From a virus (lineage: Duplodnaviria > Caudoviricetes), in IMG/VR virus record IMGVR_UViG_3300031565_014860, positions 1-54,033 of that record: DNA of 54,033 bases; one strand, given 5' to 3'. The translations under genes were made by a program, and so were the position numbers. Shown one piece after another: positions 1 through 54,033 of the stretch. Every line of letters starts with the position of its first letter. The first letter of the stretch is position 1. The notes under the pieces are model-generated. The model did no database searches. It had not been told where the DNA came from and worked only from the letters and a program-made list of their open reading frames with translations.

Positions 1-960
1 TTATCCTCTTTTTAAATGTTCTTTAACAGTTATAAATTTATTAGTTAATATTTTTGCTCTTTGTGCTTTACGTGAATCTGCTAAAGTAAATGGTATATAA
101 TTCTTTATAGGATTCTTTTTAGTATATGATATTGATAATCCTATAAGATTAGCTACATGTTCTAATGATATTGCAGTTTCTGTACCTATATTATATATTT
201 CACATTCTTTTTTATGATTTAATAAATACTTCATAGATTCTAAAAAACTATTTGTTACATCATTAACATGTATAAAATCTCGCATTGTAGTCTTAGCATA
301 TAGTTTAAATTTTTCTGGTTTAAATGTTCTTTTCAATAATGATTTTTTATCATTTCGTTCTTTCATCCATTTCATTTGAGTTATTATATTTGCATATTCT
401 CCTTTATGTTCTTCTCTATCACCATATACGCTAAATAATCTTAATCCTATAGATGATATATTATATACATCATGATACATTCGTGCAAATCGTTCTATTG
501 CATATCTACATTCTGTGTAATAATCTGTAGGTTTAATATGTTGTGTTTCTGTAAATGTAGGAATATTTCCATTATATAATGAACTAGTTGATGCATAAAC
601 TACAGGACATTCATTTTCTTTTGCTAATTCTAATATACTTATCCAATCATTAATTGTTTTTCCTACTAATTCAGGATTATTTTTATACATTGGTGATGAA
701 GAAGGCATTCCAAGATGAAATATTCCATCATACTTTTTATATTTTTCAATTAGTTGTTTTTCATTACTATTTATTATATATATACTATTTTCTGTAGTAT
801 TATAATTTACTTTAATTCGTCTATCTCTAAATGAAACATTTTTTAGTATTCCTAATGACCCATCATCTATTATATCTATATAATGTCCTTGTTTATGTAA
901 TTCTTCAACTATATGACTTCCAATAAATCCTAAGCCACCTGTTACTAAATACTTTCCCAT
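1..960 (-). CDS. NAD-dependent sugar-nucleotide epimerase/dehydratase (extended SDR)
   Basis: Rossmann motif VTGGLGFIGSH, YASTSSLY, GLRLFSVYG, RDFIHVND, YNIGT. The catalytic motif reads YTECR (YxxxR rather than YxxxK). Start moved to ATG at 960, behind an AGGTGA RBS. Confidence 0.9.
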   Translation of the reverse strand: MGKYLVTGGLGFIGSHIVEELHKQGHYIDIIDDGSLGILKNVSFRDRRIKVNYNTTENSIYIINSNEKQLIEKYKKYDGIFHLGMPSSSPMYKNNPELVGKTINDWISILELAKENECPVVYASTSSLYNGNIPTFTETQHIKPTDYYTECRYAIERFARMYHDVYNISSIGLRLFSVYGDREEHKGEYANIITQMKWMKERNDKKSLLKRTFKPEKFKLYAKTTMRDFIHVNDVTNSFLESMKYLLNHKKECEIYNIGTETAISLEHVANLIGLSISYTKKNPIKNYIPFTLADSRKAQRAKILTNKFITVKEHLKRG

Positions 961-964
961 ATAA

Positions 965-1591
965 TCACCTCTTTTTTGCAACAAATAATTCCCAATTTTT
1001 ATTAGATATAAATGGATTGTGTTGCAATTCTTCTAATTTTTCATTATCTAATATTAATCCTGATTGTGTTATTTGGTTGTTCCACCAGTCTCTAGACCTA
1101 AGAGTGCAATGTTCTATTGTTTCATCTTTTCTTTCTCCTAAATGTATAGACATAACTACCCATTTAGATGCTACTCTTTTTATTTCTTGTAATGTAAATT
1201 GAATATCTTCTTCTGGAATATGTTCTAATACTTCAAAACTAGTCACTAAATCATATCTATTATTAGAATATGGTAATATTTCTTTTCCTAGTGTTACTTG
1301 TGTTAACCAATCACGAATTGCTGATGGACATGCTCTAATTGCATAATCAGATATATCACAACCATATGCTTCTATAAAAACACTTCTATATAAATATACA
1401 TTAAATCCTTTTGCACATCCACAATCTAATACACGAGTCGGTTTAAAATATGGATATAATCCCATAGTTTGTGTATCAATAACATTAAGTAATCCATGAA
1501 ATGTATATCCTTCATAATTAGATTTTCCTAAGGAAACTCCTTGTTCAAAATATGTTATATTATAAAACTCTCTTAAATCTACTTTTTTCAT
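965..1591 (-). CDS. Class I SAM-dependent methyltransferase
   Basis: VLDCGCAKG (motif I), GCDISDYA, YDLVTSFEVLEHI; resembles glycan-cluster methyltransferases. Confidence 0.88.
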   Translation of the reverse strand: MKKVDLREFYNITYFEQGVSLGKSNYEGYTFHGLLNVIDTQTMGLYPYFKPTRVLDCGCAKGFNVYLYRSVFIEAYGCDISDYAIRACPSAIRDWLTQVTLGKEILPYSNNRYDLVTSFEVLEHIPEEDIQFTLQEIKRVASKWVVMSIHLGERKDETIEHCTLRSRDWWNNQITQSGLILDNEKLEELQHNPFISNKNWELFVAKKR

Positions 1592-1595
1592 TTTA

Positions 1596-1745
1596 TCACC
1601 TCAATATTAATCTATTTCTATCTATTTTTCGTTTAAAACATTCATCACATATTTTTTTACCAAGCCATGTTTTAATAACACTCCATTGATAATAATAACA
1701 TTTTTGTTGACATTCTACACATATATAATGTTTTGCTTTTTTCAT
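1596..1745 (-). CDS. 49-aa zinc-finger microprotein (not in ORF track)
   Basis: Hand translation MKKAKHYICVECQQKCYYYQWSVIKTWLGKKICDECFKRKIDRNRLILR has two CxxC motifs; ATGA overlap with the primase stop. Confidence 0.65.
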   Translation of the reverse strand: MKKAKHYICVECQQKCYYYQWSVIKTWLGKKICDECFKRKIDRNRLILR

Positions 1746-2785
1746 TTGTAAAACCTGAATTCTCTATCTTTATCTGTAACGGGATATCCTTCTTGTCGTA
1801 ATGTATCCCAATTTGGAAAAAATAAATCTTCTCTTGAATATATATATTCAAACTGACCTTCATCATATAATGAATGATGTACTTTTTCTTTTGTCCAATA
1901 TTTCTTTACAATTTGAATTGAATTTTTCATAGATATTCCACATTCTCTCATACCAAGAATAGTTAAATATCTATCTCTCCACCCACACATTTTTGTAGTA
2001 ATCATATATTGTAACAAAGGAGGAAAAGATTTCATAATTGGGTCAATATTTTCTATATTAATATCTATAAATTCTAAAGGGACATTAATAGTATTTATAA
2101 AATCAAATTGTGAAATATCTAATTTGTTTTTTCCAAATACTATATCTTCTATTTTATTGGGTTGTATTTTAGCCAATTCTCTAATATCATCATATGATGA
2201 ATATAGTGTTTTTTCATTTATAGGAATACAATATCTCCAATCTTCTTTATCTATTTCTTTAAAAGGAACTCCTCTTTTTTTTCTATCCTTTTTTGGTGTT
2301 TTAACGTTTTGTGTTCCTGGTATTCTTACCATTTTTGCTATATCACCAATAATTTGTTTTTCTATATCTGCTTCTCTAACTTCTCCAATTGTTAATCCAC
2401 TTTGTTCTGCTAACCATCTTTGTGTATTAGCAACTGTAGCTTTTCTATTATTTAAATTTATTATATTTGTAGATGTATAAATATTAAATCCATGGCCTGA
2501 AAATATTATTCTATGTTCTATTGGTGCATTTTTTATTTCATTCATAAGGAATTCATGATATTGTATTGTTTTATCTAAACATGTTTTTATTGTATCTAAA
2601 TCAAGATATATTTTATCAATTATTGCATCTGTAGCTCTTTTATTAGTACAAGAATATAACGATGTATTACATGTTATTATTCCATTTCCTTTGCTTATAT
2701 AGTTATAAAATTCTTCTTTATTATTAACTGTTAATCTTTTATTACTAAATAATCTAGGAAAAGTACCAAATAGCAAATTAATCAT
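1742..2785 (-). CDS. Archaeo-eukaryotic primase, PriS catalytic domain fused to a PriL-CTD-like domain
   Basis: AEP motifs IYLDLD, FSGHGFNIY, DIAKMVRIPGTQN; C-terminal FPPLL...R....L...G...FEYIY...FFPNWDTLRQEGY resembles the PriL C-terminal domain. Confidence 0.8.
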   Translation of the reverse strand: MINLLFGTFPRLFSNKRLTVNNKEEFYNYISKGNGIITCNTSLYSCTNKRATDAIIDKIYLDLDTIKTCLDKTIQYHEFLMNEIKNAPIEHRIIFSGHGFNIYTSTNIINLNNRKATVANTQRWLAEQSGLTIGEVREADIEKQIIGDIAKMVRIPGTQNVKTPKKDRKKRGVPFKEIDKEDWRYCIPINEKTLYSSYDDIRELAKIQPNKIEDIVFGKNKLDISQFDFINTINVPLEFIDINIENIDPIMKSFPPLLQYMITTKMCGWRDRYLTILGMRECGISMKNSIQIVKKYWTKEKVHHSLYDEGQFEYIYSREDLFFPNWDTLRQEGYPVTDKDREFRFYK

Positions 2786-3503
2786 AATATATCCCTTTTT
2801 GTTTATTATGTATTTTCCAACATGTATCTTTTACTAAACATCCATAATCTGGACAAGGGTCTGGTTTAGTAAATACTTCTTGTTCTACTAACGTTTTTAT
2901 TTTATTAACTACTTGTAATACTTTCTCTTCATCTTCTGGTGTTATTGGTATGCTATATTTTTTTCCATTCTTTAAACAAATAATACCAACGTTTCTTATT
3001 ATATTACTTGGATTATTATGATTCCATAAATGAGCATAAAAGGATAATTCAAATATATGGTCTCTTGCTACTGATGGTTTAGATATATATCCTGTTTTAT
3101 AATCCCATATTCCCTCATTATCTACTCTATCTATTACGCCATTACAAATTTTAGTATAAAATTTCTTTTCTAATGATATTGGTTTATATAATTCTTTTGG
3201 TGTATCATTCCATCTTTCTACTTCTAATTTAATAAAATTATCAAAAAATGGCTGATATTCTTCATATTTTTTAACCGTTTTTATTATATCTAAAAAATCT
3301 TGTTCTGGATTTGTTATTTTATCAATATCTATAATATCAAAAAACTTTTCTACAACTGCATGTACATATTTTCCTCTTTCTGTATATTGGTTTCCTCCAA
3401 AACATTTCTTAATTGTCATTAAATAAAATTGATAAGGACACTTCAAGTAACTCAAACAATTCGATTTATTATAATAAAAAGGTAATATTTCTTTATTTTC
3501 CAT
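2778..3503 (-). CDS. Cas4-like / RecB-family PD-(D/E)XK exonuclease
   Basis: N-terminal CPYQ, RGKYVH, EKKF, GVIDRVD, DYKTG, ELSFY and C-terminal CPDYGCLVKDTC (1+3 Cys Fe-S arrangement). Confidence 0.85.
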   Translation of the reverse strand: MENKEILPFYYNKSNCLSYLKCPYQFYLMTIKKCFGGNQYTERGKYVHAVVEKFFDIIDIDKITNPEQDFLDIIKTVKKYEEYQPFFDNFIKLEVERWNDTPKELYKPISLEKKFYTKICNGVIDRVDNEGIWDYKTGYISKPSVARDHIFELSFYAHLWNHNNPSNIIRNVGIICLKNGKKYSIPITPEDEEKVLQVVNKIKTLVEQEVFTKPDPCPDYGCLVKDTCWKIHNKQKGIYYD

Positions 3504-3512
3504 ACTATCAAC

Positions 3513-5696
3513 TCACTTCATCCATTTATCTAAAGATTCACTTTTTTCTTCCCATCCTAATGCTGCGAATATAGGAGATGTTTTATTATCAATTGTTATT
3601 TCAATCATTTTTTCCCAATTAATAATTAAATCTTTTGGAGGAATATCTTTATATGCAATTCTTTTAGTATCTGGTTTATCTTTTATCTTTGCATAAATAT
3701 ATTTAATACTATCTCCGGGTTGTATATTCATATTTAAATTTTCATTTGACCATTTAGCAGCTTCAACATGAAATGTTTTTTTAATATATGTATCTATTGG
3801 TCTATTTATCATTGTTGGTATTGCAATATCATTTATAGAAATACCATATATTTCTTCTTTCTTTTTATTAATATATTCTTTACATTCTTTTTTTGTTTTA
3901 TTATCAAGAATCATTTTTAATAATTCTTCTTGAATTTGTTTTCCAAATTTATTAAAATTACTTTTTACTATCTCAAATCCAGATACATCAAAATAATTGA
4001 TTTCTTTTTTTCCATCATGAACTAACCAACCAGCATATCTCTTTTTAGCACCAGTCTTAATATCTCCTTTTTTAGAACTAAAGAATACATTTTTAAATAT
4101 TCCTTTATATTCATTGCTTATCCATTCATTTTTTTCACCTCCTTTATCTTGTACAAATTTATTATATCCTTCATTTGTAATCTTTAATAATTTGTCTTTA
4201 ACTATTAATATTTCATTTAAATCAGTTAATCCTGTCTCAACAAAACATGAATCTGTATCTCCATATATTACAGAATATCCTGCATCTTCAATTGATTTAA
4301 TAGTATGTTTAATTATTTCCTGTCCCATAGATGTTATACAACCAGCAACATTATAATCACAAACTCTATTATAATTAAAACCACAATATCCATATATACT
4401 ATTTGCTACTCTTTTAATTGCATATTGCATAACATAAAAGGTATCATATTCTTTACTTCCTTTTTTAAATTGTAATTGTTTTATTGTATATGTTTCTCTT
4501 AATTTAATTAAATACTTACATATTTTTGGATTAGTTCCTTCATCGGTTGAAAATGAAAATCCATTAATTAAATTTCCAGGTCTAATAGTATCAAAACTCA
4601 TATTAAACTGACAAATAATAGAAGGATATAGTCTTTTTAAATCAAATATTATTACTCCAGTATGTACTCCTGGCTCAGACTTCATTACAAATGCACCATC
4701 ATATGGTACTTTTTCTGTTTTAACTAATGTTGGTAATACATCATTTTTATATCTTAATAATAATATATCATCCATTGTCCCCGAATATGCTAATTTAGAC
4801 CATACACATCCTACATGTATTCTTAAATTATTATAAAATTCAACAATATGTTTTTTCTGGTCAATTTCTACAGCTAATGCAACATGTTCTCTACAACAAG
4901 AAATAACCTCATCAATATTTTTAATACTAAAATCTTTTGGCTCATGTTTTTGTTTATTTAATTCTAACATAGCTATTTTTTCTAATGAATATCCGCCTAA
5001 TTTATTAGGTTGCATTTTTCTATAATAATCACATAAATCAAAATTAATTACTCCTTTTATATTAAGTCTTTTTTTATTTCTTTCTCTTTTACCAGAAGAT
5101 ACTAATTTAAAAGGACTTAATCCACTCATATCTATATCATTATTATTACCAAAATTAATAATATAAGGCAAATCAAATCCATTTATATTCCATCCTGTTA
5201 TAAGTTCTGGTCTTCTATCTTTTATAAATTCTATAAATTTAAGAATAACTTCTTTTTTATCTTTAAATTTAAATATTTTTCCCTTTTCATCTTTACTTAT
5301 ACTATCTTCTATTCCCAATGCAAAAGTTACATCATGTTCCATATCAGAATCCTGACAAGTTATACATAATATAGGCTCAGGAGTAGTAATAGTATCTAAA
5401 CATTTATTTGTTTCAATATCAATACAACATACTCTTGGTATTTCAATTGGAAGAGGAATACTATGTCTATCTATTAAATATCTTTGAGCATAAGGATATA
5501 CATCTGCTTCATATGTTTTTGGATAATTTCCTCTTAATATATGAATATCTGCTGGTGTTTCTACCGTTATTTTATTTTTATTATTATCATAAAAATAAGG
5601 GGAAAAATCAGATATTCTTTTTACATATCTTTTTCTATCAGAATCTCTACCAATAATTACAATATCTTTTTTACCTTGTTGTTCAAATATAATCAT
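3513..5696 (-). CDS. polB: Family B DNA polymerase
   Basis: ExoI DIET, ExoII GWNINGFDLPYI, motif A FDLKRLYPSII, motif B KRVANSIYG, motif C YGDTDS, KKRY; C-terminal clamp-binding-like SESLDKWMK. Confidence 0.96.
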   Translation of the reverse strand: MIIFEQQGKKDIVIIGRDSDRKRYVKRISDFSPYFYDNNKNKITVETPADIHILRGNYPKTYEADVYPYAQRYLIDRHSIPLPIEIPRVCCIDIETNKCLDTITTPEPILCITCQDSDMEHDVTFALGIEDSISKDEKGKIFKFKDKKEVILKFIEFIKDRRPELITGWNINGFDLPYIINFGNNNDIDMSGLSPFKLVSSGKRERNKKRLNIKGVINFDLCDYYRKMQPNKLGGYSLEKIAMLELNKQKHEPKDFSIKNIDEVISCCREHVALAVEIDQKKHIVEFYNNLRIHVGCVWSKLAYSGTMDDILLLRYKNDVLPTLVKTEKVPYDGAFVMKSEPGVHTGVIIFDLKRLYPSIICQFNMSFDTIRPGNLINGFSFSTDEGTNPKICKYLIKLRETYTIKQLQFKKGSKEYDTFYVMQYAIKRVANSIYGYCGFNYNRVCDYNVAGCITSMGQEIIKHTIKSIEDAGYSVIYGDTDSCFVETGLTDLNEILIVKDKLLKITNEGYNKFVQDKGGEKNEWISNEYKGIFKNVFFSSKKGDIKTGAKKRYAGWLVHDGKKEINYFDVSGFEIVKSNFNKFGKQIQEELLKMILDNKTKKECKEYINKKKEEIYGISINDIAIPTMINRPIDTYIKKTFHVEAAKWSNENLNMNIQPGDSIKYIYAKIKDKPDTKRIAYKDIPPKDLIINWEKMIEITIDNKTSPIFAALGWEEKSESLDKWMK

Positions 5697-6748
5697 ATAA
5701 AAAACTCCTTTAATGATTTAGTCTTATGTTTATTAAAATGTCCATAATGTATATTTAATGTTTCCTCTAATCCATTTTTTCTTACTTCATCTATAAAAGA
5801 AAAATACTGTTTCTTATCTTTACAAAATGATTTATATGCTTCTATATCTTTAGATAATATTCTTAATATTTTTTGATATTTTATTATTTTATATAAATTA
5901 TGTAATCCTATTAATCTTTCGTTTTCACAAAAATCATTAATTGTAAATTTTTTGCATACTGGACAATCGCATGGCAATTCTTGTATTAATGTATCATTTC
6001 TATTTGAAAGTTTCAAAATATCTCTATTATACATATCAATCCAAAATCTTCTATTAGACATTCCATATATTGCAGAAGAAGAATCAAACGTTATTGGTAT
6101 ATCATACGCTTTTGATAAATAATTAATTATAGGCATTGTATTCTTTCCACTTAATCCAAAAAAATGAACTGGTTTTTTATATTCTTTAATTTGTTCCATA
6201 AATATAGTAAGAACTTGTGTTAAAAGCATTTTCTTTCCAGATAAAGGAACCAGTCCTCCTATTGCATATCCATCAAATAATTCAAAATTTCCCATTTCTT
6301 TATATTTATTAATTATAAAAGATTGTTCAATTAAACTATGTCCTTGTATAACTGCATATAGTTTTATATCTTTCTTTTCTTTTAAAGTAAGATATGCTTT
6401 TTCTACTGTTTTTATTTGTTTTTTTCTTTTTGTTTCTATAGAATCATTTTCTAATATAGGATAATCAAAAGTAAATCCGATATCAGCATTTTTCTCTTGC
6501 CATTGTAATACTTTTTCAGGACTTAATATTGAATTCAAGGTCATATTTTGAAATCCACCAGAATCTGCGAATAAAATAAAATCCTTGGGAATCTTAAATT
6601 TTTCTCTATAATTATAATCTGATATTCCATAATATGTTGATATTAATCCTGTATTATAAGTAAAAGGAGAGCTTTCTTCCCACCAATTATCTTGCATTTG
6701 TCCAGATGGTAATACTGGAATAAATTTACCTATTGTTTCTTTTGACAT
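5693..6748 (-). CDS. TGT-family guanine transglycosylase, probable viral DNA preQ0-insertion enzyme (DpdA-like)
   Basis: DSGGFQ, FDYP, AVIQG, AIGGLVP (archaeal-TGT-like pocket), VHFFG, TFDSSS, Zn site CDCPVC...HN; no PUA domain; adjacent to queC/folE/queE/queD and overlapping the polB start. Confidence 0.85.
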   Translation of the reverse strand: MSKETIGKFIPVLPSGQMQDNWWEESSPFTYNTGLISTYYGISDYNYREKFKIPKDFILFADSGGFQNMTLNSILSPEKVLQWQEKNADIGFTFDYPILENDSIETKRKKQIKTVEKAYLTLKEKKDIKLYAVIQGHSLIEQSFIINKYKEMGNFELFDGYAIGGLVPLSGKKMLLTQVLTIFMEQIKEYKKPVHFFGLSGKNTMPIINYLSKAYDIPITFDSSSAIYGMSNRRFWIDMYNRDILKLSNRNDTLIQELPCDCPVCKKFTINDFCENERLIGLHNLYKIIKYQKILRILSKDIEAYKSFCKDKKQYFSFIDEVRKNGLEETLNIHYGHFNKHKTKSLKEFFI

Positions 6749-6953
6749 TTCTTTTCCTCTAAATTAATTTTTCTATCTAAATAAAATCTTGCTTTTTTAA
6801 GTCTTCTATTTTTTTATTCTTATGATTACATCTGTTTATATATTTAATAACATTTCCTAAATGAAATCCTAATTTCCAATCTTCTATAACATTTATTGGT
6901 TCTATTTTTCCTTTATTATAATGAACAGGATGATTTATTTTATCTTTTTCCAT
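6730..6953 (-). pseudogene. DUF3310 / T7 gp1.7-like protein split by a -1 frameshift (not in ORF track)
   Basis: Frame 0 reads MEKDKINHPVHYNKGKIEPINVIEDWKLGFHLGNVIKYINRCNHKNKKIEDLKKQDFI* (stop 6777). The -1 frame after TTA AAA AAG restores the family tail KARFYLDRKINLEE (stop 6730). Confidence 0.75.
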
Positions 6954-7616
6954 TTAATCATCCATATATTTAATTGGGTCTTTCATTCCTGCTTTTTTAA
7001 ATGCTTCTAATCTTTCAGTACAGGAACCACATTTCCCACATGCTTTCTCTTTTCCTTTATAACATGTCCAAGTTAAAGAATAATCTACTCCTAATTTTTT
7101 ACCTATTATAACAATATCTCCTTTATCAATATCACAATAAGGAGCTAAAAAATATACCTTATTCCAATCGCATAAAGATATAGCAGTTTCCATTGCATCT
7201 ATAAATTCTTTTCTACAATCAGGATATATATCATGGTCTCCTGCATGCGCTCCATAAAATAAATATTTTGCACCAATTCCTATAGCATAAGATGTTGCTA
7301 AAGATATCATAACCATATTTCTATTTGGGACTACTGTTTGTTTCATATTTTCGTCTGCATAATTTCCTTCTGGAACTTCCCAATCATCTCTTGTAAGACA
7401 ACTTGGAGCTATTTCATTTAAAATATTTAAATCTAATATTTTATGAGGAACATTTAATTGTTTACATGTTTTTTTTGCATATTCTAATTCTTTATTATGT
7501 TTTTGATTATAATCGAAACTTAAAGCAAAAGTATCAAATCCAAGTGATTTAACATCATATAATAATGTTGTAGAATCCATTCCTCCACTTAATATTATTA
7601 CTGCTTTTTCTTTCAT
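6954..7616 (-). CDS. queC: 7-cyano-7-deazaguanine (preQ0) synthase
   Basis: LSGGMDSTT, FDYNQKH, VPNRN, YPDCR, TWTCY, CGKCGSC. Confidence 0.96.
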   Translation of the reverse strand: MKEKAVIILSGGMDSTTLLYDVKSLGFDTFALSFDYNQKHNKELEYAKKTCKQLNVPHKILDLNILNEIAPSCLTRDDWEVPEGNYADENMKQTVVPNRNMVMISLATSYAIGIGAKYLFYGAHAGDHDIYPDCRKEFIDAMETAISLCDWNKVYFLAPYCDIDKGDIVIIGKKLGVDYSLTWTCYKGKEKACGKCGSCTERLEAFKKAGMKDPIKYMDD

Positions 7617-8284
7617 TTTATCAACTCCAAAAACTCTTGCCTTGCACTTGCATTCTTTTTAAATTGACCCCCAAGTTTACTTGTAGTTGTATTGCTTGTT
7701 TGGTCCTGAACTCCCCTAGTTTTAACACAAAAATGAGTTGCATTCATTACAATAGCTATGTCTTCTGTATCTAATATATAACTTAAAGCATAATAAATTT
7801 GTTCGGTTAATCTTTCTTGTATTTGAGGTCTTCTAGAAAAATAATCTACTATTCTATTAAATTTACTTAATCCTATAATCTTTTTATTTGGAATATAAGC
7901 AATATGTGCTACTCCTTGAAATGTAACAAAATGATGTTCACATGTACTTGATACATTAATATTTTTAATTAAAATCATTTCATCATAATTCATTTTATTT
8001 TCTACTGTTGTTATTTTAGGAAAGTTTTTATCTTCTAATCCCCAAAACAATTCATTAACAAACATTTTTGCAATTCTTTTTGGAGTTTCTTTTAAACTAT
8101 CATCTTTTAAATCTAAATTTAAATCATTCATAATATCGGTAAAACTTTCTTCAATAAACTTTATTCTATCCTCAGTGGCGAAAAATTTTCCTTTTATTGT
8201 TGGAGTATTCTTACCTAATTTTCTTAAATAAGCATTTACGCTTTCTCCTAATTCTTTATCTGTTTTTGTTATATCTAAAACCAT
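7613..8284 (-). CDS. folE: GTP cyclohydrolase I
   Basis: ETPKRIAKM, STCEHH, GLSKFNR, RPQIQERLT, HFCVKTRG. Confidence 0.96.
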   Translation of the reverse strand: MVLDITKTDKELGESVNAYLRKLGKNTPTIKGKFFATEDRIKFIEESFTDIMNDLNLDLKDDSLKETPKRIAKMFVNELFWGLEDKNFPKITTVENKMNYDEMILIKNINVSSTCEHHFVTFQGVAHIAYIPNKKIIGLSKFNRIVDYFSRRPQIQERLTEQIYYALSYILDTEDIAIVMNATHFCVKTRGVQDQTSNTTTSKLGGQFKKNASARQEFLELIK

Positions 8285-8956
8285 TTAAACACCTCTTTTA
8301 TTTCCCCATAACCATATTTGTAATCTTGGTGAAAATCCATATTTATATTTCTTACATTTTTCTACTAACCATAATGAAATTTCTTTCAATATAGAATCTT
8401 CTACTCCTGCTGGCATTAAATATACATATTTAATTAAATTTTCATTGTTTTTAATAATATTATGCCAAAATATAAAATCTTTTTTTGTACCAATTACAAA
8501 TTTCCAATATATTTTTTGATTTCCTAATACTAATTCCATTTCTCTAAAATTAAGTATAGGTATAGTATGTTTCTTAAGAGATATAATTATTGTGTCTATA
8601 TGTTTTATTGAGCCTATTCTAGATATTAATGTTCCATTAGTTTCTATATGAAATATATATTTAAATCTAGGTTCATCTCTACATAATACTTTATAGATAG
8701 TTTCAATTTCTCTTATTTGTAATAATGGTTCTCCACCAGTCCATATAATTAATGTGTTTCCTTCTTCTATTATTCTATTTACAACTTGTTGAATAGTTAA
8801 TTTTTTTCCTTTAAATGCATAAGTTGAATCACAATCAAATCCAGCAGTTTCTTTAGTACAATTTAAATTACATCCAGCTAATCTTACAAAAGTACAAGGA
8901 AGACCCATAGCAGGTCCTTCTCCTTGTATTGAACTAAATATTTCATTCACATTCAT
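8285..8956 (-). CDS. queE: 7-carboxy-7-deazaguanine synthase (radical SAM)
   Basis: EIFSSIQGEG, FVRLAGCNLNC...CDS, TGGEPLLQ, IETNGT, SPRLQ. Confidence 0.94.
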   Translation of the reverse strand: MNVNEIFSSIQGEGPAMGLPCTFVRLAGCNLNCTKETAGFDCDSTYAFKGKKLTIQQVVNRIIEEGNTLIIWTGGEPLLQIREIETIYKVLCRDEPRFKYIFHIETNGTLISRIGSIKHIDTIIISLKKHTIPILNFREMELVLGNQKIYWKFVIGTKKDFIFWHNIIKNNENLIKYVYLMPAGVEDSILKEISLWLVEKCKKYKYGFSPRLQIWLWGNKRGV

Positions 8957-9317
8957 AATACTCAGCCCAACTATCTGCAGTTTCCCATACCCGTACTTTT
9001 TCTACTGATATATCTAACTCTTTTAAAGTTAAAACTGCAGATAAATTAATATACATTTCTCTAGCCATATTTTCTGCTGTTGGATTATTACTCATAATAT
9101 CATTTAAATATTTATGGTCATATTTATTATTAATCCAAGAATTCATTGTTGCTGATAATGTTTTAAAATCTATTATCATTCCATTTTTTGATAATTTATC
9201 CCCAATAATAAACAATTCAATTTTATATGAATGTCCATGAATATTAGCACATACTCCTTTATAATCATTTAAATTATGTGCAGCTTCAAATGTTATACTT
9301 TTTCTTAATCTGAACAT
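8943..9317 (-). CDS. queD: 6-carboxy-5,6,7,8-tetrahydropterin synthase
   Basis: FEAAH, CANIHGHSY, IIDF, DHKYLND, PTAEN, VWET. Confidence 0.96.
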   Translation of the reverse strand: MFRLRKSITFEAAHNLNDYKGVCANIHGHSYKIELFIIGDKLSKNGMIIDFKTLSATMNSWINNKYDHKYLNDIMSNNPTAENMAREMYINLSAVLTLKELDISVEKVRVWETADSWAEYYECE

Positions 9318-9673
9318 TTAATTTCCTCCGTTAATGGTTCCCAAATACTATGTTGTATAATATCTTGATTACATAATAGATATATAACTACTCTAGAATG
9401 AATATCTTTTAATTCATCTTCAATTAAATGACAAGTATTCATTATATCTGTATATTGTTTTAATGAAGTAATATCAAGAGCTATATTATATTTATTATCA
9501 CTCATTGCAAAATGATGGGTTATACACGATTGTAATTGCCTTGGAGTTAAACTAAAATATACATCAAAATCATGTACTCCTGTATCTCTTAATTCTTTAG
9601 AAAGTGCTCGTATCATCATTGATTTTCCAGTGGCACCTGTTCCTATTATTTTTACAAATTGTATTTCTACCAT
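9305..9673 (-). CDS. Small P-loop-containing protein of unknown function
   Basis: IIGTGATGKS near the N-terminus; GGTGA RBS; overlaps the queD start. Confidence 0.55.
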   Translation of the reverse strand: MVEIQFVKIIGTGATGKSMMIRALSKELRDTGVHDFDVYFSLTPRQLQSCITHHFAMSDNKYNIALDITSLKQYTDIMNTCHLIEDELKDIHSRVVIYLLCNQDIIQHSIWEPLTEEIKCSD

Positions 9674-9888
9674 TTTATCACCTATACTTTTAAATACTTA
9701 ATTGATAAATATGTTATTTCTGAAAAAACACACAACCCACTACACATATTACCATATTCTTCCATTGTCATATATTTTCCATGTTTTATTAGAAGAGTAG
9801 TAAGTATATTTAATATTTGTGTTTTATTAAATAATTGTTCTTGTATTGACATCTTTCTATATTTATCTAATCTATGTATATTATCACC

Positions 9889-10362
9889 TTATTTCATCCA
9901 GCTATCTAATGTTCTAATAGGGTCTTTGGGTTTTTCTATAGTTATATTATATTTTTTAAGTATAGTCATATCTGCCCCTATAAAAAATAATAATCTTTTT
10001 AATGTTTCTTTATTTTCTAATTGTTTTAATATTATGTGTTTATTTGCTTTTAATTCATTATTGGTCCAATGAAAATAAGTTTGTGCTTCTTTAAGTATAA
10101 AATCATATTCCTGTTCTATTTCTTTTTGGGCTTTAATATATCTAATAAATGGTGGTCTTTGTTTTGGTATTAAATTCATATATAGTTTTTCTAACATATC
10201 TTGATGTATCCAAAATACATAATTATTTAATTCTATAGATATTATTTTAGCATCTTCAATAGAACTCATTGATAAGAATTTATTAACTATAACTGGACTC
10301 CATGTTTTATCTAGTTCTCCTTTCTTTGTAAATATAATTTTTAATGCTTCATATAAATTCAT
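9889..10362 (-). CDS. Probable clamp-loader accessory subunit (T4 gp62-like / minimal RFC-L)
   Basis: Follows the RFC-like ATPase; WSPVIVNKFLSM...LNNY...IPKQRPPFIRYIK; C-terminal clamp-binding-like IRTLDSWMK. Confidence 0.6.
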   Translation of the reverse strand: MNLYEALKIIFTKKGELDKTWSPVIVNKFLSMSSIEDAKIISIELNNYVFWIHQDMLEKLYMNLIPKQRPPFIRYIKAQKEIEQEYDFILKEAQTYFHWTNNELKANKHIILKQLENKETLKRLLFFIGADMTILKKYNITIEKPKDPIRTLDSWMK

Positions 10363-10482
10363 TTAGTCACATCCGTTTACAACAAATTAACTTGATTTTT
10401 TCCAATGAGATTAACGAATTTTATTTTTAAAAATCGCTATTCTCCTACGCATATTTTTTTTGTTTGAATAAAGAAAATGTAA

Positions 10483-10558
10483 GAGTTTTAAGAAAATTAT
10501 GAATACCTTTTGTTTACTATATATTAAACAAGCGACATTTATAACATTCTTAAAACTC
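10483..10558. repeat. 76-bp imperfect palindrome, copy 1 of a dispersed family
   Basis: Outer arms GAGTTTTAAGAA/TTCTTAAAACTC and core TGTTTACTATATATTAAACA share one axis (10520.5); lies in a ~200-bp gap within a tightly packed operon. Confidence 0.8.
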
Positions 10559-10568
10559 ATACTTTCAT

Positions 10569-11495
10569 TTATTTAAACAATTCTATAAATTTCACACCGA
10601 CTGCAAATAATTGTATTTCTTTATCTGCAGCAGGAGCTCTATCTACTTCTGCTATATAGTATAGCAATTTAACAAATCTATCATTAAACCTTTCTTTTTC
10701 TTTAATTATTTCATCATTAGTTATATTATCTATTAGACGAATTAATAAAGTATGAGGGTCTAGATTGTTCTCTATTACAAACTTTCTAACTGTATATATA
10801 TTTCCTTCTTTAAGAAGTTCATAATATTTATCTTCTACTTCTGTTTGTGTTTTTACTTTTTCTAACAAAATATTAGGAGATAGTTCTTGAAGCTTATTTA
10901 TCATAGAGCGCATATCTGGATAATATATATCTATAATTTTATCTATTGCTTCTTCTTCAATATTTTCTTTTGGTATATTTTCTTGTTCTAAAATATACAA
11001 TAATCTATTTTTTATATCTTCTCTAGGTAATTCATTTATTCTAATTATTGTACATCTAGACTTTATAGGGTCACATATTTTACTTTCACTATTAGCAGTC
11101 AATAAGAATTTACAATTTTTATTATATTTTTCCATTATAAATCTTAATGCTTCTTGACTTGCAGTGAGCATACCATCAAATTCATCCATATGAATAAATC
11201 TAGGAATATTATTATCACTGCGCATAGATGATGCAAAATCTATAATTTTTCCTCTAATTGTTTCAAGTTTTCTTTCATCACTGCTGTTTAATATTAAACA
11301 ATCTTTAGATTTTAGTTCATTTTGAATTGCTTTACAAATTGTTGTTTTTCCCGTTCCTGGACATTTAGATATAAACAAAAAATGAGGCATAGACATTGGA
11401 TTTTCTATTGCCTTTTTTATTACAGATACATCTAATCCTACAATGTCATCTAATATTTTAGGTCTGTACTTTTCTGTCCACATAATGTTTTTCAT
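10569..11495 (-). CDS. Clamp-loader AAA+ ATPase (RFC small subunit / gp44-like)
   Basis: WTEKYRP, PGTGKTT, LNSSDER, MDEFDGM, SQEALR, PIKSRC, DMRSMIN. Start moved to 11495 behind GGAGG. Confidence 0.93.
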   Translation of the reverse strand: MKNIMWTEKYRPKILDDIVGLDVSVIKKAIENPMSMPHFLFISKCPGTGKTTICKAIQNELKSKDCLILNSSDERKLETIRGKIIDFASSMRSDNNIPRFIHMDEFDGMLTASQEALRFIMEKYNKNCKFLLTANSESKICDPIKSRCTIIRINELPREDIKNRLLYILEQENIPKENIEEEAIDKIIDIYYPDMRSMINKLQELSPNILLEKVKTQTEVEDKYYELLKEGNIYTVRKFVIENNLDPHTLLIRLIDNITNDEIIKEKERFNDRFVKLLYYIAEVDRAPAADKEIQLFAVGVKFIELFK

Positions 11496-11496
11496 A

Positions 11497-12198
11497 TTAA
11501 TCCTCCTCAACTTTAGGAGCAATAATAAATAATGAATTAATGTTCCCACATTTTTCAACTAATCCTATAGGATATTTATCTCCAAATTTTAAGGTTACAA
11601 TAGGAGATGTTAAACAACAAACAGTTGCCTTTAAAAAGTTATGTTGAACAGTTGTTTTTGCTTCTATTTCTTCTTCTATTTGTACTATTCGTTTTATTGT
11701 ATTTAATCCAAGGTCAACCTTTATAATTAACTGTTTATTAATTGTTTCGAAACTTATATCTGGATTTTTACCTAATTCTCCATCTTTAATTATATCTTGT
11801 AATAATTCTGTATTTATAGTTTTAGAAAATGGAAAGACTATATCTACATCTTTAGGTCTTTCTTCAATATAATCAGGGTCAGCTAAAACAATATCAAATT
11901 CTGTATTTGTTTCTTTCATATACAATACATTTTTTTCTATTTTAAATTTTATATCTTCTTTGAATCGTTTAGCACATTTGAATAACCATGTTAAATCTTT
12001 TACTGCTATTTCTCCTATAGGTTTATAGTCTTTTATTTTATCTATGTCTAACCTACATTTACACCATTTAAAGTTTCCTGCAGTGGCTACTTTAGCTATT
12101 ATTTCCCCTTCTTTAAAGTCTAATATAGCTTTATCTATTAATCCTTTAAATGAAGATTTTTCTAAAAAATCACATAATGTATTTTTATCTATTATCAT
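11497..12198 (-). CDS. Sliding clamp (PCNA-like)
   Basis: 233 aa, two-domain beta pattern, C-terminal KYPIGL...FIIAPKVEED typical of PCNA; directly upstream of the clamp loader. Confidence 0.85.
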   Translation of the reverse strand: MIIDKNTLCDFLEKSSFKGLIDKAILDFKEGEIIAKVATAGNFKWCKCRLDIDKIKDYKPIGEIAVKDLTWLFKCAKRFKEDIKFKIEKNVLYMKETNTEFDIVLADPDYIEERPKDVDIVFPFSKTINTELLQDIIKDGELGKNPDISFETINKQLIIKVDLGLNTIKRIVQIEEEIEAKTTVQHNFLKATVCCLTSPIVTLKFGDKYPIGLVEKCGNINSLFIIAPKVEED

Positions 12199-12213
12199 TT
12201 ACTTCACCCTATA

Positions 12214-13071
12214 TTATTTTAATCCTACGAATATGTCACTTGTATCCCAAACTGCATCTCCTTTAGTAACAGTAGCAAATTTTATTATTTTTCCTTCTTT
12301 TGTTAAATCAAATTTAGATTTATCAATTTTTGCATTAAATTCTACTTTTCCTAATCCTATACTTTTGGTACATATTATTCTTTGATGCATTGCTTGATTC
12401 ATATTTGCTTTAACCATTGCCATATCTGTTGTTACCATAAAATCTTCATGTGCTATATAGAATTTATCCATTGGTATCGATTTTAATAAATCTATAGTTT
12501 CTGAAAACTTTCTAGCACGGCTTATCCAATATCTTTGCGTAACTCCACCATCTACTTCTAAATTTTTCTCTACTCTCATAACGTATTCACATATTTTTAA
12601 AAATCTAGAAATACCATCTAATACAATACATCCATAATCTTGTTCATTCTTATTTACAAACATAGCAATTGCTTTTATCTTAGATAACATTATATCATAA
12701 CTAGGGTCTCCATTATCATCAGCAACATATGCAGATAATACTTCTATTTTATCTGAGTTTTTATGGTATGAATTAAATACTGGGAAATCACCACCATCTA
12801 AATCAATAAACATAGTTTTTTTATCTATTTTTTCACAATAGTCCATTACAATTCCAGTTTTACCAGTACCATCTTGTCCTAACACAAGACAATTCATTGT
12901 GTTTTTTTGATTCTTTTTTCTTTCTTTAAATGCAGAAATATCATCTAATACTTGCTCATAAGTATATGCAGGATTAATATGTTCCTCAACTACTGGTAAT
13001 TTTTTATCTAATTTTTCTCCCCAATCAATTTCCTTTTTAGGTTCTTTTTCTATTTCTACCATAATTATCAC
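12214..13071 (-). CDS. RecA-fold P-loop ATPase (Sak4/AAA_24-like recombinase)
   Basis: Walker A GQDGTGKT, FIDLDGG, Walker B IVLDGIS, YIAHE; near the SSB-like gene. Confidence 0.7.
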   Translation of the reverse strand: MIIMVEIEKEPKKEIDWGEKLDKKLPVVEEHINPAYTYEQVLDDISAFKERKKNQKNTMNCLVLGQDGTGKTGIVMDYCEKIDKKTMFIDLDGGDFPVFNSYHKNSDKIEVLSAYVADDNGDPSYDIMLSKIKAIAMFVNKNEQDYGCIVLDGISRFLKICEYVMRVEKNLEVDGGVTQRYWISRARKFSETIDLLKSIPMDKFYIAHEDFMVTTDMAMVKANMNQAMHQRIICTKSIGLGKVEFNAKIDKSKFDLTKEGKIIKFATVTKGDAVWDTSDIFVGLK

Positions 13072-13275
13072 CTATTTTTTTATTACATATTTTATTTTTC
13101 TAAATCTTAATGCTTTTTTATGAATTATCTTATATCCCATATTAACTAAGTGTTTATATAGGGTAACATAAGCTATTTTTGTTTTTCCTGTTATTTCAGA
13201 AAGAGGAATCCCATCGGGATGGGACTCTAACATTTTTTGTAATTCCTCTTTTTTTTGTTCTGTTAATACTACCAT
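13072..13275 (-). CDS. Small HTH DNA-binding protein
   Basis: GIPLSEITGKTKIAYVTLYKHL helix-turn-helix pattern; likely start MVVLTEQ at 13275. Confidence 0.6.
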   Translation of the reverse strand: MVVLTEQKKEELQKMLESHPDGIPLSEITGKTKIAYVTLYKHLVNMGYKIIHKKALRFRKIKYVIKK

Positions 13276-13276
13276 T

Positions 13277-14356
13277 TTATTCCCATTGTTCTTTTTCTTC
13301 TTTAGACATGGATAAATTTCTATATACTTCTTTAGAGTATATTCCACTAACTGCTATTGTGCTTCCTCTATCATTAGTTCCTGGTTTACCAATCATCCAT
13401 ATTTCTGCTTTTTCTGGAAAATCAATTTTTATATGCTCAGATAAAAAACAAGCATATGGAGGTATTATATTTCCTTCTTCATCATCAAATTCCATAGTAT
13501 CATCATCAACTCTTAACATACTATTAGTAAGTCTTCCTGTTGGTAATAATATTTCATTAACGACTACTTTCATAATAGCAAAATCGTTAAAATTTGAATG
13601 TGATTCACACCATTCTTTATAACTTCCTAACACTAAATTATATTTTTTAAATGTTGTTTCAAATAGTGATAGTATTTCGTCTTCTTTTAATTCAGTTTCA
13701 TTTTTAAATTCTGTTGTTCCTGAATCATTAAATAGCAATAATGTTTCGGAAGATGTTTGTTTTTTAAATACATCAACTTTTGTCCATTTAAACATAGGAA
13801 TTGGTATTTTAGAATTTTCTTTTCTAAATGAAACAATAGCGGGTATAATTTTTCCACTTTCAAATTTAACGGCACCAAATGCTGTTTTTTGAAAGTCTTC
13901 TTTTGGAATAACTTTACCAATCCACTTTATTCCTGTTTTATCAATTAATGTTCCTTCTTCTGATTGTATATAATCTTGTTTAATTTTCCATCCTTGTAGT
14001 TTTTCAAACTTATCTTGAGGAATATAGTATAATAATTCTCCTTCTTTATTTACCATTCCTTCTTTTATTGCCGTTTCTGGATTTTTATCTACTATTGCTT
14101 GCGCTGTTGCTCTTCTTTTTTTAACCATATCTAAAGCATTTGTTGCTCCTATAAATACTATTTCAACTTCTTCTCCCTTTGAAGATAATATTTTTCTATA
14201 TGATGCTCTAAATCTAGAAAAAGCCATTGATTTTCTATCCTTTTCTGATATTGATGGGTCTAGTTTATTAAATTCATCATTTAGTTCATTTTCTAACTCT
14301 TCTGTTTTTTTATTTGTTTTGGCTACTATTTTTTCTATTGTTCCCATTACATCCAT
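13277..14356 (-). CDS. Probable RPA-like ssDNA-binding protein (OB folds)
   Basis: Helical N-terminus, beta-rich C-terminal OB-like region, acidic tail; lies in the replication operon. Start MDVMG at 14356. Confidence 0.55.
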   Translation of the reverse strand: MDVMGTIEKIVAKTNKKTEELENELNDEFNKLDPSISEKDRKSMAFSRFRASYRKILSSKGEEVEIVFIGATNALDMVKKRRATAQAIVDKNPETAIKEGMVNKEGELLYYIPQDKFEKLQGWKIKQDYIQSEEGTLIDKTGIKWIGKVIPKEDFQKTAFGAVKFESGKIIPAIVSFRKENSKIPIPMFKWTKVDVFKKQTSSETLLLFNDSGTTEFKNETELKEDEILSLFETTFKKYNLVLGSYKEWCESHSNFNDFAIMKVVVNEILLPTGRLTNSMLRVDDDTMEFDDEEGNIIPPYACFLSEHIKIDFPEKAEIWMIGKPGTNDRGSTIAVSGIYSKEVYRNLSMSKEEKEQWE

Positions 14357-14357
14357 T

Positions 14358-14513
14358 TTATTCAACCTCTTTATCACTTTTTTTCTCTTTAATATTAAAA
14401 ACATTAATATCTTGATAAATATCAAATTTATCTTTTAATGCTTCTTCTATTTCATTAAAAAATCGTGTTTTATTTCCTGAACATTTAAGTTTATTTATTT
14501 GTAAATAATCCAT
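14358..14513 (-). CDS. 51-aa hypothetical protein heading the replication operon (not in ORF track)
   Basis: GGAGGAG RBS, then MDYLQINKLKCSGNKTRFFNEIEEALKDKFDIYQDINVFNIKEKKSDKEVE. Confidence 0.6.
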   Translation of the reverse strand: MDYLQINKLKCSGNKTRFFNEIEEALKDKFDIYQDINVFNIKEKKSDKEVE

Positions 14514-14552
14514 AGCTACTCCTCCTTTTTATATATAATTTACTTTTTAGGT

Positions 14553-14570
14553 TTTATATAGGTATCGGTT
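14553..14570 (-). promoter_or_regulatory. Archaeal BRE+TATA promoter of the replication operon
   Basis: Minus strand AACCGATACC-TATATAAA, nearly identical to AACCGATAAC-TATATAAA at 28351 and 28699. Confidence 0.75.
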
Positions 14571-14575
14571 ATAAT

Positions 14576-16129
14576 TTAATGTATATATTGTAAGATATGC
14601 TTTTTAATATCTACATTTAAAATCTCTTCGCTTAAACATCTTTTTCCACACATAGCATCATATATATGCGATTCTATTCCTGCTGATATTATATTAAATA
14701 CTTTTAATGGTCTATCTCTAAGTAATCTATATGCTCTATATACTCGTTGTCTTATTTTTGCAGGATTCCATGGAATATCAAAGTTTATAATTGTATCAAC
14801 AAATGGCATATCTACTCCATACGCCATTGTATCTGTAGTAACCAAATATTTATAATTTTTTCTAAAATCTTCTTTTATATCTGTCTTGTCTCTTTTTGAT
14901 TCTCCGGTTGCTATTATACTATTTGGTAATTTTTCTAATATTATATGAGCCATTTTAGCATATTTGGTAAATATAACTATCTTTTCATCATTTAGCTCAT
15001 TTAATATAAGCAATAGTTCATCTAACTTTGGTGACGATTCTGTTATTAAATCTTTATTTATATCTTCTATTGACTTTGCGATTGATGTTTTTATTAATAA
15101 TGTACTATCACAAACCATATGTAAAAAAGTAAAATCTTGTATTTGTCGTTTTCCTTTTCTCAAATCATCAATAATAATACGTTCTAATTTTATTTGTTCT
15201 TTACTTAATTCTACAAATCGTTCATATATTATTAATTCAGGAGGAACTTTTACATCACTCATTTTTCTTCTTATTGTACATTCCATAAATCGTTCTTGGA
15301 ATTTATCTAAATTTTTGTATCCTACAATTCTATGGTCTTCAAAAACACAATATTTCCAAAACTCAGATTTAGTCATCCATTCTGGATTAATAATATTGCA
15401 TATATTGAAAGCATCTTCTAACTTATTTTCTATTGGTGTTCCTGTTAATCCATATAAATGACTAGGAGCAAATTGTTTAGATAGCTTAGTTCTTTTTGCT
15501 TTTCTATTTTTCAGATAAGACATTTCGTCATATATCAATATATTATTTTTTATTATTGGTAGTAATAACATAAAATCTGCTAGTATTTGTTCATAATTAA
15601 TAATTAATATCTTAGGAGGATTAATATATATCTTTTTTCTCATATAAAGAGGACCTTCAACTATTGTACACTCTTCTCCAAAAAAATCAGATACTGATAT
15701 TTTCCACTGTTTCTTAATTGATTTAGGACAGCAAATAATTATATGTTTTATATGTTCATTTTTATGCAAATATATAGATATCGCAAGCGATTGTATTGTT
15801 TTTCCTAATCCACAATCATCTGCAATAAGTAATCGTTCAGTAATCACACCTCTTGCAACACAATCTACTTGAAAATCATATAAAAATGGAAATGTTTTCA
15901 ATATATCTTCTTTAACATCTTTAATATCATTATCAATATCTGTTATTTCAAATCCCATATCTTTTACTTTTTTAATATTATTTTGAGTTAATGGAATTTC
16001 CCATCTTAAATATACAGGATTCCAAATATGTCCAGATATCTGTTTTATATTATAAGTAGTTATTGCAGATGTTAATGTTCTATCATATTCAATACATAAC
16101 TTTCCGTTGTTAATATATGCAGTTTTCAT
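14576..16129 (-). CDS. SNF2/SF2 helicase (HARP-like)
   Basis: DDCGLGKT, INYE, IYDEMS, LTGTPIEN, KIVIFT, GVDM, DIPWNP, QRVYRAYR. Confidence 0.9.
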   Translation of the reverse strand: MKTAYINNGKLCIEYDRTLTSAITTYNIKQISGHIWNPVYLRWEIPLTQNNIKKVKDMGFEITDIDNDIKDVKEDILKTFPFLYDFQVDCVARGVITERLLIADDCGLGKTIQSLAISIYLHKNEHIKHIIICCPKSIKKQWKISVSDFFGEECTIVEGPLYMRKKIYINPPKILIINYEQILADFMLLLPIIKNNILIYDEMSYLKNRKAKRTKLSKQFAPSHLYGLTGTPIENKLEDAFNICNIINPEWMTKSEFWKYCVFEDHRIVGYKNLDKFQERFMECTIRRKMSDVKVPPELIIYERFVELSKEQIKLERIIIDDLRKGKRQIQDFTFLHMVCDSTLLIKTSIAKSIEDINKDLITESSPKLDELLLILNELNDEKIVIFTKYAKMAHIILEKLPNSIIATGESKRDKTDIKEDFRKNYKYLVTTDTMAYGVDMPFVDTIINFDIPWNPAKIRQRVYRAYRLLRDRPLKVFNIISAGIESHIYDAMCGKRCLSEEILNVDIKKHILQYIH

Positions 16130-16230
16130 TATTTTTCCTATTCATTTAATCTTCTATTTTGATAATAGTGTACGATATCAAATCCAAATATTTCTATAAA
16201 TGGTTTCATAATATTCCTCCTTGGGCTAAA

Positions 16231-16662
16231 TTAATTAAAGTCTGCACATTCTCCAATTTTTTCTATTGCAAATCTATACTTATCTTTCAAACTCCCTTCT
16301 TTCAAATCCGACATATTATGTTCTAAATCTGCAATTTTAACTTGAAATATAGACCTCATATTTGTAGAACATATTATTTGATTTATATAATCAAAATATG
16401 TAGTTCCTTTTTTTCTTGTTAATGATTGAACACAATTAGCAGTGTGTCGATTAACTCCAAGAGATATTAATTTCTCTTTTGTAATATTAGTATCTTCAAT
16501 AACATCATGCAACCATGCAATAGGTTTTAGTTCATCAGATACTTTTTCTGCTACTGCTTCGGGGTGTGTTATATATAGTTTTCCATCTTTTCGTTTTTGT
16601 CCTTCATGGGCTTCAGTTGCTATTGATTTAGCTAATTCTATTTGTTCTTTAATAGTTCTCAT
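16231..16662 (-). CDS. Stand-alone HD-domain hydrolase (RelA/SpoT hydrolase, Mesh1-like)
   Basis: AHEGQKRKDGKLYITHPEAVA, AWLHDVIEDT, VKIADLEHN. Confidence 0.85.
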   Translation of the reverse strand: MRTIKEQIELAKSIATEAHEGQKRKDGKLYITHPEAVAEKVSDELKPIAWLHDVIEDTNITKEKLISLGVNRHTANCVQSLTRKKGTTYFDYINQIICSTNMRSIFQVKIADLEHNMSDLKEGSLKDKYRFAIEKIGECADFN

Positions 16663-16666
16663 TCAA

Positions 16667-16855
16667 TCACTCAAATGTTTCATCTTGACATTTTTGACAT
16701 AATCCTGAAATCTTATATTCCTTTAATGATAAATCATTTTTAAATTCATCAATTATTATCTTTTTTTTACAAAAAGGACATTTTTTATTTTTTACTAATT
16801 CAAACATTTCAGGAAATGTTTTTCTTATTATCTCATCATTCATAATATCATTCAC
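16667..16855 (-). CDS. Small zinc-ribbon protein
   Basis: CPFC...EFKNDLSLKEYKISGLCQKCQD; GGAGTGA RBS. Confidence 0.7.
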   Translation of the reverse strand: MNDIMNDEIIRKTFPEMFELVKNKKCPFCKKKIIIDEFKNDLSLKEYKISGLCQKCQDETFE

Positions 16856-16919
16856 TCCTTAGGCGAACTCTTTAATTCTTCAACACATTTATCAAGTATA
16901 CTCATAACAATCACTCTAT

Positions 16920-17294
16920 TTATTTTAGTAAATTTGGATTATTAAAATAATCTCCAATTATTTCTAATTCAGGATAATTTATTGTGGATAAATGTATTAT
17001 TTCTTGTCTGTCTTTAGTTACTAAATGAACTCCACAATTTGAAAATTCAATTACGCCAATTTTATTTCCATATTTGCAAATATATTTTTCATAGATTTCT
17101 TTTCCAGTTTTGTCTTTCTTTTCTGAGTATTGTAGATATTCAAATCGTGATGAATAGTGTGGTGGGTATCCAATAAACTTCCATGGTTCGTGTTTTTCAA
17201 ATTTTTCATTAAGTAATCTAAGGGATAATTCAATACCCTCATATATTAATTCTTTTTCTTTTTTATCCCAAACTATAAATTTTATTTCTCTCAT
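16920..17294 (-). CDS. YopX-family protein
   Basis: MREIKF.VWD, LQYSEKKDKTGKEIYE, LEIIGD..NNPNLL. Confidence 0.8.
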   Translation of the reverse strand: MREIKFIVWDKKEKELIYEGIELSLRLLNEKFEKHEPWKFIGYPPHYSSRFEYLQYSEKKDKTGKEIYEKYICKYGNKIGVIEFSNCGVHLVTKDRQEIIHLSTINYPELEIIGDYFNNPNLLK

Positions 17295-17795
17295 AATTAT
17301 TCCTCCATAGTTCGTTTAATCATTAGTTTAACATAATCCTAACATAAATTTAGATAGTTCTGTTTTCAATAAATCTATGTCTTTCTCTTTAGATTCAATT
17401 TCATCAACTATTTCATTCATACGTTTTAATTTTGATAAATCAAAATGATTTTTTGAATTTTGTGAATTAATTCGTTTTCTCATTATTTTAACAAAAGTAT
17501 ATTCAATCGTCATTTCAATCACTCCTCAGAACTAACTCCACATCCATTTCCATCAAAAGAAATTCTTATATTTTCTTTTGAATAATTGTTTTCTAAATAT
17601 CCAAGATATTTTGCAACTTCTATACACGTTCTGCGAATTAATTCTTGTTGTGAGACTTCTTCAATTACTTTAATTTCTGGAATAATTAATAATTTTCCAG
17701 TATCAAAAACTTCTTCACAAACAAAGTCTTTTATGACTACTCCATTTTCTGCGTGTATTATTTCTAAATGTTTTTCCATCAAATCACTCCTTAAG

Positions 17796-17834
17796 CTTTA
17801 TAACACTCCATTTTGAAAAATATCTCAACCTTAC
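17796..17834. repeat. 39-bp exact direct repeat, copy 1
   Basis: CTTTATAACACTCCATTTTGAAAAATATCTCAACCTTAC, identical at 18565-18603. Confidence 0.9.
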
Positions 17835-18564
17835 TTATAATTATCTTTTTCACTCATATTATTTCCTCCGAAGATTTGATGTATTTATTCCTCTAATTCC
17901 TGCAAAGAATAACATCAAAAATATTGATTGAACTATTGTTATTTTTTCAAATCCGAAATATTGTGCTATTGACAAATTAAATCCGAAATATACAAACATA
18001 AGTTTAATAATATATACTGCAAACTCTAGCCCTAAGTCAATAATATTCTCATATAATTTCTTATAATCTACATCACTCATATTTATTCACTCCATTGTTT
18101 TTTTAATATAATCTAATGATTCAGATAATGATTTAAATTCTAGGTTTGTAATATGTTTACCATTAAAATACTCTAAATTAACTCCCCAATTACAAAAAAT
18201 TAATTTCATAGATTGAACATTTTTAATTTTGTCTTCACTCTTTTCCATTTAATCACCCATACCTTTATACTATTACTGAGACCATACTATTGCATTACCA
18301 CAATCTTTACATTTAAATCCATTATCTCCTGAACAATAACCAGTATATCCGCTATAATCTGTTCCGAAATCACCAAAAAATTCAACATTAGTGCTTCCAC
18401 ATTTCTTACATACTAACAAGAATCTTTTATCAAATGATTCATCTTTTAGTTGGCTTATTGTTATTATATTATCATCATTAGTTTTAACAAACTCTCTAAA
18501 TTCTTCTAATTTCATTTTTTTCATAACATCACCATTTTTACACATTTCAATCACTCGCCTTGTA

Positions 18565-18603
18565 CTTTATAACACTCCATTTTGAAAAATATCTCAACCT
18601 TAC
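18565..18603. repeat. 39-bp exact direct repeat, copy 2
   Basis: Identical to 17796-17834. Confidence 0.9.
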
Positions 18604-19020
18604 ATTTATTACAATAATATCCTATTTCTTTTCCATATTCAGTTACAATACCATAGATTCAATACATTCCTTACGATGTTTTGGACAGAAGAATTTTGTT
18701 TTTCCTTTACCATTTCTAAATGCAGTCCAATTAATTGTATGAAAATCAATAAGATTAAAATTTGTAGTTGCATCACAACATTCACATTTTTTCATAATAT
18801 CAATTCTCCTTAATCAATTCAGTTAATTTAAATTCGTCACCCACATTAAATACGGGTTTCTTGTTCATTTCATACCAAAACAAATTCATAGGATGAGTAG
18901 CATTAATATGTAATTCTATTTTATATGATGTCTTTTTTGAATCCATATCGTATTGTTCTGAAATCGCAATTACCGTTATTTTAATTGGTAATTTATCATT
19001 AAGTTCTTTAGTCATGTCAA

Positions 19021-19122
19021 TCACTCCATTTCAACTACTCCATCACATTCTCCTAAGTCTTCAAGAACACAATGCACGCAATAACCATATGGACACTTAG
19101 TTCCATCTTTTGTTAGTCTCAT
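19021..19122 (-). CDS. 33-aa Cys-rich microprotein
   Basis: GGAGG RBS; MRLTKDGTKCPYGYCVHCVLEDLGECDGVVEME. Confidence 0.5.
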   Translation of the reverse strand: MRLTKDGTKCPYGYCVHCVLEDLGECDGVVEME

Positions 19123-19143
19123 TTCAATTCCTCCATAGTTCGT

Positions 19144-19305
19144 CTAAATATTAATTTTAAATTCTACAAACTTTTTGCATTTATTGCAATATTGATAATA
19201 TTTTGCTCCAACTATTCTCTCAATAGGTAATACTGAATGAGTGCTTTCATTATTACATTTAGTACAATAACTTTTTACTATTGTAATTGATGGTCTTACA
19301 TACAT
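19144..19305 (-). CDS. 53-aa zinc-ribbon microprotein
   Basis: MYVRPSITIVKSYCTKCNNESTHSVLPIERIVGAKYYQYCNKCKKFVEFKINI; flanked by oppositely oriented TTAGRCGAA motifs. Confidence 0.65.
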   Translation of the reverse strand: MYVRPSITIVKSYCTKCNNESTHSVLPIERIVGAKYYQYCNKCKKFVEFKINI

Positions 19306-19365
19306 AGTAATTTTAATCACTCCTTAGGCGAAATTTCAGTAATACATCCATTATTAATTCCTTTA

Positions 19366-19419
19366 CTAAATCCACTCATTTGTATCTATTCGTTTTCCTC
19401 TAAATTTTATTTCTCGCAT
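19366..19419 (-). pseudogene. Truncated YopX N-terminus
   Basis: MREIKFRGKRIDTNEWI* is the classic YopX start and stops after 17 codons. Confidence 0.7.
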
Positions 19420-19421
19420 AA

Positions 19422-19598
19422 TCATTCCTTCTTTTTTTTAACACCTTCACATGATGGACAAACTAATTTACTTCCGTGATTAATTGATTGTATAATTATC
19501 TTGGTTTTGCATTTCTTACAGATTAAATTATCTTTATCATCTGTACCAAATTGTCTTCTATCTCTATGACTTACACAAGTATCTGTTATTCTAACCAT
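19422..19598 (-). CDS. 58-aa zinc-ribbon microprotein
   Basis: AGGTGA RBS; ...NLICKKCKTKIIIQSINHGSKLVCPSC...; similar to the neighbouring ORF. Confidence 0.65.
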   Translation of the reverse strand: MVRITDTCVSHRDRRQFGTDDKDNLICKKCKTKIIIQSINHGSKLVCPSCEGVKKKKE

Positions 19599-19608
19599 AA
19601 TATCACCT

Positions 19609-19776
19609 TTATCTCTTACATTTAGGACAAATATATATCAATTTATCCTTAATCTTACTTCCTCTACGAAAGATAGACCTAATAATTGCTGCTGCTCCAC
19701 ATTTTTTACACTCTAGATTACCATCTCTTCCTATAGCAAATTTTAATGCATCTCTTCTTGTTACTGATGATGTCAT
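19609..19776 (-). CDS. 55-aa zinc-ribbon microprotein
   Basis: GGAGG RBS; ...NLECKKCGAAAIIRSIFRRGSK...ICPKC. Confidence 0.65.
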   Translation of the reverse strand: MTSSVTRRDALKFAIGRDGNLECKKCGAAAIIRSIFRRGSKIKDKLIYICPKCKR

Positions 19777-19789
19777 TTTAATTCCTCCT

Positions 19790-20515
19790 TTAATATCTTA
19801 TTTCAAATCCATAACACGAACTTACAGATTTAATATTATTTCCATCGTAATATGTAGGAATATTTTTCATTATTTTATCTTTTTGAGGTTCAATGTAATA
19901 TATACCTTCAGTCGTGTTTACTGCAATAAGAGCATGTCCATTAATAGTATATTCTAGTTCTGTAAAACACGATACAATTCCATTCTTTTCAAATACATCT
20001 ATTACTTTATTTGTAAATTCTGTGCAGTCAAAGGTATCAACATCATATGATAATGTATCGGTTTTATCATTTCTTAATATTGAGGATATTTCTTGTGTTG
20101 TTGGTATATGATATTCTAATTTTTTCCTAGCTTCTAATTGGTCATATTGAATATCCATATATGATATCTCTTGTCGCAATTCATCAATAGTTCTATTTGA
20201 TTCTGATAAGTAATATGTCAAAATTTGATTTTCATTAGTCAAGTTATAATTATGATTCATACTTAACTTATATTCATAAGTAAGTCTATTATTATCTTGT
20301 AATAAATCATAACTATATATTGTACTATTAATTAATAATAATGATATAGTACAATAAACCAATATTCCTAATATTATAACCTTATATGATGTAACAGGAA
20401 TATTTTCTACCGGAATATACATATGATATCCAGTAGTAGTTGGTAATTCTATTTGGTTTTCTTTAATAAATCCTTTAGTTATCATAGTATCTATCCATAG
20501 TATCTGCCCATTCAT
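19790..20515 (-). CDS. Membrane-anchored coiled-coil protein with C-terminal papain/transglutaminase-like Cys domain
   Basis: Hydrophobic helix VIILGILVYCTISLLLI, coiled coil, then FDCTEF...GHALIAV...YYIEPQ (Cys-His-Glu). Confidence 0.65.
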   Translation of the reverse strand: MNGQILWIDTMITKGFIKENQIELPTTTGYHMYIPVENIPVTSYKVIILGILVYCTISLLLINSTIYSYDLLQDNNRLTYEYKLSMNHNYNLTNENQILTYYLSESNRTIDELRQEISYMDIQYDQLEARKKLEYHIPTTQEISSILRNDKTDTLSYDVDTFDCTEFTNKVIDVFEKNGIVSCFTELEYTINGHALIAVNTTEGIYYIEPQKDKIMKNIPTYYDGNNIKSVSSCYGFEIRY

Positions 20516-21522
20516 CTGGTATTTTTTCTATATTCCATTTTTTTGTACTAAATCTAGATATTGTTATTATATAGGTATAGTTAATTCTACAATAAACTAT
20601 TCTAATATATAATATCATATCTATTATTCTTTTTAATCGTTCAATCATATTAGTAGTTCTTATCTTATCACCTTTTTTATATTTGTATATTACTCTAATA
20701 CTATACTATTACATTATTCTCCTTGTAGTTAAAACAGTCATCACATAAATTATAATCAAGTTCATCTAACTTAGTATGACATCTATCGCCTACATCAAAT
20801 ATACGACAACATTTACTACATCTATTATATTCATTACATTTATATGAACTTATAGCAATCCCTAACATCCATTCTTTATTTTTCATTTGCTTACCTACTT
20901 TTCGTGCTTTACGAACAGCTGCTTTTATTCATAAAAGTTCTACTCTTCTAATTTTATCTTCAAATGGTTCATTAAATATCTCATAGCAAGATAGACACTG
21001 AACATATCCATTTCCGAATATTGCTCTTCGTTCTACCCTCCTCTTATGTATTTGTGAACATGTTGGACATATTATAAAGTTAATGTTTATCTTCTCTTTT
21101 ACCTTTTTTCTTTTTAGTATCACTAAAGCTAAAATCTCTAGGTACAGGATATATACAAGAGCATTGTGCTTCAAATGGAGTACCATCTTCCTTTAATAAT
21201 CGTTTTCGTCTTGCACATTTCTTTCCTAGTAAATCTAAACAGGTATGTTGATTAAATGTACATCCTCTAGTTGGTCTTTCTAAATGTACACACACATCTT
21301 CTTCTATTGTAAAAGAATCGTGTACAATTCCTTCTTCTATTGTTCTAACCGGTACTATATTTCTAGACATATTATCTTCCTCCGTCTTCGTCTATAAACA
21401 TATATCTATCTTTACGTTTTAATCGTTTAATAATAAACGCTTGAATTTTATGAAATATACTATTAGATTTCATATGAATTTACCTGAATTTAAATAATAA
21501 CTATTATATGAGTTTTAAGACT

Positions 21523-21572
21523 TTATAGAATGTTATTCGTTTAATATATATGTTAAGCGTAACATTCTATAA
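21523..21572. repeat. 50-bp imperfect palindrome, copy 2 of the dispersed family
   Basis: Arms TTATAGAATGTTA/TAACATTCTATAA around TTCGTTTAATATATATGTTAAGCG. The reverse strand aligns with 10511-10560, including TCTTAAAACTCAT. Confidence 0.8.
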
Positions 21573-22409
21573 TGTATTTATTATCTTATTCATTTATTTT
21601 TCTAAAGGATTCCCTATCATTAAGTGATGATATATGCATTTTTACAACTTTCGATTTAGAATTATCTTTTTGTTTATTTTTAATCTCTTTTTCAAATGCT
21701 TCAATATCTTCTTTACTAGGTTGACCAAGAGTTGTACACAATTCTAAAGTTCTATCTTTAGACATAGCCCATGTGCTAATAGTACCATCTTTCTCAAGTT
21801 CAACAGGTGCAAATTCTAAATCATCTGCAATGTACCTTTTTAATAATTCGGCCATTTGGCTTAATGTATCTTCATTTGAGTGTGTACTTTCAGATTTGTA
21901 TGTTCCTTCAAAACCATCATTTTGAAATTCTTTAGCTGCATAATATGCTACCGTTTGATTATTTTTGCATATGTCTGCAAGAGTATGTAGTTTATCACAT
22001 TCGTTAAAAGAAGTATAATCTATAATAGCCTCTAGTCCAGACATTTTTTTAACATCATCGTGTAATTCAAACTTTAATGTTCCTTTAATATCTCTCATTT
22101 GTCTTACTATTTCGTTTGTTAATGCTATTTGCTCATTATCCTGTTTACTATTCATCTAACCACCCCGAATTTTTCTAATAAAGAATCATAATTCTTCATT
22201 ATTAATACACATTTTTCTTTTGTTAATCCTTTTGATAATTCACATACTGTTGTAGTATCCCACATATTTGTTTTTCCATACTTGCGTACTCTTTCGTAAT
22301 CTTCAATATCTTCTTTTGTAATATCAGATATTTCCATTCTTCTCTCTGTTTGTTCCATATCTTTTATTTCTTCTTGAGTTGTCATTCACTTCACCCTTTT
22401 ATAATTATA

Positions 22410-22521
22410 AGGCGCAATCCATATATCGTGCCATAATGTTCAACTATCATCTTCATTATACGAATCTAGTGTGTAGTAAGTTCGCAGTTAATCGGATTTC
22501 TCCTAGTGATTGATTGCGCCT
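22410..22521 (-). ncRNA. Candidate structured intergenic RNA
   Basis: Perfect 10-bp closing stem AGGCGCAATC/GATTGCGCCT; internal GGA-GAAA-TCC and ATAATG/CATTAT helices; GC-richer than flanks. Confidence 0.45.
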
Positions 22522-22538
22522 GTTGATTTTAGCAACTA

Positions 22539-23090
22539 TTAATTGTTATATTTTTTACATATCCAATACACTATTGGTTCTAATTTCATTTTTCTATCTT
22601 TATTTAATATTGAACATATACATCTTCCCTTATGTCCTCTAGGCCTGGTGCATCTATAATTAATATTTTCACTTACAAATACTTTATTACATTGTCTTAT
22701 ATACACACCGTGGTCTATATATGCTACTGAAATGGGTTCTAATATTAATAACATCTCTTTGCGTTCTTCTCTTCTTATTACCATATTGCTTTTTGACATA
22801 AGTTTATAATTGAACACCGTATTTGGATTATAGTATACTAATTTGTCTATTGGTGCATTTTCCCAAATTGCTAATGTTTTCGAAATGGCAAATATTATTT
22901 TACTTTTACCCAATACATTTATACATCTTCCTTTGTGTCCTTTTCTACGATTACATCTATATTGTTTAAACTTTTTATCACATTGAATAAAAGATTTACT
23001 TAAACAATTAACTATTTCTCGTTTTTCTTGTTTTGTTAAAGGAATGGGTTTATTATAATTCTTTGCTTCTTTTAACTCAATAGTAGTCAT
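22539..23090 (-). CDS. Protein with duplicated C-C-H-C zinc-finger-like motif
   Basis: CDKKFKQYRCNRRKGHKGRCI and CNKVF...YRCTRPRGHKGRCI. Confidence 0.7.
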   Translation of the reverse strand: MTTIELKEAKNYNKPIPLTKQEKREIVNCLSKSFIQCDKKFKQYRCNRRKGHKGRCINVLGKSKIIFAISKTLAIWENAPIDKLVYYNPNTVFNYKLMSKSNMVIRREERKEMLLILEPISVAYIDHGVYIRQCNKVFVSENINYRCTRPRGHKGRCICSILNKDRKMKLEPIVYWICKKYNN

Positions 23091-25399
23091 TTATTAGCCT
23101 TTGTTAATAATCTATATTTTGTACTAAACACTATTTTATTCATTCCTATGGTATATACAGCATAATTTACTTCTATGAATTCTAACCATACCCATATTCT
23201 ATTGATATTTCTTGGAATCCAACAAAATATAGGTATCCAGTGTCCTCTATTTTTATTATAATACTCTTCTTTTATTTTAATCAAGCTTTTAATTTGCATT
23301 ATTAATCACCTATATATTTGTGGATATCCTATATATAATCCCCTTATTTTACTATTTACCAATGCTTACAATTTTGACATTTTTCTCTCATTCAATCACC
23401 AACTTATCATCTTTTGTTATTAATCTTATTTCTTTCAACGAATTGAATACTTTTGTTTTTTCTTTTTTTAATGTATCTATTTTTTCCTGCAATTTAATTA
23501 ATTTCTTAATTCGTATAGTATTGTATAATATATGTTTATACACTTGATACAAATACATATTTTCACAAAATTCATCATTTGTGGTAAATAATGCAATTTT
23601 ATCATTACTACCTGTTGTTTTAGCAATATATTTTCTAATTTCATCTCCACGATTACAATATACCGTTCCAATAGTAACATGTATCATATCGTCTATTTTC
23701 TTTTTTATTTCTGTAATATTATCTTCACAATAAACAGTATTCTTATATTCCATTGTAAATTTAGATTTGGATTCTATATATCCTATTCGTACTCCCTTAT
23801 ATCTCATTATATCAATTGACATTTTACTCACCTACTTAATATATGTTTTTTTAAGGTCTTCGTTTACACGTTCTATCGCTGTTGTTATTTCTTTCAGTTT
23901 AAATGAATTATCAAATGCTAACTTTATTTCCCAACTATATACTCCTTTTGTGCTTCTTTTTAATACAATATGACAAGGATTTTGTATAGTATCTGATTCT
24001 TTAGTAAATACACTCATTTTTTCACCTCTCTATTTTTAACAATATTATCGATAAGTTGCTGCATTTTTGGAATTGGACATTTTGCATTGTTTACATATTC
24101 TTCAATTTTGTCATTGAATGGACCATTAAGAATCTCTACTATCTTTTCTGAAAATGCGTCCATACATTTTTCTCGAATATCTTTATCTATTATTGCTAAT
24201 ACTTTATTATAATCATATGTAAGATTAGCTTCTTGTGCATATTTTTCTATCATAGAATATGACTCATAATAATATAGGTCTTTGTATAATTCCCTAGCTT
24301 CTTCTCTTAGCTTTGCTCTTAATATAGCTTTAAGACGCCCTTCTACTCTTCTATTCATTAATGATTTGAAATTTTCGATTGAAAAACTATTCATCCAAAG
24401 GCTAATATATTCATAATTTTCACAATGGAAAGAGCACGATGTTTCTCCTTTATATGGATAATCTACTTTCATTTTGAACGTAGCACAATTGTTTGTAAAA
24501 TCATATGTATCTAATACACATTTAACATTAATATTTCCATATGTATATAATACATGTTCTTGGCCCCATCCTTGTCTATTGAGGGCTAAATTTACTATTT
24601 CTATCCAATCTATGTCTGTTTCTACTATTTTAAGTTCGTTCATAAGTATTCCTCCTTTACAACTTTATATTTAAATATCTTTGTTCTTATATGTATATAA
24701 GGAAACTTTATTTTAACTAATGATTTATCCTTATATCCTTTGAAATATAATCGTAATGGTATCCAACCATTTTCTGTTTGTCTCATAATAAGACTTAATC
24801 TTACAATTACTGCTGTCTTTGGGTCATAATCTATTTCTTTAAAAAAGTCTTGTACTATTGGAAGAGTTAATATTGTGTCAAAATTATTAGATATGCTATA
24901 TACTAAATGTCTTCCACCTACTGTATTATAATACTTGGTATAATCAGCATTAATTTTAAATAATACAATTTCTTCATTTGTTATTACATTATTATATACT
25001 TCTATGAATCCACAATCTTTGCAAAATTCTTTACATTCACATTTTTTTATCATAATTATTCCTCCATAGTTCGTCTAAGCTTTAATAACGTAAGGGAATT
25101 TCCACATTACTTATTTGTTTGGTCTATCATTCATTCACCAATATTTAAATCATCCAATAATTCTTGAACGTTTATTACTGTGTTTATACATCCCATTTCT
25201 GGATTTTCCAAATCATACTTATGGTCTGTAATCCACTTTTTTAAAGCTTCAACATCTATTACTATAAGTTCATCATCAACAGATAATCCTTTTCTGAATA
25301 CTGTTCCTAATTCGTTATCTCTGCTGAATATGTATCCTAATTTTCGCATTGCATCTTCCATATTAATCATTTCTCCTATTTTACTTATAATAATAATAT

Positions 25400-25491
25400 T
25401 GGTGTGGGAAAGAATCGAACTTCCAAACCCAATCAATTAATGGTCATCGGTTGCAATTCTAATACTTAAACATTTTCAACATATACCCACC
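25400..25491 (-). tRNA. Degenerate class II (long variable arm) tRNA-like sequence
   Basis: T arm GGAAG-TTCGATT-CTTTC, 3' CCACACCA, 5' GGTGGGT, D-loop-like TGTTTAAG, loop containing TTGCAA, long variable arm; several stem mismatches. Confidence 0.5.
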
Positions 25492-25979
25492 GTTGATTTA
25501 TCCTCACATTTAATTGTTGTCTCCCCATCGGAGCCACACCAACCATAATATTTAACATCCATTTTACTCCTGGAAATAATATAAGGACATTCCTTTACGG
25601 TCCTCTTTAATTCCCTTTGAAATTCTAATAATTCGTTCTTAAATATAATATAGAATTTAACTTCCCTAGCTATCTCTAATAAAGTATAATATGACCCTTC
25701 ATTGGACATTAGCAATATTTCAATTCTCTTAGAAATCGACAATTCCTTAATTTCCCCTTTTGGTCCGAGTTTTTCCTCTCTAAAGGAGATTCGCATAATA
25801 TGATAATCATCGGTGTGAAATAGCTTAAATCGCTTCATCGCTTTTTCCTTTAGATTCAATCGCTGCATTAGAATCTTATCTACCGGTCTAAGGTTCCTAC
25901 AGGTCCTTTTAGGGGGCGTTTTAACATAGGTTCTGCTAGGAGTTTTGCTTAGTTTTCCAAATTCGATAGCCGAAAGCAT
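25476..25979 (-). CDS. Winged-HTH-like protein, paralog 1
   Basis: N-terminal EFGKLSKTPSR shared with 26560-26865; C-terminal YTLLEIAREV...ISR...KYY wHTH pattern; own TATA promoter at about 26002-26019. Confidence 0.55.
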   Translation of the reverse strand: MLSAIEFGKLSKTPSRTYVKTPPKRTCRNLRPVDKILMQRLNLKEKAMKRFKLFHTDDYHIMRISFREEKLGPKGEIKELSISKRIEILLMSNEGSYYTLLEIAREVKFYIIFKNELLEFQRELKRTVKECPYIISRSKMDVKYYGWCGSDGETTIKCEDKSTVGIC

Positions 25980-26524
25980 AATTATTATTTAAATTTTAAA
26001 CTTTATATAGATATGTTTTGTTATTGCGTAATGACAACTAAATTTTAAACCGCATACCCGCTCCGTCTTTTAAAATATTAAAAGACATAATCGCTATACC
26101 GAGCTGTATTTTAATGTTTTAGGTTGTAATGTATATATTTGTATTTCTATCTATGTGTCATCGTTCTTATTCTATTCTTTTGTATAATGTATATATATAT
26201 ATATTAAAATATATATATAAAATATTAAAAAACACCGGAGATTAGCGATTTTGAAATTTAAAAAAATGGCGCCGCAGTATATCGATTTATTTAAAGTCAA
26301 ATCTTTCAATAGCGCCGAATCGCACACCGGAGGCTCATTTACTGTTTTTTGGATATTTCGGAAATACCAACCTTTTCTCATTGTAATCTTCATATAAAAA
26401 CTGCGGCGATATTGAGAATACCATCGCAATTCTTATTTTCTATAAACTCCCTTTTAGATAAAGATATTTGATTTTGACACATAATATATCAAATGATTAA
26501 AGTGAATTATTAAAGAATTAGTGA

Positions 26525-26538
26525 GGGACCGAAGTCCC
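26525..26538 (-). terminator. cUUCGg tetraloop hairpin after the wHTH gene
   Basis: Minus strand GGGAC-TTCG-GTCCC, about 20 nt past the stop of 26560-26865. Confidence 0.6.
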
Positions 26539-26559
26539 CCTTTGTACAATTGTTCTTAC

Positions 26560-26865
26560 TTATGCAGACTTTGCAAGATTCTTAAAGACAGATGTTCGTT
26601 TTCCTTCTTTATCCACAAGATATCCTCTGTCGAGCTTGTCGTCCCTGAAAAGGTTATTCAATGCTGTTTGAACGCTTGCAATTTTTACTTCTGTTTTTAA
26701 TACCTCAGAAACTGGTTTTACTAGTTCTGCTGCTGAGTATCCACCTTTTGTGGTCATTGCTGCTAAGACTGTTCCTCTTAGACTTTTTCCCTTTAGCCCA
26801 AACCCTCGTGATGGTGTTTTATCTAACTTCTCAAATTCCTCTTCATTAATTGGCATATTAGCCAC
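26560..26865 (-). CDS. Winged-HTH DNA-binding protein, paralog 2
   Basis: MPINEEEFEKLDKTPSR...GYSAAEL...ASVQTALNNLFRDDKLDR; GGAGGTG RBS; promoter AACCGCAAC-ATATATAAA at 26902-26919. Confidence 0.7.
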   Translation of the reverse strand: MANMPINEEEFEKLDKTPSRGFGLKGKSLRGTVLAAMTTKGGYSAAELVKPVSEVLKTEVKIASVQTALNNLFRDDKLDRGYLVDKEGKRTSVFKNLAKSA

Positions 26866-27131
26866 CTCCTAAATTAAGATAATAATAATTGAATTTTAAT
26901 CTTTATATATGTTGCGGTTATGAAATATAACGTATATAGTTGATTATATATATTTCATTCCATACATTGATTTTATTTTCTTAATTCGGGATAAGTCTTC
27001 CCAATTTTGATTTTCAAATGCTATGTTTTCCATATTTTTAATTTGGTCAACTGTTAATGGTTGTCCATCGATTGCTTCACTCATTTCTATTCACCTTATT
27101 TTATTTTATTCCATAATATAATATGGAAAAC

Positions 27132-27173
27132 GCTCATTCGAGGACTCACACCTCGAAGTCTGTTAGTATGAGC
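27132..27173 (-). ncRNA. tRNA top-half mimic (t-element-like), copy 1
   Basis: GCTCAT-11 nt-TCGAGG-TGTGAGT-CCTCGA-ATGAGC; starts at the stop of ORF 27173-27397. Confidence 0.65.
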
Positions 27174-27397
27174 TAGTTCTGATATGTTGGACACACTATT
27201 ACTACTTCTTTTGTTTCATCGTCATAGTATATTCCTTTGATTGATTCTTCTGGATTCTCTTCAATAATTTCACATATTTCATAATCTTCATGACAGTCGT
27301 TGTTTATATTGTTCTCAAAGTCATATACATTTCTAGTACATATAGATGTCTCTGGGTCATAGTTCTTTAATATATCTATTAGTTCTTTTATTTTCAC
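27173..27397 (-). CDS. Small acidic protein (MxxxELIxxLxxYDP family), paralog A
   Basis: GGAGG RBS with GTG start; MKIKELIDILKNYDPET. Confidence 0.7.
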   Translation of the reverse strand: MKIKELIDILKNYDPETSICTRNVYDFENNINNDCHEDYEICEIIEENPEESIKGIYYDDETKEVVIVCPTYQN

Positions 27398-27571
27398 TTA
27401 ATCGCCTCCATCCATACAATCAAAGATTTCAACTACATCTCTAATTGTTAATTTTCTTATATCATATTCATCGTAATCTGCTTCTACATCTTTTATCAAT
27501 GCATCTCTGAGTTTTAATGGTATATTGCATTTCTTCATTGCTTTATCTACTATAATTTCAACTCTTTTCAT
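27398..27571 (-). CDS. 57-aa hypothetical protein (not in ORF track)
   Basis: MKRVEIIVDKAMKKCNIPLKLRDALIKDVEADYDEYDIRKLTIRDVVEIFDCMDGGD; abuts the next gene. Confidence 0.6.
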   Translation of the reverse strand: MKRVEIIVDKAMKKCNIPLKLRDALIKDVEADYDEYDIRKLTIRDVVEIFDCMDGGD

Positions 27572-27612
27572 TTTTTCACATCCTATTTTATTTTATTCTT
27601 TAATATAATAAT

Positions 27613-27653
27613 GCGCATTCGGAGATTTGCACTCCGATATTCCTATTATGCGC
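27613..27653 (-). ncRNA. tRNA top-half mimic (t-element-like), copy 2
   Basis: GCGCAT-10 nt-TCGGAG-TGCAAAT-CTCCGA-ATGCGC; 2 nt after the stop of ORF 27656-27829; stems covary with copy 1. Confidence 0.65.
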
Positions 27654-27655
27654 TC

Positions 27656-27829
27656 TTATACTTTTATTGTTATTAAGACATCGTCTTTTTCTTTTGAAAT
27701 GCTTTCACTTTCAATATCGTGTAGTTCAAAGTCGTTATCGTATTCCGATTTATCAACTTCTTCTTTTATTACTACATTTGCATTCGGGTCGTATTGTTGT
27801 AATGTTTCTATTAAGTCTCTTACATTCAT
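27656..27829 (-). CDS. Small acidic protein, paralog B (not in ORF track)
   Basis: MNVRDLIETLQQYDPNANVVIKEEVDKSEYDNDFELHDIESESISKEKDDVLITIKV, similar to 27173-27397. Confidence 0.65.
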   Translation of the reverse strand: MNVRDLIETLQQYDPNANVVIKEEVDKSEYDNDFELHDIESESISKEKDDVLITIKV

Positions 27830-27925
27830 TTTCCCAACTCCTCACTAATAAATTTATAATTCATATTATCTCCTCCTTAATAAAATAAACATTCATAATA
27901 AAAATATAATATAAGCTAATCTTCT

Positions 27926-28147
27926 TTATACTTTTTCTCTTTTTGTATCTATAAAAAAGAGTTCTAAGCATTCAACAAGAAACTCGCTCATCAAATCTCC
28001 GCTAATGTTATGTTTTTTTAATATTTTATCTTCTTCAATTACAACTAGTTCTTTTAATCTTTGTTCTAGTTGAATTTGAAATGGTCTTTGTTTAATTAAA
28101 ACTCTAGTTCTATTAAACATTATTTTTCTCATTTGAACTTCATTCAT
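27926..28147 (-). CDS. Hypothetical protein, first gene of the leftward arm
   Basis: GAGGCGA RBS and conserved leader. Confidence 0.6.
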   Translation of the reverse strand: MNEVQMRKIMFNRTRVLIKQRPFQIQLEQRLKELVVIEEDKILKKHNISGDLMSEFLVECLELFFIDTKREKV

Positions 28148-28350
28148 AATATCGCCTCGTTTTATTTTATTCCTTAATATAATATATACTTCTATGTGTT
28201 CCTATGTACATTATGTTATGTATATCTTCGGTCATATATATAGATTTTGCGTTCATACGATTATTTAAATTTTAGTATTTATATAGTTATTTATTATCCG
28301 ATATCATATATCTTTCATTATATATTACGGAATATTATACAATGAAACAG

Positions 28351-28394
28351 AACCGATAACTATATAAACGTTAGAATTTAAATAATACGTATTA
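28351..28394 (+). promoter_or_regulatory. BRE+TATA promoter with palindrome TAATACGTATTA near the predicted start site
   Basis: AACCGATAAC-TATATAAA at 28351-28368; palindrome at 28383-28394; same layout at 29369-29402. Confidence 0.75.
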
Positions 28395-28419
28395 ATTAAA
28401 AATATAAAACGGTGATAAT

Positions 28420-28686
28420 ATGGAAAACGAATTAAAAATAGGATTATATAATAAGGATAAAAACGGGAAACAACGGATAAGCGAAACATTATCTATTCCG
28501 TATGAACAACGAGTAAATATGGAACAAGCAATTAATAATATATTTCCTGATGATTTAGGAAACGATATGTTTAGTGAATCGGTTAATCGTATTTTATTAT
28601 CGGGAGTAATAGAGGAAATCATATCCATTGAGGAATGGGAAATCATAATTAAAGCAATCGGTGAAGTTGTATTACATAAGAGATAA
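28420..28686 (+). CDS. Hypothetical early protein
   Basis: GGTGA RBS and upstream promoter. Confidence 0.65.
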   Translation: MENELKIGLYNKDKNGKQRISETLSIPYEQRVNMEQAINNIFPDDLGNDMFSESVNRILLSGVIEEIISIEEWEIIIKAIGEVVLHKR

Positions 28687-28698
28687 AGAAAGTATTAC

Positions 28699-28716
28699 AA
28701 CCGATAACTATATAAA
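28699..28716 (+). promoter_or_regulatory. BRE+TATA promoter
   Basis: AACCGATAACTATATAAA, identical to 28351-28368. Confidence 0.75.
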
Positions 28717-28762
28717 GATACGTGAATATATATTAATTAGAAAATAAAACGAGGCGATATAA

Positions 28763-29026
28763 ATGTCAATGAGCGAAGAAGAATTTAATAAGTTAGAAAA
28801 GAAAAGCACCGGATTAGGAGCTTTAGTATTAGACGCACTAAAAGATAAACAAGCATATAACGAGTCCGAGATATATAATAAGCTACATATGAAAATCGAA
28901 GACGGCGGATTATCGAATATCTTTAAGTATTTACAATATCGACAACATAAAATAACAATGCGCCGAAAAGATACAATACGATACTTTAAACTCGATAATA
29001 CAACCGATACAAAGAAAACTATATAA
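28763..29026 (+). CDS. Winged-HTH-like protein, paralog 3
   Basis: MSEEEFNKLEKKS...LVLDAL...AYNESEI...LSNIFKYL...KITMRR...RYF; similar to 26560-26865. Confidence 0.65.
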   Translation: MSMSEEEFNKLEKKSTGLGALVLDALKDKQAYNESEIYNKLHMKIEDGGLSNIFKYLQYRQHKITMRRKDTIRYFKLDNTTDTKKTI

Positions 29027-29054
29027 TAGATTATATATAATCTATTATCTTTTA

Positions 29055-29150
29055 TTTTGTTTTACGTACTAATATAATCTTTATTCTCTATTTTATTTTA
29101 CGTACTAATATAATCTTTATTCTCTATTTTATTTTACTCACTAATATAAT
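29055..29150. repeat. 36-bp tandem repeat (~2.7 copies)
   Basis: Unit TTTTATTTTACGTACTAATATAATCTTTATTCTCTA. Confidence 0.85.
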
Positions 29151-29285
29151 ATATACATATCCGTATATATCACGAGAAATATATAATCAATGATATATCT
29201 TTTATTATATATCATCGATTATATATGATAAATTATATACGCTCATATAAATATTATAACTTTCAATCTTTATATATCTATCGAT

Positions 29286-29326
29286 TATCCTATATCTTAT
29301 ATCCTATATCTTATATCCTATATCTT
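29286..29326. repeat. 14-bp tandem repeat (~3 copies)
   Basis: Unit ATCCTATATCTTAT. Confidence 0.85.
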
Positions 29327-29429
29327 TAAAGATATATGATATAATATATGAGTAATATAATCGATATATATATAAGTATTATAATTTAAATAATACGTAT
29401 TAGTTAAAAATATAACGAGGCGATGTAAA

Positions 29430-29789
29430 ATGAATAAAATAAATGAATTTAAAAAATATATAAACGATGAATGCGAATGTTATAAAAATTATAATAAAAG
29501 CGGAAGTATAAGTTTAAGTTGTATTTTGCGAAACGATAAATATGAATTAATCGGAGATTTGTTAAATATTGCGGAAAAGATAAATATATTAATAATAGAC
29601 GATATATGCGATATTAAATATAACGATATATATAATTTAAATAGATTATCGTTTATATTTAAAAAAATCGGAAGCGATGTATATAATATATATGAAACGT
29701 TATATAGATTAGATAGTATAAGAATATACGGATGCGATAAAAACGAAAAAACGATAATACGTATTTATAAATGTAATAAATATATATAA
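29430..29789 (+). CDS. Hypothetical early protein inside the CG-only tract
   Basis: GAGGCGA RBS and promoter at about 29360-29402; 119 aa with no Pro, Gln, His or Trp. Confidence 0.6.
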   Translation: MNKINEFKKYINDECECYKNYNKSGSISLSCILRNDKYELIGDLLNIAEKINILIIDDICDIKYNDIYNLNRLSFIFKKIGSDVYNIYETLYRLDSIRIYGCDKNEKTIIRIYKCNKYI

Positions 29790-30005
29790 TAGAATATATA
29801 GATTTTAATATATATAATATAATATATATATTTTAATATATATTATGAATTAGGGGGGTCGTTTCGATTCGACCACCATGTCCCCATTGATTCTCTATGA
29901 GTCACCTTTTCGAATAATACGTCACTCTCGCTTAATAACAACACATAACTATTTAAATATCTGCGCAGAATAAATTATTAGCTATTTTCAGTAGGAGGAA
30001 ATCGC

Positions 30006-30188
30006 ATGGACGTTGGCAAGGAGTATCTGGTGGTCTACAAGGACGACCGAGGAGTAACGAGGACCAAAGTATTAAAGTTCGTTAAGGCGGATAGTTTTCT
30101 ATATCATTTTTATAATCCCTGGAAAAATCTTGAAGAAGGGATTAAGCGGGATAATGTATTTCGTTATGAAGAGGCGGTTTCCAAATGA
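30006..30188 (+). CDS. Small hypothetical protein
   Basis: GGAGG RBS, TATA promoter at 29945-29957, ATGA overlap with the next gene. Confidence 0.65.
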   Translation: MDVGKEYLVVYKDDRGVTRTKVLKFVKADSFLYHFYNPWKNLEEGIKRDNVFRYEEAVSK

Positions 30189-31459
30189 CCGATGAGCCTA
30201 AAAACGAAAGGGACCTTCTTAATGAACTTAAGGAAGTTTGGCGACTATACATGGACCATTATGTTATTGGAAACAAGGAATTAAAAGAATTAATGTTTCA
30301 TGTATTTTTAGGAGTAGTTCTTACAAATAAAAAATTTGGGTACATTGAGTCTGGCGATAAACAATGTTCTACTAGAATACATGCTTTTATTATTCAGGAT
30401 TCTGGAACGGGTAAAACCCAAACTATGGAAGCATTATATAATTTAGTAGATTTTTTAAAAATTTCATGCAGAAAAACAATCCAAGATAATGAGGCTTGTT
30501 TAACGGGTTCAGTATTTCAAGGAAAGGATAATAAAACAATTAAAAAGGAAGGAATATTATCTAAATTGAAATTGCTAGTATGGGATGAGGGTTCTGTTTT
30601 ATTATCGGATGCTCCACATATGAATATGAATGTGCTTACTTCGCAGTTTCAACATGTAATGGATGAACCGGGAAAAGTATCGAAAGGAATGAAGTATGAT
30701 GTAATCAATTATCCATGCAATTGTACAGTAGTTGCAGGAAGTTACATGTTCGATGGATTTAAGAATACAATCTTAACAAAAGGATTTTTACAGAGAATGT
30801 TTTTATCTTATAAAGAGTTCACACCAGAAGAAGAAAAAGAGATTCGAATCGGCGTTGAGCTAATGAAGCTGCAACAAAATCCAGAAAAAATAAAAAAAAT
30901 TAGAGAAAAAATAAGAACATTAACCGATATGATACCTAATAAAATTGATAAATATTTGCTATTTGATAAAGAAGATGTTAAAAAGTATTTAGCTATTAAA
31001 GAAAGTCTATATTCTAAATATATAGTAGGCCAATTTACAGGCGATAAACAAAGAATATTAAAAACATTCTTCCAAAGATTTCATGTATTAGTGAATAAAG
31101 TTGCAACACAAAGAGCAGTTATAAATGGACATGAAAGGGTAAATTATGAAGATATCATGTATGGTGTTAAAGTTTGTGAACCTAATTTAAAGAATCTATT
31201 ACAGCTATTTGATATGATGTATATGGGAAAATCATCATCTGCATCAGAAGAAAAAGAAAGAATAATAATAGATATAATAAAAAAGCATGGGCAATTAACA
31301 CAAAAAGATTTATTATTAGAATTAAATGATAAAAAAAAGAGAGGAAAATGGGATTTGGGGTATAATAGAACTTTAGATATAATCAAGATGATGATGACTA
31401 AAAATATTATACTTTATCAGACAGGAGATAAAAATTCAAAAATATTATATGTAGAATAA
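30185..31459 (+). CDS. MCM-like AAA+ ATPase/helicase with C-terminal wHTH
   Basis: DSGTGKT, ACLTGSV, EGIL, LLVWDEG, TVVAGS, FLQRM; lacks the MCM N-terminal domain. Confidence 0.7.
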   Translation: MTDEPKNERDLLNELKEVWRLYMDHYVIGNKELKELMFHVFLGVVLTNKKFGYIESGDKQCSTRIHAFIIQDSGTGKTQTMEALYNLVDFLKISCRKTIQDNEACLTGSVFQGKDNKTIKKEGILSKLKLLVWDEGSVLLSDAPHMNMNVLTSQFQHVMDEPGKVSKGMKYDVINYPCNCTVVAGSYMFDGFKNTILTKGFLQRMFLSYKEFTPEEEKEIRIGVELMKLQQNPEKIKKIREKIRTLTDMIPNKIDKYLLFDKEDVKKYLAIKESLYSKYIVGQFTGDKQRILKTFFQRFHVLVNKVATQRAVINGHERVNYEDIMYGVKVCEPNLKNLLQLFDMMYMGKSSSASEEKERIIIDIIKKHGQLTQKDLLLELNDKKKRGKWDLGYNRTLDIIKMMMTKNIILYQTGDKNSKILYVE

Positions 31460-31523
31460 CCAATAACTATTTATAGTTACAGGCGCATATATTTAGCAGA
31501 AATAAAAATAAGTAGGTGTTCAT

Positions 31524-32132
31524 ATGTCAGAAACCTCAGATAGATTAACATGGGACTATAATGTTCCTATAAATGTAAACTTTACAGTCATTAAAGATAG
31601 TGAATGCTCTATTTGTAATTCTAATATTATATCATTAGAAGATTCTGCTCCATTTTTCTTTTCTAATATACCTTCAGATATATTAATAGATTTTATATAT
31701 GAAGAATATAATGTAAATATTACAGAAGAAGAAATAATAGAACATAAAAAACATATTGAAAAGAAAAACGAAAAAGACAATGATATTAGAAATCAAGCAA
31801 ATGAACAGATAAAATTAATAGAAAGCGATTTACCACAAATAATAAAACCAGAAGATGCTATGGAAAGTGCTATTAGGTCATTATATGCTAGAAAATTGTA
31901 TTTAGAAAAAACAAACGATTATGCTACAAAAGAATATATGACTATCATAAATTCTCTAAAAGGATGGGTTGAAATGAAACTCAAAACAGAGAATAAAATT
32001 GTAGAAAATAAAGAATCACAAGGAATATCTTTATTGGATTTAATTAAAATTCCAAAGATTCATGATGAGCAACTCGGACAGTATCTCCCAACTGAAGGAG
32101 CAAGAAAAAGCAATATCCCAGTTAAAAAGTAG
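31524..32132 (+). CDS. Probable terminase small subunit
   Basis: Directly upstream of and overlapping TerL; CSIC...EHKKHI N-terminal motif; helical C-terminus. Confidence 0.5.
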   Translation: MSETSDRLTWDYNVPINVNFTVIKDSECSICNSNIISLEDSAPFFFSNIPSDILIDFIYEEYNVNITEEEIIEHKKHIEKKNEKDNDIRNQANEQIKLIESDLPQIIKPEDAMESAIRSLYARKLYLEKTNDYATKEYMTIINSLKGWVEMKLKTENKIVENKESQGISLLDLIKIPKIHDEQLGQYLPTEGARKSNIPVKK

Positions 32133-33780
32133 TTTTCAATCAGACATATGTTCTGTTATGGAATCTATTTTTAGGGTAAGGTCTAGCGATGGTTCTCTTC
32201 ATGATTATAAATTAGTGGAACCTCATCGACAATTATTAACAACTGGTTTATTGGGAGATAGAACAGCACTTTCTAGAGTAATTAATAAAGGACGACAAGG
32301 TGGCTTTTCTTCTTTTATTGGATATGAAATGATTACTATTGCGCAATTAATGCCTTATACTTGGCAATATTATATTGCTACTAATGAAAAACAGGCTAAA
32401 AAATGGTTAAAATTAAAAATAGAAAGACCATCTGCTGATTGTAGAGTCTGGTTTGATGGTTCTCGTATAATCGATATTGATGAAAAAAAATCTACACACT
32501 TAGAAAAATTATTTAATCATTTTAAGAATTTACCTAAAGGAATTAAAGAACAAATAGGAGAATCTTATATATGTGGATTAGCAGCATCTCCAGGAGGTAT
32601 TCGAGGTGCTGATTCTGTTAATATTTGTATAGATGAATTTGCTCAAATGGTTATTAGAGTTAATCAACAAAGAGAAGTCTATGATGCTATTTTCGATTTT
32701 ATTTCACAGGGAGGTCAAATTACAATAGAAACAACGCCTTTAGTTAAAACTGATTTATTCTGGAGAATTTATGAAGGTGCACCTGGTAATGGTTATACTG
32801 CTTATAATTTTCCTAGTATTGAAAATTGGGAAGAAATTGATTTAAATAGACCTTTATATTTATTAAATAAAAAAATGGAAGAATTAGATAATATACAAAA
32901 AAAATTATATGAAATTAAATACAACGTATTAATTAATTCAAAAAAACAGAAAGAAGTTCTTTTACAAAAAATGAAAATTCCATACTTTTGGCAAGATATT
33001 GGAAAAATGGAAATTAAACGAGCTGAGGATTTAGATTGTTTTAAACAAGAAAGATTGGGTATTCCATCAGATGTACATTTTAGATATATTGCTCCTGAAT
33101 TATTATATCCTTGTGTTACTAGTGTAGAAAAAGAAGAAAATGATGACAATGGGGTTTATATGATAGCAATAGACCCTGCACAAAAAAGAGATATTACATC
33201 TATTCATATTGGTCAAGTAATGGAAAATGGAGTATATGAAAGAAAAATATTAGAAACACAAGATAAATTTCCTAAACAAATAAAAATGATTAAAAGACAA
33301 TGTCTTAAATTTAAACCAATTAATCTTATTATTGATGATACTAATGAAAAAACAATAGGAGATTTAATGGAAGAAGATGGTGAATTTCCTCCTTTATTAA
33401 GATTAACGTTTAATTCTAAAGTAGAATTAAAAAATAGCAGTATGATGATGTCTAGATATTTAGCTACTGAATTTAAAAAGGCATTAAGTACTAAGAAATA
33501 TTATCTTATAAATCATCCAGTTGCATTACAACATGTATTAAGAGTAGAGAAAAAAACAACTGCTGCAGGTGCAGTACGATATGATGGTAAATTAGGTGGT
33601 AAAGCAAGAGATGACCATTTTTGGGCAAAAACAATGTTAAATTATGGATATATAGGTGCTCCTTTAAAAGGAACAGGAAGCTCATTTATGGTATCAGAAG
33701 ATGATAGTATACAAAAAGGAATATATGATATAAATAAAAAATCAGCAAAAATGGAAGCGGATATTTTATCTTGGAGGTAA
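32062..33780 (+). CDS. Terminase large subunit
   Basis: NKGRQGGFS (Walker A), IRGAD, ICIDEFA (Walker B), IETTP, nuclease IAIDPAQKRD, IIDDT, DDHFWA. Confidence 0.88.
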   Translation: MMSNSDSISQLKEQEKAISQLKSSFQSDICSVMESIFRVRSSDGSLHDYKLVEPHRQLLTTGLLGDRTALSRVINKGRQGGFSSFIGYEMITIAQLMPYTWQYYIATNEKQAKKWLKLKIERPSADCRVWFDGSRIIDIDEKKSTHLEKLFNHFKNLPKGIKEQIGESYICGLAASPGGIRGADSVNICIDEFAQMVIRVNQQREVYDAIFDFISQGGQITIETTPLVKTDLFWRIYEGAPGNGYTAYNFPSIENWEEIDLNRPLYLLNKKMEELDNIQKKLYEIKYNVLINSKKQKEVLLQKMKIPYFWQDIGKMEIKRAEDLDCFKQERLGIPSDVHFRYIAPELLYPCVTSVEKEENDDNGVYMIAIDPAQKRDITSIHIGQVMENGVYERKILETQDKFPKQIKMIKRQCLKFKPINLIIDDTNEKTIGDLMEEDGEFPPLLRLTFNSKVELKNSSMMMSRYLATEFKKALSTKKYYLINHPVALQHVLRVEKKTTAAGAVRYDGKLGGKARDDHFWAKTMLNYGYIGAPLKGTGSSFMVSEDDSIQKGIYDINKKSAKMEADILSWR

Positions 33781-33784
33781 TATT

Positions 33785-35329
33785 ATGGAAAATAGTAGAA
33801 AAAAGTTTAGTATTAAACAAATAATTAATGAAAATATTTTAGGATTACCAGTATCAGGAGAATTATTTAATCCAAATCCTATATTAAGCGGTAGTGCAAT
33901 AACCCCTATGAATCCTAAAAAAGAAAATAAAGAAGGGTCAGCATCAATAGATGATGAAGAATATGATTCTCCATTAAGTGATAGTACTGTAAAAGTAACA
34001 ATAGATAGAGATGATTTAGGGTGTAAATGGGCATATGATAATGATACTGCAGTTTATAATTCTATTCAAAAAATATCAACATTAGTTAATAAGAAAATAA
34101 TTATATGTATAAAAGAAGGAGAAAACGAAAAGGATAAAAATATATTAAATGCTAAAGAATTAATTAAGTTAAAAACGAAATGTTTAAATGAAGTTATTCC
34201 TGCAATAGTGGGTAATAAAATGTGCTTTGGATGGTGTCCTGCAAAAAAAATAAAAAAGAATGCTAAATTATATAAATTGTTTACAATGGGCCCAGAAGAA
34301 TGTACTCCTATTAGAAATTTATTTACTGGAGATTTAGGAGGAGAAGTAGGAGAAGGATTAAACCCTATTATTCCAAAACAACAAGTTGCATTAATTCAAT
34401 ATGGTAATGTCCCTACATATACAAGTACGGGAGATGTAACATATACTAAAGATTACTTTTATTTCTCTAATGAAGATATAATTGTATTTACTAATAATAG
34501 TTTAGGAAGATTTAAAGGAGTTTCTCCAGTAATGCGTGTTCTTAGATTAGTAGAAATAAAAAAGACTATTGAAAATATAGTAGAAATGATATTAAGAAGA
34601 TTCGGTCCTCAGATTATAATTACTGTTGGAAATGAACATGCAAATATGGAGAATCAAGAAGTACCAGCTGCATTTATGAGAGATAACGAAGGAAAATTAA
34701 GAGATAAAGCAACTGCTAAAGCTGTATGGAAATCTGCAATATTTACTAATATTAAAACAAATATGAAAAAATGGACTAATACAGAAACACTAGTTCAAAT
34801 ATTAGAATTTGGATACGATATTAAAACATTAAATCCTGGAGCAGCACTTCCAAATTATGCACAATATATATCTTTATTTGAGAGTTATATTAAAGTAGGT
34901 ATATTGGGATTATTTATTCAAGGAAGAGTAGATATTACAAGCGCTGAGATGCAACGGTCAGTAATGTCTGACCTTACAGATGCTGCAGATGATGAAAGAA
35001 CAGTATTAATACAAAAAATAAATGATGAATATGTTAATCCAATATTAAAAGAAAATGGATTTGAAGAGGGATTAATATATATTAAAACCGATACTATGGA
35101 CCCACAATTAGATAAAAGCAAAGCAGAAACAGAAAGAATAAAGTCTTTAGTTGTTAAAAATTATATAGATACTATAGGAGAAGTTCCAAAAAGTGTTTTA
35201 TTTGCTTTAGGATTAACAGATATAAAAAATAAACCTAAAGAAGTACCTAAACCTATAATAAATAAAGAAATAATAGATAAAGAAAATAATCCTATAAAAA
35301 AAGAGAAAGAAGTGGTAGATAAAAAATGA
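33785..35329 (+). CDS. Portal protein
   Basis: 514 aa directly after TerL; FKGVSPV...IKK.IE portal-like pattern; position before the protease. Confidence 0.75.
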   Translation: MENSRKKFSIKQIINENILGLPVSGELFNPNPILSGSAITPMNPKKENKEGSASIDDEEYDSPLSDSTVKVTIDRDDLGCKWAYDNDTAVYNSIQKISTLVNKKIIICIKEGENEKDKNILNAKELIKLKTKCLNEVIPAIVGNKMCFGWCPAKKIKKNAKLYKLFTMGPEECTPIRNLFTGDLGGEVGEGLNPIIPKQQVALIQYGNVPTYTSTGDVTYTKDYFYFSNEDIIVFTNNSLGRFKGVSPVMRVLRLVEIKKTIENIVEMILRRFGPQIIITVGNEHANMENQEVPAAFMRDNEGKLRDKATAKAVWKSAIFTNIKTNMKKWTNTETLVQILEFGYDIKTLNPGAALPNYAQYISLFESYIKVGILGLFIQGRVDITSAEMQRSVMSDLTDAADDERTVLIQKINDEYVNPILKENGFEEGLIYIKTDTMDPQLDKSKAETERIKSLVVKNYIDTIGEVPKSVLFALGLTDIKNKPKEVPKPIINKEIIDKENNPIKKEKEVVDKK

Positions 35330-35775
35330 AAATCAATGTTTTATCAAATTACGAAAAAGGAAAATTATCTGCAAGAATAAGAGAATTTAATACTAGGAAT
35401 ATAACAAAAAAATCAGTAGCATTAAATAAAAAAAGAGCAGATAGATTTATAAAAATAGCAAAAGAGAACTATAGTAGATATGCATATAATACAGGACGTT
35501 TATCTGAATCAATAGGTAATCCTTCTAAAGATGGAATATATAGAGTTAGTCCTCAAGGATTATCAATAGAAGTTGGAACAAAAGTAGATTATGCACTAAC
35601 GGTAGAGAATGGGGCGGATGCATATACAATATATCCTGTAAATGCAAAAAGATTAAGATTTGTAAAAAATGGAAAAGTAATATTTACTACACACTCGAAA
35701 ATACCAAAAAGACAAGGGAAGTATATATTGACTATGTCCGCTATTGAAACAAAAGCAGTAATGGAGACTATATAA
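35326..35775 (+). CDS. HK97 gp10-like virion morphogenesis protein
   Basis: NTGRLSESI...VGTKVDYALTVENG...IYPVNAKRLRF motif. Confidence 0.7.
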   Translation: MKINVLSNYEKGKLSARIREFNTRNITKKSVALNKKRADRFIKIAKENYSRYAYNTGRLSESIGNPSKDGIYRVSPQGLSIEVGTKVDYALTVENGADAYTIYPVNAKRLRFVKNGKVIFTTHSKIPKRQGKYILTMSAIETKAVMETI

Positions 35776-36005
35776 TGAAACCAAAAATAGAAATAATAAT
35801 TGTAGGAAAATTTAGTAAAGATGGTAATGGAATTCCATGTATATCTCTTAATAAAGAATTAGAATCAAGTATTAATATGGATAAAGATTATAAAATTACC
35901 ATTGAAGGACCAATGTTTGGAAAAGTAGGAAAGGTATTAAAAAAAGGGAAATCAGATAGATTTATATTAGCATTTTCTCCATCTAGAAATTCTATTTCTA
36001 ATTAA
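35775..36005 (+). CDS. Small hypothetical protein
   Basis: Overlaps the previous stop; followed by an oligo-T tract. Confidence 0.5.
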   Translation: MKPKIEIIIVGKFSKDGNGIPCISLNKELESSINMDKDYKITIEGPMFGKVGKVLKKGKSDRFILAFSPSRNSISN

Positions 36006-36106
36006 TTCCCTTTTTCTTTTTATTTTTATTAATAAAAGTATATAAAGTACATCGCCTAATATTATACAATGGCAAATAAAAGTCTATATATTGGAAAGGT
36101 GATATA

Positions 36107-37261
36107 TTGAATAATAGTATTGCATTTGCAGTTCCGTTTACAGCAGAAGTAATTGAATCTGATAATTCTAGTAAAGTTATTCTTAGTGGAACATTAATGG
36201 ACATGTCTGCTAATGAAAACAATTGGAAATTACATACCGTTGGTGATTTAGGAGTAGTTTCTTCTGAAGTTTCAGGAATTGCTATAAAGGTTCAACATCA
36301 TGAGTCCGATTGGGAAATTATTGGTACAGGTGACCAAGGAGAACATTTAGAAAATATAGTAAAATATAGAAGTACAATAACTGAACCAAAAGCAGTTGCT
36401 ATGTTTAAATCAAATACATGGAATAATAAAAATATGAAAGTAAGTCCATCTGTTTCTTATGAAAAATTAATATGTTCAGTTTGTGGAAAAGATATATTAC
36501 CAGATTTAATGGCATGGAAAGGACATAAACATGAAAGAGGTTTAATATATGCAGGTAAAAAATGTGTATACGAAGCAGCAGATGTGCATTTAAAAGAAAT
36601 TTCATTAACGTCTAATCCAGCATATAATTGTGCTAATATTGAATCAGTGTCATTTGCGGCACAAGTAGAAAAGCAAATAAAGGAGGCTGAAAGTATGTCA
36701 GACAATAAAAATACTGATAAATTAGTTGCAGAAAAAGACAAAACAATTACTGATTTAACAGCAGAAATAGAAAAGCTAAAAGTAGAACAAGAAGAGTATA
36801 AAAAAAAGGTTGAATCAGAAGTAGCAGAAAAATTAAAATTAAAAGCTGATACTGATATTAATAAAAAAAACGATGAAGCAACACAAGTAGCTGAAATTGA
36901 AAAAGCAAAAGAAGCTGCTAAAATTGCAGAAGCAGAAAAAGATAAAAAAATAGAAGAAATAGCATCTCGATTAAAAACAGTAGAAGATAAAAATTCACAA
37001 TACATTAGAAATGAAAGAGCTGAAATATTATCTAAGAAAATTGGAGATGAAAAATTAATTGCTTCTATATTAGATTCTGTAAAAACAGATGAACAGTTTA
37101 CAGCAGAAATAGAAAAAATTGATATGATTGTTCAAGCAACAAAAGGAACAGCACCTATAGATAATGTTTTAAGTGCTAAACAGGAAAATGATATATGCCT
37201 TGACTTATTTGGTTCTACTAAAGAAGAATTAATAAGTAATTTAGTTGGGGCTAAGGAGTAA
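36107..37261 (+). CDS. Prohead protease / scaffold fusion
   Basis: NENNW, VQHH...IIG, VSPS, CSVCG...H Zn insert, EISLTSNPA, C-terminal coiled coil; TTG start after GGTGA. Confidence 0.78.
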   Translation: MNNSIAFAVPFTAEVIESDNSSKVILSGTLMDMSANENNWKLHTVGDLGVVSSEVSGIAIKVQHHESDWEIIGTGDQGEHLENIVKYRSTITEPKAVAMFKSNTWNNKNMKVSPSVSYEKLICSVCGKDILPDLMAWKGHKHERGLIYAGKKCVYEAADVHLKEISLTSNPAYNCANIESVSFAAQVEKQIKEAESMSDNKNTDKLVAEKDKTITDLTAEIEKLKVEQEEYKKKVESEVAEKLKLKADTDINKKNDEATQVAEIEKAKEAAKIAEAEKDKKIEEIASRLKTVEDKNSQYIRNERAEILSKKIGDEKLIASILDSVKTDEQFTAEIEKIDMIVQATKGTAPIDNVLSAKQENDICLDLFGSTKEELISNLVGAKE

Positions 37262-37271
37262 GGTGATATAA

Positions 37272-37715
37272 ATGTCAGATTCAAATTCAACAGCACAAGT
37301 ACCAAGACCATTTCCACTATCAGCTAATCAAACAGTAGCATATGAAGGATTACTTTTTAAGAAAGATTCTGGAAATTCATATACAATAAATGCAGCAGTA
37401 ACAGACACTCCATCTATTGTATCAGACCAAGCATGGGTTGATGCAGAACAAACAGCAAGAACAGCAGCAGCTGGAGATAGAGGATTATTAGGATATCCAT
37501 TAGGATGTGGAAAAATAGTAATGGTTAAATCTGTTGCAGATACATATACAGCATTTTGTAAAGTATATGGTTCACAAACAGCAGATGCAAATGGATATTG
37601 CAGTGTAGATAGTTCTAATTCAGCAGTATGCATTGGACATTACATAGGCGAAGGGGAAGCAACCACAGCCGGAGATTTAATTCCAGTAATATTGGATACT
37701 CCATCAACTCAATAA
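37272..37715 (+). CDS. Capsid decoration/cement protein
   Basis: 147 aa, Ala/Gly-rich, between scaffold and capsid genes; ends ATTAGDLIPVIL. Confidence 0.6.
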   Translation: MSDSNSTAQVPRPFPLSANQTVAYEGLLFKKDSGNSYTINAAVTDTPSIVSDQAWVDAEQTARTAAAGDRGLLGYPLGCGKIVMVKSVADTYTAFCKVYGSQTADANGYCSVDSSNSAVCIGHYIGEGEATTAGDLIPVILDTPSTQ

Positions 37716-37725
37716 GGTGATATAA

Positions 37726-38649
37726 ATGTCAATAGGTTCATACGGAGCAGCAGACGTACCAAAAAAAGCAATTGGTTTTAGAGATATAGTTATGCATATG
37801 TCATCACTTATGTCTATAGCAAAGAAATCAAATATACCAATTATTAACTCTAGTACAACATTAGTTAAAAGAGATATAACAGTAGGACAACCAGGATATA
37901 TAGATAAAACTCTTTCTGGTGTTAGAGATGATATCAAGTTAGAGTACAAACCAATTTATAGAAACATGGAATATCCAAAATATCCATTTTGTATATTAGA
38001 TGAAAGTAAATTAAATAATGCAGATGCAAGAAATGAAAATATGAGAAATTTAAATTCTTCGAATGCTTTTTTCTCAGCTGCTTTAGATTACAATTTACTT
38101 ACTGAATTAAAAGCATGTTATGCAAATACAGCAGCAGCAACAGAAACTTGGACTACTAGTGAAACAGCAATTGAAGAAGATATCGTAACAGCAATTAGTG
38201 TAATCAATGATAAAACAAATCTAGTACCAGGACAACCAGTAAATGTTGTATATCCTGCAGCTTGTTCAGCAAGATTTAAAAGTTTAACTCTTGTTAATAA
38301 TATACAGACAAGTATAGAAGACCATTTAAGCAGGTCGCTTAAAATAAATCTTATACCATATAGACCAATGAGACAAGACAGTTCTACCTTATTATTTGAT
38401 GGATTGGGTAACGATGCATTAATATATGTTGGTGGTTCTGAAACTGCAGAAATGCATCTATTAGACCCAAGATTTGCACAAAGTGTGAATGTCCCATTAA
38501 TAGAACGAATGAGAGAATTTGGCCGAGGAGATAAATACCTACAACGAGCAGGAATGTTAACTATGGCTACATGGGATGGATATGAAACATACAGTGCAAC
38601 AGCTGGTGCAACAAGTAAGATTTATAAAGTAACTGCGGTTAAGAGCTAA
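37726..38649 (+). CDS. Major capsid protein (HK97 fold, inferred)
   Basis: 307 aa; canonical position; W......IEEDIVTAI pattern; followed by a hairpin terminator. Confidence 0.7.
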   Translation: MSIGSYGAADVPKKAIGFRDIVMHMSSLMSIAKKSNIPIINSSTTLVKRDITVGQPGYIDKTLSGVRDDIKLEYKPIYRNMEYPKYPFCILDESKLNNADARNENMRNLNSSNAFFSAALDYNLLTELKACYANTAAATETWTTSETAIEEDIVTAISVINDKTNLVPGQPVNVVYPAACSARFKSLTLVNNIQTSIEDHLSRSLKINLIPYRPMRQDSSTLLFDGLGNDALIYVGGSETAEMHLLDPRFAQSVNVPLIERMREFGRGDKYLQRAGMLTMATWDGYETYSATAGATSKIYKVTAVKS

Positions 38650-38670
38650 GGCTCTTGCTTTCTTTATTTT
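38641..38670 (+). terminator. Hairpin plus T-rich terminator after the capsid gene
   Basis: AAGAGC-TAAG-GCTCTT followed by GCTTTCTTTATTTT. Confidence 0.6.
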
Positions 38671-38691
38671 AATCACTGAGGTGAGAAATAA

Positions 38692-40767
38692 ATGTATAAT
38701 ATTAGAAAAGAAATTGATGGTTCTGCAGAAGATGTAGAAGAAATTAAAGGAAATAGGTTATTTACAGCTGATTATCAAATACAATGGCGTTCTGATGCAA
38801 CGTATATATATTCAAGTGCTACTGGACAATTAGATACTGTTGCAAGTGGCGTATATACAGTAACAGCACCAACTACTACTATTACAGCATCAACTTTAGG
38901 AGCAGTATATACACCAGATTTTAGAGTCGGATTCGATACTGGGTCATATATGAAAGTAGCAGTAGCAGATACAACAGGAGTAACAGCAGTAACATTCGCA
39001 GGTAGTGGAGCAACATATACATTAACCGTTCCAACATTTACAGTTGTAGCAGCAAGCGGAATAAAACTTGACGGTGCAATAACTTTTGATGGAGATGGAA
39101 CTTTAACTGATGCAGCAAATGTACTTACCATTACACAGGATACTATTACATTGGTCGGTGCAACAGCAATATCTCTTGATGGAGATACATCAGTAAATGC
39201 AGCACATACATTTACAACTGGAACTGGAAATGTAACTATTAAAGGAGATATGTCAATAGATGCAGATAAAGACTTTGATATGTCTGGGGGAACTGGTACA
39301 TTTGCAACTGGAACTGGAAATGTTTCACTAAATGGCGATGTAACAATAGCCGCAGATAAAAATTTAGCAATGTCTGGAACTGCAACATTCACAACAGGAA
39401 CTGGAGACGTAACAATAAATGGACAATTAATTGCAACAAAATTACCAACATCAGATGCAACACCAACAATAGGAATAGGAAATTGTGGAACTAGACTTGT
39501 TGATACATCAGTTGCAGATAGTTTGTTTTTTCAATCAGTTGTAACTGCTTGTGCTAAAGACACTGCGGGAAATTCAACCGCAGCAGGATATTTTAGTTCA
39601 AATAATGTAGCAGCAACTGCAAATGCAAGATTACAATCAGTATTAGCACACACATATCTAAGTGGAGATTGTAATGACGCATACGGAGTTCAAGGACATT
39701 TAACTGTATTACAGGATGTAGCAGCAGGTGGAGCAGCATACAATTTAATCGGAGTATCAGGTAAAGCAACTTTAACATCTGGAAAAACTGTATCCGCAGG
39801 AAGAGTATGCGGTGGTCTATTCATAGTAGATGGAGCAGGTTCAGTTACAAATGAATGTTATGGAGTAATGATTCATACTGAAAGCACAGTAACAGCGTGT
39901 GATGCATTACTTAAATTATCAGCAGGAGCAGCAGTAACCACAGGTATTTCAATGACTGGAGAATATACAAATTCAATCCTATTGCCTGATGATGCACCAA
40001 TGTTAATTGGTACAACAAGAACAGATGCTTCAACATACATTGGAATGGAGTTTGATGAAACTACTACAGGTGTAGGTTTGTTTACAATGGGTTCTACCTC
40101 AGCACCAATGGTATTAAATACGAATCCCGGAGCAAATGTAATAGGACATACAATTAATATATTACATTCAGCTGGAGCAGGTGATAATGAGAACCTATAT
40201 GGCTCATATGTAAAAGCAGCTATTACTGGAGAGGGAGACACTGATACAGTATTAGTTGGTAGTGCGCCAAGAGCTTATATCGGAACAAATGGTGGAACTA
40301 CGGTAGCTTCTGCTGCTTATGGTTGTCAACCTTGGGCTAAACACGAGGGAACTGGTGCAGTAACAGCAATGTCTGGTGTATCCGCATTAGTTGATGTAAA
40401 CACAGATGCATTTACAGCAAGTACAGTTAATGCAGGACATTTCCATATTGAAGGTGCAGCAACAGTAACAGGTCAATTTGATGGTGTAATGATTGAAGCA
40501 TATCCAGACGTTACATGCATGGATTCAATGTTAGCTCTTGCAGTTGATAGTGGAGCAGTAGTAGGTTCAGGTGTCAGAATTACAGGAACTCCTAAAAATG
40601 GAATATTATTCCAAAACGGAGTAAGTATTTCTGGTGGAGCAGGTACAGACGATACAACTATTAAATCAGAACAAGGAGAAACAGCACCAGCTGGTTCTAT
40701 TTACATAGGCTCAAGTGGTGTACATGTGATGGTATCAACAACTTGGACAGCATTAACAATCAATTAA
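38692..40767 (+). CDS. Long beta-rich virion protein (head spike/fibre candidate)
   Basis: 691 aa, Gly/Thr/Ala-rich; ~30-aa repeats F(T/A)TGTG(N/D)V...GD..I.ADK...MSG; directly after the capsid gene. Confidence 0.6.
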   Translation: MYNIRKEIDGSAEDVEEIKGNRLFTADYQIQWRSDATYIYSSATGQLDTVASGVYTVTAPTTTITASTLGAVYTPDFRVGFDTGSYMKVAVADTTGVTAVTFAGSGATYTLTVPTFTVVAASGIKLDGAITFDGDGTLTDAANVLTITQDTITLVGATAISLDGDTSVNAAHTFTTGTGNVTIKGDMSIDADKDFDMSGGTGTFATGTGNVSLNGDVTIAADKNLAMSGTATFTTGTGDVTINGQLIATKLPTSDATPTIGIGNCGTRLVDTSVADSLFFQSVVTACAKDTAGNSTAAGYFSSNNVAATANARLQSVLAHTYLSGDCNDAYGVQGHLTVLQDVAAGGAAYNLIGVSGKATLTSGKTVSAGRVCGGLFIVDGAGSVTNECYGVMIHTESTVTACDALLKLSAGAAVTTGISMTGEYTNSILLPDDAPMLIGTTRTDASTYIGMEFDETTTGVGLFTMGSTSAPMVLNTNPGANVIGHTINILHSAGAGDNENLYGSYVKAAITGEGDTDTVLVGSAPRAYIGTNGGTTVASAAYGCQPWAKHEGTGAVTAMSGVSALVDVNTDAFTASTVNAGHFHIEGAATVTGQFDGVMIEAYPDVTCMDSMLALAVDSGAVVGSGVRITGTPKNGILFQNGVSISGGAGTDDTTIKSEQGETAPAGSIYIGSSGVHVMVSTTWTALTIN

Positions 40768-40770
40768 TTG

Positions 40771-40788
40771 GGGCAAGTGCCCTTTTTT
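40771..40788 (+). terminator. Hairpin plus oligo-T terminator
   Basis: GGGC-AAGT-GCCC followed by TTTTTT. Confidence 0.6.
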
Positions 40789-40819
40789 ATTTTTATGTAG
40801 GAGTTAATAAAATAGGAGA

Positions 40820-41206
40820 GTGGGAAAAATGGCAGCAAATTTGACCAAAATTGAGTTAAAAACAACAACAATGACATTAACAGGACAAGATGCAGAAGGA
40901 AATATAGTTGAAAAAGAACAACCTTTTGAATATAAAAAACAAATACTAAGTGCATTAAATGAACGACCAATTGACCCTAGAACAAATCAACAAAGACCAT
41001 TTGGTCCAATAGAAATGAGACATCGTTTAAAGCTAATTGATAAAGTAACAGAGGCTACTACAGAAGTATTATTAGAAAAGTCAGAATACAAAGAACTAAA
41101 AGAAGCAATAAATGCAGTAGGATGGCTAATCGTTAATAAAACCATTGTTCAATATCTTGATGATATAGAAAAGGCTGTAGAAGTACCAGTAGTTGCATCA
41201 GAATAA
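40820..41206 (+). CDS. Hypothetical protein (possible fibre chaperone)
   Basis: GGAG RBS; helical; follows the fibre-like gene. Confidence 0.5.
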   Translation: MGKMAANLTKIELKTTTMTLTGQDAEGNIVEKEQPFEYKKQILSALNERPIDPRTNQQRPFGPIEMRHRLKLIDKVTEATTEVLLEKSEYKELKEAINAVGWLIVNKTIVQYLDDIEKAVEVPVVASE

Positions 41207-41226
41207 AATTATTAGGAGACGAAATA

Positions 41227-41526
41227 ATGAAGAAAATTAATTGGTATAAGATTATTGGTAATTCAGGAACAGCGTTTTTTACAACTATGGGTGGAATAGT
41301 ATCATATAATTCATTAATTGCTAATACTGTACCAATTAATATTCTAATTCCTGTTAGTTTATTAGTATCAGGAATACACGGGTCCTTAGCTTTTTTCAAA
41401 GAACTAAGTGAAATATCAATATTAAAAGATGAAGAGTCAAATATTATTACAAGATGTGTAAAATCAACAGTAGATTTTCATAGACACCAAACAGTTAAGA
41501 TTTTGCATAATATGTTATTATGGTGA
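41227..41526 (+). CDS. Small membrane protein (holin-like candidate)
   Basis: Two hydrophobic segments in 99 aa. Confidence 0.45.
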   Translation: MKKINWYKIIGNSGTAFFTTMGGIVSYNSLIANTVPINILIPVSLLVSGIHGSLAFFKELSEISILKDEESNIITRCVKSTVDFHRHQTVKILHNMLLW

Positions 41527-41530
41527 TATA

Positions 41531-41905
41531 ATGGTAAGTATAGGAACGGTTCATAAAGAATTAAATTGTAAAAAAATAGATATTATTACAGTTGATGCTG
41601 GTACTTTTTCAACTACAGTATTTGCTAATGGTATTATTGAAAAAGTATGGTTTGATAAAAATACAATAGCAGATAATGTTAATGTTACTTTAACAGATAC
41701 TATTACAGGAGAAGTAATAATTGATTTTAATACATTATCTGCAGATAAATTAGCATATCCTAAAAAAGCAGCACAAGATATAAATGGTACTAACTTATCA
41801 GCAGATGCTAATATATATACAAAGTTTTGTGCTGGTCAAGTAACACTAACTATAGATACTGGTGGAAGTGTAAAATCAGGAATATTTTATATTTGGGTAA
41901 GTTAA
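41531..41905 (+). CDS. Small beta-rich virion protein
   Basis: All-beta pattern, GGTGA RBS, structural operon. Confidence 0.5.
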   Translation: MVSIGTVHKELNCKKIDIITVDAGTFSTTVFANGIIEKVWFDKNTIADNVNVTLTDTITGEVIIDFNTLSADKLAYPKKAAQDINGTNLSADANIYTKFCAGQVTLTIDTGGSVKSGIFYIWVS

Positions 41906-42286
41906 ATGACAAACTATATTACAGCTGCTCAATTTACATCAATAACTAATGTAACATGGGCAGAAGCAGGAGAAGAAAGTGCAGCATCTACTACAATTAG
42001 AGATGCAAAAATAACTAAAGCACAATCAGAATTTATATTAGATGTTGAAAGAGAATATGATGGAACAGAAAATGATTATGAATTAGCACAAGAAGCTATT
42101 GCATTTTTAACTTCACATAGAATTTCAATAGCAAACTCTCCAAATATATCAGAAGGAATAATGTCATATCCTCATAAAAAAGAATATGAAAGAATATTAA
42201 AATTATTAAAAACATCAGAAGTACGTTCAATGGCAACTTTTGATGGTACAATGTCAACTGTGACAATTAATGATATTGACGGATAA
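41906..42286 (+). CDS. Head-tail adaptor (gp6/gp15-like)
   Basis: MTNYITAAQF...KITKAQSEFI...LAQEAIAFLTSH helical connector pattern; position. Confidence 0.6.
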   Translation: MTNYITAAQFTSITNVTWAEAGEESAASTTIRDAKITKAQSEFILDVEREYDGTENDYELAQEAIAFLTSHRISIANSPNISEGIMSYPHKKEYERILKLLKTSEVRSMATFDGTMSTVTINDIDG

Positions 42287-42290
42287 AATT

Positions 42291-42320
42291 GTGTTAATAT
42301 ATATTAAACAAGTAACATTT
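42291..42320. repeat. Partial copy 3 of the dispersed palindrome family
   Basis: GTGTTAATATATATTAAACAAGTAACATTT versus TGTTTACTATATATTAAACAAGCGACATTT at 10511-10540; begins a ~190-bp intergenic gap. Confidence 0.7.
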
Positions 42321-42473
42321 CAGTAAATAATTAAACACCCTTTAAATTCATTATTTGTCTTTAAAAATATTTAAAGATTCATAAAAAAGAAGTAATAATT
42401 ATTGCATTCAATTATATAAATTGTTTGCAAAAACGCATTAAAAAATCTCAATTGGGAGATTTGGTGATAAGCA

Positions 42474-42947
42474 ATGGGGCTTAGTGAAATAGGAATATCA
42501 ATTCGTGATGATTTAAGAAATGCATTGTCTGACCCTTTAGGGGACCCTGTAAGTAATACTGATTCTAAAAGACAATGGATACATTATGATTCTCTCAATA
42601 GATTAGAAGGAATAGGAAAAACACCATGTATATTTATCGAGCGTGTAGGTACAGATGAAAGAGTAATGACTGTAGGAACAGCACAAACTGATGATTTTTT
42701 TAGATATAATATTAATGTAGTAGTTAGTAATACTGATAGAGGAGCTATTGATGGAATTACAATAAATAATTCTGAGGAAATATTAGATAAATTAGTAGAT
42801 AAAATAGATGCTCGTTTGAAGTCAGTGTATGTTACAATTGACCCAGATTTTATAATTTCGCTTATTCCATTGACTGTAGGAGGGACGTGGAATTATAATA
42901 AAAATACTAAAGCATGTACAAGCGGATGGTTGGTGCAAAAAGTATGA
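42474..42947 (+). CDS. Tail terminator / tail completion protein
   Basis: 157 aa, PCIFIE...YNINVVV...LVDKIDARL pattern; position before the tail tube gene. Confidence 0.55.
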   Translation: MGLSEIGISIRDDLRNALSDPLGDPVSNTDSKRQWIHYDSLNRLEGIGKTPCIFIERVGTDERVMTVGTAQTDDFFRYNINVVVSNTDRGAIDGITINNSEEILDKLVDKIDARLKSVYVTIDPDFIISLIPLTVGGTWNYNKNTKACTSGWLVQKV

Positions 42948-44101
42948 AAAAAATATTATTTATGACGGATGGATTTAGGAGTCCAACGGGATTTGGGACA
43001 GTAGCTGCTAATTTAATTTCTAGACTTAATAAGGAGTTTGAATGTGCAATATTATCATGGCAATATATAGGAAATAAATATCACGATATTGAATTTGATT
43101 GTGATGTATATCCTGTAAGTAATCATAGTTATGGAAAAGATACACTATCATATGTATTAGCAGAATTTAAGCCAGATATATTTATAACAATTGGTGACGG
43201 ATATATGCTTAATTATATATGTGATGTTCGTTTTCAGAAATTACTAAAAGATGTTAAATGGATATCATATTTACCAATAGATGGTGATGTTATTCCTATG
43301 CAATATGAGGAATTTTTAGAATTTCCAAATGTAATAGTAACAATGGCTAAACATGGACAAAAAGTATTAGATAAATTAGGAATACGAAATGTTTATATTC
43401 CACATGGAATAGACACTTCTGTTTATAAGCCAATGGATAAAGATAAATTAAAAGAAGAGTATGGATATTCAAAAGATACTTTTATTTATGGATGTGTAGC
43501 TAGAAATCAAGATAGAAAACAATTGCAACGATTAGTAAGAGCATTTTCATTATTAAAAGATAAAAGTAATAAAATATTACACTTTCACAATGACCCACTA
43601 GACCCTGCAAATATGTTTAAAGATAGTAATAATAATATGTATTCTGTATTAATGCAAGCTATTTGTTATTATGGAGTAAAAGACTATGTATATTTTAGCA
43701 AAGGAGTAAGAGATTTTATAAATGGAATTAATACTCAAGAAATGGCAAAAACATATAATATGTTTGATGTACATTGTTTACCAACTGGTGGTGAAGGATT
43801 TGGTTTACCAATAGTGGAAAGTTTAGCTTGTGGTATTCCTCAAATAATAACTGACTTTACAACAGCAGAAGAGTTAGTTGGAGATGATAGAGGAATTAGA
43901 GTTCCAGCAATAACTCATATATTTGTTCCACATGGGTCATTAAAAGCTTTAATAGATGAAGAAAAAATGTCAGAAGCTATGCAACAATTATATGATAATG
44001 ATGTATTAAGAAAACAAATGGGAGAAAATGCAGCAAAGTTTGCATTAGGGTATGATTGGAACAATACAATAGTAGAGTGGAAAAAATTATTAAACGAATG
44101 A
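42944..44101 (+). CDS. GT-B glycosyltransferase (GT4-like)
   Basis: SPTGFGTV, YIPHGID, VARNQDRKQ, GEGFGLPIVESLACGIP; ATGA-coupled to the upstream tail gene. Confidence 0.92.
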   Translation: MKKILFMTDGFRSPTGFGTVAANLISRLNKEFECAILSWQYIGNKYHDIEFDCDVYPVSNHSYGKDTLSYVLAEFKPDIFITIGDGYMLNYICDVRFQKLLKDVKWISYLPIDGDVIPMQYEEFLEFPNVIVTMAKHGQKVLDKLGIRNVYIPHGIDTSVYKPMDKDKLKEEYGYSKDTFIYGCVARNQDRKQLQRLVRAFSLLKDKSNKILHFHNDPLDPANMFKDSNNNMYSVLMQAICYYGVKDYVYFSKGVRDFINGINTQEMAKTYNMFDVHCLPTGGEGFGLPIVESLACGIPQIITDFTTAEELVGDDRGIRVPAITHIFVPHGSLKALIDEEKMSEAMQQLYDNDVLRKQMGENAAKFALGYDWNNTIVEWKKLLNE

Positions 44102-44110
44102 GGTGATTTT

Positions 44111-44737
44111 ATGGATGATAAAGAATATTATAATCAAAGAGATTTAGATGTTATGAGTACTCTTGGTAATATAGAACATATTCATATATTTAATGAATTA
44201 GATGATGGTAGAACTTTATATGATAATCCATCAGTTCTTGAAGTTGGTTGTGGTTCAGGAAAAGAAATGTTAAGATTAAAAGATAATTGGAGAGGAAAAA
44301 ATAATACTGAACTTAATATTAAAGGAGTTGATTTAAACGAATATGCAATTTCTTTATGCAAGGAGAGAGGATTAGATGTTCAGTCTGGAGATATGGAAAG
44401 TTTACCATTTGAAGATAATTGTTTTGATATTGTTATTGCTCAACATTCTATAGAACATGGAGATACTGAAAAAGCAATTAAAGAATTGGTTAGAGTAGCA
44501 TCTAAAAAAATTATAATAGTTGTTCCTATAGAAGCAGCAACAGGAGAGGGGTATACAAAATTACAAGAACATAAAACAATAGTAACAGATAATTTATTAT
44601 CAAATATTTTTAGAAAAATACCAAACGAAAGACATAAAATAATAAAAGAGATTGTAAAATATGAACAAAATGGTATAACATATAGAAATCATATGATAGT
44701 AATTTATAAAAAAGAAAATAAAGAAGAGGTGATATAA
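44111..44737 (+). CDS. Class I SAM-dependent methyltransferase
   Basis: VLEVGCGSG, GVDLN, GDMESLPFEDNCFDIV, SIEH, ELVRV. Confidence 0.9.
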   Translation: MDDKEYYNQRDLDVMSTLGNIEHIHIFNELDDGRTLYDNPSVLEVGCGSGKEMLRLKDNWRGKNNTELNIKGVDLNEYAISLCKERGLDVQSGDMESLPFEDNCFDIVIAQHSIEHGDTEKAIKELVRVASKKIIIVVPIEAATGEGYTKLQEHKTIVTDNLLSNIFRKIPNERHKIIKEIVKYEQNGITYRNHMIVIYKKENKEEVI

Positions 44738-45127
44738 TTGGTAGTACATACAGGAATAGTTGGACAAATGGTAGTTAGTGGTTCTACTTTATCTGGAGCA
44801 AATGGTTCATTAACAGAAGGAACTCTTGTTGTGGGTAAAGAAAGAGGAAAATTCAATGCAGTGGGTACAGACGTTCCTGAACACACAACTGGTATGAATG
44901 ATGTTTCTGGAACATTAAAAAGAAAATGGGTTTCTGGAGATACTTTATTCCAAGATTTAGTAGATGGTGATATTGAATTTGAAGTAGCAATATCTATTAA
45001 CGTATCTGGTTCAGGAGCAACAGTAACAGGGTCAGGATGCATTGGTACAACAGTAACAAGACGATTAGCACCAGGAACCGAAGTATTAATGGAAGAAATG
45101 CCATTTGTAGGAAGAGATTGGTATTAG
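44738..45127 (+). CDS. Tail tube protein
   Basis: 129 aa beta-rich (HTG..G, VSGTLKRKW, EEMPFVG); TTG start after GAGGTGA; precedes chaperone and tape measure. Confidence 0.7.
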   Translation: MVVHTGIVGQMVVSGSTLSGANGSLTEGTLVVGKERGKFNAVGTDVPEHTTGMNDVSGTLKRKWVSGDTLFQDLVDGDIEFEVAISINVSGSGATVTGSGCIGTTVTRRLAPGTEVLMEEMPFVGRDWY

Positions 45128-45147
45128 AATAACACGAGGTGTAGAGA

Positions 45148-45731
45148 ATGGGCAACTTTTTAACTAAAAATTTCCTCACGCATAATAGAGGAGCAGATGG
45201 AAATTTAATTCCAATAGAATATACGATTCCTGAATTTAATAAACTGGTTTCTATAATTCCAACAACTAGAGGAGAAATGTTAGATTTATCGGTTAATATA
45301 AAAAAGGCAAATCTTTTAACATTAAAAGAAACAAAAGAAGAAAATGTATCTGAAGACCATGCTCAAATGGTTTGGGAAACATTTATAATTGAACATATAG
45401 AAAATCCAAAACTTGATTCGGAAACATTTAAAGATACTAAACTATTAAGAACAAAAAATAAATTAGGCGAAGTAATACATAAAAAAATAACAGATGTACT
45501 TTTAGATGCAATATACGAAGCAAGTGGAATAGAGTTAGAAGCCGAAGAAGAATTAAAAAAAAATTAGATGATTTATATAGGGTTAAAAAACTACATAATA
45601 AATTATCAGTAGAAACCTTTTTGCATAAGAAAGGTTATAATTATTTCAACATTCCCCGTTTAACATATAAGGAAATTAGTCAATTAATAGATGGAGACAA
45701 AGTGGTGAATAACACATGGGACGAGTTGTAG
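45148..45731 (+). CDS. Tail assembly chaperone (45148-45567) with -1 frameshift extension to 45731
   Basis: Ends ELKKN* on a nine-A run (45555-45563). The -1 frame stays open: KLDDLYRVKKLHNKLSVETFLHKKGYNYFNIPRLTYKEISQLIDGDKVVNNTWDEL*. Confidence 0.75.
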
Positions 45732-48139
45732 TTGACGAAGCAGTATTCAAAACAGCAGTAGAAGGTGTAGCTACAGCTATATCTCAAATGAATAAATTTG
45801 AAGCTGCTATAAATTCATCATTAACTAAAATACAAACAGTAGGTCGTAAAGGAATAGATACTACTTCATTTTCAAATTTAAATAATATAAATGGTGAATT
45901 AACCGGGTCTTTAGATACTGCTGGAAAGGCAATGACTACAATGTCTAAAGATGCAGATGAATTAGATGATTCGGTTAATAAATTAAATAAATCAAATAAA
46001 GTAGCAAAAAAAGGATTTAAAGATTTAGTAGTACAAGGTATGTTTATGAGTATCGGTTGGCAAATAATTAATAATGCAATGTTAGCTGGAGCAGGTGTAA
46101 TAAAAGATTATTTTACAGCAAGTATTAAATTAGAACAAAATTTAAAAACTATGTCGATAGTAGCAGCTAGTACTGGAAGGTCATATGCAGATATATTAGG
46201 AGTAGTAAATTCACAAATGGATGAATTTACAGATAAATCTGTTCTTATGGACGGTGTACTTAGATTATTATCTACTGGTCTTTCTACTGATGAAATTAAT
46301 CAATATATTACAGCAATTAAAGAAGGTTCGGCTGCAATGGGTGTTGATTTTAATGAACAATTAGCATTACAAGCACGTGGTTTTAAACAATTAACTGCAA
46401 ATATTTTAGATAATATTGGTGTTACTGTTTACTTGGACGATGTTAAAAGAAAAGCATCTAAAACATATGGAGTAACTATAGAACAATTAACAGAAGACCA
46501 AATTCATAGACAATTATTAAATGAAATAATAGCACAGACTACTAAATATGAAGGTGCTTGGGAAGCTCAATTAGGAACAACAGCAGGAGCAATTGCAAGA
46601 GTAAAAACTGAATATAATTTACTTATGCAAGAAGTATCAGATACAACGTTTATGAAAAATGCTAGTACTAAATTAGCAGATTTATTATCTGACTTAAGAG
46701 AGTATGCTGTTACTTTAGAAACAATACGAAAATATGATGAAAATTTAGAAACTACACAAAAACTAGGAGCATTTGTATCTGGAAATTATATTCCTCCTAC
46801 TCCTATATTAGAAGAACAAGAATCAGAAGAATCGTTTTATACAATGTATGCAAATAGAAAAAAAGAAGTAGATATTATTATAGATAGTTTAATAGAGTAT
46901 AAAAAGATAGTAGGAGAAACATATGCTCAAGATGTTATTTATACAAAAGAATTAGACAATGCTGCAAGAATATTAAGTACAACTCCTGCAATGATAGAAA
47001 AAGAAATTGCAGCAAGAACAACTTCTAATGTTACAATAGAAGAAAGTATATCAAAACAAGATATATTATCTAATAGATTAAGTAAAATGATAGAATATAA
47101 AAAAGATGAAAGACGAGAATATTATTTAACAACAGAAGAAGGAAAGTCATATAATAATATGTTACAAGAACAAAATAATTTATATAATGAAACTAATACT
47201 ATGTTATTTTCATTAAATGGACAATTGACTAATAATAAAAATGAAATTCAAAAACTAACATATGGTACAGTTGAATGGGAAGGAGCAACTTTAAAAGTAG
47301 GATATGGATTAAAGAATTTACAAAAAGATTTACAATATGCTACTGACCAATATAATGATTATAATTCACAATTATCTGATAGTACAAGCAAAATATCATC
47401 TTTAACTAGAGAATTAGATAGATTAAAATCTGCAATGGGAAAAGAGGAAGATACAGACTCTGCAACTAGATTAAAAGAAGTAAAAAAGGAATTAGAAAAA
47501 GCAACAAAAGACCAAATAACAGCAGAAGATAATTTATTAAAAAGAGTAGAACCACGAATTTTCCAAGAATATAAAGCAGCAGCATCTGATGCAAAAAGCG
47601 AAATAGCAAGATTAACAGCAGAACAGTCTAGATTAGAAATTAATGTTCAAAGTGAAATTGATAGAGTAACTGAAGAACTATCTCGAGAATATGATACTCA
47701 ACAAACTTTAATTGAATCTGTTGAAACATGGAAAACTAAACAAGATGAATTAACAGGTAAAATAGAAGATACACAAACAGCATTAAATACACTAAATACT
47801 ACAAATTTCTTTTTAGAAGAGAAAATTAAAACAGAAACAGAAAAATTAAAACCAATAGAAACGGAAATAGATACAATACAAAGTAAGATTAACAAACTTG
47901 CAGAAGGAGTAACAATTCCAATTCAAACAGTATCTAGATATTCATATTTAGATAATATAGGACAAGGATATTCATCTAAATATGGAGCAGGAACAAACAC
48001 TAGTAATACAACCACAAATACAAATACAATTACATTCGGAGCTGGGTCTATTGTAATAGATGCTAAAAATCAAAATGTAGGAGAAATTGAAGATAAAATA
48101 GAAAGATGGATTAAAAGTAAAATATCAGGAGTAGTTTAA
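45716..48139 (+). CDS. Tape measure protein
   Basis: 807 aa helical/coiled coil, ILDNIGV motif, follows the chaperone. Confidence 0.88.
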   Translation: MGRVVVDEAVFKTAVEGVATAISQMNKFEAAINSSLTKIQTVGRKGIDTTSFSNLNNINGELTGSLDTAGKAMTTMSKDADELDDSVNKLNKSNKVAKKGFKDLVVQGMFMSIGWQIINNAMLAGAGVIKDYFTASIKLEQNLKTMSIVAASTGRSYADILGVVNSQMDEFTDKSVLMDGVLRLLSTGLSTDEINQYITAIKEGSAAMGVDFNEQLALQARGFKQLTANILDNIGVTVYLDDVKRKASKTYGVTIEQLTEDQIHRQLLNEIIAQTTKYEGAWEAQLGTTAGAIARVKTEYNLLMQEVSDTTFMKNASTKLADLLSDLREYAVTLETIRKYDENLETTQKLGAFVSGNYIPPTPILEEQESEESFYTMYANRKKEVDIIIDSLIEYKKIVGETYAQDVIYTKELDNAARILSTTPAMIEKEIAARTTSNVTIEESISKQDILSNRLSKMIEYKKDERREYYLTTEEGKSYNNMLQEQNNLYNETNTMLFSLNGQLTNNKNEIQKLTYGTVEWEGATLKVGYGLKNLQKDLQYATDQYNDYNSQLSDSTSKISSLTRELDRLKSAMGKEEDTDSATRLKEVKKELEKATKDQITAEDNLLKRVEPRIFQEYKAAASDAKSEIARLTAEQSRLEINVQSEIDRVTEELSREYDTQQTLIESVETWKTKQDELTGKIEDTQTALNTLNTTNFFLEEKIKTETEKLKPIETEIDTIQSKINKLAEGVTIPIQTVSRYSYLDNIGQGYSSKYGAGTNTSNTTTNTNTITFGAGSIVIDAKNQNVGEIEDKIERWIKSKISGVV

Positions 48140-48140
48140 T

Positions 48141-48485
48141 ATGATTACATCTGTTACTTTAGGAACTATATCGTTAAAGTGCAACCGTGTTGACAAACCA
48201 CAACCTCCTAAAATATCAAGAACTGAAATTAATGGTAGAGATGGAGATTTATTACAATATGGAGGATTAACATCAAAAAATATTATTTTAACAGGAATAT
48301 TAATAGGTACTGATAAAGATACACATAAAATTGCATTAGAGGGATATAGAGGAACCATACAATCATATGTTGATGCTGAGCTTTCGTGTAATGTACTTAT
48401 AGAAACTGTAAATATTCCAACAGTTGGGGGACAACCAAATCATTATACTTTTAATATTATAGGATATGTATATAATCAAACATAG
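48141..48485 (+). CDS. Distal tail / tail-tip protein
   Basis: Directly after tape measure; EINGRDGDLLQYGG...IILTG pattern. Confidence 0.6.
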   Translation: MITSVTLGTISLKCNRVDKPQPPKISRTEINGRDGDLLQYGGLTSKNIILTGILIGTDKDTHKIALEGYRGTIQSYVDAELSCNVLIETVNIPTVGGQPNHYTFNIIGYVYNQT

Positions 48486-48493
48486 GTGAGAAA

Positions 48494-48955
48494 ATGGCAG
48501 GCCAAATAGGAATGAAAGCAAATGTTCATATTACACATATAAGAAACGGAGAAATAATAAAAGAAGTGGAAACTTCTAATTTTATATCATATGCAGGATA
48601 TGCAGGAATTGCAGGAATAATAGTTCCAGATGTAAATGATAATAAATTTAGTTATATTGCATTAGGAATTGGAACTGGACAAGAACAATCTGATACTACT
48701 TTATCATCTGAAATAATAGATGGTGGAGGAGAACGAATATTAGGAACTGGGTCAAGAATAACTACTACTCAAACTAATGATACTGCTAAATTATCAGCAA
48801 CCTTTACATTTACAGATGAGTTTACAGTTACAGAAACTGGAGTTTTTGATACTGCATCTGCTGGAAATATGTTATGTTATATTGATGATGAAAGTTTTAA
48901 TGTTAAAGCAGAAGATGTTTTAATTTATGATTGGAAAATACAAATGACTAGTTAG
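48494..48955 (+). CDS. Tail-tip/baseplate structural protein
   Basis: YIALGIGT...DTTLSSE...VTETGVFD..SAGNML motif typical of phage tail proteins. Confidence 0.65.
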   Translation: MAGQIGMKANVHITHIRNGEIIKEVETSNFISYAGYAGIAGIIVPDVNDNKFSYIALGIGTGQEQSDTTLSSEIIDGGGERILGTGSRITTTQTNDTAKLSATFTFTDEFTVTETGVFDTASAGNMLCYIDDESFNVKAEDVLIYDWKIQMTS

Positions 48956-48964
48956 GGTGAATAA

Positions 48965-51900
48965 ATGGCATGGGATACCACAAAACAAGCTAAATATTTA
49001 ATATCATCATCAGATTATAATGATGGGGTTATAGACCAAAAGACAAGGATAGTTGGACCTGCAATTGCAGTAGATTCACAAGTAATTGTATTTAGTGGGA
49101 CTACAGGTAAACTTGCTAAAGACGGAGGAATAACTGTATCTAATTTACTTGCTCGTGCTAATCATACAGGTACTCAAATTGCAAGTACAATAAGTGATTT
49201 TGATACTGAAGTAAGTAATAATACTGATGTTAGTACAAATACATCTCATAGCGGACTAACAACTGGAAACCCGCACTCTGTATCAAAAACAGATGTTGGA
49301 CTATCGGCAGTTACAAATGATTCACAAGTTAAAAGAAGTGAAATGGGCGCTGCAAGTGGAGTAGCAACACTCGGAGCAGATTCTAAAGTACCAAGTACAC
49401 AACTACCATCAATAGCAATAACTGATACTTATATTGCTGTAGATGAAGCAGCACAATTAGCTTTAACAATTCAAAAAGGAGATGTATGTGTAAGAACAGA
49501 TGAAAATAAATCATACATCAACACTACTGGCGATAATGATGATATGACTGATTGGCAAGAACTTCTAACGCCTACAGATTCAGTACTTAGCGTTAATGGT
49601 AAAACTGGAACAGTATCATTAACTACCTCAGATATTGCTGAAGGAACTAATGAATATTATACTGAAGCAAAAGTTTCTGCAAATAGTGCAGTTTCTACAA
49701 ATACAGGAAAACTTACTTGTGATACAACTAATGTTACAAGTGCCGGAGCCGTAATGGATTCAGAAGTTGATGCGAATCTTAAGACCTTAATCTTACCTGC
49801 AAGTACTACAATTTCTACCTATGGAGCAACTTTAATTGATGATGATGATGCAAGTACTGCTAGGGGTACATTAGATGTAGACCAAGCAGGAACTGATAAT
49901 TCAACTGATGTAACTTTAAACGCAAGTGCAACTACTGGTGGAATGAGTATAAGTACTCAAGAAATTAGTAATCAAGCAGCAACCAATTTACAAAATGGAT
50001 ATATGACATCCACCTTAGTAGGAAACATTGAAACTAATAATAATAAAATTACAAATGCAAATCACTCTGGAGATGTATCTGGAGCTACTGAATTAACAAT
50101 CGGTAACAATAAAGTAACATACGCTAAAATGCAAAATGTAGTAAATGATGAAAGAATTTTAGGTCGTGTATCGGGAGCAGATGGAGTTGTTGAAGAACTA
50201 ACCGCTACTGAAGTTAGAACTATGATTAATGTAGAAAGTGGAGCTGAAGTAAATAATATTTCAGATGTTAATGCAACGGACTTAACTGATAGTGGAGCAA
50301 GTACATTACATTATCACGTTTCAGATAGAGCTAGAGCAAATCATACTGGAACTCAATTAGCAAGTACAGTTAAAGTTTTAGAAATTGGAACTGCTACTTA
50401 TGATGACGTACAAGATTATATAAATGGAACTTTATCCTCAGGCAGAATATCTGGGGGAACAATAGTTGATGATACTGATGGAACTATTACAATTGAAGCT
50501 GGAACAGGATTTGTAAAAACGGCAAATACTGAAATAGCAGAAACAAGAACATTTGATTGGGCACAAAGTACTACTGTTTCATTAGAAGATGGTGAAGTAA
50601 ATTATATTTATTTAACAAATGCTACTGGAACTCCAACATTAGCATCTACAACTGATAGAGATACAATTCCAACTACTTGGGCATTTACACTTGGAAGAGT
50701 ATATAAAGACGGAACGGATTTAAGTATAATTAATTCAGGAACTAATCTATATAATCATATTAGAAAAAATCACGAAAGATTAGTTGCCTTAAGATATTTT
50801 GAACATTCTTCAGGTGGAGCAATAGGAGAAAGTGGAAATCGATACATAACATCAACAGAAGGTGTTTTTTATATTGGTGCAAATAAAACCACAACAACCT
50901 TGAGAGACACTACCGGAGCAGATACAATTAAATACTGGTATCGAGCATCACCTTCTGGTTGGACAACTGGAACTGAATCTGTAATGAATAATACTAATTA
51001 CGATGATGGAGATGGAACATTAGGAACTATTGGAGTAGCTAAATATTCTTCACGATATGTTTATATTGACTTCTCAGGAAATTTACATTATCAGTTTGGA
51101 CAAGCTAGTGATTCTTTAAGTACAATTGATGCAGAAGTAATTCCAACATCACCACCATTTTTATCAGAATTTGCAACCTTAGCTGCTAAAATAATATTAG
51201 TAAAAGATGGAACTAATTTCACTTCTATTCAATCTGCATACTCAATCGCTTTAAGTTATAATGGAGTTTATAACCACAATGATTTATCAAATATTGATGG
51301 TGGAACAGCTGATGAATATTATCATTTGACTTCTGCTCAACATACAATCGCAACACAAGCAGCAACAACAAGTCTTAGCGGATATCTAAGTACAACAGAC
51401 TGGGACACGTTTAATAATAAAGCAGAAGCAAATCAAACATTCTATATAGGTTCAACTCAAGTAGCAATAAATAGAACTTCTGCAACACTTAATTTAACAG
51501 GTATCGGAACATTAAATACTCATACTATTCAAGGGGGAACAGGAACAATTGCTTTAACTTCAGATATTACTGGAACAAATAGTGGAACAAACACTGGAGA
51601 CCAAACAGATATAACTGGAATTTCAAGTACTAAGTCAGAATTTAATACTGCTTGTAGTGATGGAACATTCTTGTATGTTGGAGATATAACTCAATATACA
51701 GATGAACTAGCACAAGATGCAGTAGGTGGAATGGTAGATAGTACCTTAACTTATACTGACGGAACTCCAGAACTTAAAGTTTCTAATCCTGTAACTCCAG
51801 CTGTAACTGGATTTACAATTACTGCTGGAACAACACCCAAAACATTAACTGTATCGGACACTTCATCAATTACTGGAACTAATACTGGAGATAATACAGT

Positions 51901-52804
51901 TTGTACATCAGGAACAGCAACAACAGCAGAAACATTAGCAACTGCAAGAGCGATATATGGAAATGATTTTAATGGTAGTGCTGCTTTAACTCAAGTAATT
52001 GCAAGTACATATGGTGGAACTGGAAATGGATTTACAAAATTCACAGGACCAGCAACCGCAGAAAAAACATTCACCCTTCCAAACTCAAATGCAACATTAC
52101 TTTATAGTGGTGGCGCATTAGGAACACCAAGCGGAGGTACTCTTACAAATTGTAGTGGATTGCCTTATTCTGGATTGTCTAATGGTACCGATGGAAACTT
52201 AATTACTTGGGATACAGATGGAGTAGTAGCATTAGTAGCAACTGGAGATTCTGGACAAGTATTAACTTCAAATGGAGCTGGAGCAGCACCAACATTTCAA
52301 GTAGTATCTGCAACAAATATAACTGTAGCAGACACAACTGATGAAACTTGTTATGTTGGATTATGGGAATCCGCAACTGGTTCACAAGCACCTAAATCTG
52401 ATGGAGCATTAACATATAATGCAACAACCGGAATATTAACCTCAACTGGATTTTCTGGAGATGTAACTGGAAATTGTACTGGAAGTTCAGGAAGTTGTAC
52501 TGGTAACTCTGCAACCGTAACTGGATTCACACCTGCAAGTGGTTCATTAACATTAGTTGGAGACGATGCATTAACTATTACAACAACTGCTGAAACAAGC
52601 ATAACACTACCCACAGCAGGTACTTTAATGGCTAATCTATCTGAAGATACAACTCCACAACTAGGTGGAGATTTAGACGTAGATGCTAAAAAAGTATTAC
52701 TTGGAGAAACTGGCAATTTAGAAGTGTATGACCACGCTGGGACTACATTATTATTCAAAGTTGATACTGAAGGTAATTTATATATAAAAGGACGGATGTT
52801 ATAG
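48965..52804 (+). CDS. Long tail fibre / adhesin (1279 aa)
   Basis: Fibre modules RANHTGTQ(I/L)AST x2, GVATLGADSKVP..QLP, VLSVNGKTGTV, GTNTGD x2, GQVLTSNGAGAAPTFQ, DTTPQLGGDLD. Confidence 0.8.
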   Translation: MAWDTTKQAKYLISSSDYNDGVIDQKTRIVGPAIAVDSQVIVFSGTTGKLAKDGGITVSNLLARANHTGTQIASTISDFDTEVSNNTDVSTNTSHSGLTTGNPHSVSKTDVGLSAVTNDSQVKRSEMGAASGVATLGADSKVPSTQLPSIAITDTYIAVDEAAQLALTIQKGDVCVRTDENKSYINTTGDNDDMTDWQELLTPTDSVLSVNGKTGTVSLTTSDIAEGTNEYYTEAKVSANSAVSTNTGKLTCDTTNVTSAGAVMDSEVDANLKTLILPASTTISTYGATLIDDDDASTARGTLDVDQAGTDNSTDVTLNASATTGGMSISTQEISNQAATNLQNGYMTSTLVGNIETNNNKITNANHSGDVSGATELTIGNNKVTYAKMQNVVNDERILGRVSGADGVVEELTATEVRTMINVESGAEVNNISDVNATDLTDSGASTLHYHVSDRARANHTGTQLASTVKVLEIGTATYDDVQDYINGTLSSGRISGGTIVDDTDGTITIEAGTGFVKTANTEIAETRTFDWAQSTTVSLEDGEVNYIYLTNATGTPTLASTTDRDTIPTTWAFTLGRVYKDGTDLSIINSGTNLYNHIRKNHERLVALRYFEHSSGGAIGESGNRYITSTEGVFYIGANKTTTTLRDTTGADTIKYWYRASPSGWTTGTESVMNNTNYDDGDGTLGTIGVAKYSSRYVYIDFSGNLHYQFGQASDSLSTIDAEVIPTSPPFLSEFATLAAKIILVKDGTNFTSIQSAYSIALSYNGVYNHNDLSNIDGGTADEYYHLTSAQHTIATQAATTSLSGYLSTTDWDTFNNKAEANQTFYIGSTQVAINRTSATLNLTGIGTLNTHTIQGGTGTIALTSDITGTNSGTNTGDQTDITGISSTKSEFNTACSDGTFLYVGDITQYTDELAQDAVGGMVDSTLTYTDGTPELKVSNPVTPAVTGFTITAGTTPKTLTVSDTSSITGTNTGDNTVCTSGTATTAETLATARAIYGNDFNGSAALTQVIASTYGGTGNGFTKFTGPATAEKTFTLPNSNATLLYSGGALGTPSGGTLTNCSGLPYSGLSNGTDGNLITWDTDGVVALVATGDSGQVLTSNGAGAAPTFQVVSATNITVADTTDETCYVGLWESATGSQAPKSDGALTYNATTGILTSTGFSGDVTGNCTGSSGSCTGNSATVTGFTPASGSLTLVGDDALTITTTAETSITLPTAGTLMANLSEDTTPQLGGDLDVDAKKVLLGETGNLEVYDHAGTTLLFKVDTEGNLYIKGRML

Positions 52805-52813
52805 GTGAATTAA

Positions 52814-53848
52814 ATGAATTGGAAAATTATATTTGTATTTTTTATAATATTAATAAGCACAATTGGTTATGCTAGAGTAGATGGCGACCCATCAGAATTT
52901 GGCAATTCAACAAATATAACTGTGTGGCTCGGAGGTACTGATGGAAACGTAAATGCAACTGGAAGTATTTTTCAAAATTTAATTTATAGAGTTTTAGATA
53001 ATAGAGATGAAGGAAATTTGAATGTTAATAGTTCAGATTATTGGGATGATTTAGGTAGTCCATCAGATATAAATGCAGCAGATATTACTGATGATGGAAC
53101 TTATAGATTACAATCTTGGGATAATATAACAGGAATACCTGTAGCAGATACAGATACAACTGGAGTATTAACGGATACAAATTGGGATACATTTAATGGA
53201 AAACAAGCAGGAGATGCAGGACTTACAAGTTTAGCAGGATTAGTATATGCATCTGATAGTTTCATAAAAGTAACTGCAACAGATACTTATGCAGTTAGAA
53301 CATTAGCCGAAACTAGAACAGATTTGGGATTAGTAATTGGAACTAATGTTCAAGCACATAGTTCTATTTTAGATTCAACTACCGCATCATTCTTAGTTGC
53401 ACAAGAAAATAAACTTGGAAACATATCTGTAACCCAACCAGTAGATTTAGATACAATGGAAAGCAACATAGCTACAAATAATGATAAAGTAACTTATCCG
53501 GGAAGTGCAAGTGCAGCAGAGATAAATGTTTTAGATGGTGCAACTCTTACAAATCATGGCGTATTAGTGGGTAGTGGAACCGACCCAATAACAGCTTTAG
53601 CAGTTGGAACTAATGGACAAATACTTGTAGGTTCAACTACTGCAGACCCAGTATTTGCTACTATGACTTGCGATAATGCTTTAACGTGTACTATTGGTGC
53701 AGGAACATTAGAAATAGATGTAAACGATGATTTCCTTAAATACACTGGTGGAACAATGTCAGGAGATATTAATATGGGAGATAGAAACATCACTGCAGTA
53801 AATTGTATTTATTTCGACTCTGGCGGTACAATGGGGAATGATTGTTAA
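52814..53848 (+). CDS. Fibre-module protein with N-terminal signal peptide/TM helix
   Basis: MNWKIIFVFFIILISTIGYA, then fibre-like modules (TNWDTFNGKQ, LGLVIGTNVQA, GTNGQILVG, GGTMSGDINMG). Confidence 0.65.
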   Translation: MNWKIIFVFFIILISTIGYARVDGDPSEFGNSTNITVWLGGTDGNVNATGSIFQNLIYRVLDNRDEGNLNVNSSDYWDDLGSPSDINAADITDDGTYRLQSWDNITGIPVADTDTTGVLTDTNWDTFNGKQAGDAGLTSLAGLVYASDSFIKVTATDTYAVRTLAETRTDLGLVIGTNVQAHSSILDSTTASFLVAQENKLGNISVTQPVDLDTMESNIATNNDKVTYPGSASAAEINVLDGATLTNHGVLVGSGTDPITALAVGTNGQILVGSTTADPVFATMTCDNALTCTIGAGTLEIDVNDDFLKYTGGTMSGDINMGDRNITAVNCIYFDSGGTMGNDC

Positions 53849-54033
53849 TGAAATGGCAAGAAGCAAGTAAGTTATTAATAAGTGGTGGATTAGTAACTAT
53901 AATCTCAGTACTTGCAGTAATGTTTCAATTAGCAGGAGTAGATTATATTGATTATGGAGATTCTACTTGTGAAACAATAGATGGAGTATATCAATGTAGA
54001 GGATTCTTTGATGTTAATAGTTCTTATTGGAGT
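53848..54033 (+). CDS. Truncated ORF with N-terminal TM helix (runs off the window)
   Basis: MKWQEASKLLISGGLVTIISVLAVMFQLAGVDYIDYGDSTCETIDGVYQCRGFFDVNSSYWS...; starts on the previous stop (TAATG). Confidence 0.65.
   Translation, partial: MKWQEASKLLISGGLVTIISVLAVMFQLAGVDYIDYGDSTCETIDGVYQCRGFFDVNSSYWS

What the first reader, a model, noticed from the sequence alone, without database searches (positions are those of the whole stretch)
5693..6748. Deazaguanine-inserting enzyme carries a PCNA-binding (PIP-like) tail: candidate replisome-tethered DNA hypermodification
Seen: the TGT/DpdA-like protein ends in ...HKTKSLKEFFI*, matching the PIP pattern Q-x-x-L-x-x-F-F with T in place of Q. The other such tails I saw in the operon are on PolB (KSESLDKWMK) and the clamp-loader subunit (PIRTLDSWMK). 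The gene is ATGA-coupled to polB, and the que cluster sits between clamp/clamp loader and polymerase. Known: C-terminal PIP boxes dock PolB, FEN1 and RFC-L on archaeal PCNA; DpdA exchanges guanine for preQ0 in DNA. Inference: the enzyme rides the viral clamp and modifies nascent DNA at the fork, which also favours a DNA over a tRNA substrate. I am not aware of this being described.
Basis: partly seen in the sequence, partly recalled or inferred. Interest (0 to 1): 0.85.

Follow-up and report, generated by a model that had tools for sequence, protein, structure and literature searches.

The report
Clamp-docking tail on a viral DNA-modifying enzyme
A virus enzyme predicted to swap guanine for a deazaguanine base in DNA carries the same short tail as the virus's DNA polymerase, which suggests that it rides the sliding clamp and modifies DNA as it is copied.

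Summary
ORF 5693-6748 (-) is a TGT-superfamily, DpdA-like enzyme ending TKSLKEFFI. It overlaps polB by ATGA. PolB (…SLDKWMK) and a gp62-like small clamp-loader subunit (…TLDSWMK) carry the same kind of tail. The preQ0 genes lie between the clamp/clamp-loader genes and polB.

The tail is a family feature. Among 139 complete homologues (at most 50% identical to each other), 66 end in [LIMV]xx[FWY]x0-3, against about 14 expected. Twenty carry the full Qxx[LIMV]xx[FWY] form, against 0.5 expected. In contigs holding both genes, the DpdA tail resembles the PolB tail of the same contig far more than PolB tails of other contigs (z 5.5-6.1; 0 of 20,000 permutations). ORF 11497-12198 models as a PCNA-type clamp, and the DpdA tail is a low-confidence extension. 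A complex prediction gave only weak support.

In the cultured haloarchaeal virus HVTV-1, DpdA4, PolB, a clamp-loader subunit and a DNA methyltransferase all end in VLx[FWY].

Best reading (about 0.7): the tail docks DpdA on the viral clamp, giving replication-coupled dPreQ0 insertion. Binding and the DNA substrate remain inferred. I found no paper linking DpdA to a clamp. T4 α-glucosyltransferase binding gp45 and DNMT1 binding PCNA are precedents. I rate it a new variant of a known kind.

The parts
5693..6748 (-). TGT-superfamily, DpdA-like guanine transglycosylase (351 aa). It has the catalytic domain only, with no PUA or tRNA-binding C-terminal domains.
   Evidence: Pfam TGT 9e-13. NCBIfam tgt_general 62.2 bits, over its 47.6 cut-off. 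Best PDB match by sequence and by fold is ArcTGT 1iq8. D62, D222, C260, C262, C265 and H283 are invariant in 50 homologues. AF2 pLDDT 92.
5696..5722 (-). C-terminal tail T343-K-S-L-K-E-F-F-I351, the proposed clamp-binding (PIP-like, T4-epitope-like) motif.
   Evidence: Sequence read. pLDDT is about 52 over residues 341-350 and 42 at 351, with a short helix at 346-350 after a coil. Family enrichment. Co-variation with PolB tails.
3513..5696 (-). Family-B DNA polymerase, T4 gp43-like, overlapping dpdA by ATGA.
   Evidence: Pfam DNA_pol_B 1e-37 plus the exonuclease domain. About 25% identity to cyanophage gp43.
3516..3536 (-). PolB C-terminal tail S-L-D-K-W-M-K.
   Evidence: Compare T4 gp43, which ends …KASLDFLFG.
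9889..10362 (-). Small clamp-loader subunit of the T4 gp62 family (157 aa).
   Evidence: No Pfam, PHROG or NCBIfam hit. It sits directly after the gp44-like gene, as in T4. ORFs in L086, L094, L104 and L114 are hit both by this protein and by T4 gp62.
9892..9912 (-). gp62-like C-terminal tail T-L-D-S-W-M-K.
   Evidence: Homologues end GLSRWA, SGLDLFM, VRGIFG, KTLFDF and KTLLDF.
10569..11558 (-). AAA+ clamp-loader subunit (RFC small subunit / T4 gp44-like). The true start is probably the internal ATG near 11495.
   Evidence: phrog_168 1.8e-55. NCBIfam RFC small subunit 7e-53.
11497..12198 (-). Sliding clamp, PCNA/gp45-type (233 aa).
   Evidence: AF2 pLDDT 87.5, pTM 0.83. Foldseek top hits are archaeal PCNAs, E 2e-14, TM 0.78-0.85. 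NCBIfam 'DNA polymerase sliding clamp' 7.6e-8 over the full length, below its cut-off. hhalign against T4 gp45 gives E 3e-4, probability 38%.
6954..9317 (-). preQ0 pathway genes: QueC (6954-7616), FolE (7613-8284), QueE (8285-8956), QueD (8943-9317).
   Evidence: Pfam QueC 1.7e-70, GTP_cyclohydroI 3.8e-65, Radical_SAM/Fer4_12, PTPS 4e-35. The same order is found in relatives L001, L002 and L003.
9305..9673 (-). 122-aa ORF with a P-loop-like GTGATGKS motif, between the gp62-like gene and QueD. Role unknown.
   Evidence: No Pfam, PHROG or NCBIfam hit.

Best explanation
The 351-aa protein is a viral guanine transglycosylase of the TGT superfamily that works like a DpdA. The virus makes preQ0 with its own FolE, QueD, QueE and QueC, and the enzyme exchanges guanine in DNA for the 7-deazaguanine base.

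Its last nine residues (TKSLKEFFI) form a short linear motif on a flexible C-terminal extension. The motif is of the same kind as the tails of the virus's own PolB and gp62-like clamp-loader subunit. I propose that it inserts into the hydrophobic client pocket of the virus-encoded PCNA/gp45-type clamp (ORF 11497-12198). DpdA would then be one more tool on the clamp's toolbelt, held on freshly replicated duplex DNA, so that deazaguanine insertion is coupled in space and time to replication. The ATGA overlap with polB adds co-expression.

Shown here: the motif, its enrichment, its co-variation with PolB tails, the clamp fold, the disordered tail and the conserved catalytic and zinc residues.

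Inferred: physical binding to the clamp, DNA rather than tRNA as substrate, preQ0 as the inserted base, and action at or just behind the fork.
For: 1. Sequence. Three proteins of one module end in [ST]Lxx[FW][FM]x: DpdA-like, PolB and gp62-like.

2. Family enrichment. Of 149 representatives other than the query, 139 were judged complete at the C-terminus. [LIMV]xx[FWY]x0-3$ occurs in 66 of 139, against 14.7 (truncation control) or 13.4±3.5 (shuffles). Qxx[LIMV]xx[FWY]x0-3$ occurs in 20 of 139, against 0.5.

3. Specificity. In the fetched loci, at least 2 aromatics in the last 6 residues occur in these fractions:
- DpdA 53/98 and PolB 28/37
- RFC-S 2/52, QueC 3/35, FolE 7/63, QueE 0/52, QueD 6/37
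- unassigned ORFs of at least 150 aa 86/851

4. Co-variation. I used 41 contigs holding DpdA and the PolB C-terminus, dereplicated at 90, 60 and 45% DpdA identity (n = 29, 21, 15). The same-contig tail similarity was 14.2, 14.6 and 15.5, against 8.1, 7.5 and 8.3 for permuted pairs. That is z 6.1, 6.1 and 5.5, with 0 of 20,000 permutations reaching the observed value. Example tails:
- L073: …KKINNLFKF (DpdA) and …KKINSLFKF (PolB)
- L009: KQIGIFS (DpdA), KQKGIFDE (PolB), VRGIFG (gp62-like)
- L061: MNEFF (DpdA) and IDEFF (PolB)

Control pairings gave z between -2.2 and 2.6.

5. Clamp. ORF 11497-12198 has a PCNA fold and lies next to an RFC-S/gp44-like loader.

6. Tail geometry. The TIM-barrel core has pLDDT above 90. 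Residues 341-351 have pLDDT about 42-52, with a short helix at 346-350. The linker varies in length and sequence among homologues.

7. Synteny. dpdA lies 60 nt or less upstream of polB, or overlaps it, in 15 of 41 unique cases. The order clamp, loader, gp62, que genes, dpdA, polB is kept in L001 and L015.

8. Independent replicate. In cultured HVTV-1, 6 of 594 ORFs end in VLx[FWY] (0.43 expected). They are DpdA4 (HVTV1_69), clamp loader HVTV1_87, DNA methyltransferase HVTV1_89, PolB, an HNH endonuclease and HVTV1_99.

9. Known biology. The T4 gp43, gp55 and gp33 C-termini are interchangeable clamp-binding epitopes on flexible linkers (PMC2988020, passages). T4 gp43 ends SLDFLFG and gp55 ends SLDFLYEAND. 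Solved PCNA complexes with RFC-L and FEN-1 C-terminal peptides are among the fold hits (1isq, 1rxm).

10. Complex prediction, verdict 'weak support'. The chains were the clamp and DpdA residues 312-351.
- The score was ipSAE 0.40 (median of 0.51, 0.40 and 0.37); the best of 3 controls was 0.02.
- The mark was reached by 58 of 80 solved complexes and by 2 of 110 mismatched pairs. At 0.60 or under it was reached by only 7 of those 80, and by both mismatches that passed.
- The runs agree in at least 77% of contacts, and the partner pLDDT is at least 56.
- My own alignments were used, and PCNA-PIP complexes are solved, so the pass may reflect likeness only.
Against: - No binding measurement exists, and the only complex prediction is weak.
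- The window's tail lacks the canonical Q, having T343 instead.
- Not every homologue has a recognisable tail. By the core motif, 73 of 139 lack one. Examples are P0003 …RQVKL, L004 …EHRGLL and L005.
- The HF2-like virus Serpecor1 has a DpdA4-like protein ending ESPAYL, while its PolB ends QTGLAAFC.
- Cellulophaga phage phi3ST:2 DpdA has no such tail although the phage encodes a β clamp.
- Two control pairings showed mild same-contig similarity (DpdA against RFC-S z 2.5; against FolE z 2.6). Composition or lineage therefore contributes a little.
- The permutation test does not fully remove relatedness among contigs.
- The protein fails the curated bDpdA model (26.2 bits against a 200 cut-off) and has no PADLOC hit. 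It has no cultured close relative. Its DNA substrate is therefore inferred from context.
- For T4 α-GT, the clamp interaction was reported not to be the main determinant of modification level (PMC13216743). Tethering need not be functionally dominant.
Confidence: 0.7

Rival explanations
1. The shared tails do bind a common partner, but that partner is not the clamp. It could be another replisome hub such as the clamp loader, an SSB, the helicase/primase or PolB's own accessory surface. DpdA would still be recruited to the replisome, by a different receptor.
For: The co-variation test shows a shared receptor, not which receptor. The complex prediction with the clamp is only weak. The T4 review reports more than one attachment site for the gp43 tail on gp45 (PMC2988020).
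Against: The set of tail-bearing proteins (replicative PolB plus a clamp-loader subunit) is the classic client set of PCNA and gp45. The motif form, hydrophobic-x-x-aromatic at the extreme C-terminus, often with Q at -3, is the PIP / T4-epitope form. A PCNA-fold clamp is encoded in the same module.
Confidence: 0.1
2. The enzyme is a tRNA-guanine transglycosylase, a viral arcTGT-like enzyme that modifies host or viral tRNA. The tail has nothing to do with DNA modification.
For: The best sequence and fold matches are tRNA enzymes: ArcTGT 1iq8 and bacterial TGT, and NCBIfam TgtA as the top hit. The curated bDpdA model is failed.
Against: It has only the catalytic domain, 351 aa against 582 aa for ArcTGT chain 1iq8_A, so the C-terminal domains of ArcTGT are absent. 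It is embedded in the replication module and overlaps polB. It carries a tail shared with DNA-bound replisome proteins. Published work treats viral TGT homologues with preQ0 genes as DNA-modifying DpdA enzymes (PMC6884629 and PMC10516641, passages). The A1 profile detects the Seurat-type DpdA1 homologue at 6e-10. I did not run a tRNA scan of the window.
Confidence: 0.07
3. The tail is a by-product of composition or of local structure, for example an amphipathic end of the last helix or a dimer contact in an AT-rich genome rich in F, K, I and L. It has no partner.
For: The genome is 28% GC. The loose motif occurs at 8.9% of unassigned ORF termini. Two control pairings gave z about 2.5.
Against: The motif is enriched 4.5-fold (core form) to 40-fold (Q form) over position and shuffle controls in homologues from many genomes. 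It is absent from Que proteins of the same contigs. It tracks the PolB tail of the same contig. It lies beyond the folded domain in a low-pLDDT segment. The same pattern appears in GC-rich HVTV-1 with a different tail sequence.
Confidence: 0.04

Closest known systems
T4 sliding-clamp clients: C-terminal clamp-binding epitopes of gp43, gp55 and gp33
   Same: A short hydrophobic/acidic motif at the extreme C-terminus on a variable flexible linker, shared by unrelated proteins of one virus and interchangeable among them (PMC2988020). T4 gp43 ends SLDFLFG and gp55 ends SLDFLYEAND, against the window's SLDKWMK, TLDSWMK and SLKEFFI. The gene order 45-44-62-…-43 is the same.
   Different: The known T4 clients are the polymerase and late-transcription factors, not a base-exchanging DNA-modification enzyme. 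T4 gp62 has no such tail. The window's clamp resembles archaeal PCNA more than gp45 in the fold search.
Archaeal/eukaryotic PIP-box clients of PCNA (PolB, RFC-L, FEN-1)
   Same: Q-x-x-[LIM]-x-x-[FY]-[FY]-like motifs at C-termini dock in the PCNA pocket. Solved examples are among the fold hits: 1isq (RFC-L peptide), 1rxm (FEN-1 C-terminal region) and 3a2f (PolB). Twenty of 139 DpdA homologues carry the Q form.
   Different: The window's three tails lack Q. The host domain is unknown. No TGT-family enzyme appeared as a PCNA or clamp client in the papers I searched.
T4 α-glucosyltransferase-gp45 interaction
   Same: A phage DNA-hypermodification enzyme that binds the phage sliding clamp and was proposed to modify DNA concomitantly with replication (PMC13216743, passages, which cites Sommer et al. 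2004).
   Different: The chemistry differs: glucosylation of hmC against base exchange. α-GT has no SLDFL-type C-terminal tail. The 2026 study concluded that clamp binding is not the main determinant of α- against β-glucosylation levels.
Viral DpdA families (DpdA1-4), 7-deazaguanine DNA transglycosylases
   Same: A TGT-fold enzyme encoded with FolE, QueD, QueE and QueC in a viral genome. Insertion is described as post-replicative (PMC10516641 abstract and discussion; PMC6884629).
   Different: This clade has no cultured member. The best isolates are 20.5-25.9% identical hypothetical proteins, mostly of phages over 200 kb. The A1 profile hits a Seurat-type DpdA1 at 6e-10 but finds nothing for HVTV-1 DpdA4 or in CP220. 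None of the four DpdA papers I searched (PMC6884629, PMC10516641, PMC10484667, PMC7544227) mentions a clamp or a C-terminal motif of DpdA.
DNMT1-PCNA (eukaryotic replication-coupled maintenance methylation)
   Same: A DNA-modifying enzyme recruited to nascent DNA through the sliding clamp. The DNMT1-PCNA interaction is named in the PMC5264654 listing, and propagation of methylation by PCNA-bound enzymes in the PMC9570017 abstract.
   Different: It is eukaryotic and a methyl transfer, and the motif lies in the N-terminal region of a large protein (that last point is recalled, not checked here).

Membership tests
TGT superfamily (PF01702 / TIGR00449) | Profile match above the curated cut-off. 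| tested here: met
   Pfam TGT 48.4 bits (cut-off 26.3). NCBIfam tgt_general 62.2 bits (cut-off 47.6).
TGT superfamily (PF01702 / TIGR00449) | Catalytic aspartates and the CxCxxC…H zinc site. | tested here: met
   D62 aligns with Asp95 of ArcTGT 1iq8 in the DSGxFQ motif, and the C260-x-C262-x-x-C265…H283 segment is aligned. D62, D222, C260, C262, C265 and H283 are invariant in 50 sequences.
TGT superfamily (PF01702 / TIGR00449) | TIM-barrel TGT fold. | tested here: met
   AF2 pLDDT 92. Foldseek top hits are ArcTGT and bacterial and human TGT, E 1e-12 to 1e-10, TM 0.63-0.71.
Archaeosine tRNA-guanine transglycosylase (TgtA equivalog) | Equivalog score, and length beyond the catalytic domain. | tested here: not met
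   TIGR00432 68.5 bits against a 350 cut-off. The protein is 351 aa against 582 aa for 1iq8_A, and only the catalytic domain aligns.
Bacterial DpdA (NF041059 equivalog; PADLOC Dpd) | Equivalog score, or a defence-system model hit. | tested here: not met
   26.2 bits against a 200 cut-off. No PADLOC family.
Viral DpdA (functional class: DNA 7-deazaguanine transglycosylase) | A TGT homologue encoded in a virus together with preQ0 synthesis genes. | tested here: met
   FolE, QueD, QueE and QueC lie directly upstream, and the same cluster is found in relatives. The record is a virus record of 54,033 bases, with terminase and tail genes.
Viral DpdA (functional class: DNA 7-deazaguanine transglycosylase) | Inserts a 7-deazaguanine base into DNA. 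| not testable with these tools
   This needs LC-MS of viral DNA or an in vitro exchange assay. No cultured close relative was found.
Clamp-binding C-terminal motif (PIP box / T4 epitope) | Consensus Q-x-x-[LIM]-x-x-[FYW]-[FYW] at or near the C-terminus. | tested here: inconclusive
   The window has T-x-x-L-x-x-F-F-I: L and FF are met, Q is not. The Q form occurs in 20 of 139 homologues against 0.5 expected.
Clamp-binding C-terminal motif (PIP box / T4 epitope) | Lies on a flexible extension outside the folded domain. | tested here: met
   pLDDT is 70 for residues 331-340, 52 for 341-350 and 42 at 351. The linker is variable.
Clamp-binding C-terminal motif (PIP box / T4 epitope) | The same motif is found on established clamp clients of the same genome. 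| tested here: met
   The PolB and gp62-like tails in the window. Same-contig DpdA-PolB tail similarity z 5.5-6.1. The HVTV-1 set.
Clamp-binding C-terminal motif (PIP box / T4 epitope) | Binds the clamp's hydrophobic pocket. | tested here: inconclusive
   Complex prediction verdict 'weak support': 0.40 against a best control of 0.02. See and its calibration counts in the For line. No experiment exists.
Sliding clamp (PCNA / gp45 type), for ORF 11497-12198 | Two-domain β-clamp-fold protomer. | tested here: met
   AF2 pLDDT 87.5, pTM 0.83. Archaeal PCNAs are the top hits, E 2e-14, TM 0.78-0.85.
Sliding clamp (PCNA / gp45 type), for ORF 11497-12198 | Family profile above its cut-off. | tested here: not met
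   NF002222 32.1 bits against a 207 cut-off, although E is 7.6e-8 over the full length. No Pfam or PHROG hit. hhalign against T4 gp45 gives probability 38%.
Sliding clamp (PCNA / gp45 type), for ORF 11497-12198 | Forms a trimeric ring and is loaded by the adjacent loader. | not tested
   Only adjacency to the RFC-S/gp44-like and gp62-like genes is shown.

The most novel reading that the evidence does not exclude
Clamp tethering is a general and so far unrecognised design principle of viral DNA-modification enzymes. Independent DpdA lineages would each have acquired the clamp-binding tail of their own virus's polymerase, so that modification is replication-coupled rather than merely post-replicative. 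The lineages in question are this uncultured clade, including a large group in T4-like marine contigs; DpdA4 of HVTV-1; and perhaps DpdA1 of Queuovirinae, with its invariant C-terminal QELF next to a phage clamp gene. At least one viral DNA methyltransferase (HVTV1_89) would belong to the same scheme. The tail type could then be used to predict which clamp, viral or host, a modification enzyme uses. It might also help explain why modification levels differ between DpdA subfamilies.
Probability: 0.45. Interest if true: 0.85.

Novelty: new variant of a known kind. Interest (0 to 1): 0.72.

Why it matters
Viral 7-deazaguanine DNA modification is known to protect genomes from restriction. How the transglycosylase finds and covers a whole genome in one infection cycle is open: reported levels range from under 0.1% to 100% of G between DpdA subfamilies (PMC10516641).

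A clamp-docking tail gives a concrete and testable mechanism. The enzyme is delivered to every stretch of new duplex by the clamps that replication leaves behind. It would add a base-exchange enzyme to the client list of sliding clamps.

It also gives a simple sequence rule for annotating replisome-associated proteins in uncultured viruses: a tail like that of the cognate polymerase. HVTV-1 is cultured and its modification has been measured, so it is a system in which the idea can be tested now.

Tried and rejected
**Direct family hits for the clamp and the 157-aa ORF.** Pfam, PHROGs and a PDB sequence search gave nothing. The search for homologous proteins found only the clamp itself. I solved this with homologues from fetched loci, a fold prediction and transitive hits to T4 gp62.

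**Is this clade DpdA3, the subfamily with complete G replacement?** Profile A1 found nothing in Campylobacter phage CP220. CPT_0068, next to QueD, is not TGT-like (hhalign probability 0.3%). I did not locate DpdA3, so no statement about DpdA3 tails is possible. CP220 gp43 ends TLEEW.

**β-clamp variant.**
- Cellulophaga phage phi3ST:2 DpdA (241 aa) has no tail, although a β-clamp gene lies nearby.
- The Seurat DpdA1 homologue ends RVMELF, and most of its 120 closest homologues end in QELF.
- No other Seurat ORF shares that tail.
- The 120 homologues are all at least 68% identical, so this remains a lead only.

**HF2-like Serpecor1.** The DpdA4-like protein and PolB do not share a tail.

**First tail regex.** The strict regex matched 27 of 150 and was too narrow. 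I replaced it with motifs plus controls and with an alignment-free similarity test.

**End-anchored scoring without shifts.** This is much weaker (z 1.6, 2.2 and 2.7), because tails differ in how many residues follow the aromatic.

**Host.** It was not determined. PHROG hits to the structural genes are weak or absent.

**Supplements.** Supplementary files of papers were not opened. The supplementary data of PMC6884629 and PMC10516641 list DpdA sequences and could hold remarks on termini that I could not see.

**Literature.** None returned a paper connecting DpdA or 7-deazaguanine enzymes with a sliding clamp, PCNA, a PIP motif or the replisome. In one search, min_terms=2 made the list unspecific, but no listed paper held 'HVTV-1' together with the other terms.

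Full report
**What is in the window.** The window is a whole virus record of 54,033 bases in one contig, with 28% GC. On the minus strand between 12.2 kb and 3.5 kb lies a replication module. Its genes, in order, are:

- a 233-aa clamp (11497-12198);
- an AAA+ clamp-loader subunit (10569-11558; phrog_168 1.8e-55; RFC small subunit 7e-53);
- a 157-aa ORF (9889-10362);
- a 122-aa P-loop ORF (9305-9673);
- QueD, QueE, FolE and QueC (9317-6954);
- a 351-aa TGT-family protein (6748-5693);
- a family-B polymerase (5696-3513).

The right half of the genome carries a weak terminase hit, tail proteins and a glycosyltransferase. T4 has the same order of replication genes, 45-44-62-regA-43.

The TGT-like protein ends HKTKSLKEFFI. 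Its TGA stop overlaps the polB ATG in the sequence ATGA. PolB ends KSESLDKWMK and the 157-aa protein ends PIRTLDSWMK. Among all 197 ORFs of at least 40 aa, these are the only three with a terminal [ST]Lxx[FW][FM]x. The loose regex returned 20 ORFs in all. I read the other 17 as antisense or short hydrophobic frames, or as lacking that form; they include the SNF2 helicase tail HILQYIH and a 57-aa ORF.

**What the enzyme is.** It passes the Pfam TGT and NCBIfam tgt_general cut-offs. Its best solved relative is the catalytic domain of archaeosine tRNA-guanine transglycosylase, by sequence (1iq8, 3e-14) and by fold (AF2 pLDDT 92).

The DSGGFQ aspartate (D62, aligned with Asp95 of 1iq8), D222 and the C260/C262/C265/H283 zinc site are invariant in 50 homologues. 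The protein is only 351 aa, so it lacks the extra C-terminal domains of ArcTGT.

It fails the TgtA and bacterial DpdA equivalog models and has no PADLOC hit. It has no cultured close relative: the best isolates are 20.5-25.9% identical hypothetical proteins, mostly of phages over 200 kb.

I therefore file it as a TGT-superfamily member that works like a viral DpdA. The grounds are context: a complete FolE-QueD-QueE-QueC set and a place inside the replication module. With no QueF or ArcS-like gene seen in the cluster, dPreQ0 is the simplest predicted product. That is an inference.

**The tail is a family feature.** A full-library search gave 754 homologues at E≤1e-3. Of the 149 listed representatives other than the query, 139 are complete at the C-terminus. 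Results:

| Motif at the C-terminus | Observed | Truncated pseudo-termini | Shuffled last 30 residues |
|---|---|---|---|
| [LIMV]xx[FWY]x0-3 | 66 of 139 | 14.7 | 13.4±3.5 |
| Qxx[LIMV]xx[FWY]x0-3 | 20 of 139 | 0.5 | 0.6±0.8 |

By my reading, 11 of the 12 closest representatives end in such a tail. Examples are SLERFFQ, NIFGF, TIFDF, SLNYY and GLGEFM. The tail follows a linker of variable length and sequence.

In the AF2 model the barrel is confident. Residues 341-351 fall to pLDDT about 42-52, with a short helix at 346-350. That is the expected look of a short linear motif on a flexible tether.

**The tail follows the polymerase's tail.** I fetched 123 related loci from IMG/VR and metagenomes. 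Forty-one contigs hold a complete DpdA homologue and the C-terminal part of a PolB. Examples of tails from the same contig:

| Contig | DpdA | PolB | gp62-like |
|---|---|---|---|
| L073 | SKKINNLFKF | TKKINSLFKF | – |
| L009 | KQIGIFS | KQKGIFDE | VRGIFG |
| L061 | MNEFF | IDEFF | – |
| L085 | EKFFKF | NKFFSFGK | – |
| L027 | NKLLDY | QSLVSY | – |

I scored the last nine residues with a shift-tolerant BLOSUM62 score:

| Dereplication (DpdA identity) | n | Same contig | Permuted pairs | z |
|---|---|---|---|---|
| 90% | 29 | 14.2 | 8.1 | 6.1 |
| 60% | 21 | 14.6 | 7.5 | 6.1 |
| 45% | 15 | 15.5 | 8.3 | 5.5 |

None of 20,000 permutations reached the observed value. Strictly end-anchored scoring is weaker (z 1.6-2.7).

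Control pairings show that composition contributes little. DpdA against QueC gave z 0.1, QueE -0.4, QueD -2.2, RFC-S 2.5 and FolE 2.6. PolB against RFC-S gave 0.3. All had absolute scores of 1.5-5.7.

A simple property tells the same story. At least two aromatics in the last six residues occur in 53 of 98 DpdA and 28 of 37 PolB. In RFC-S, QueC, QueE, QueD and FolE the share is 0-16%, and in 851 unassigned ORFs it is 10%.

Two non-homologous proteins that keep the same private tail genome by genome most simply share one receptor.

**The receptor is most likely the clamp.** ORF 11497-12198 has no Pfam, PHROG or PDB sequence hit. With seven homologues from the loci it models confidently (pLDDT 87.5, pTM 0.83). 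It matches archaeal PCNAs best (E 2e-14, TM 0.78-0.85). NCBIfam's archaeal sliding-clamp model aligns over its full length at 7.6e-8, below its cut-off. T4 gp45 aligns weakly.

The 157-aa protein belongs to the T4 gp62 family through ORFs hit by both proteins. The tail-bearing set is therefore the replicative polymerase plus a clamp-loader subunit. That is the classic client set of PCNA (1isq, 1rxm and 3a2f among the fold hits) and of T4 gp45. In T4 the gp43, gp55 and gp33 C-termini are interchangeable clamp-binding epitopes on flexible linkers (PMC2988020, passages). T4 gp43 ends SLDFLFG and gp55 ends SLDFLYEAND, close to the window's SLDKWMK, TLDSWMK and SLKEFFI.

One complex prediction (clamp plus DpdA residues 312-351) gave the verdict 'weak support':

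- The score was 0.40 (runs 0.51, 0.40, 0.37), and the best of three controls was 0.02.
- The mark was reached by 58 of 80 solved complexes and 2 of 110 mismatches. At 0.60 or under it was reached by only 7 of the 80, and by both mismatches that passed.
- The runs agree in at least 77% of contacts, and the partner pLDDT is at least 56.
- My own alignments were used, and solved PCNA-PIP complexes may be remembered by the model.

**An independent replicate in a cultured virus.** The literature reports preQ1 in the DNA of Halovirus HVTV-1 and names HVTV1_69 as DpdA4 (PMC10516641). In HVTV-1, six of 594 ORFs end in VLx[FWY], against 0.43 expected. All six lie in the 33.8-52.3 kb replication region:

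| HVTV-1 protein | Tail |
|---|---|
| DpdA4 (HVTV1_69) | NVLEF |
| Clamp loader HVTV1_87 | SVLDF |
| DNA methyltransferase HVTV1_89 | DVLDF |
| PolB | GVLSW |
| HNH endonuclease HVTV1_92 | DVLDY |
| HVTV1_99 | DVLGF |

Here two different DNA-modifying enzymes share the polymerase's tail.

**Cases that do not fit:**

- The HF2-like virus Serpecor1 shows no shared tail.
- Cellulophaga phage phi3ST:2 DpdA has none.
- Seventy-three of 139 representatives lack the core motif.
- The Seurat-type DpdA1 has an almost invariant QELF terminus in its 120 closest homologues and sits beside a 253-aa clamp gene. Those homologues are all at least 68% identical, and no other Seurat protein shares the tail. This is only a lead.

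**Mechanism proposed.** DpdA is made with PolB; dpdA lies directly upstream of polB in 15 of 41 unique cases. Through its tail it occupies a free protomer of the trimeric clamp, or clamps left behind on new duplex. It then exchanges guanines for preQ0 close to the fork.

The parts shown and the parts inferred are listed under the best explanation. Overall confidence is about 0.7. The rivals are another shared receptor (0.1), a tRNA enzyme (0.07) and a compositional or structural by-product (0.04).

**Novelty.** All ten literature searches returned no paper that links DpdA or 7-deazaguanine enzymes with a clamp, PCNA, a PIP motif or the replisome. Four DpdA papers searched by term contain neither 'clamp' nor any remark on a DpdA C-terminus. 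Supplements were not available.

The general idea has precedents. T4 α-glucosyltransferase binds gp45 and was proposed to act with replication, although that binding was found not to set modification levels (PMC13216743). DNMT1 binds PCNA (listing and abstract). I therefore rate the finding a new variant of a known kind, with high comparative support, and testable in HVTV-1.

Noticed in passing
HVTV-1 record NC_020158.1, 33.8-52.3 kb (loci L126, L128, L134-L140): Six proteins of the replication region end in VLx[FWY]: DpdA4 (HVTV1_69), clamp loader HVTV1_87, DNA methyltransferase HVTV1_89, PolB HVTV1_91, HNH endonuclease HVTV1_92 and HVTV1_99. That is 6 of 594 ORFs, against 0.43 expected.
   Followed up: partly
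L127 (Escherichia phage Seurat, KM236243.1) 10609-11529; proteins P0153-P0272: The DpdA1-type protein ends RVMELF, and most of its 120 closest homologues (68-99% identical) end in QELF. The gene sits directly upstream of a 253-aa 'sliding clamp subunit' gene and a 679-aa ORF (22724-24763) that I did not identify. This may be a clamp-binding terminus of another type.
   Followed up: partly
window 6709-6723 (-), residues K9-V13 of the DpdA-like protein; alignment A2: The N-terminal [YF][IV]P[ASVC] motif (KFIPV here, a β-strand in the model) is repeated 2-5 times in 13 of 150 representatives, for example five copies in P0007. The meaning is unknown.
   Followed up: partly
L048 and L051 (IMG/VR contigs): Three DpdA-like ORFs (398, 378 and 385 aa) lie on one contig, beside clamp and clamp-loader genes. 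Two of the three have NLF-type tails (…NLFRSW, …NLFGWQNL).
   Followed up: no
L082-L123 (many IMG/VR contigs): In a large group of contigs with gp43 of about 836 aa, gp44 and gp62 homologues, a 416-426-aa DpdA-like gene lies 1.5-3 kb from gp43. Its tails (…EFFKF, …KFFKF) mirror the gp43 tails (…KFFSFGK, …KFFQF). No cultured relative was found.
   Followed up: partly
window 9305-9673 (-): A 122-aa ORF with a Walker-A-like GTGATGKS motif lies between the gp62-like gene and QueD. It has no hit in Pfam, PHROGs or NCBIfam.
   Followed up: no
window 1-1591 (-) and 42914-44101 (+): ORFs whose translations look to me like an NAD-dependent epimerase/dehydratase (1-984) and a SAM methyltransferase (965-1591). 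This is my reading of the translations, with no family search. A glycosyltransferase (phrog_2170, 3e-37) lies among the structural genes.
   Followed up: no
L143 (Campylobacter phage CP220, FN667788.1) 355-3003: CP220 gp43 ends …TLEEW, a clamp-epitope-like tail. The DpdA3 of this phage could not be located with my profile.
   Followed up: partly
L043 (phage T4) 401-1456 and 12625-13827: T4 β-GT and α-GT lack an SLDFL-type C-terminal tail, although α-GT is reported to bind gp45. That interaction must use another surface.
   Followed up: no

Follow-up and report, generated by a model that had tools for sequence, protein, structure and literature searches.

A short sequence that recurs at gene boundaries of this virus is best explained as an ordinary stop–ribosome-binding site (RBS)–start junction spread by general recombination, homologous or illegitimate, and not as an integron-like cassette system, a reading to which we assign a probability of roughly 55%. 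In the 54,033-nt stretch of DNA analyzed (the window), the junction has a fixed anatomy, sits at three gene boundaries and lies in a hypervariable block where relatives differ at junctions; six-frame searches gave no site-specific recombinase, and folding gave no hairpin common to the copies. We infer a spread of the unit by recombination, in which a Sak4-like protein and a nuclease encoded in the same record may have taken part.

Three copies of one junction unit

The 17-mer ACGAACTATGGAGGAAT occurs as three exact copies, all on the minus strand (17299–17315, 19127–19143 and 25058–25074). Chance predicts 0.12 copies, none of 100 shuffles reached three, and no further copy was found with up to three mismatches allowed. 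Each copy is part of a 29-nt unit made up of an in-frame stop, ACGAACTAT, GGAGG, AAT, 4 nt and ATG:

17291–17319, minus strand: unit A, TTAA-ACGAACTAT-GGAGG-AAT-AATT-ATG-A; precedes a YopX gene
19119–19147, minus strand: unit B, TTAG-ACGAACTAT-GGAGG-AAT-TGAA-ATG-A
25050–25078, minus strand: unit C, the fullest version, TTAG-ACGAACTAT-GGAGG-AAT-AATT-ATG-A; precedes a 137-aa ORFan

Units A and C are identical at 28 of 29 positions and share 25 exact nt (17291–17315 and 25050–25074), slightly extending the real 24-nt identity (17292–17315 and 25051–25074) of the initial annotation, whose quoted sequences were all found where it had placed them. Units B and C share 21 exact nt (19127–19147 and 25058–25078). 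Geometry is the same in all three, with the in-frame stop 21 nt and GGAGG 7 nt before ATG. In unit A the stop is TAA; in unit B, TAG ends ORF 19144–19305 and ATG opens a 33-aa ORF. A Shine–Dalgarno (SD) element, taken as GGAGG 5–10 nt upstream of the start of a real gene, is thus present in 3/3 units, and the proteins behind all three are called as genes in public collections. Identity stops 2 nt 5' of the stop codon and 1 nt 3' of ATG. These coordinates bear out the earlier description of repeats lying exactly at gene junctions, fused to RBSs, among gene remnants.

Looser forms of the motif are more mixed. A variant, TTAGCCCAAGGAGGAAT, is present at 16213–16229. TTARRCGAA occurs 12 times (1.5 expected); five occurrences are the repeat copies themselves and the other seven lie in heterogeneous, chiefly coding contexts. 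The string GGAGGAAT occurs 10 times (1.17 expected) and is followed by ATG after 3–5 nt in six cases, all within 16.2–25.1 kb on the minus strand. The 3' half of the junction unit is a common RBS type in this region. Reuse of such strings extends to the structural genes, where the stop–SD–start string TAAGGTGATATAAATGTCA is present at positions 37259 and 37713 and, as a partial copy of 15 nt, at 28756. More generally, RBS regions of this AT-rich genome often have 12–15 nt in common, in register. A longer exact repeat is also present:

17796–17834, minus strand: copy 1 of a 39-nt exact repeat (family D11), made of a gene-end remnant and the stretch leading to the next RBS
18565–18603, minus strand: copy 2 of the 39-nt exact repeat, which forms the 3' end of an open frame that lacks a start codon and resembles ORF 19144–19305

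With its stop, its GGAGG 7 nt before ATG and its tight operon setting, the unit resembles an ordinary SD intercistronic junction, of which GGAGGAAT-N3-5-ATG, serving six genes in the region, is an example. Yet an ordinary junction has no need for an extra 13 nt (TTAGACGAACTAT) identical at three unrelated genes. A weak point of the preferred reading is that an SD role does not account for the perfect ACGAACTAT and TTAG in three copies with unrelated flanks.

Genes behind the units and a separate coding repeat

The genes and gene fragments around the units are as follows:

16920–17294, minus strand: YopX-family gene after unit A (PF09643, E 2.5e-12)
19021–19122, minus strand: 33-aa Cys-rich ORF after unit B; open frame
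24640–25053, minus strand: 137-aa ORFan after unit C; open frame
19144–19305, minus strand: 53-aa Zn-ribbon ORF, flanked by TTCGCC copy 2 and unit B
16852–16905, minus strand: micro-ORF 1, 17 aa, MSILDKCVEELKSSPKE, ending SPKE; its last 16 nt are TTCGCCTAAGGAGTGA
19317–19379, minus strand: micro-ORF 2, MSGFSKGINNGCITEISPKE; same 16-nt 3' end, overlapping the YopX stub
19366–19419, minus strand: YopX N-terminal stub, MREIKFRGKRIDTNEWI; 17 codons, then stop

The three ORFs 3' of the units show no mutual similarity at E ≤ 1, so unrelated genes do follow each motif, as had been claimed. For YopX, the relative P0024 has the C-terminal half in common and no more, which places an intragenic mosaic joint near residue 57. 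The 33-aa protein has exact matches on seven contigs, versus two or three for its neighbours; the block 19012–19135 makes up one 124-nt Logan contig and occurs in another context in record 10 of run X3. No homologue of 75–240 aa was found for the 137-aa ORFan in a set of 5.8 billion proteins. P0018, which is related to ORF 18643–18795, has an N-terminus matching the first 6 codons of this ORFan (MIKKCEC), with a 15-nt patch, AAAAAATGTGAATGT. ORF 19144–19305 is paralogous to the remnant 18557–18661 (E 7.5e-4, in a small database).

The repeat TTCGCCTAAGGAGTGA has two copies, at 16852–16867 and 19317–19332, a number reached in 0 of 100 shuffles. It had been taken for an inverted form of the first motif, which it is not: TTCGCCTAAGGAGTGA is a separate coding repeat, the 3' end (..SPKE stop) common to the two micro-ORFs. 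In micro-ORF 1, the terminal TTCGCCTAAGGAGTGA doubles as the SD for the next gene. Both micro-ORFs come after a YopX gene or stub, and the stub and the YopX start have a 15-nt identical patch in common. The supposed inverted pair bracketing ORF 19144–19305 amounts to a 9-nt inverted repeat with one mismatch, and 871 such pairs within 250 nt were counted across the whole window. Among the stubs, the YopX fragment at 19366–19419 and the 17-aa ORF ending SPKE both read as described; there is also a short ORF near 25110, but with 7 codons (25107–25130) rather than 8.

A hyperplastic region with breakpoints at translation starts

All three units lie in one accessory block:

16130–26559, minus strand: hyperplastic region of ∼30 small ORFs, from an SNF2 helicase gene to the conserved gene 26560–26865

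Tandem paralogues and gene remnants occur in this block. At E ≤ 1e-4, both flanks have homologues in the syntenic relatives G001 and G003, but not one of the block's ORFs has a match there; the corresponding gap is 1,187 nt long in G001 and 10,221 nt long in G003. This comparison supports the view of the region as the variable part of the virus lineage. The record also encodes T4-like replication genes, a gp44-like clamp loader and PolB. The nearest clusters of the clamp loader are simply viral, and the record gave no tRNA, rRNA or Rfam match, results that do not bear out the archaeal label of the initial annotation.

The motif itself is private to this record. Its conservation in related viruses was not borne out: it was found in none of three distant relatives (G001–G003) and in 0 other IMG/VR contigs, a collection that may be without near-identical records. 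Genome and metagenome contigs, from collections with the same possible gap, gave 21 and 29 single, unrelated matches. The 17-mer precedes ATG by chance in unrelated bacteria (e.g. L092, L096, L103 and L105). In G003, the hyperplastic region is just as large, and no junction of at least 15 nt is repeated in it. A patch shared in a gene pool should occur in other viruses, and its presence in none of those searched counts against the preferred reading.

Contigs from the same soils reveal relatives that differ within the 16.1–26.6 kb block. Five breakpoints could be mapped, with a precision limited by where contigs end and by a single joint called at 80% likeness: two at the motifs of the initial annotation, two at other RBS–start junctions and one inside YopX. 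The motif sites are 19135/19136, the only breakpoint within a 29-nt unit, and 16855–16884. In runs X1 and X3, position 19135 within unit B is where Logan contigs stop; other contig ends (16866/16884) fall beside TTCGCC copy 1, at micro-ORF 1. A joint from 19158 to 16855 in X3 is consistent with a relative that does not carry ORF 19144–19305. Elsewhere, a replacement of 1,731 nt has one edge at 19012, which is ATG+1 for the following gene, and the other at 18538, where ORF 18273–18545 has run for 7 nt. In X1 and X3 contigs, sequence like 19398–19419 is joined to the YopX interior at 17121. None of the 15 joints listed, of 27 in all, runs from copy to copy (skips of 1,828, 5,931 or 7,759 nt). 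Unit A is intact in X1 record 2, an independent Logan contig (16866–17825, 0 differences), and 98% of sampled 31-mers of 16000–25400 are present in runs X1 and X2.

Gene-content changes therefore touch the motif sites in two of five cases, but the other three fall at other RBS–start junctions or inside YopX; that only two touch these motifs is a further weak point of the preferred reading. The earlier proposal that recombination junctions deliver each gene with its own RBS fits the junction placement, the variable region and two breakpoints, but motif-specific breakpoints are not supported.

Recombination genes, folds and promoters

Six-frame searches of the 54-kb record, which covers all but ∼8 kb of its 62,279-nt source contig, returned no tyrosine recombinase (PF00589, E ≤ 1) and no serine recombinase (PF00239), although the same searches were positive in 14/14 and 13/14 control genomes, respectively. 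The earlier remark that no recombinase is visible in the window is borne out. Two genes may have general roles in recombination:

12214–13071, minus strand: Sak4-like ssDNA-annealing ATPase (PF13479, E 1.9e-10; phrog_124, E 1.1e-10)
2778–3503, minus strand: PD-(D/E)XK/Cas4-like exonuclease (PF12705, E 8.3e-13; phrog_69, E 1.8e-9)

Judged by sequence, the former is a candidate general recombinase. Folding of 81-nt segments gave no hairpin common to the three copies (z-scores –2.26, +0.35 and +1.11). Promoter-like sites were at chance level (110 versus 114.7 ± 11.3) for a sigma-70-like pattern that may not be the host's, and the only such match on a copy (25077–25049, 9/12) puts the –10 box over the start codon. 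Terminator-like sites in the region numbered 3 (2.4 expected), none at a copy.

Alternative explanations

Integron cores have the form GTTRRRY, and attC sites, which come after the cassette ORF, are imperfect inverted repeats of 57–141 nt that fold as a hairpin on one strand. The initial annotation drew on this analogy, and the region does contain small genes arrayed in one orientation, with a short sequence that recurs at their cassette-like boundaries. If TTAGRCGAA were a core cut by a tyrosine recombinase encoded elsewhere, the match of ATTAAAC, TTTAGAC and CTTAGAC to six of the seven positions would be in its favour; this is 6/7 of a degenerate 7-mer, and none of the three is a full match to the core. 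Moreover, six-frame searches that succeeded in nearly all controls found neither IntI nor another recombinase of the tyrosine or serine type in the record, the unit lacks an attC-like palindrome or shared hairpin, and it contains an RBS and abuts a start codon, unlike attC. The proposed inverse core sits in the unrelated coding repeat, inverted 9-mers of this sort number 871 in the window, and the motif is private to the record. The analogy is not supported; site-specific cassettes are largely refuted and strike us as barely credible. Only slightly less improbable, and still very unlikely, is a coincidence or assembly artefact, be it a chance likeness of strong RBS regions or strain-mixing in metagenome assembly. 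RBS regions here are often alike over 12–15 nt in register, several related strains are in the sample, and the 17-mer stands before ATG by chance in unrelated bacteria. Against this, 0/100 shuffles give three copies, identity reaches 21–25 nt and includes the non-RBS 9-mer, unit A is intact on the independent X1 contig, and X1 and X2 contain 98% of the sampled 31-mers. In T4, the RegA repressor and RegB nuclease act at the RBSs of early genes. By comparison, TTAGACGAACTAT beside the SD might be a post-transcriptional operator, bound or cut by a virus-encoded factor that co-regulates the three genes. The perfectly kept non-SD 5' half between unrelated flanks and the T4-like replication genes speak for such an operator, but no regulator was found (the 122-aa ORF 9305–9673 and others were scanned without such a Pfam or PHROG match), the copies have no common RNA structure, the motif is missing from G001–G003, and the three genes have no evident common function. 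We consider it rather improbable.

The alternative closest in kind comes from promoter-early stem-loops (PeSLs), which serve T4-type phages as mobile regulatory cassettes (Arbiol et al. 2010, PMC2839356; Comeau et al. 2014, PMC4122927). A PeSL contains a strong sigma-70-like early promoter together with a terminator or attenuator stem-loop, and a genome has ∼50 of them. The likeness to our unit is that both are short repeated intergenic units, mostly in hyperplastic regions upstream of ORFans, and that both span the interval between the stop codon of one gene and the SD and start codon of the next. PeSLs also mark places where relatives differ by an insertion, deletion or replacement, as our unit may do, with one mapped breakpoint inside it, and their exchange proceeds by homologous, not site-specific, recombination, as is probable for the unit. 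In contrast, the unit is 29 nt long, has three copies and neither promoter nor stem-loop; no recombinant form is among the joints listed, nor was a circular form seen in the contigs. Were such shuffling active, the three direct copies would be preferred crossover points of viral homologous recombination, yielding deletions, mini-circles and re-insertions of multi-gene blocks (A–B, 1.8 kb; B–C, 5.9 kb); every block would in this way bring an RBS for the gene behind it. Direct repeats of 17–25 exact nt in an ORFan-rich hyperplastic region, the stop-to-start span that PeSLs also have (PMC2839356), contigs that end inside unit B and the 33-aa ORF block in two contexts all favour it. So does the encoded Sak4-like annealing protein, since SSAPs are reported to recombine short, diverged sequences (PMC5499656, PMC8093625). 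On the other side, there are only three copies, without promoter or stem-loop; the remaining breakpoints are in YopX or at different junctions; the G003 region of equal size has no repeated junction of at least 15 nt; and the lack of a copy-to-copy joint among those listed argues the same way, weakly, as contigs lose rare variants. Active shuffling of this kind is possible but, on balance, unlikely. It is improbable that the unit does the work of a T4 PeSL in minimal form and without a promoter, as a portable translation junction and a landing pad for the Sak4-like recombinase, by which foreign or duplicated gene blocks would be captured in frame together with expression signals.

Junction reuse and phage mosaicism

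Conserved gene-boundary sequences occur at mosaic joints of lambdoid and dairy phages. As in those phages, short identity patches here lie at gene boundaries between unrelated flanks, and an annealing-type recombinase is encoded; unlike there, one genome has several copies of the patch, and none of the other viruses searched has it. Phage SSAPs have been associated with relaxed recombination and mosaicism (PMC5499656, PMC5928155, PMC2896510). In the preferred reading, general recombination, the motif lies at the heart of the 29-nt junction, which consists of a TAR stop codon, the 9-nt spacer ACGAACTAT, the SD element GGAGG, 7 nt and ATG, and whose job would be to stop upstream translation and begin translation of the next small gene. 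The accessory block would be rebuilt by homologous recombination at short patches or by illegitimate recombination, plausibly aided by the Sak4-like annealing protein and the exonuclease, and this rebuilding would place the unit at three gene boundaries. Selection would let only products that keep a working stop–RBS–start junction survive, so that the copies would be footprints of gene replacement and insertion. They could act as homology patches for more exchange, and would not be sites of a dedicated site-specific recombinase.

Most genes of unknown function in tailed viruses lie in hyperplastic regions, and how genes turn over there while expression is kept is only partly understood. On present evidence, this virus offers a tidy case of ordinary phage mosaicism, in which junctions are reused, gene remnants accumulate, and breakpoints cluster at translation starts without being bound to one motif. 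Should short stop–RBS–start units prove to work as recombination patches, modular shuffling of the PeSL type would reach as far as a minimal element for translation only, in an unrelated group of soil viruses. If the landing-pad reading were true, a soil virus lineage unrelated to T4 would have reached an integron-like outcome through homologous recombination.

Three copies of a stop-to-start unit at gene boundaries

The 17-mer ACGAACTATGGAGGAAT occurs in three exact copies in the window (17299–17315, 19127–19143 and 25058–25074), all on the minus strand, just as the initial annotation had placed them. No further copies with up to three mismatches were found in the window. The number expected by chance is 0.12, and none of 100 shuffles reached three copies. 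Each copy belongs to a 29-nt unit, stop codon through start codon plus one base, with the layout TTAG ACGAACTAT GGAGG AAT NNNN ATG A.

17291–17319, minus: unit A; right-hand 25 nt identical to unit C, the sole difference being TTAA for TTAG, with the stop retained; precedes a Pfam YopX gene
19119–19147, minus: unit B; left-hand 21 nt and ATGA in common with unit C; precedes a 33-aa Cys-rich ORF (ORF33)
25050–25078, minus: unit C, the fullest version; precedes a 137-aa ORFan

Units A and B lie 1,828 nt apart, B and C 5,931 nt, and A and C 7,759 nt. All three copies have an in-frame stop 21 nt upstream of the ATG and GGAGG 7 nt upstream. The ORFs that follow had been described as unrelated, and indeed no similarity was detected among the three. 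The element GGAGGAAT is found 10 times in the window, versus 1.17 expected. In 6 of the 10 cases it lies 3–5 nt before an ATG, and all six are on the minus strand within 16.2–25.1 kb. The 3′ half of the unit is the commonest RBS type of this small-ORF block. Therefore, the feature peculiar to the three copies is the 13-nt 5′ part, TTAGACGAACTAT.

The degenerate pattern TTARRCGAA, with 12 occurrences against 1.5 expected, is in excess only apparently, as five of the 12 are repeat copies and the other seven are scattered, mostly coding matches. Just upstream of unit A (17304–17327, minus), TAAACGAACTAT comes after the 12 nt TAAACTAATGAT; these match at 9 of 12 positions, and both open with a stop codon. 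This pair may have arisen by slippage, as a partial duplication of the unit's 5′ part.

The units lie in a variable block of the genome

The record (54,033 nt; G+C 28.2%) is classed as 'provirus' in IMG/VR, with a CheckV completeness of 60, and derives from a contig of 62,279 nt. Its main modules are as follows.

1–16.1 kb, minus: replication and DNA-modification module
within 1–16.1 kb, minus: PolB and a TGT/DpdA-like protein
within 1–16.1 kb, minus: QueC, GTP cyclohydrolase I, a radical-SAM protein and PTPS
within 1–16.1 kb, minus: gp44-like clamp loader, its closest Atlas clusters viral
within 1–16.1 kb, minus: Sak4-like AAA_24 protein and PD-(D/E)XK nuclease
within 1–16.1 kb, minus: SNF2 helicase
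30–54 kb, plus: packaging and structural genes, in synteny with two distant relatives

The repeats sit between the replication and structural modules, in a minus-strand block of small ORFs. A search of the record gave no tRNA and no Rfam matches. Positions 5693–9317 (minus) encode a full 7-deazaguanine (queuosine/archaeosine-type) pathway, comprising TGT/DpdA-like, QueC, GTP cyclohydrolase I, radical-SAM QueE-like and PTPS/QueD proteins, which suggests that the virus modifies its own DNA. At the left end (1–1591, minus) lie a class I methyltransferase and a truncated NAD-dependent epimerase, which may be viral auxiliary genes or, in view of the 'provirus' label, flanking host sequence.

We compared the ORFs of the window with those of two syntenic relatives, G001 and G003, which share its gene order at 35–50% amino-acid identity. 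Homologues exist in these genomes for almost all replication and structural genes, and for none of the ORFs in 16130–26559. The stretch separating the helicase from the homologue of gene 26560–26865 spans 1,187 nt in G001, against 10,221 nt for G003. Judged from this comparison, 16130–26559 is a hyperplastic region in the T4 sense. The initial annotation had proposed looking for the motif in related viruses; it is absent from both, the best hit being one match with three mismatches, on a par with the reversed-pattern control. The G003 block, of equal size, contains no repeated junctions of at least 15 nt. The unit is no conserved system of the lineage.

A second repeat and other reused junctions

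The 16-mer TTCGCCTAAGGAGTGA occurs twice in the window, at 16852–16867 and 19317–19332, and no shuffle of 100 reached two copies. It had been taken for the first motif in inverted form; instead, it is coding sequence, the final 16 nt (ending in S P K E and the stop) of two micro-ORFs at 16852–16905 and 19317–19379. Both micro-ORFs open with ATGAGT. Each lies directly downstream of YopX, the first after the full gene (16920–17294) and the second after a 17-codon stub (19366–19419), and TTCGCCTAAGGAGTGA overlaps the following gene's SD. Because the copies are micro-ORF 3′ ends that follow YopX and overlie the next SD, they mark a partly deleted duplicate of the 'YopX + micro-ORF' module. The gene stubs listed in the initial annotation are all present. 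The inverted pair bracketing ORF 19144–19305, pointed out in the initial annotation, is a 9-nt match at 8 of 9 positions, one of 871 such pairs in the window.

Other junctions are also repeated.

17796–17834 and 18565–18603: third junction repeat, 39 nt
37259–37277 and 37713–37731: second stop-SD-start string, TAAGGTGATATAAATGTCA, ahead of two adjacent structural genes
28756–28770: 15-nt partial copy of TAAGGTGATATAAATGTCA, preceding gene 28763

At one of its copies, the 39-nt repeat is the 3′ end of a frame that has no start and resembles ORF 19144–19305. Since copies of TAAGGTGATATAAATGTCA stand at structural genes, junction reuse extends beyond the accessory block. The adjacent Zn-ribbon ORFs 19422–19598 and 19609–19776 (minus) match each other at 40% identity across 50 aa (E 3.5e-8, small database); they are paralogues, indicating tandem duplication within the small-ORF block.

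Between the divergent gene blocks, the control region (27081–29152) is repeat-dense, and further repeats lie beyond it.

27081, 27568, 28142 and 29109: 43-nt promoter/RBS-like unit, four copies
29045–29152: 36-nt units, three in tandem
29286: 27-nt tandem
28346, 29354 and 32883 (last copy 32883–32953): 71-nt unit

The 20-nt string AAAATAAAACGAGGCGATAT precedes genes on opposite strands. Together, these elements probably mark early promoters, operators or an origin.

RBS types were tallied by module from 87 hand-curated starts; the counts are approximate, as some starts are uncertain. All nine GAGTGA-type SDs and 8 of 13 GGAGG elements fall in the 16.2–26.5 kb block, and 11 of 21 GGTGA elements fall in the structural module. 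An intergenic gap at 21474–21590 (minus) contains a 13-bp hairpin, TATAGAATGTTA..TAACATTCTATA (z = –2.58; 4 of 200 shuffles fold as well), which may be a terminator or operator dividing the small-gene block into transcription units. A 150-nt non-coding stretch at 22386–22535 (minus), unusually G+C-rich for this genome, has a 10-bp closing stem, GGCGCAAUC.../...GAUUGCGCC. It folds no better than shuffles (z = –0.61) and has no Rfam match.

Searches beyond the record

The 17-mer was not found in other IMG/VR contigs. Its 14-nt core gave 81 single matches, with no contig carrying two. Single matches to the 17-mer were seen in 21 GTDB and 29 metagenome contigs; these contigs, with GC of 0.27–0.63, belong to unrelated organisms, most of them richer in GC, and have no blastn similarity to the window. 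Neither TTCGCCTAAGGAGTGA nor 38 nt taken from ORF33 occurred in IMG/VR contigs, phage records had no megablast match to the region, and the YopX protein and P0016 (a variant protein from a 35-kb contig) had no relatives in IMG/VR. These comparisons show that the motif is not widespread, although its absence from close kin is not thereby shown. Near-identical records may have been left out of the collections, so the blank searches do not show the lineage to be unique. The 439-aa protein P0007 clustered with ORF33, yet the two sequences have no resemblance when read together; this looks like a clustering artefact.

Joints in soil populations

Parts of the region are present in five soil-metagenome runs, two of which may be its source; four runs were compared as Logan contigs. 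A contig of 3,757 nt from run X3 (depth 42) is identical to 19135–19012. Past 19012, 1,731 other letters replace the 473 nt of the window (18539–19011), and the contig resumes at 18538–18264 with 18 differences. The bounds of the replacement lie one base past the ATG of ORF 18800–19015 and 7 nt into ORF 18273–18545; P0016 begins at the second ATG, in agreement with the bound. In X3 and in a second run, X1, the common ORF33 block stops within unit B, at 19135, where ACGAACTA meets TGGAGGAAT. Exact ORF33 protein occurs on seven contigs, versus two to three for its neighbours, a count that partly restates the same Logan data.

X1 contigs break at 16866/16884, the 5′ edge of the first TTCGCCTAAGGAGTGA copy. 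X3 has a joint 16855–19158 (side 40, called at 80% likeness), consistent with a relative that lacks ORF 19144–19305 and whose micro-ORF ends against the sequence leading up to unit B. In contigs of both runs, a YopX start like that of the stub is fused to interior YopX sequence at 17121. Within 5.8 billion sequences, the YopX protein has a single relative, P0024, which matches its C-terminal half alone (79% identity, covering 55% of the query). MREIKF is also common to P0024 and the product of 16920–17294, and the N-terminal halves are unrelated. This difference is an intragenic mosaic joint, and YopX is thus a mosaic in its own right.

The initial annotation had proposed testing whether gene-content breakpoints fall on its motif. 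This holds for two of the five mappable breakpoints; the other three lie elsewhere, two at other RBS-start junctions and one within a gene. None of the 15 joints listed, with 12 more outside the listing, connects two unit copies, in contigs that drop rare variants. A depth dip at 19.4–26.7 kb in X1 was rejected as a sign of strain-specific content, since ∼10% of contigs were unread and some records were filtered, so that the hole proves nothing. Several joints with 20–25-nt sides (e.g. 12923 to 27205 and 13247 to 17387) were disregarded, as they look like other organisms or repeats.

Possible origin of the repeated unit

We put at roughly 55% the probability that the unit is a translation junction spread to three boundaries by general recombination and selection for working junctions. 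The unit would end the upstream reading frame and supply the following gene with its SD and start. General recombination would repeatedly rebuild the small-ORF block, and selection would retain only products with a functional junction; the unit would thereby be carried to three boundaries. Its copies would be footprints of this rebuilding, and possibly short homology patches for further exchange. The virus encodes a Sak4-like annealing protein and a nuclease, and phage annealing proteins are reported to recombine short, diverged sequences and to generate mosaicism (PMC5499656, PMC8093625, PMC5928155, PMC2896510). The initial annotation was partly right in seeing junctions; the cassette-shuffling system that it attached to them finds no support.

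A spread translation junction leaves unexplained the perfect retention of the 13 nt outside the SD, and this makes room for a role as an active element akin to the promoter-early stem-loops (PeSLs) of T4-type phages, or as a sequence-specific operator. PeSLs are the nearest described system (PMC2839356, PMC4122927). Both they and the unit belong to hyperplastic regions, span stop to SD and start, are associated with ORFans and involve homology-based recombination; the unit lacks the promoter and stem-loop that define PeSLs. No RNA or DNA hairpin is common to the three junctions, sigma-70-like sites occur at chance level only, no terminator-like site was found at any unit copy, and Rfam returned nothing for the record. 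With promoter and stem-loop missing, the unit resembles a PeSL in working at most, and is no member. We regard an active PeSL-like role as doubtful, and an operator as somewhat less probable again. There is little chance that the copies reflect coincidence or artefact, and least of all that they belong to a site-specific system like an integron, to which they had been likened: six-frame searches of the record found no tyrosine or serine recombinase domain (controls were positive), a shared hairpin is missing, and all three integron features tested failed. The unit is a neat small case of how junctions are reused in the ORFan region of a virus.
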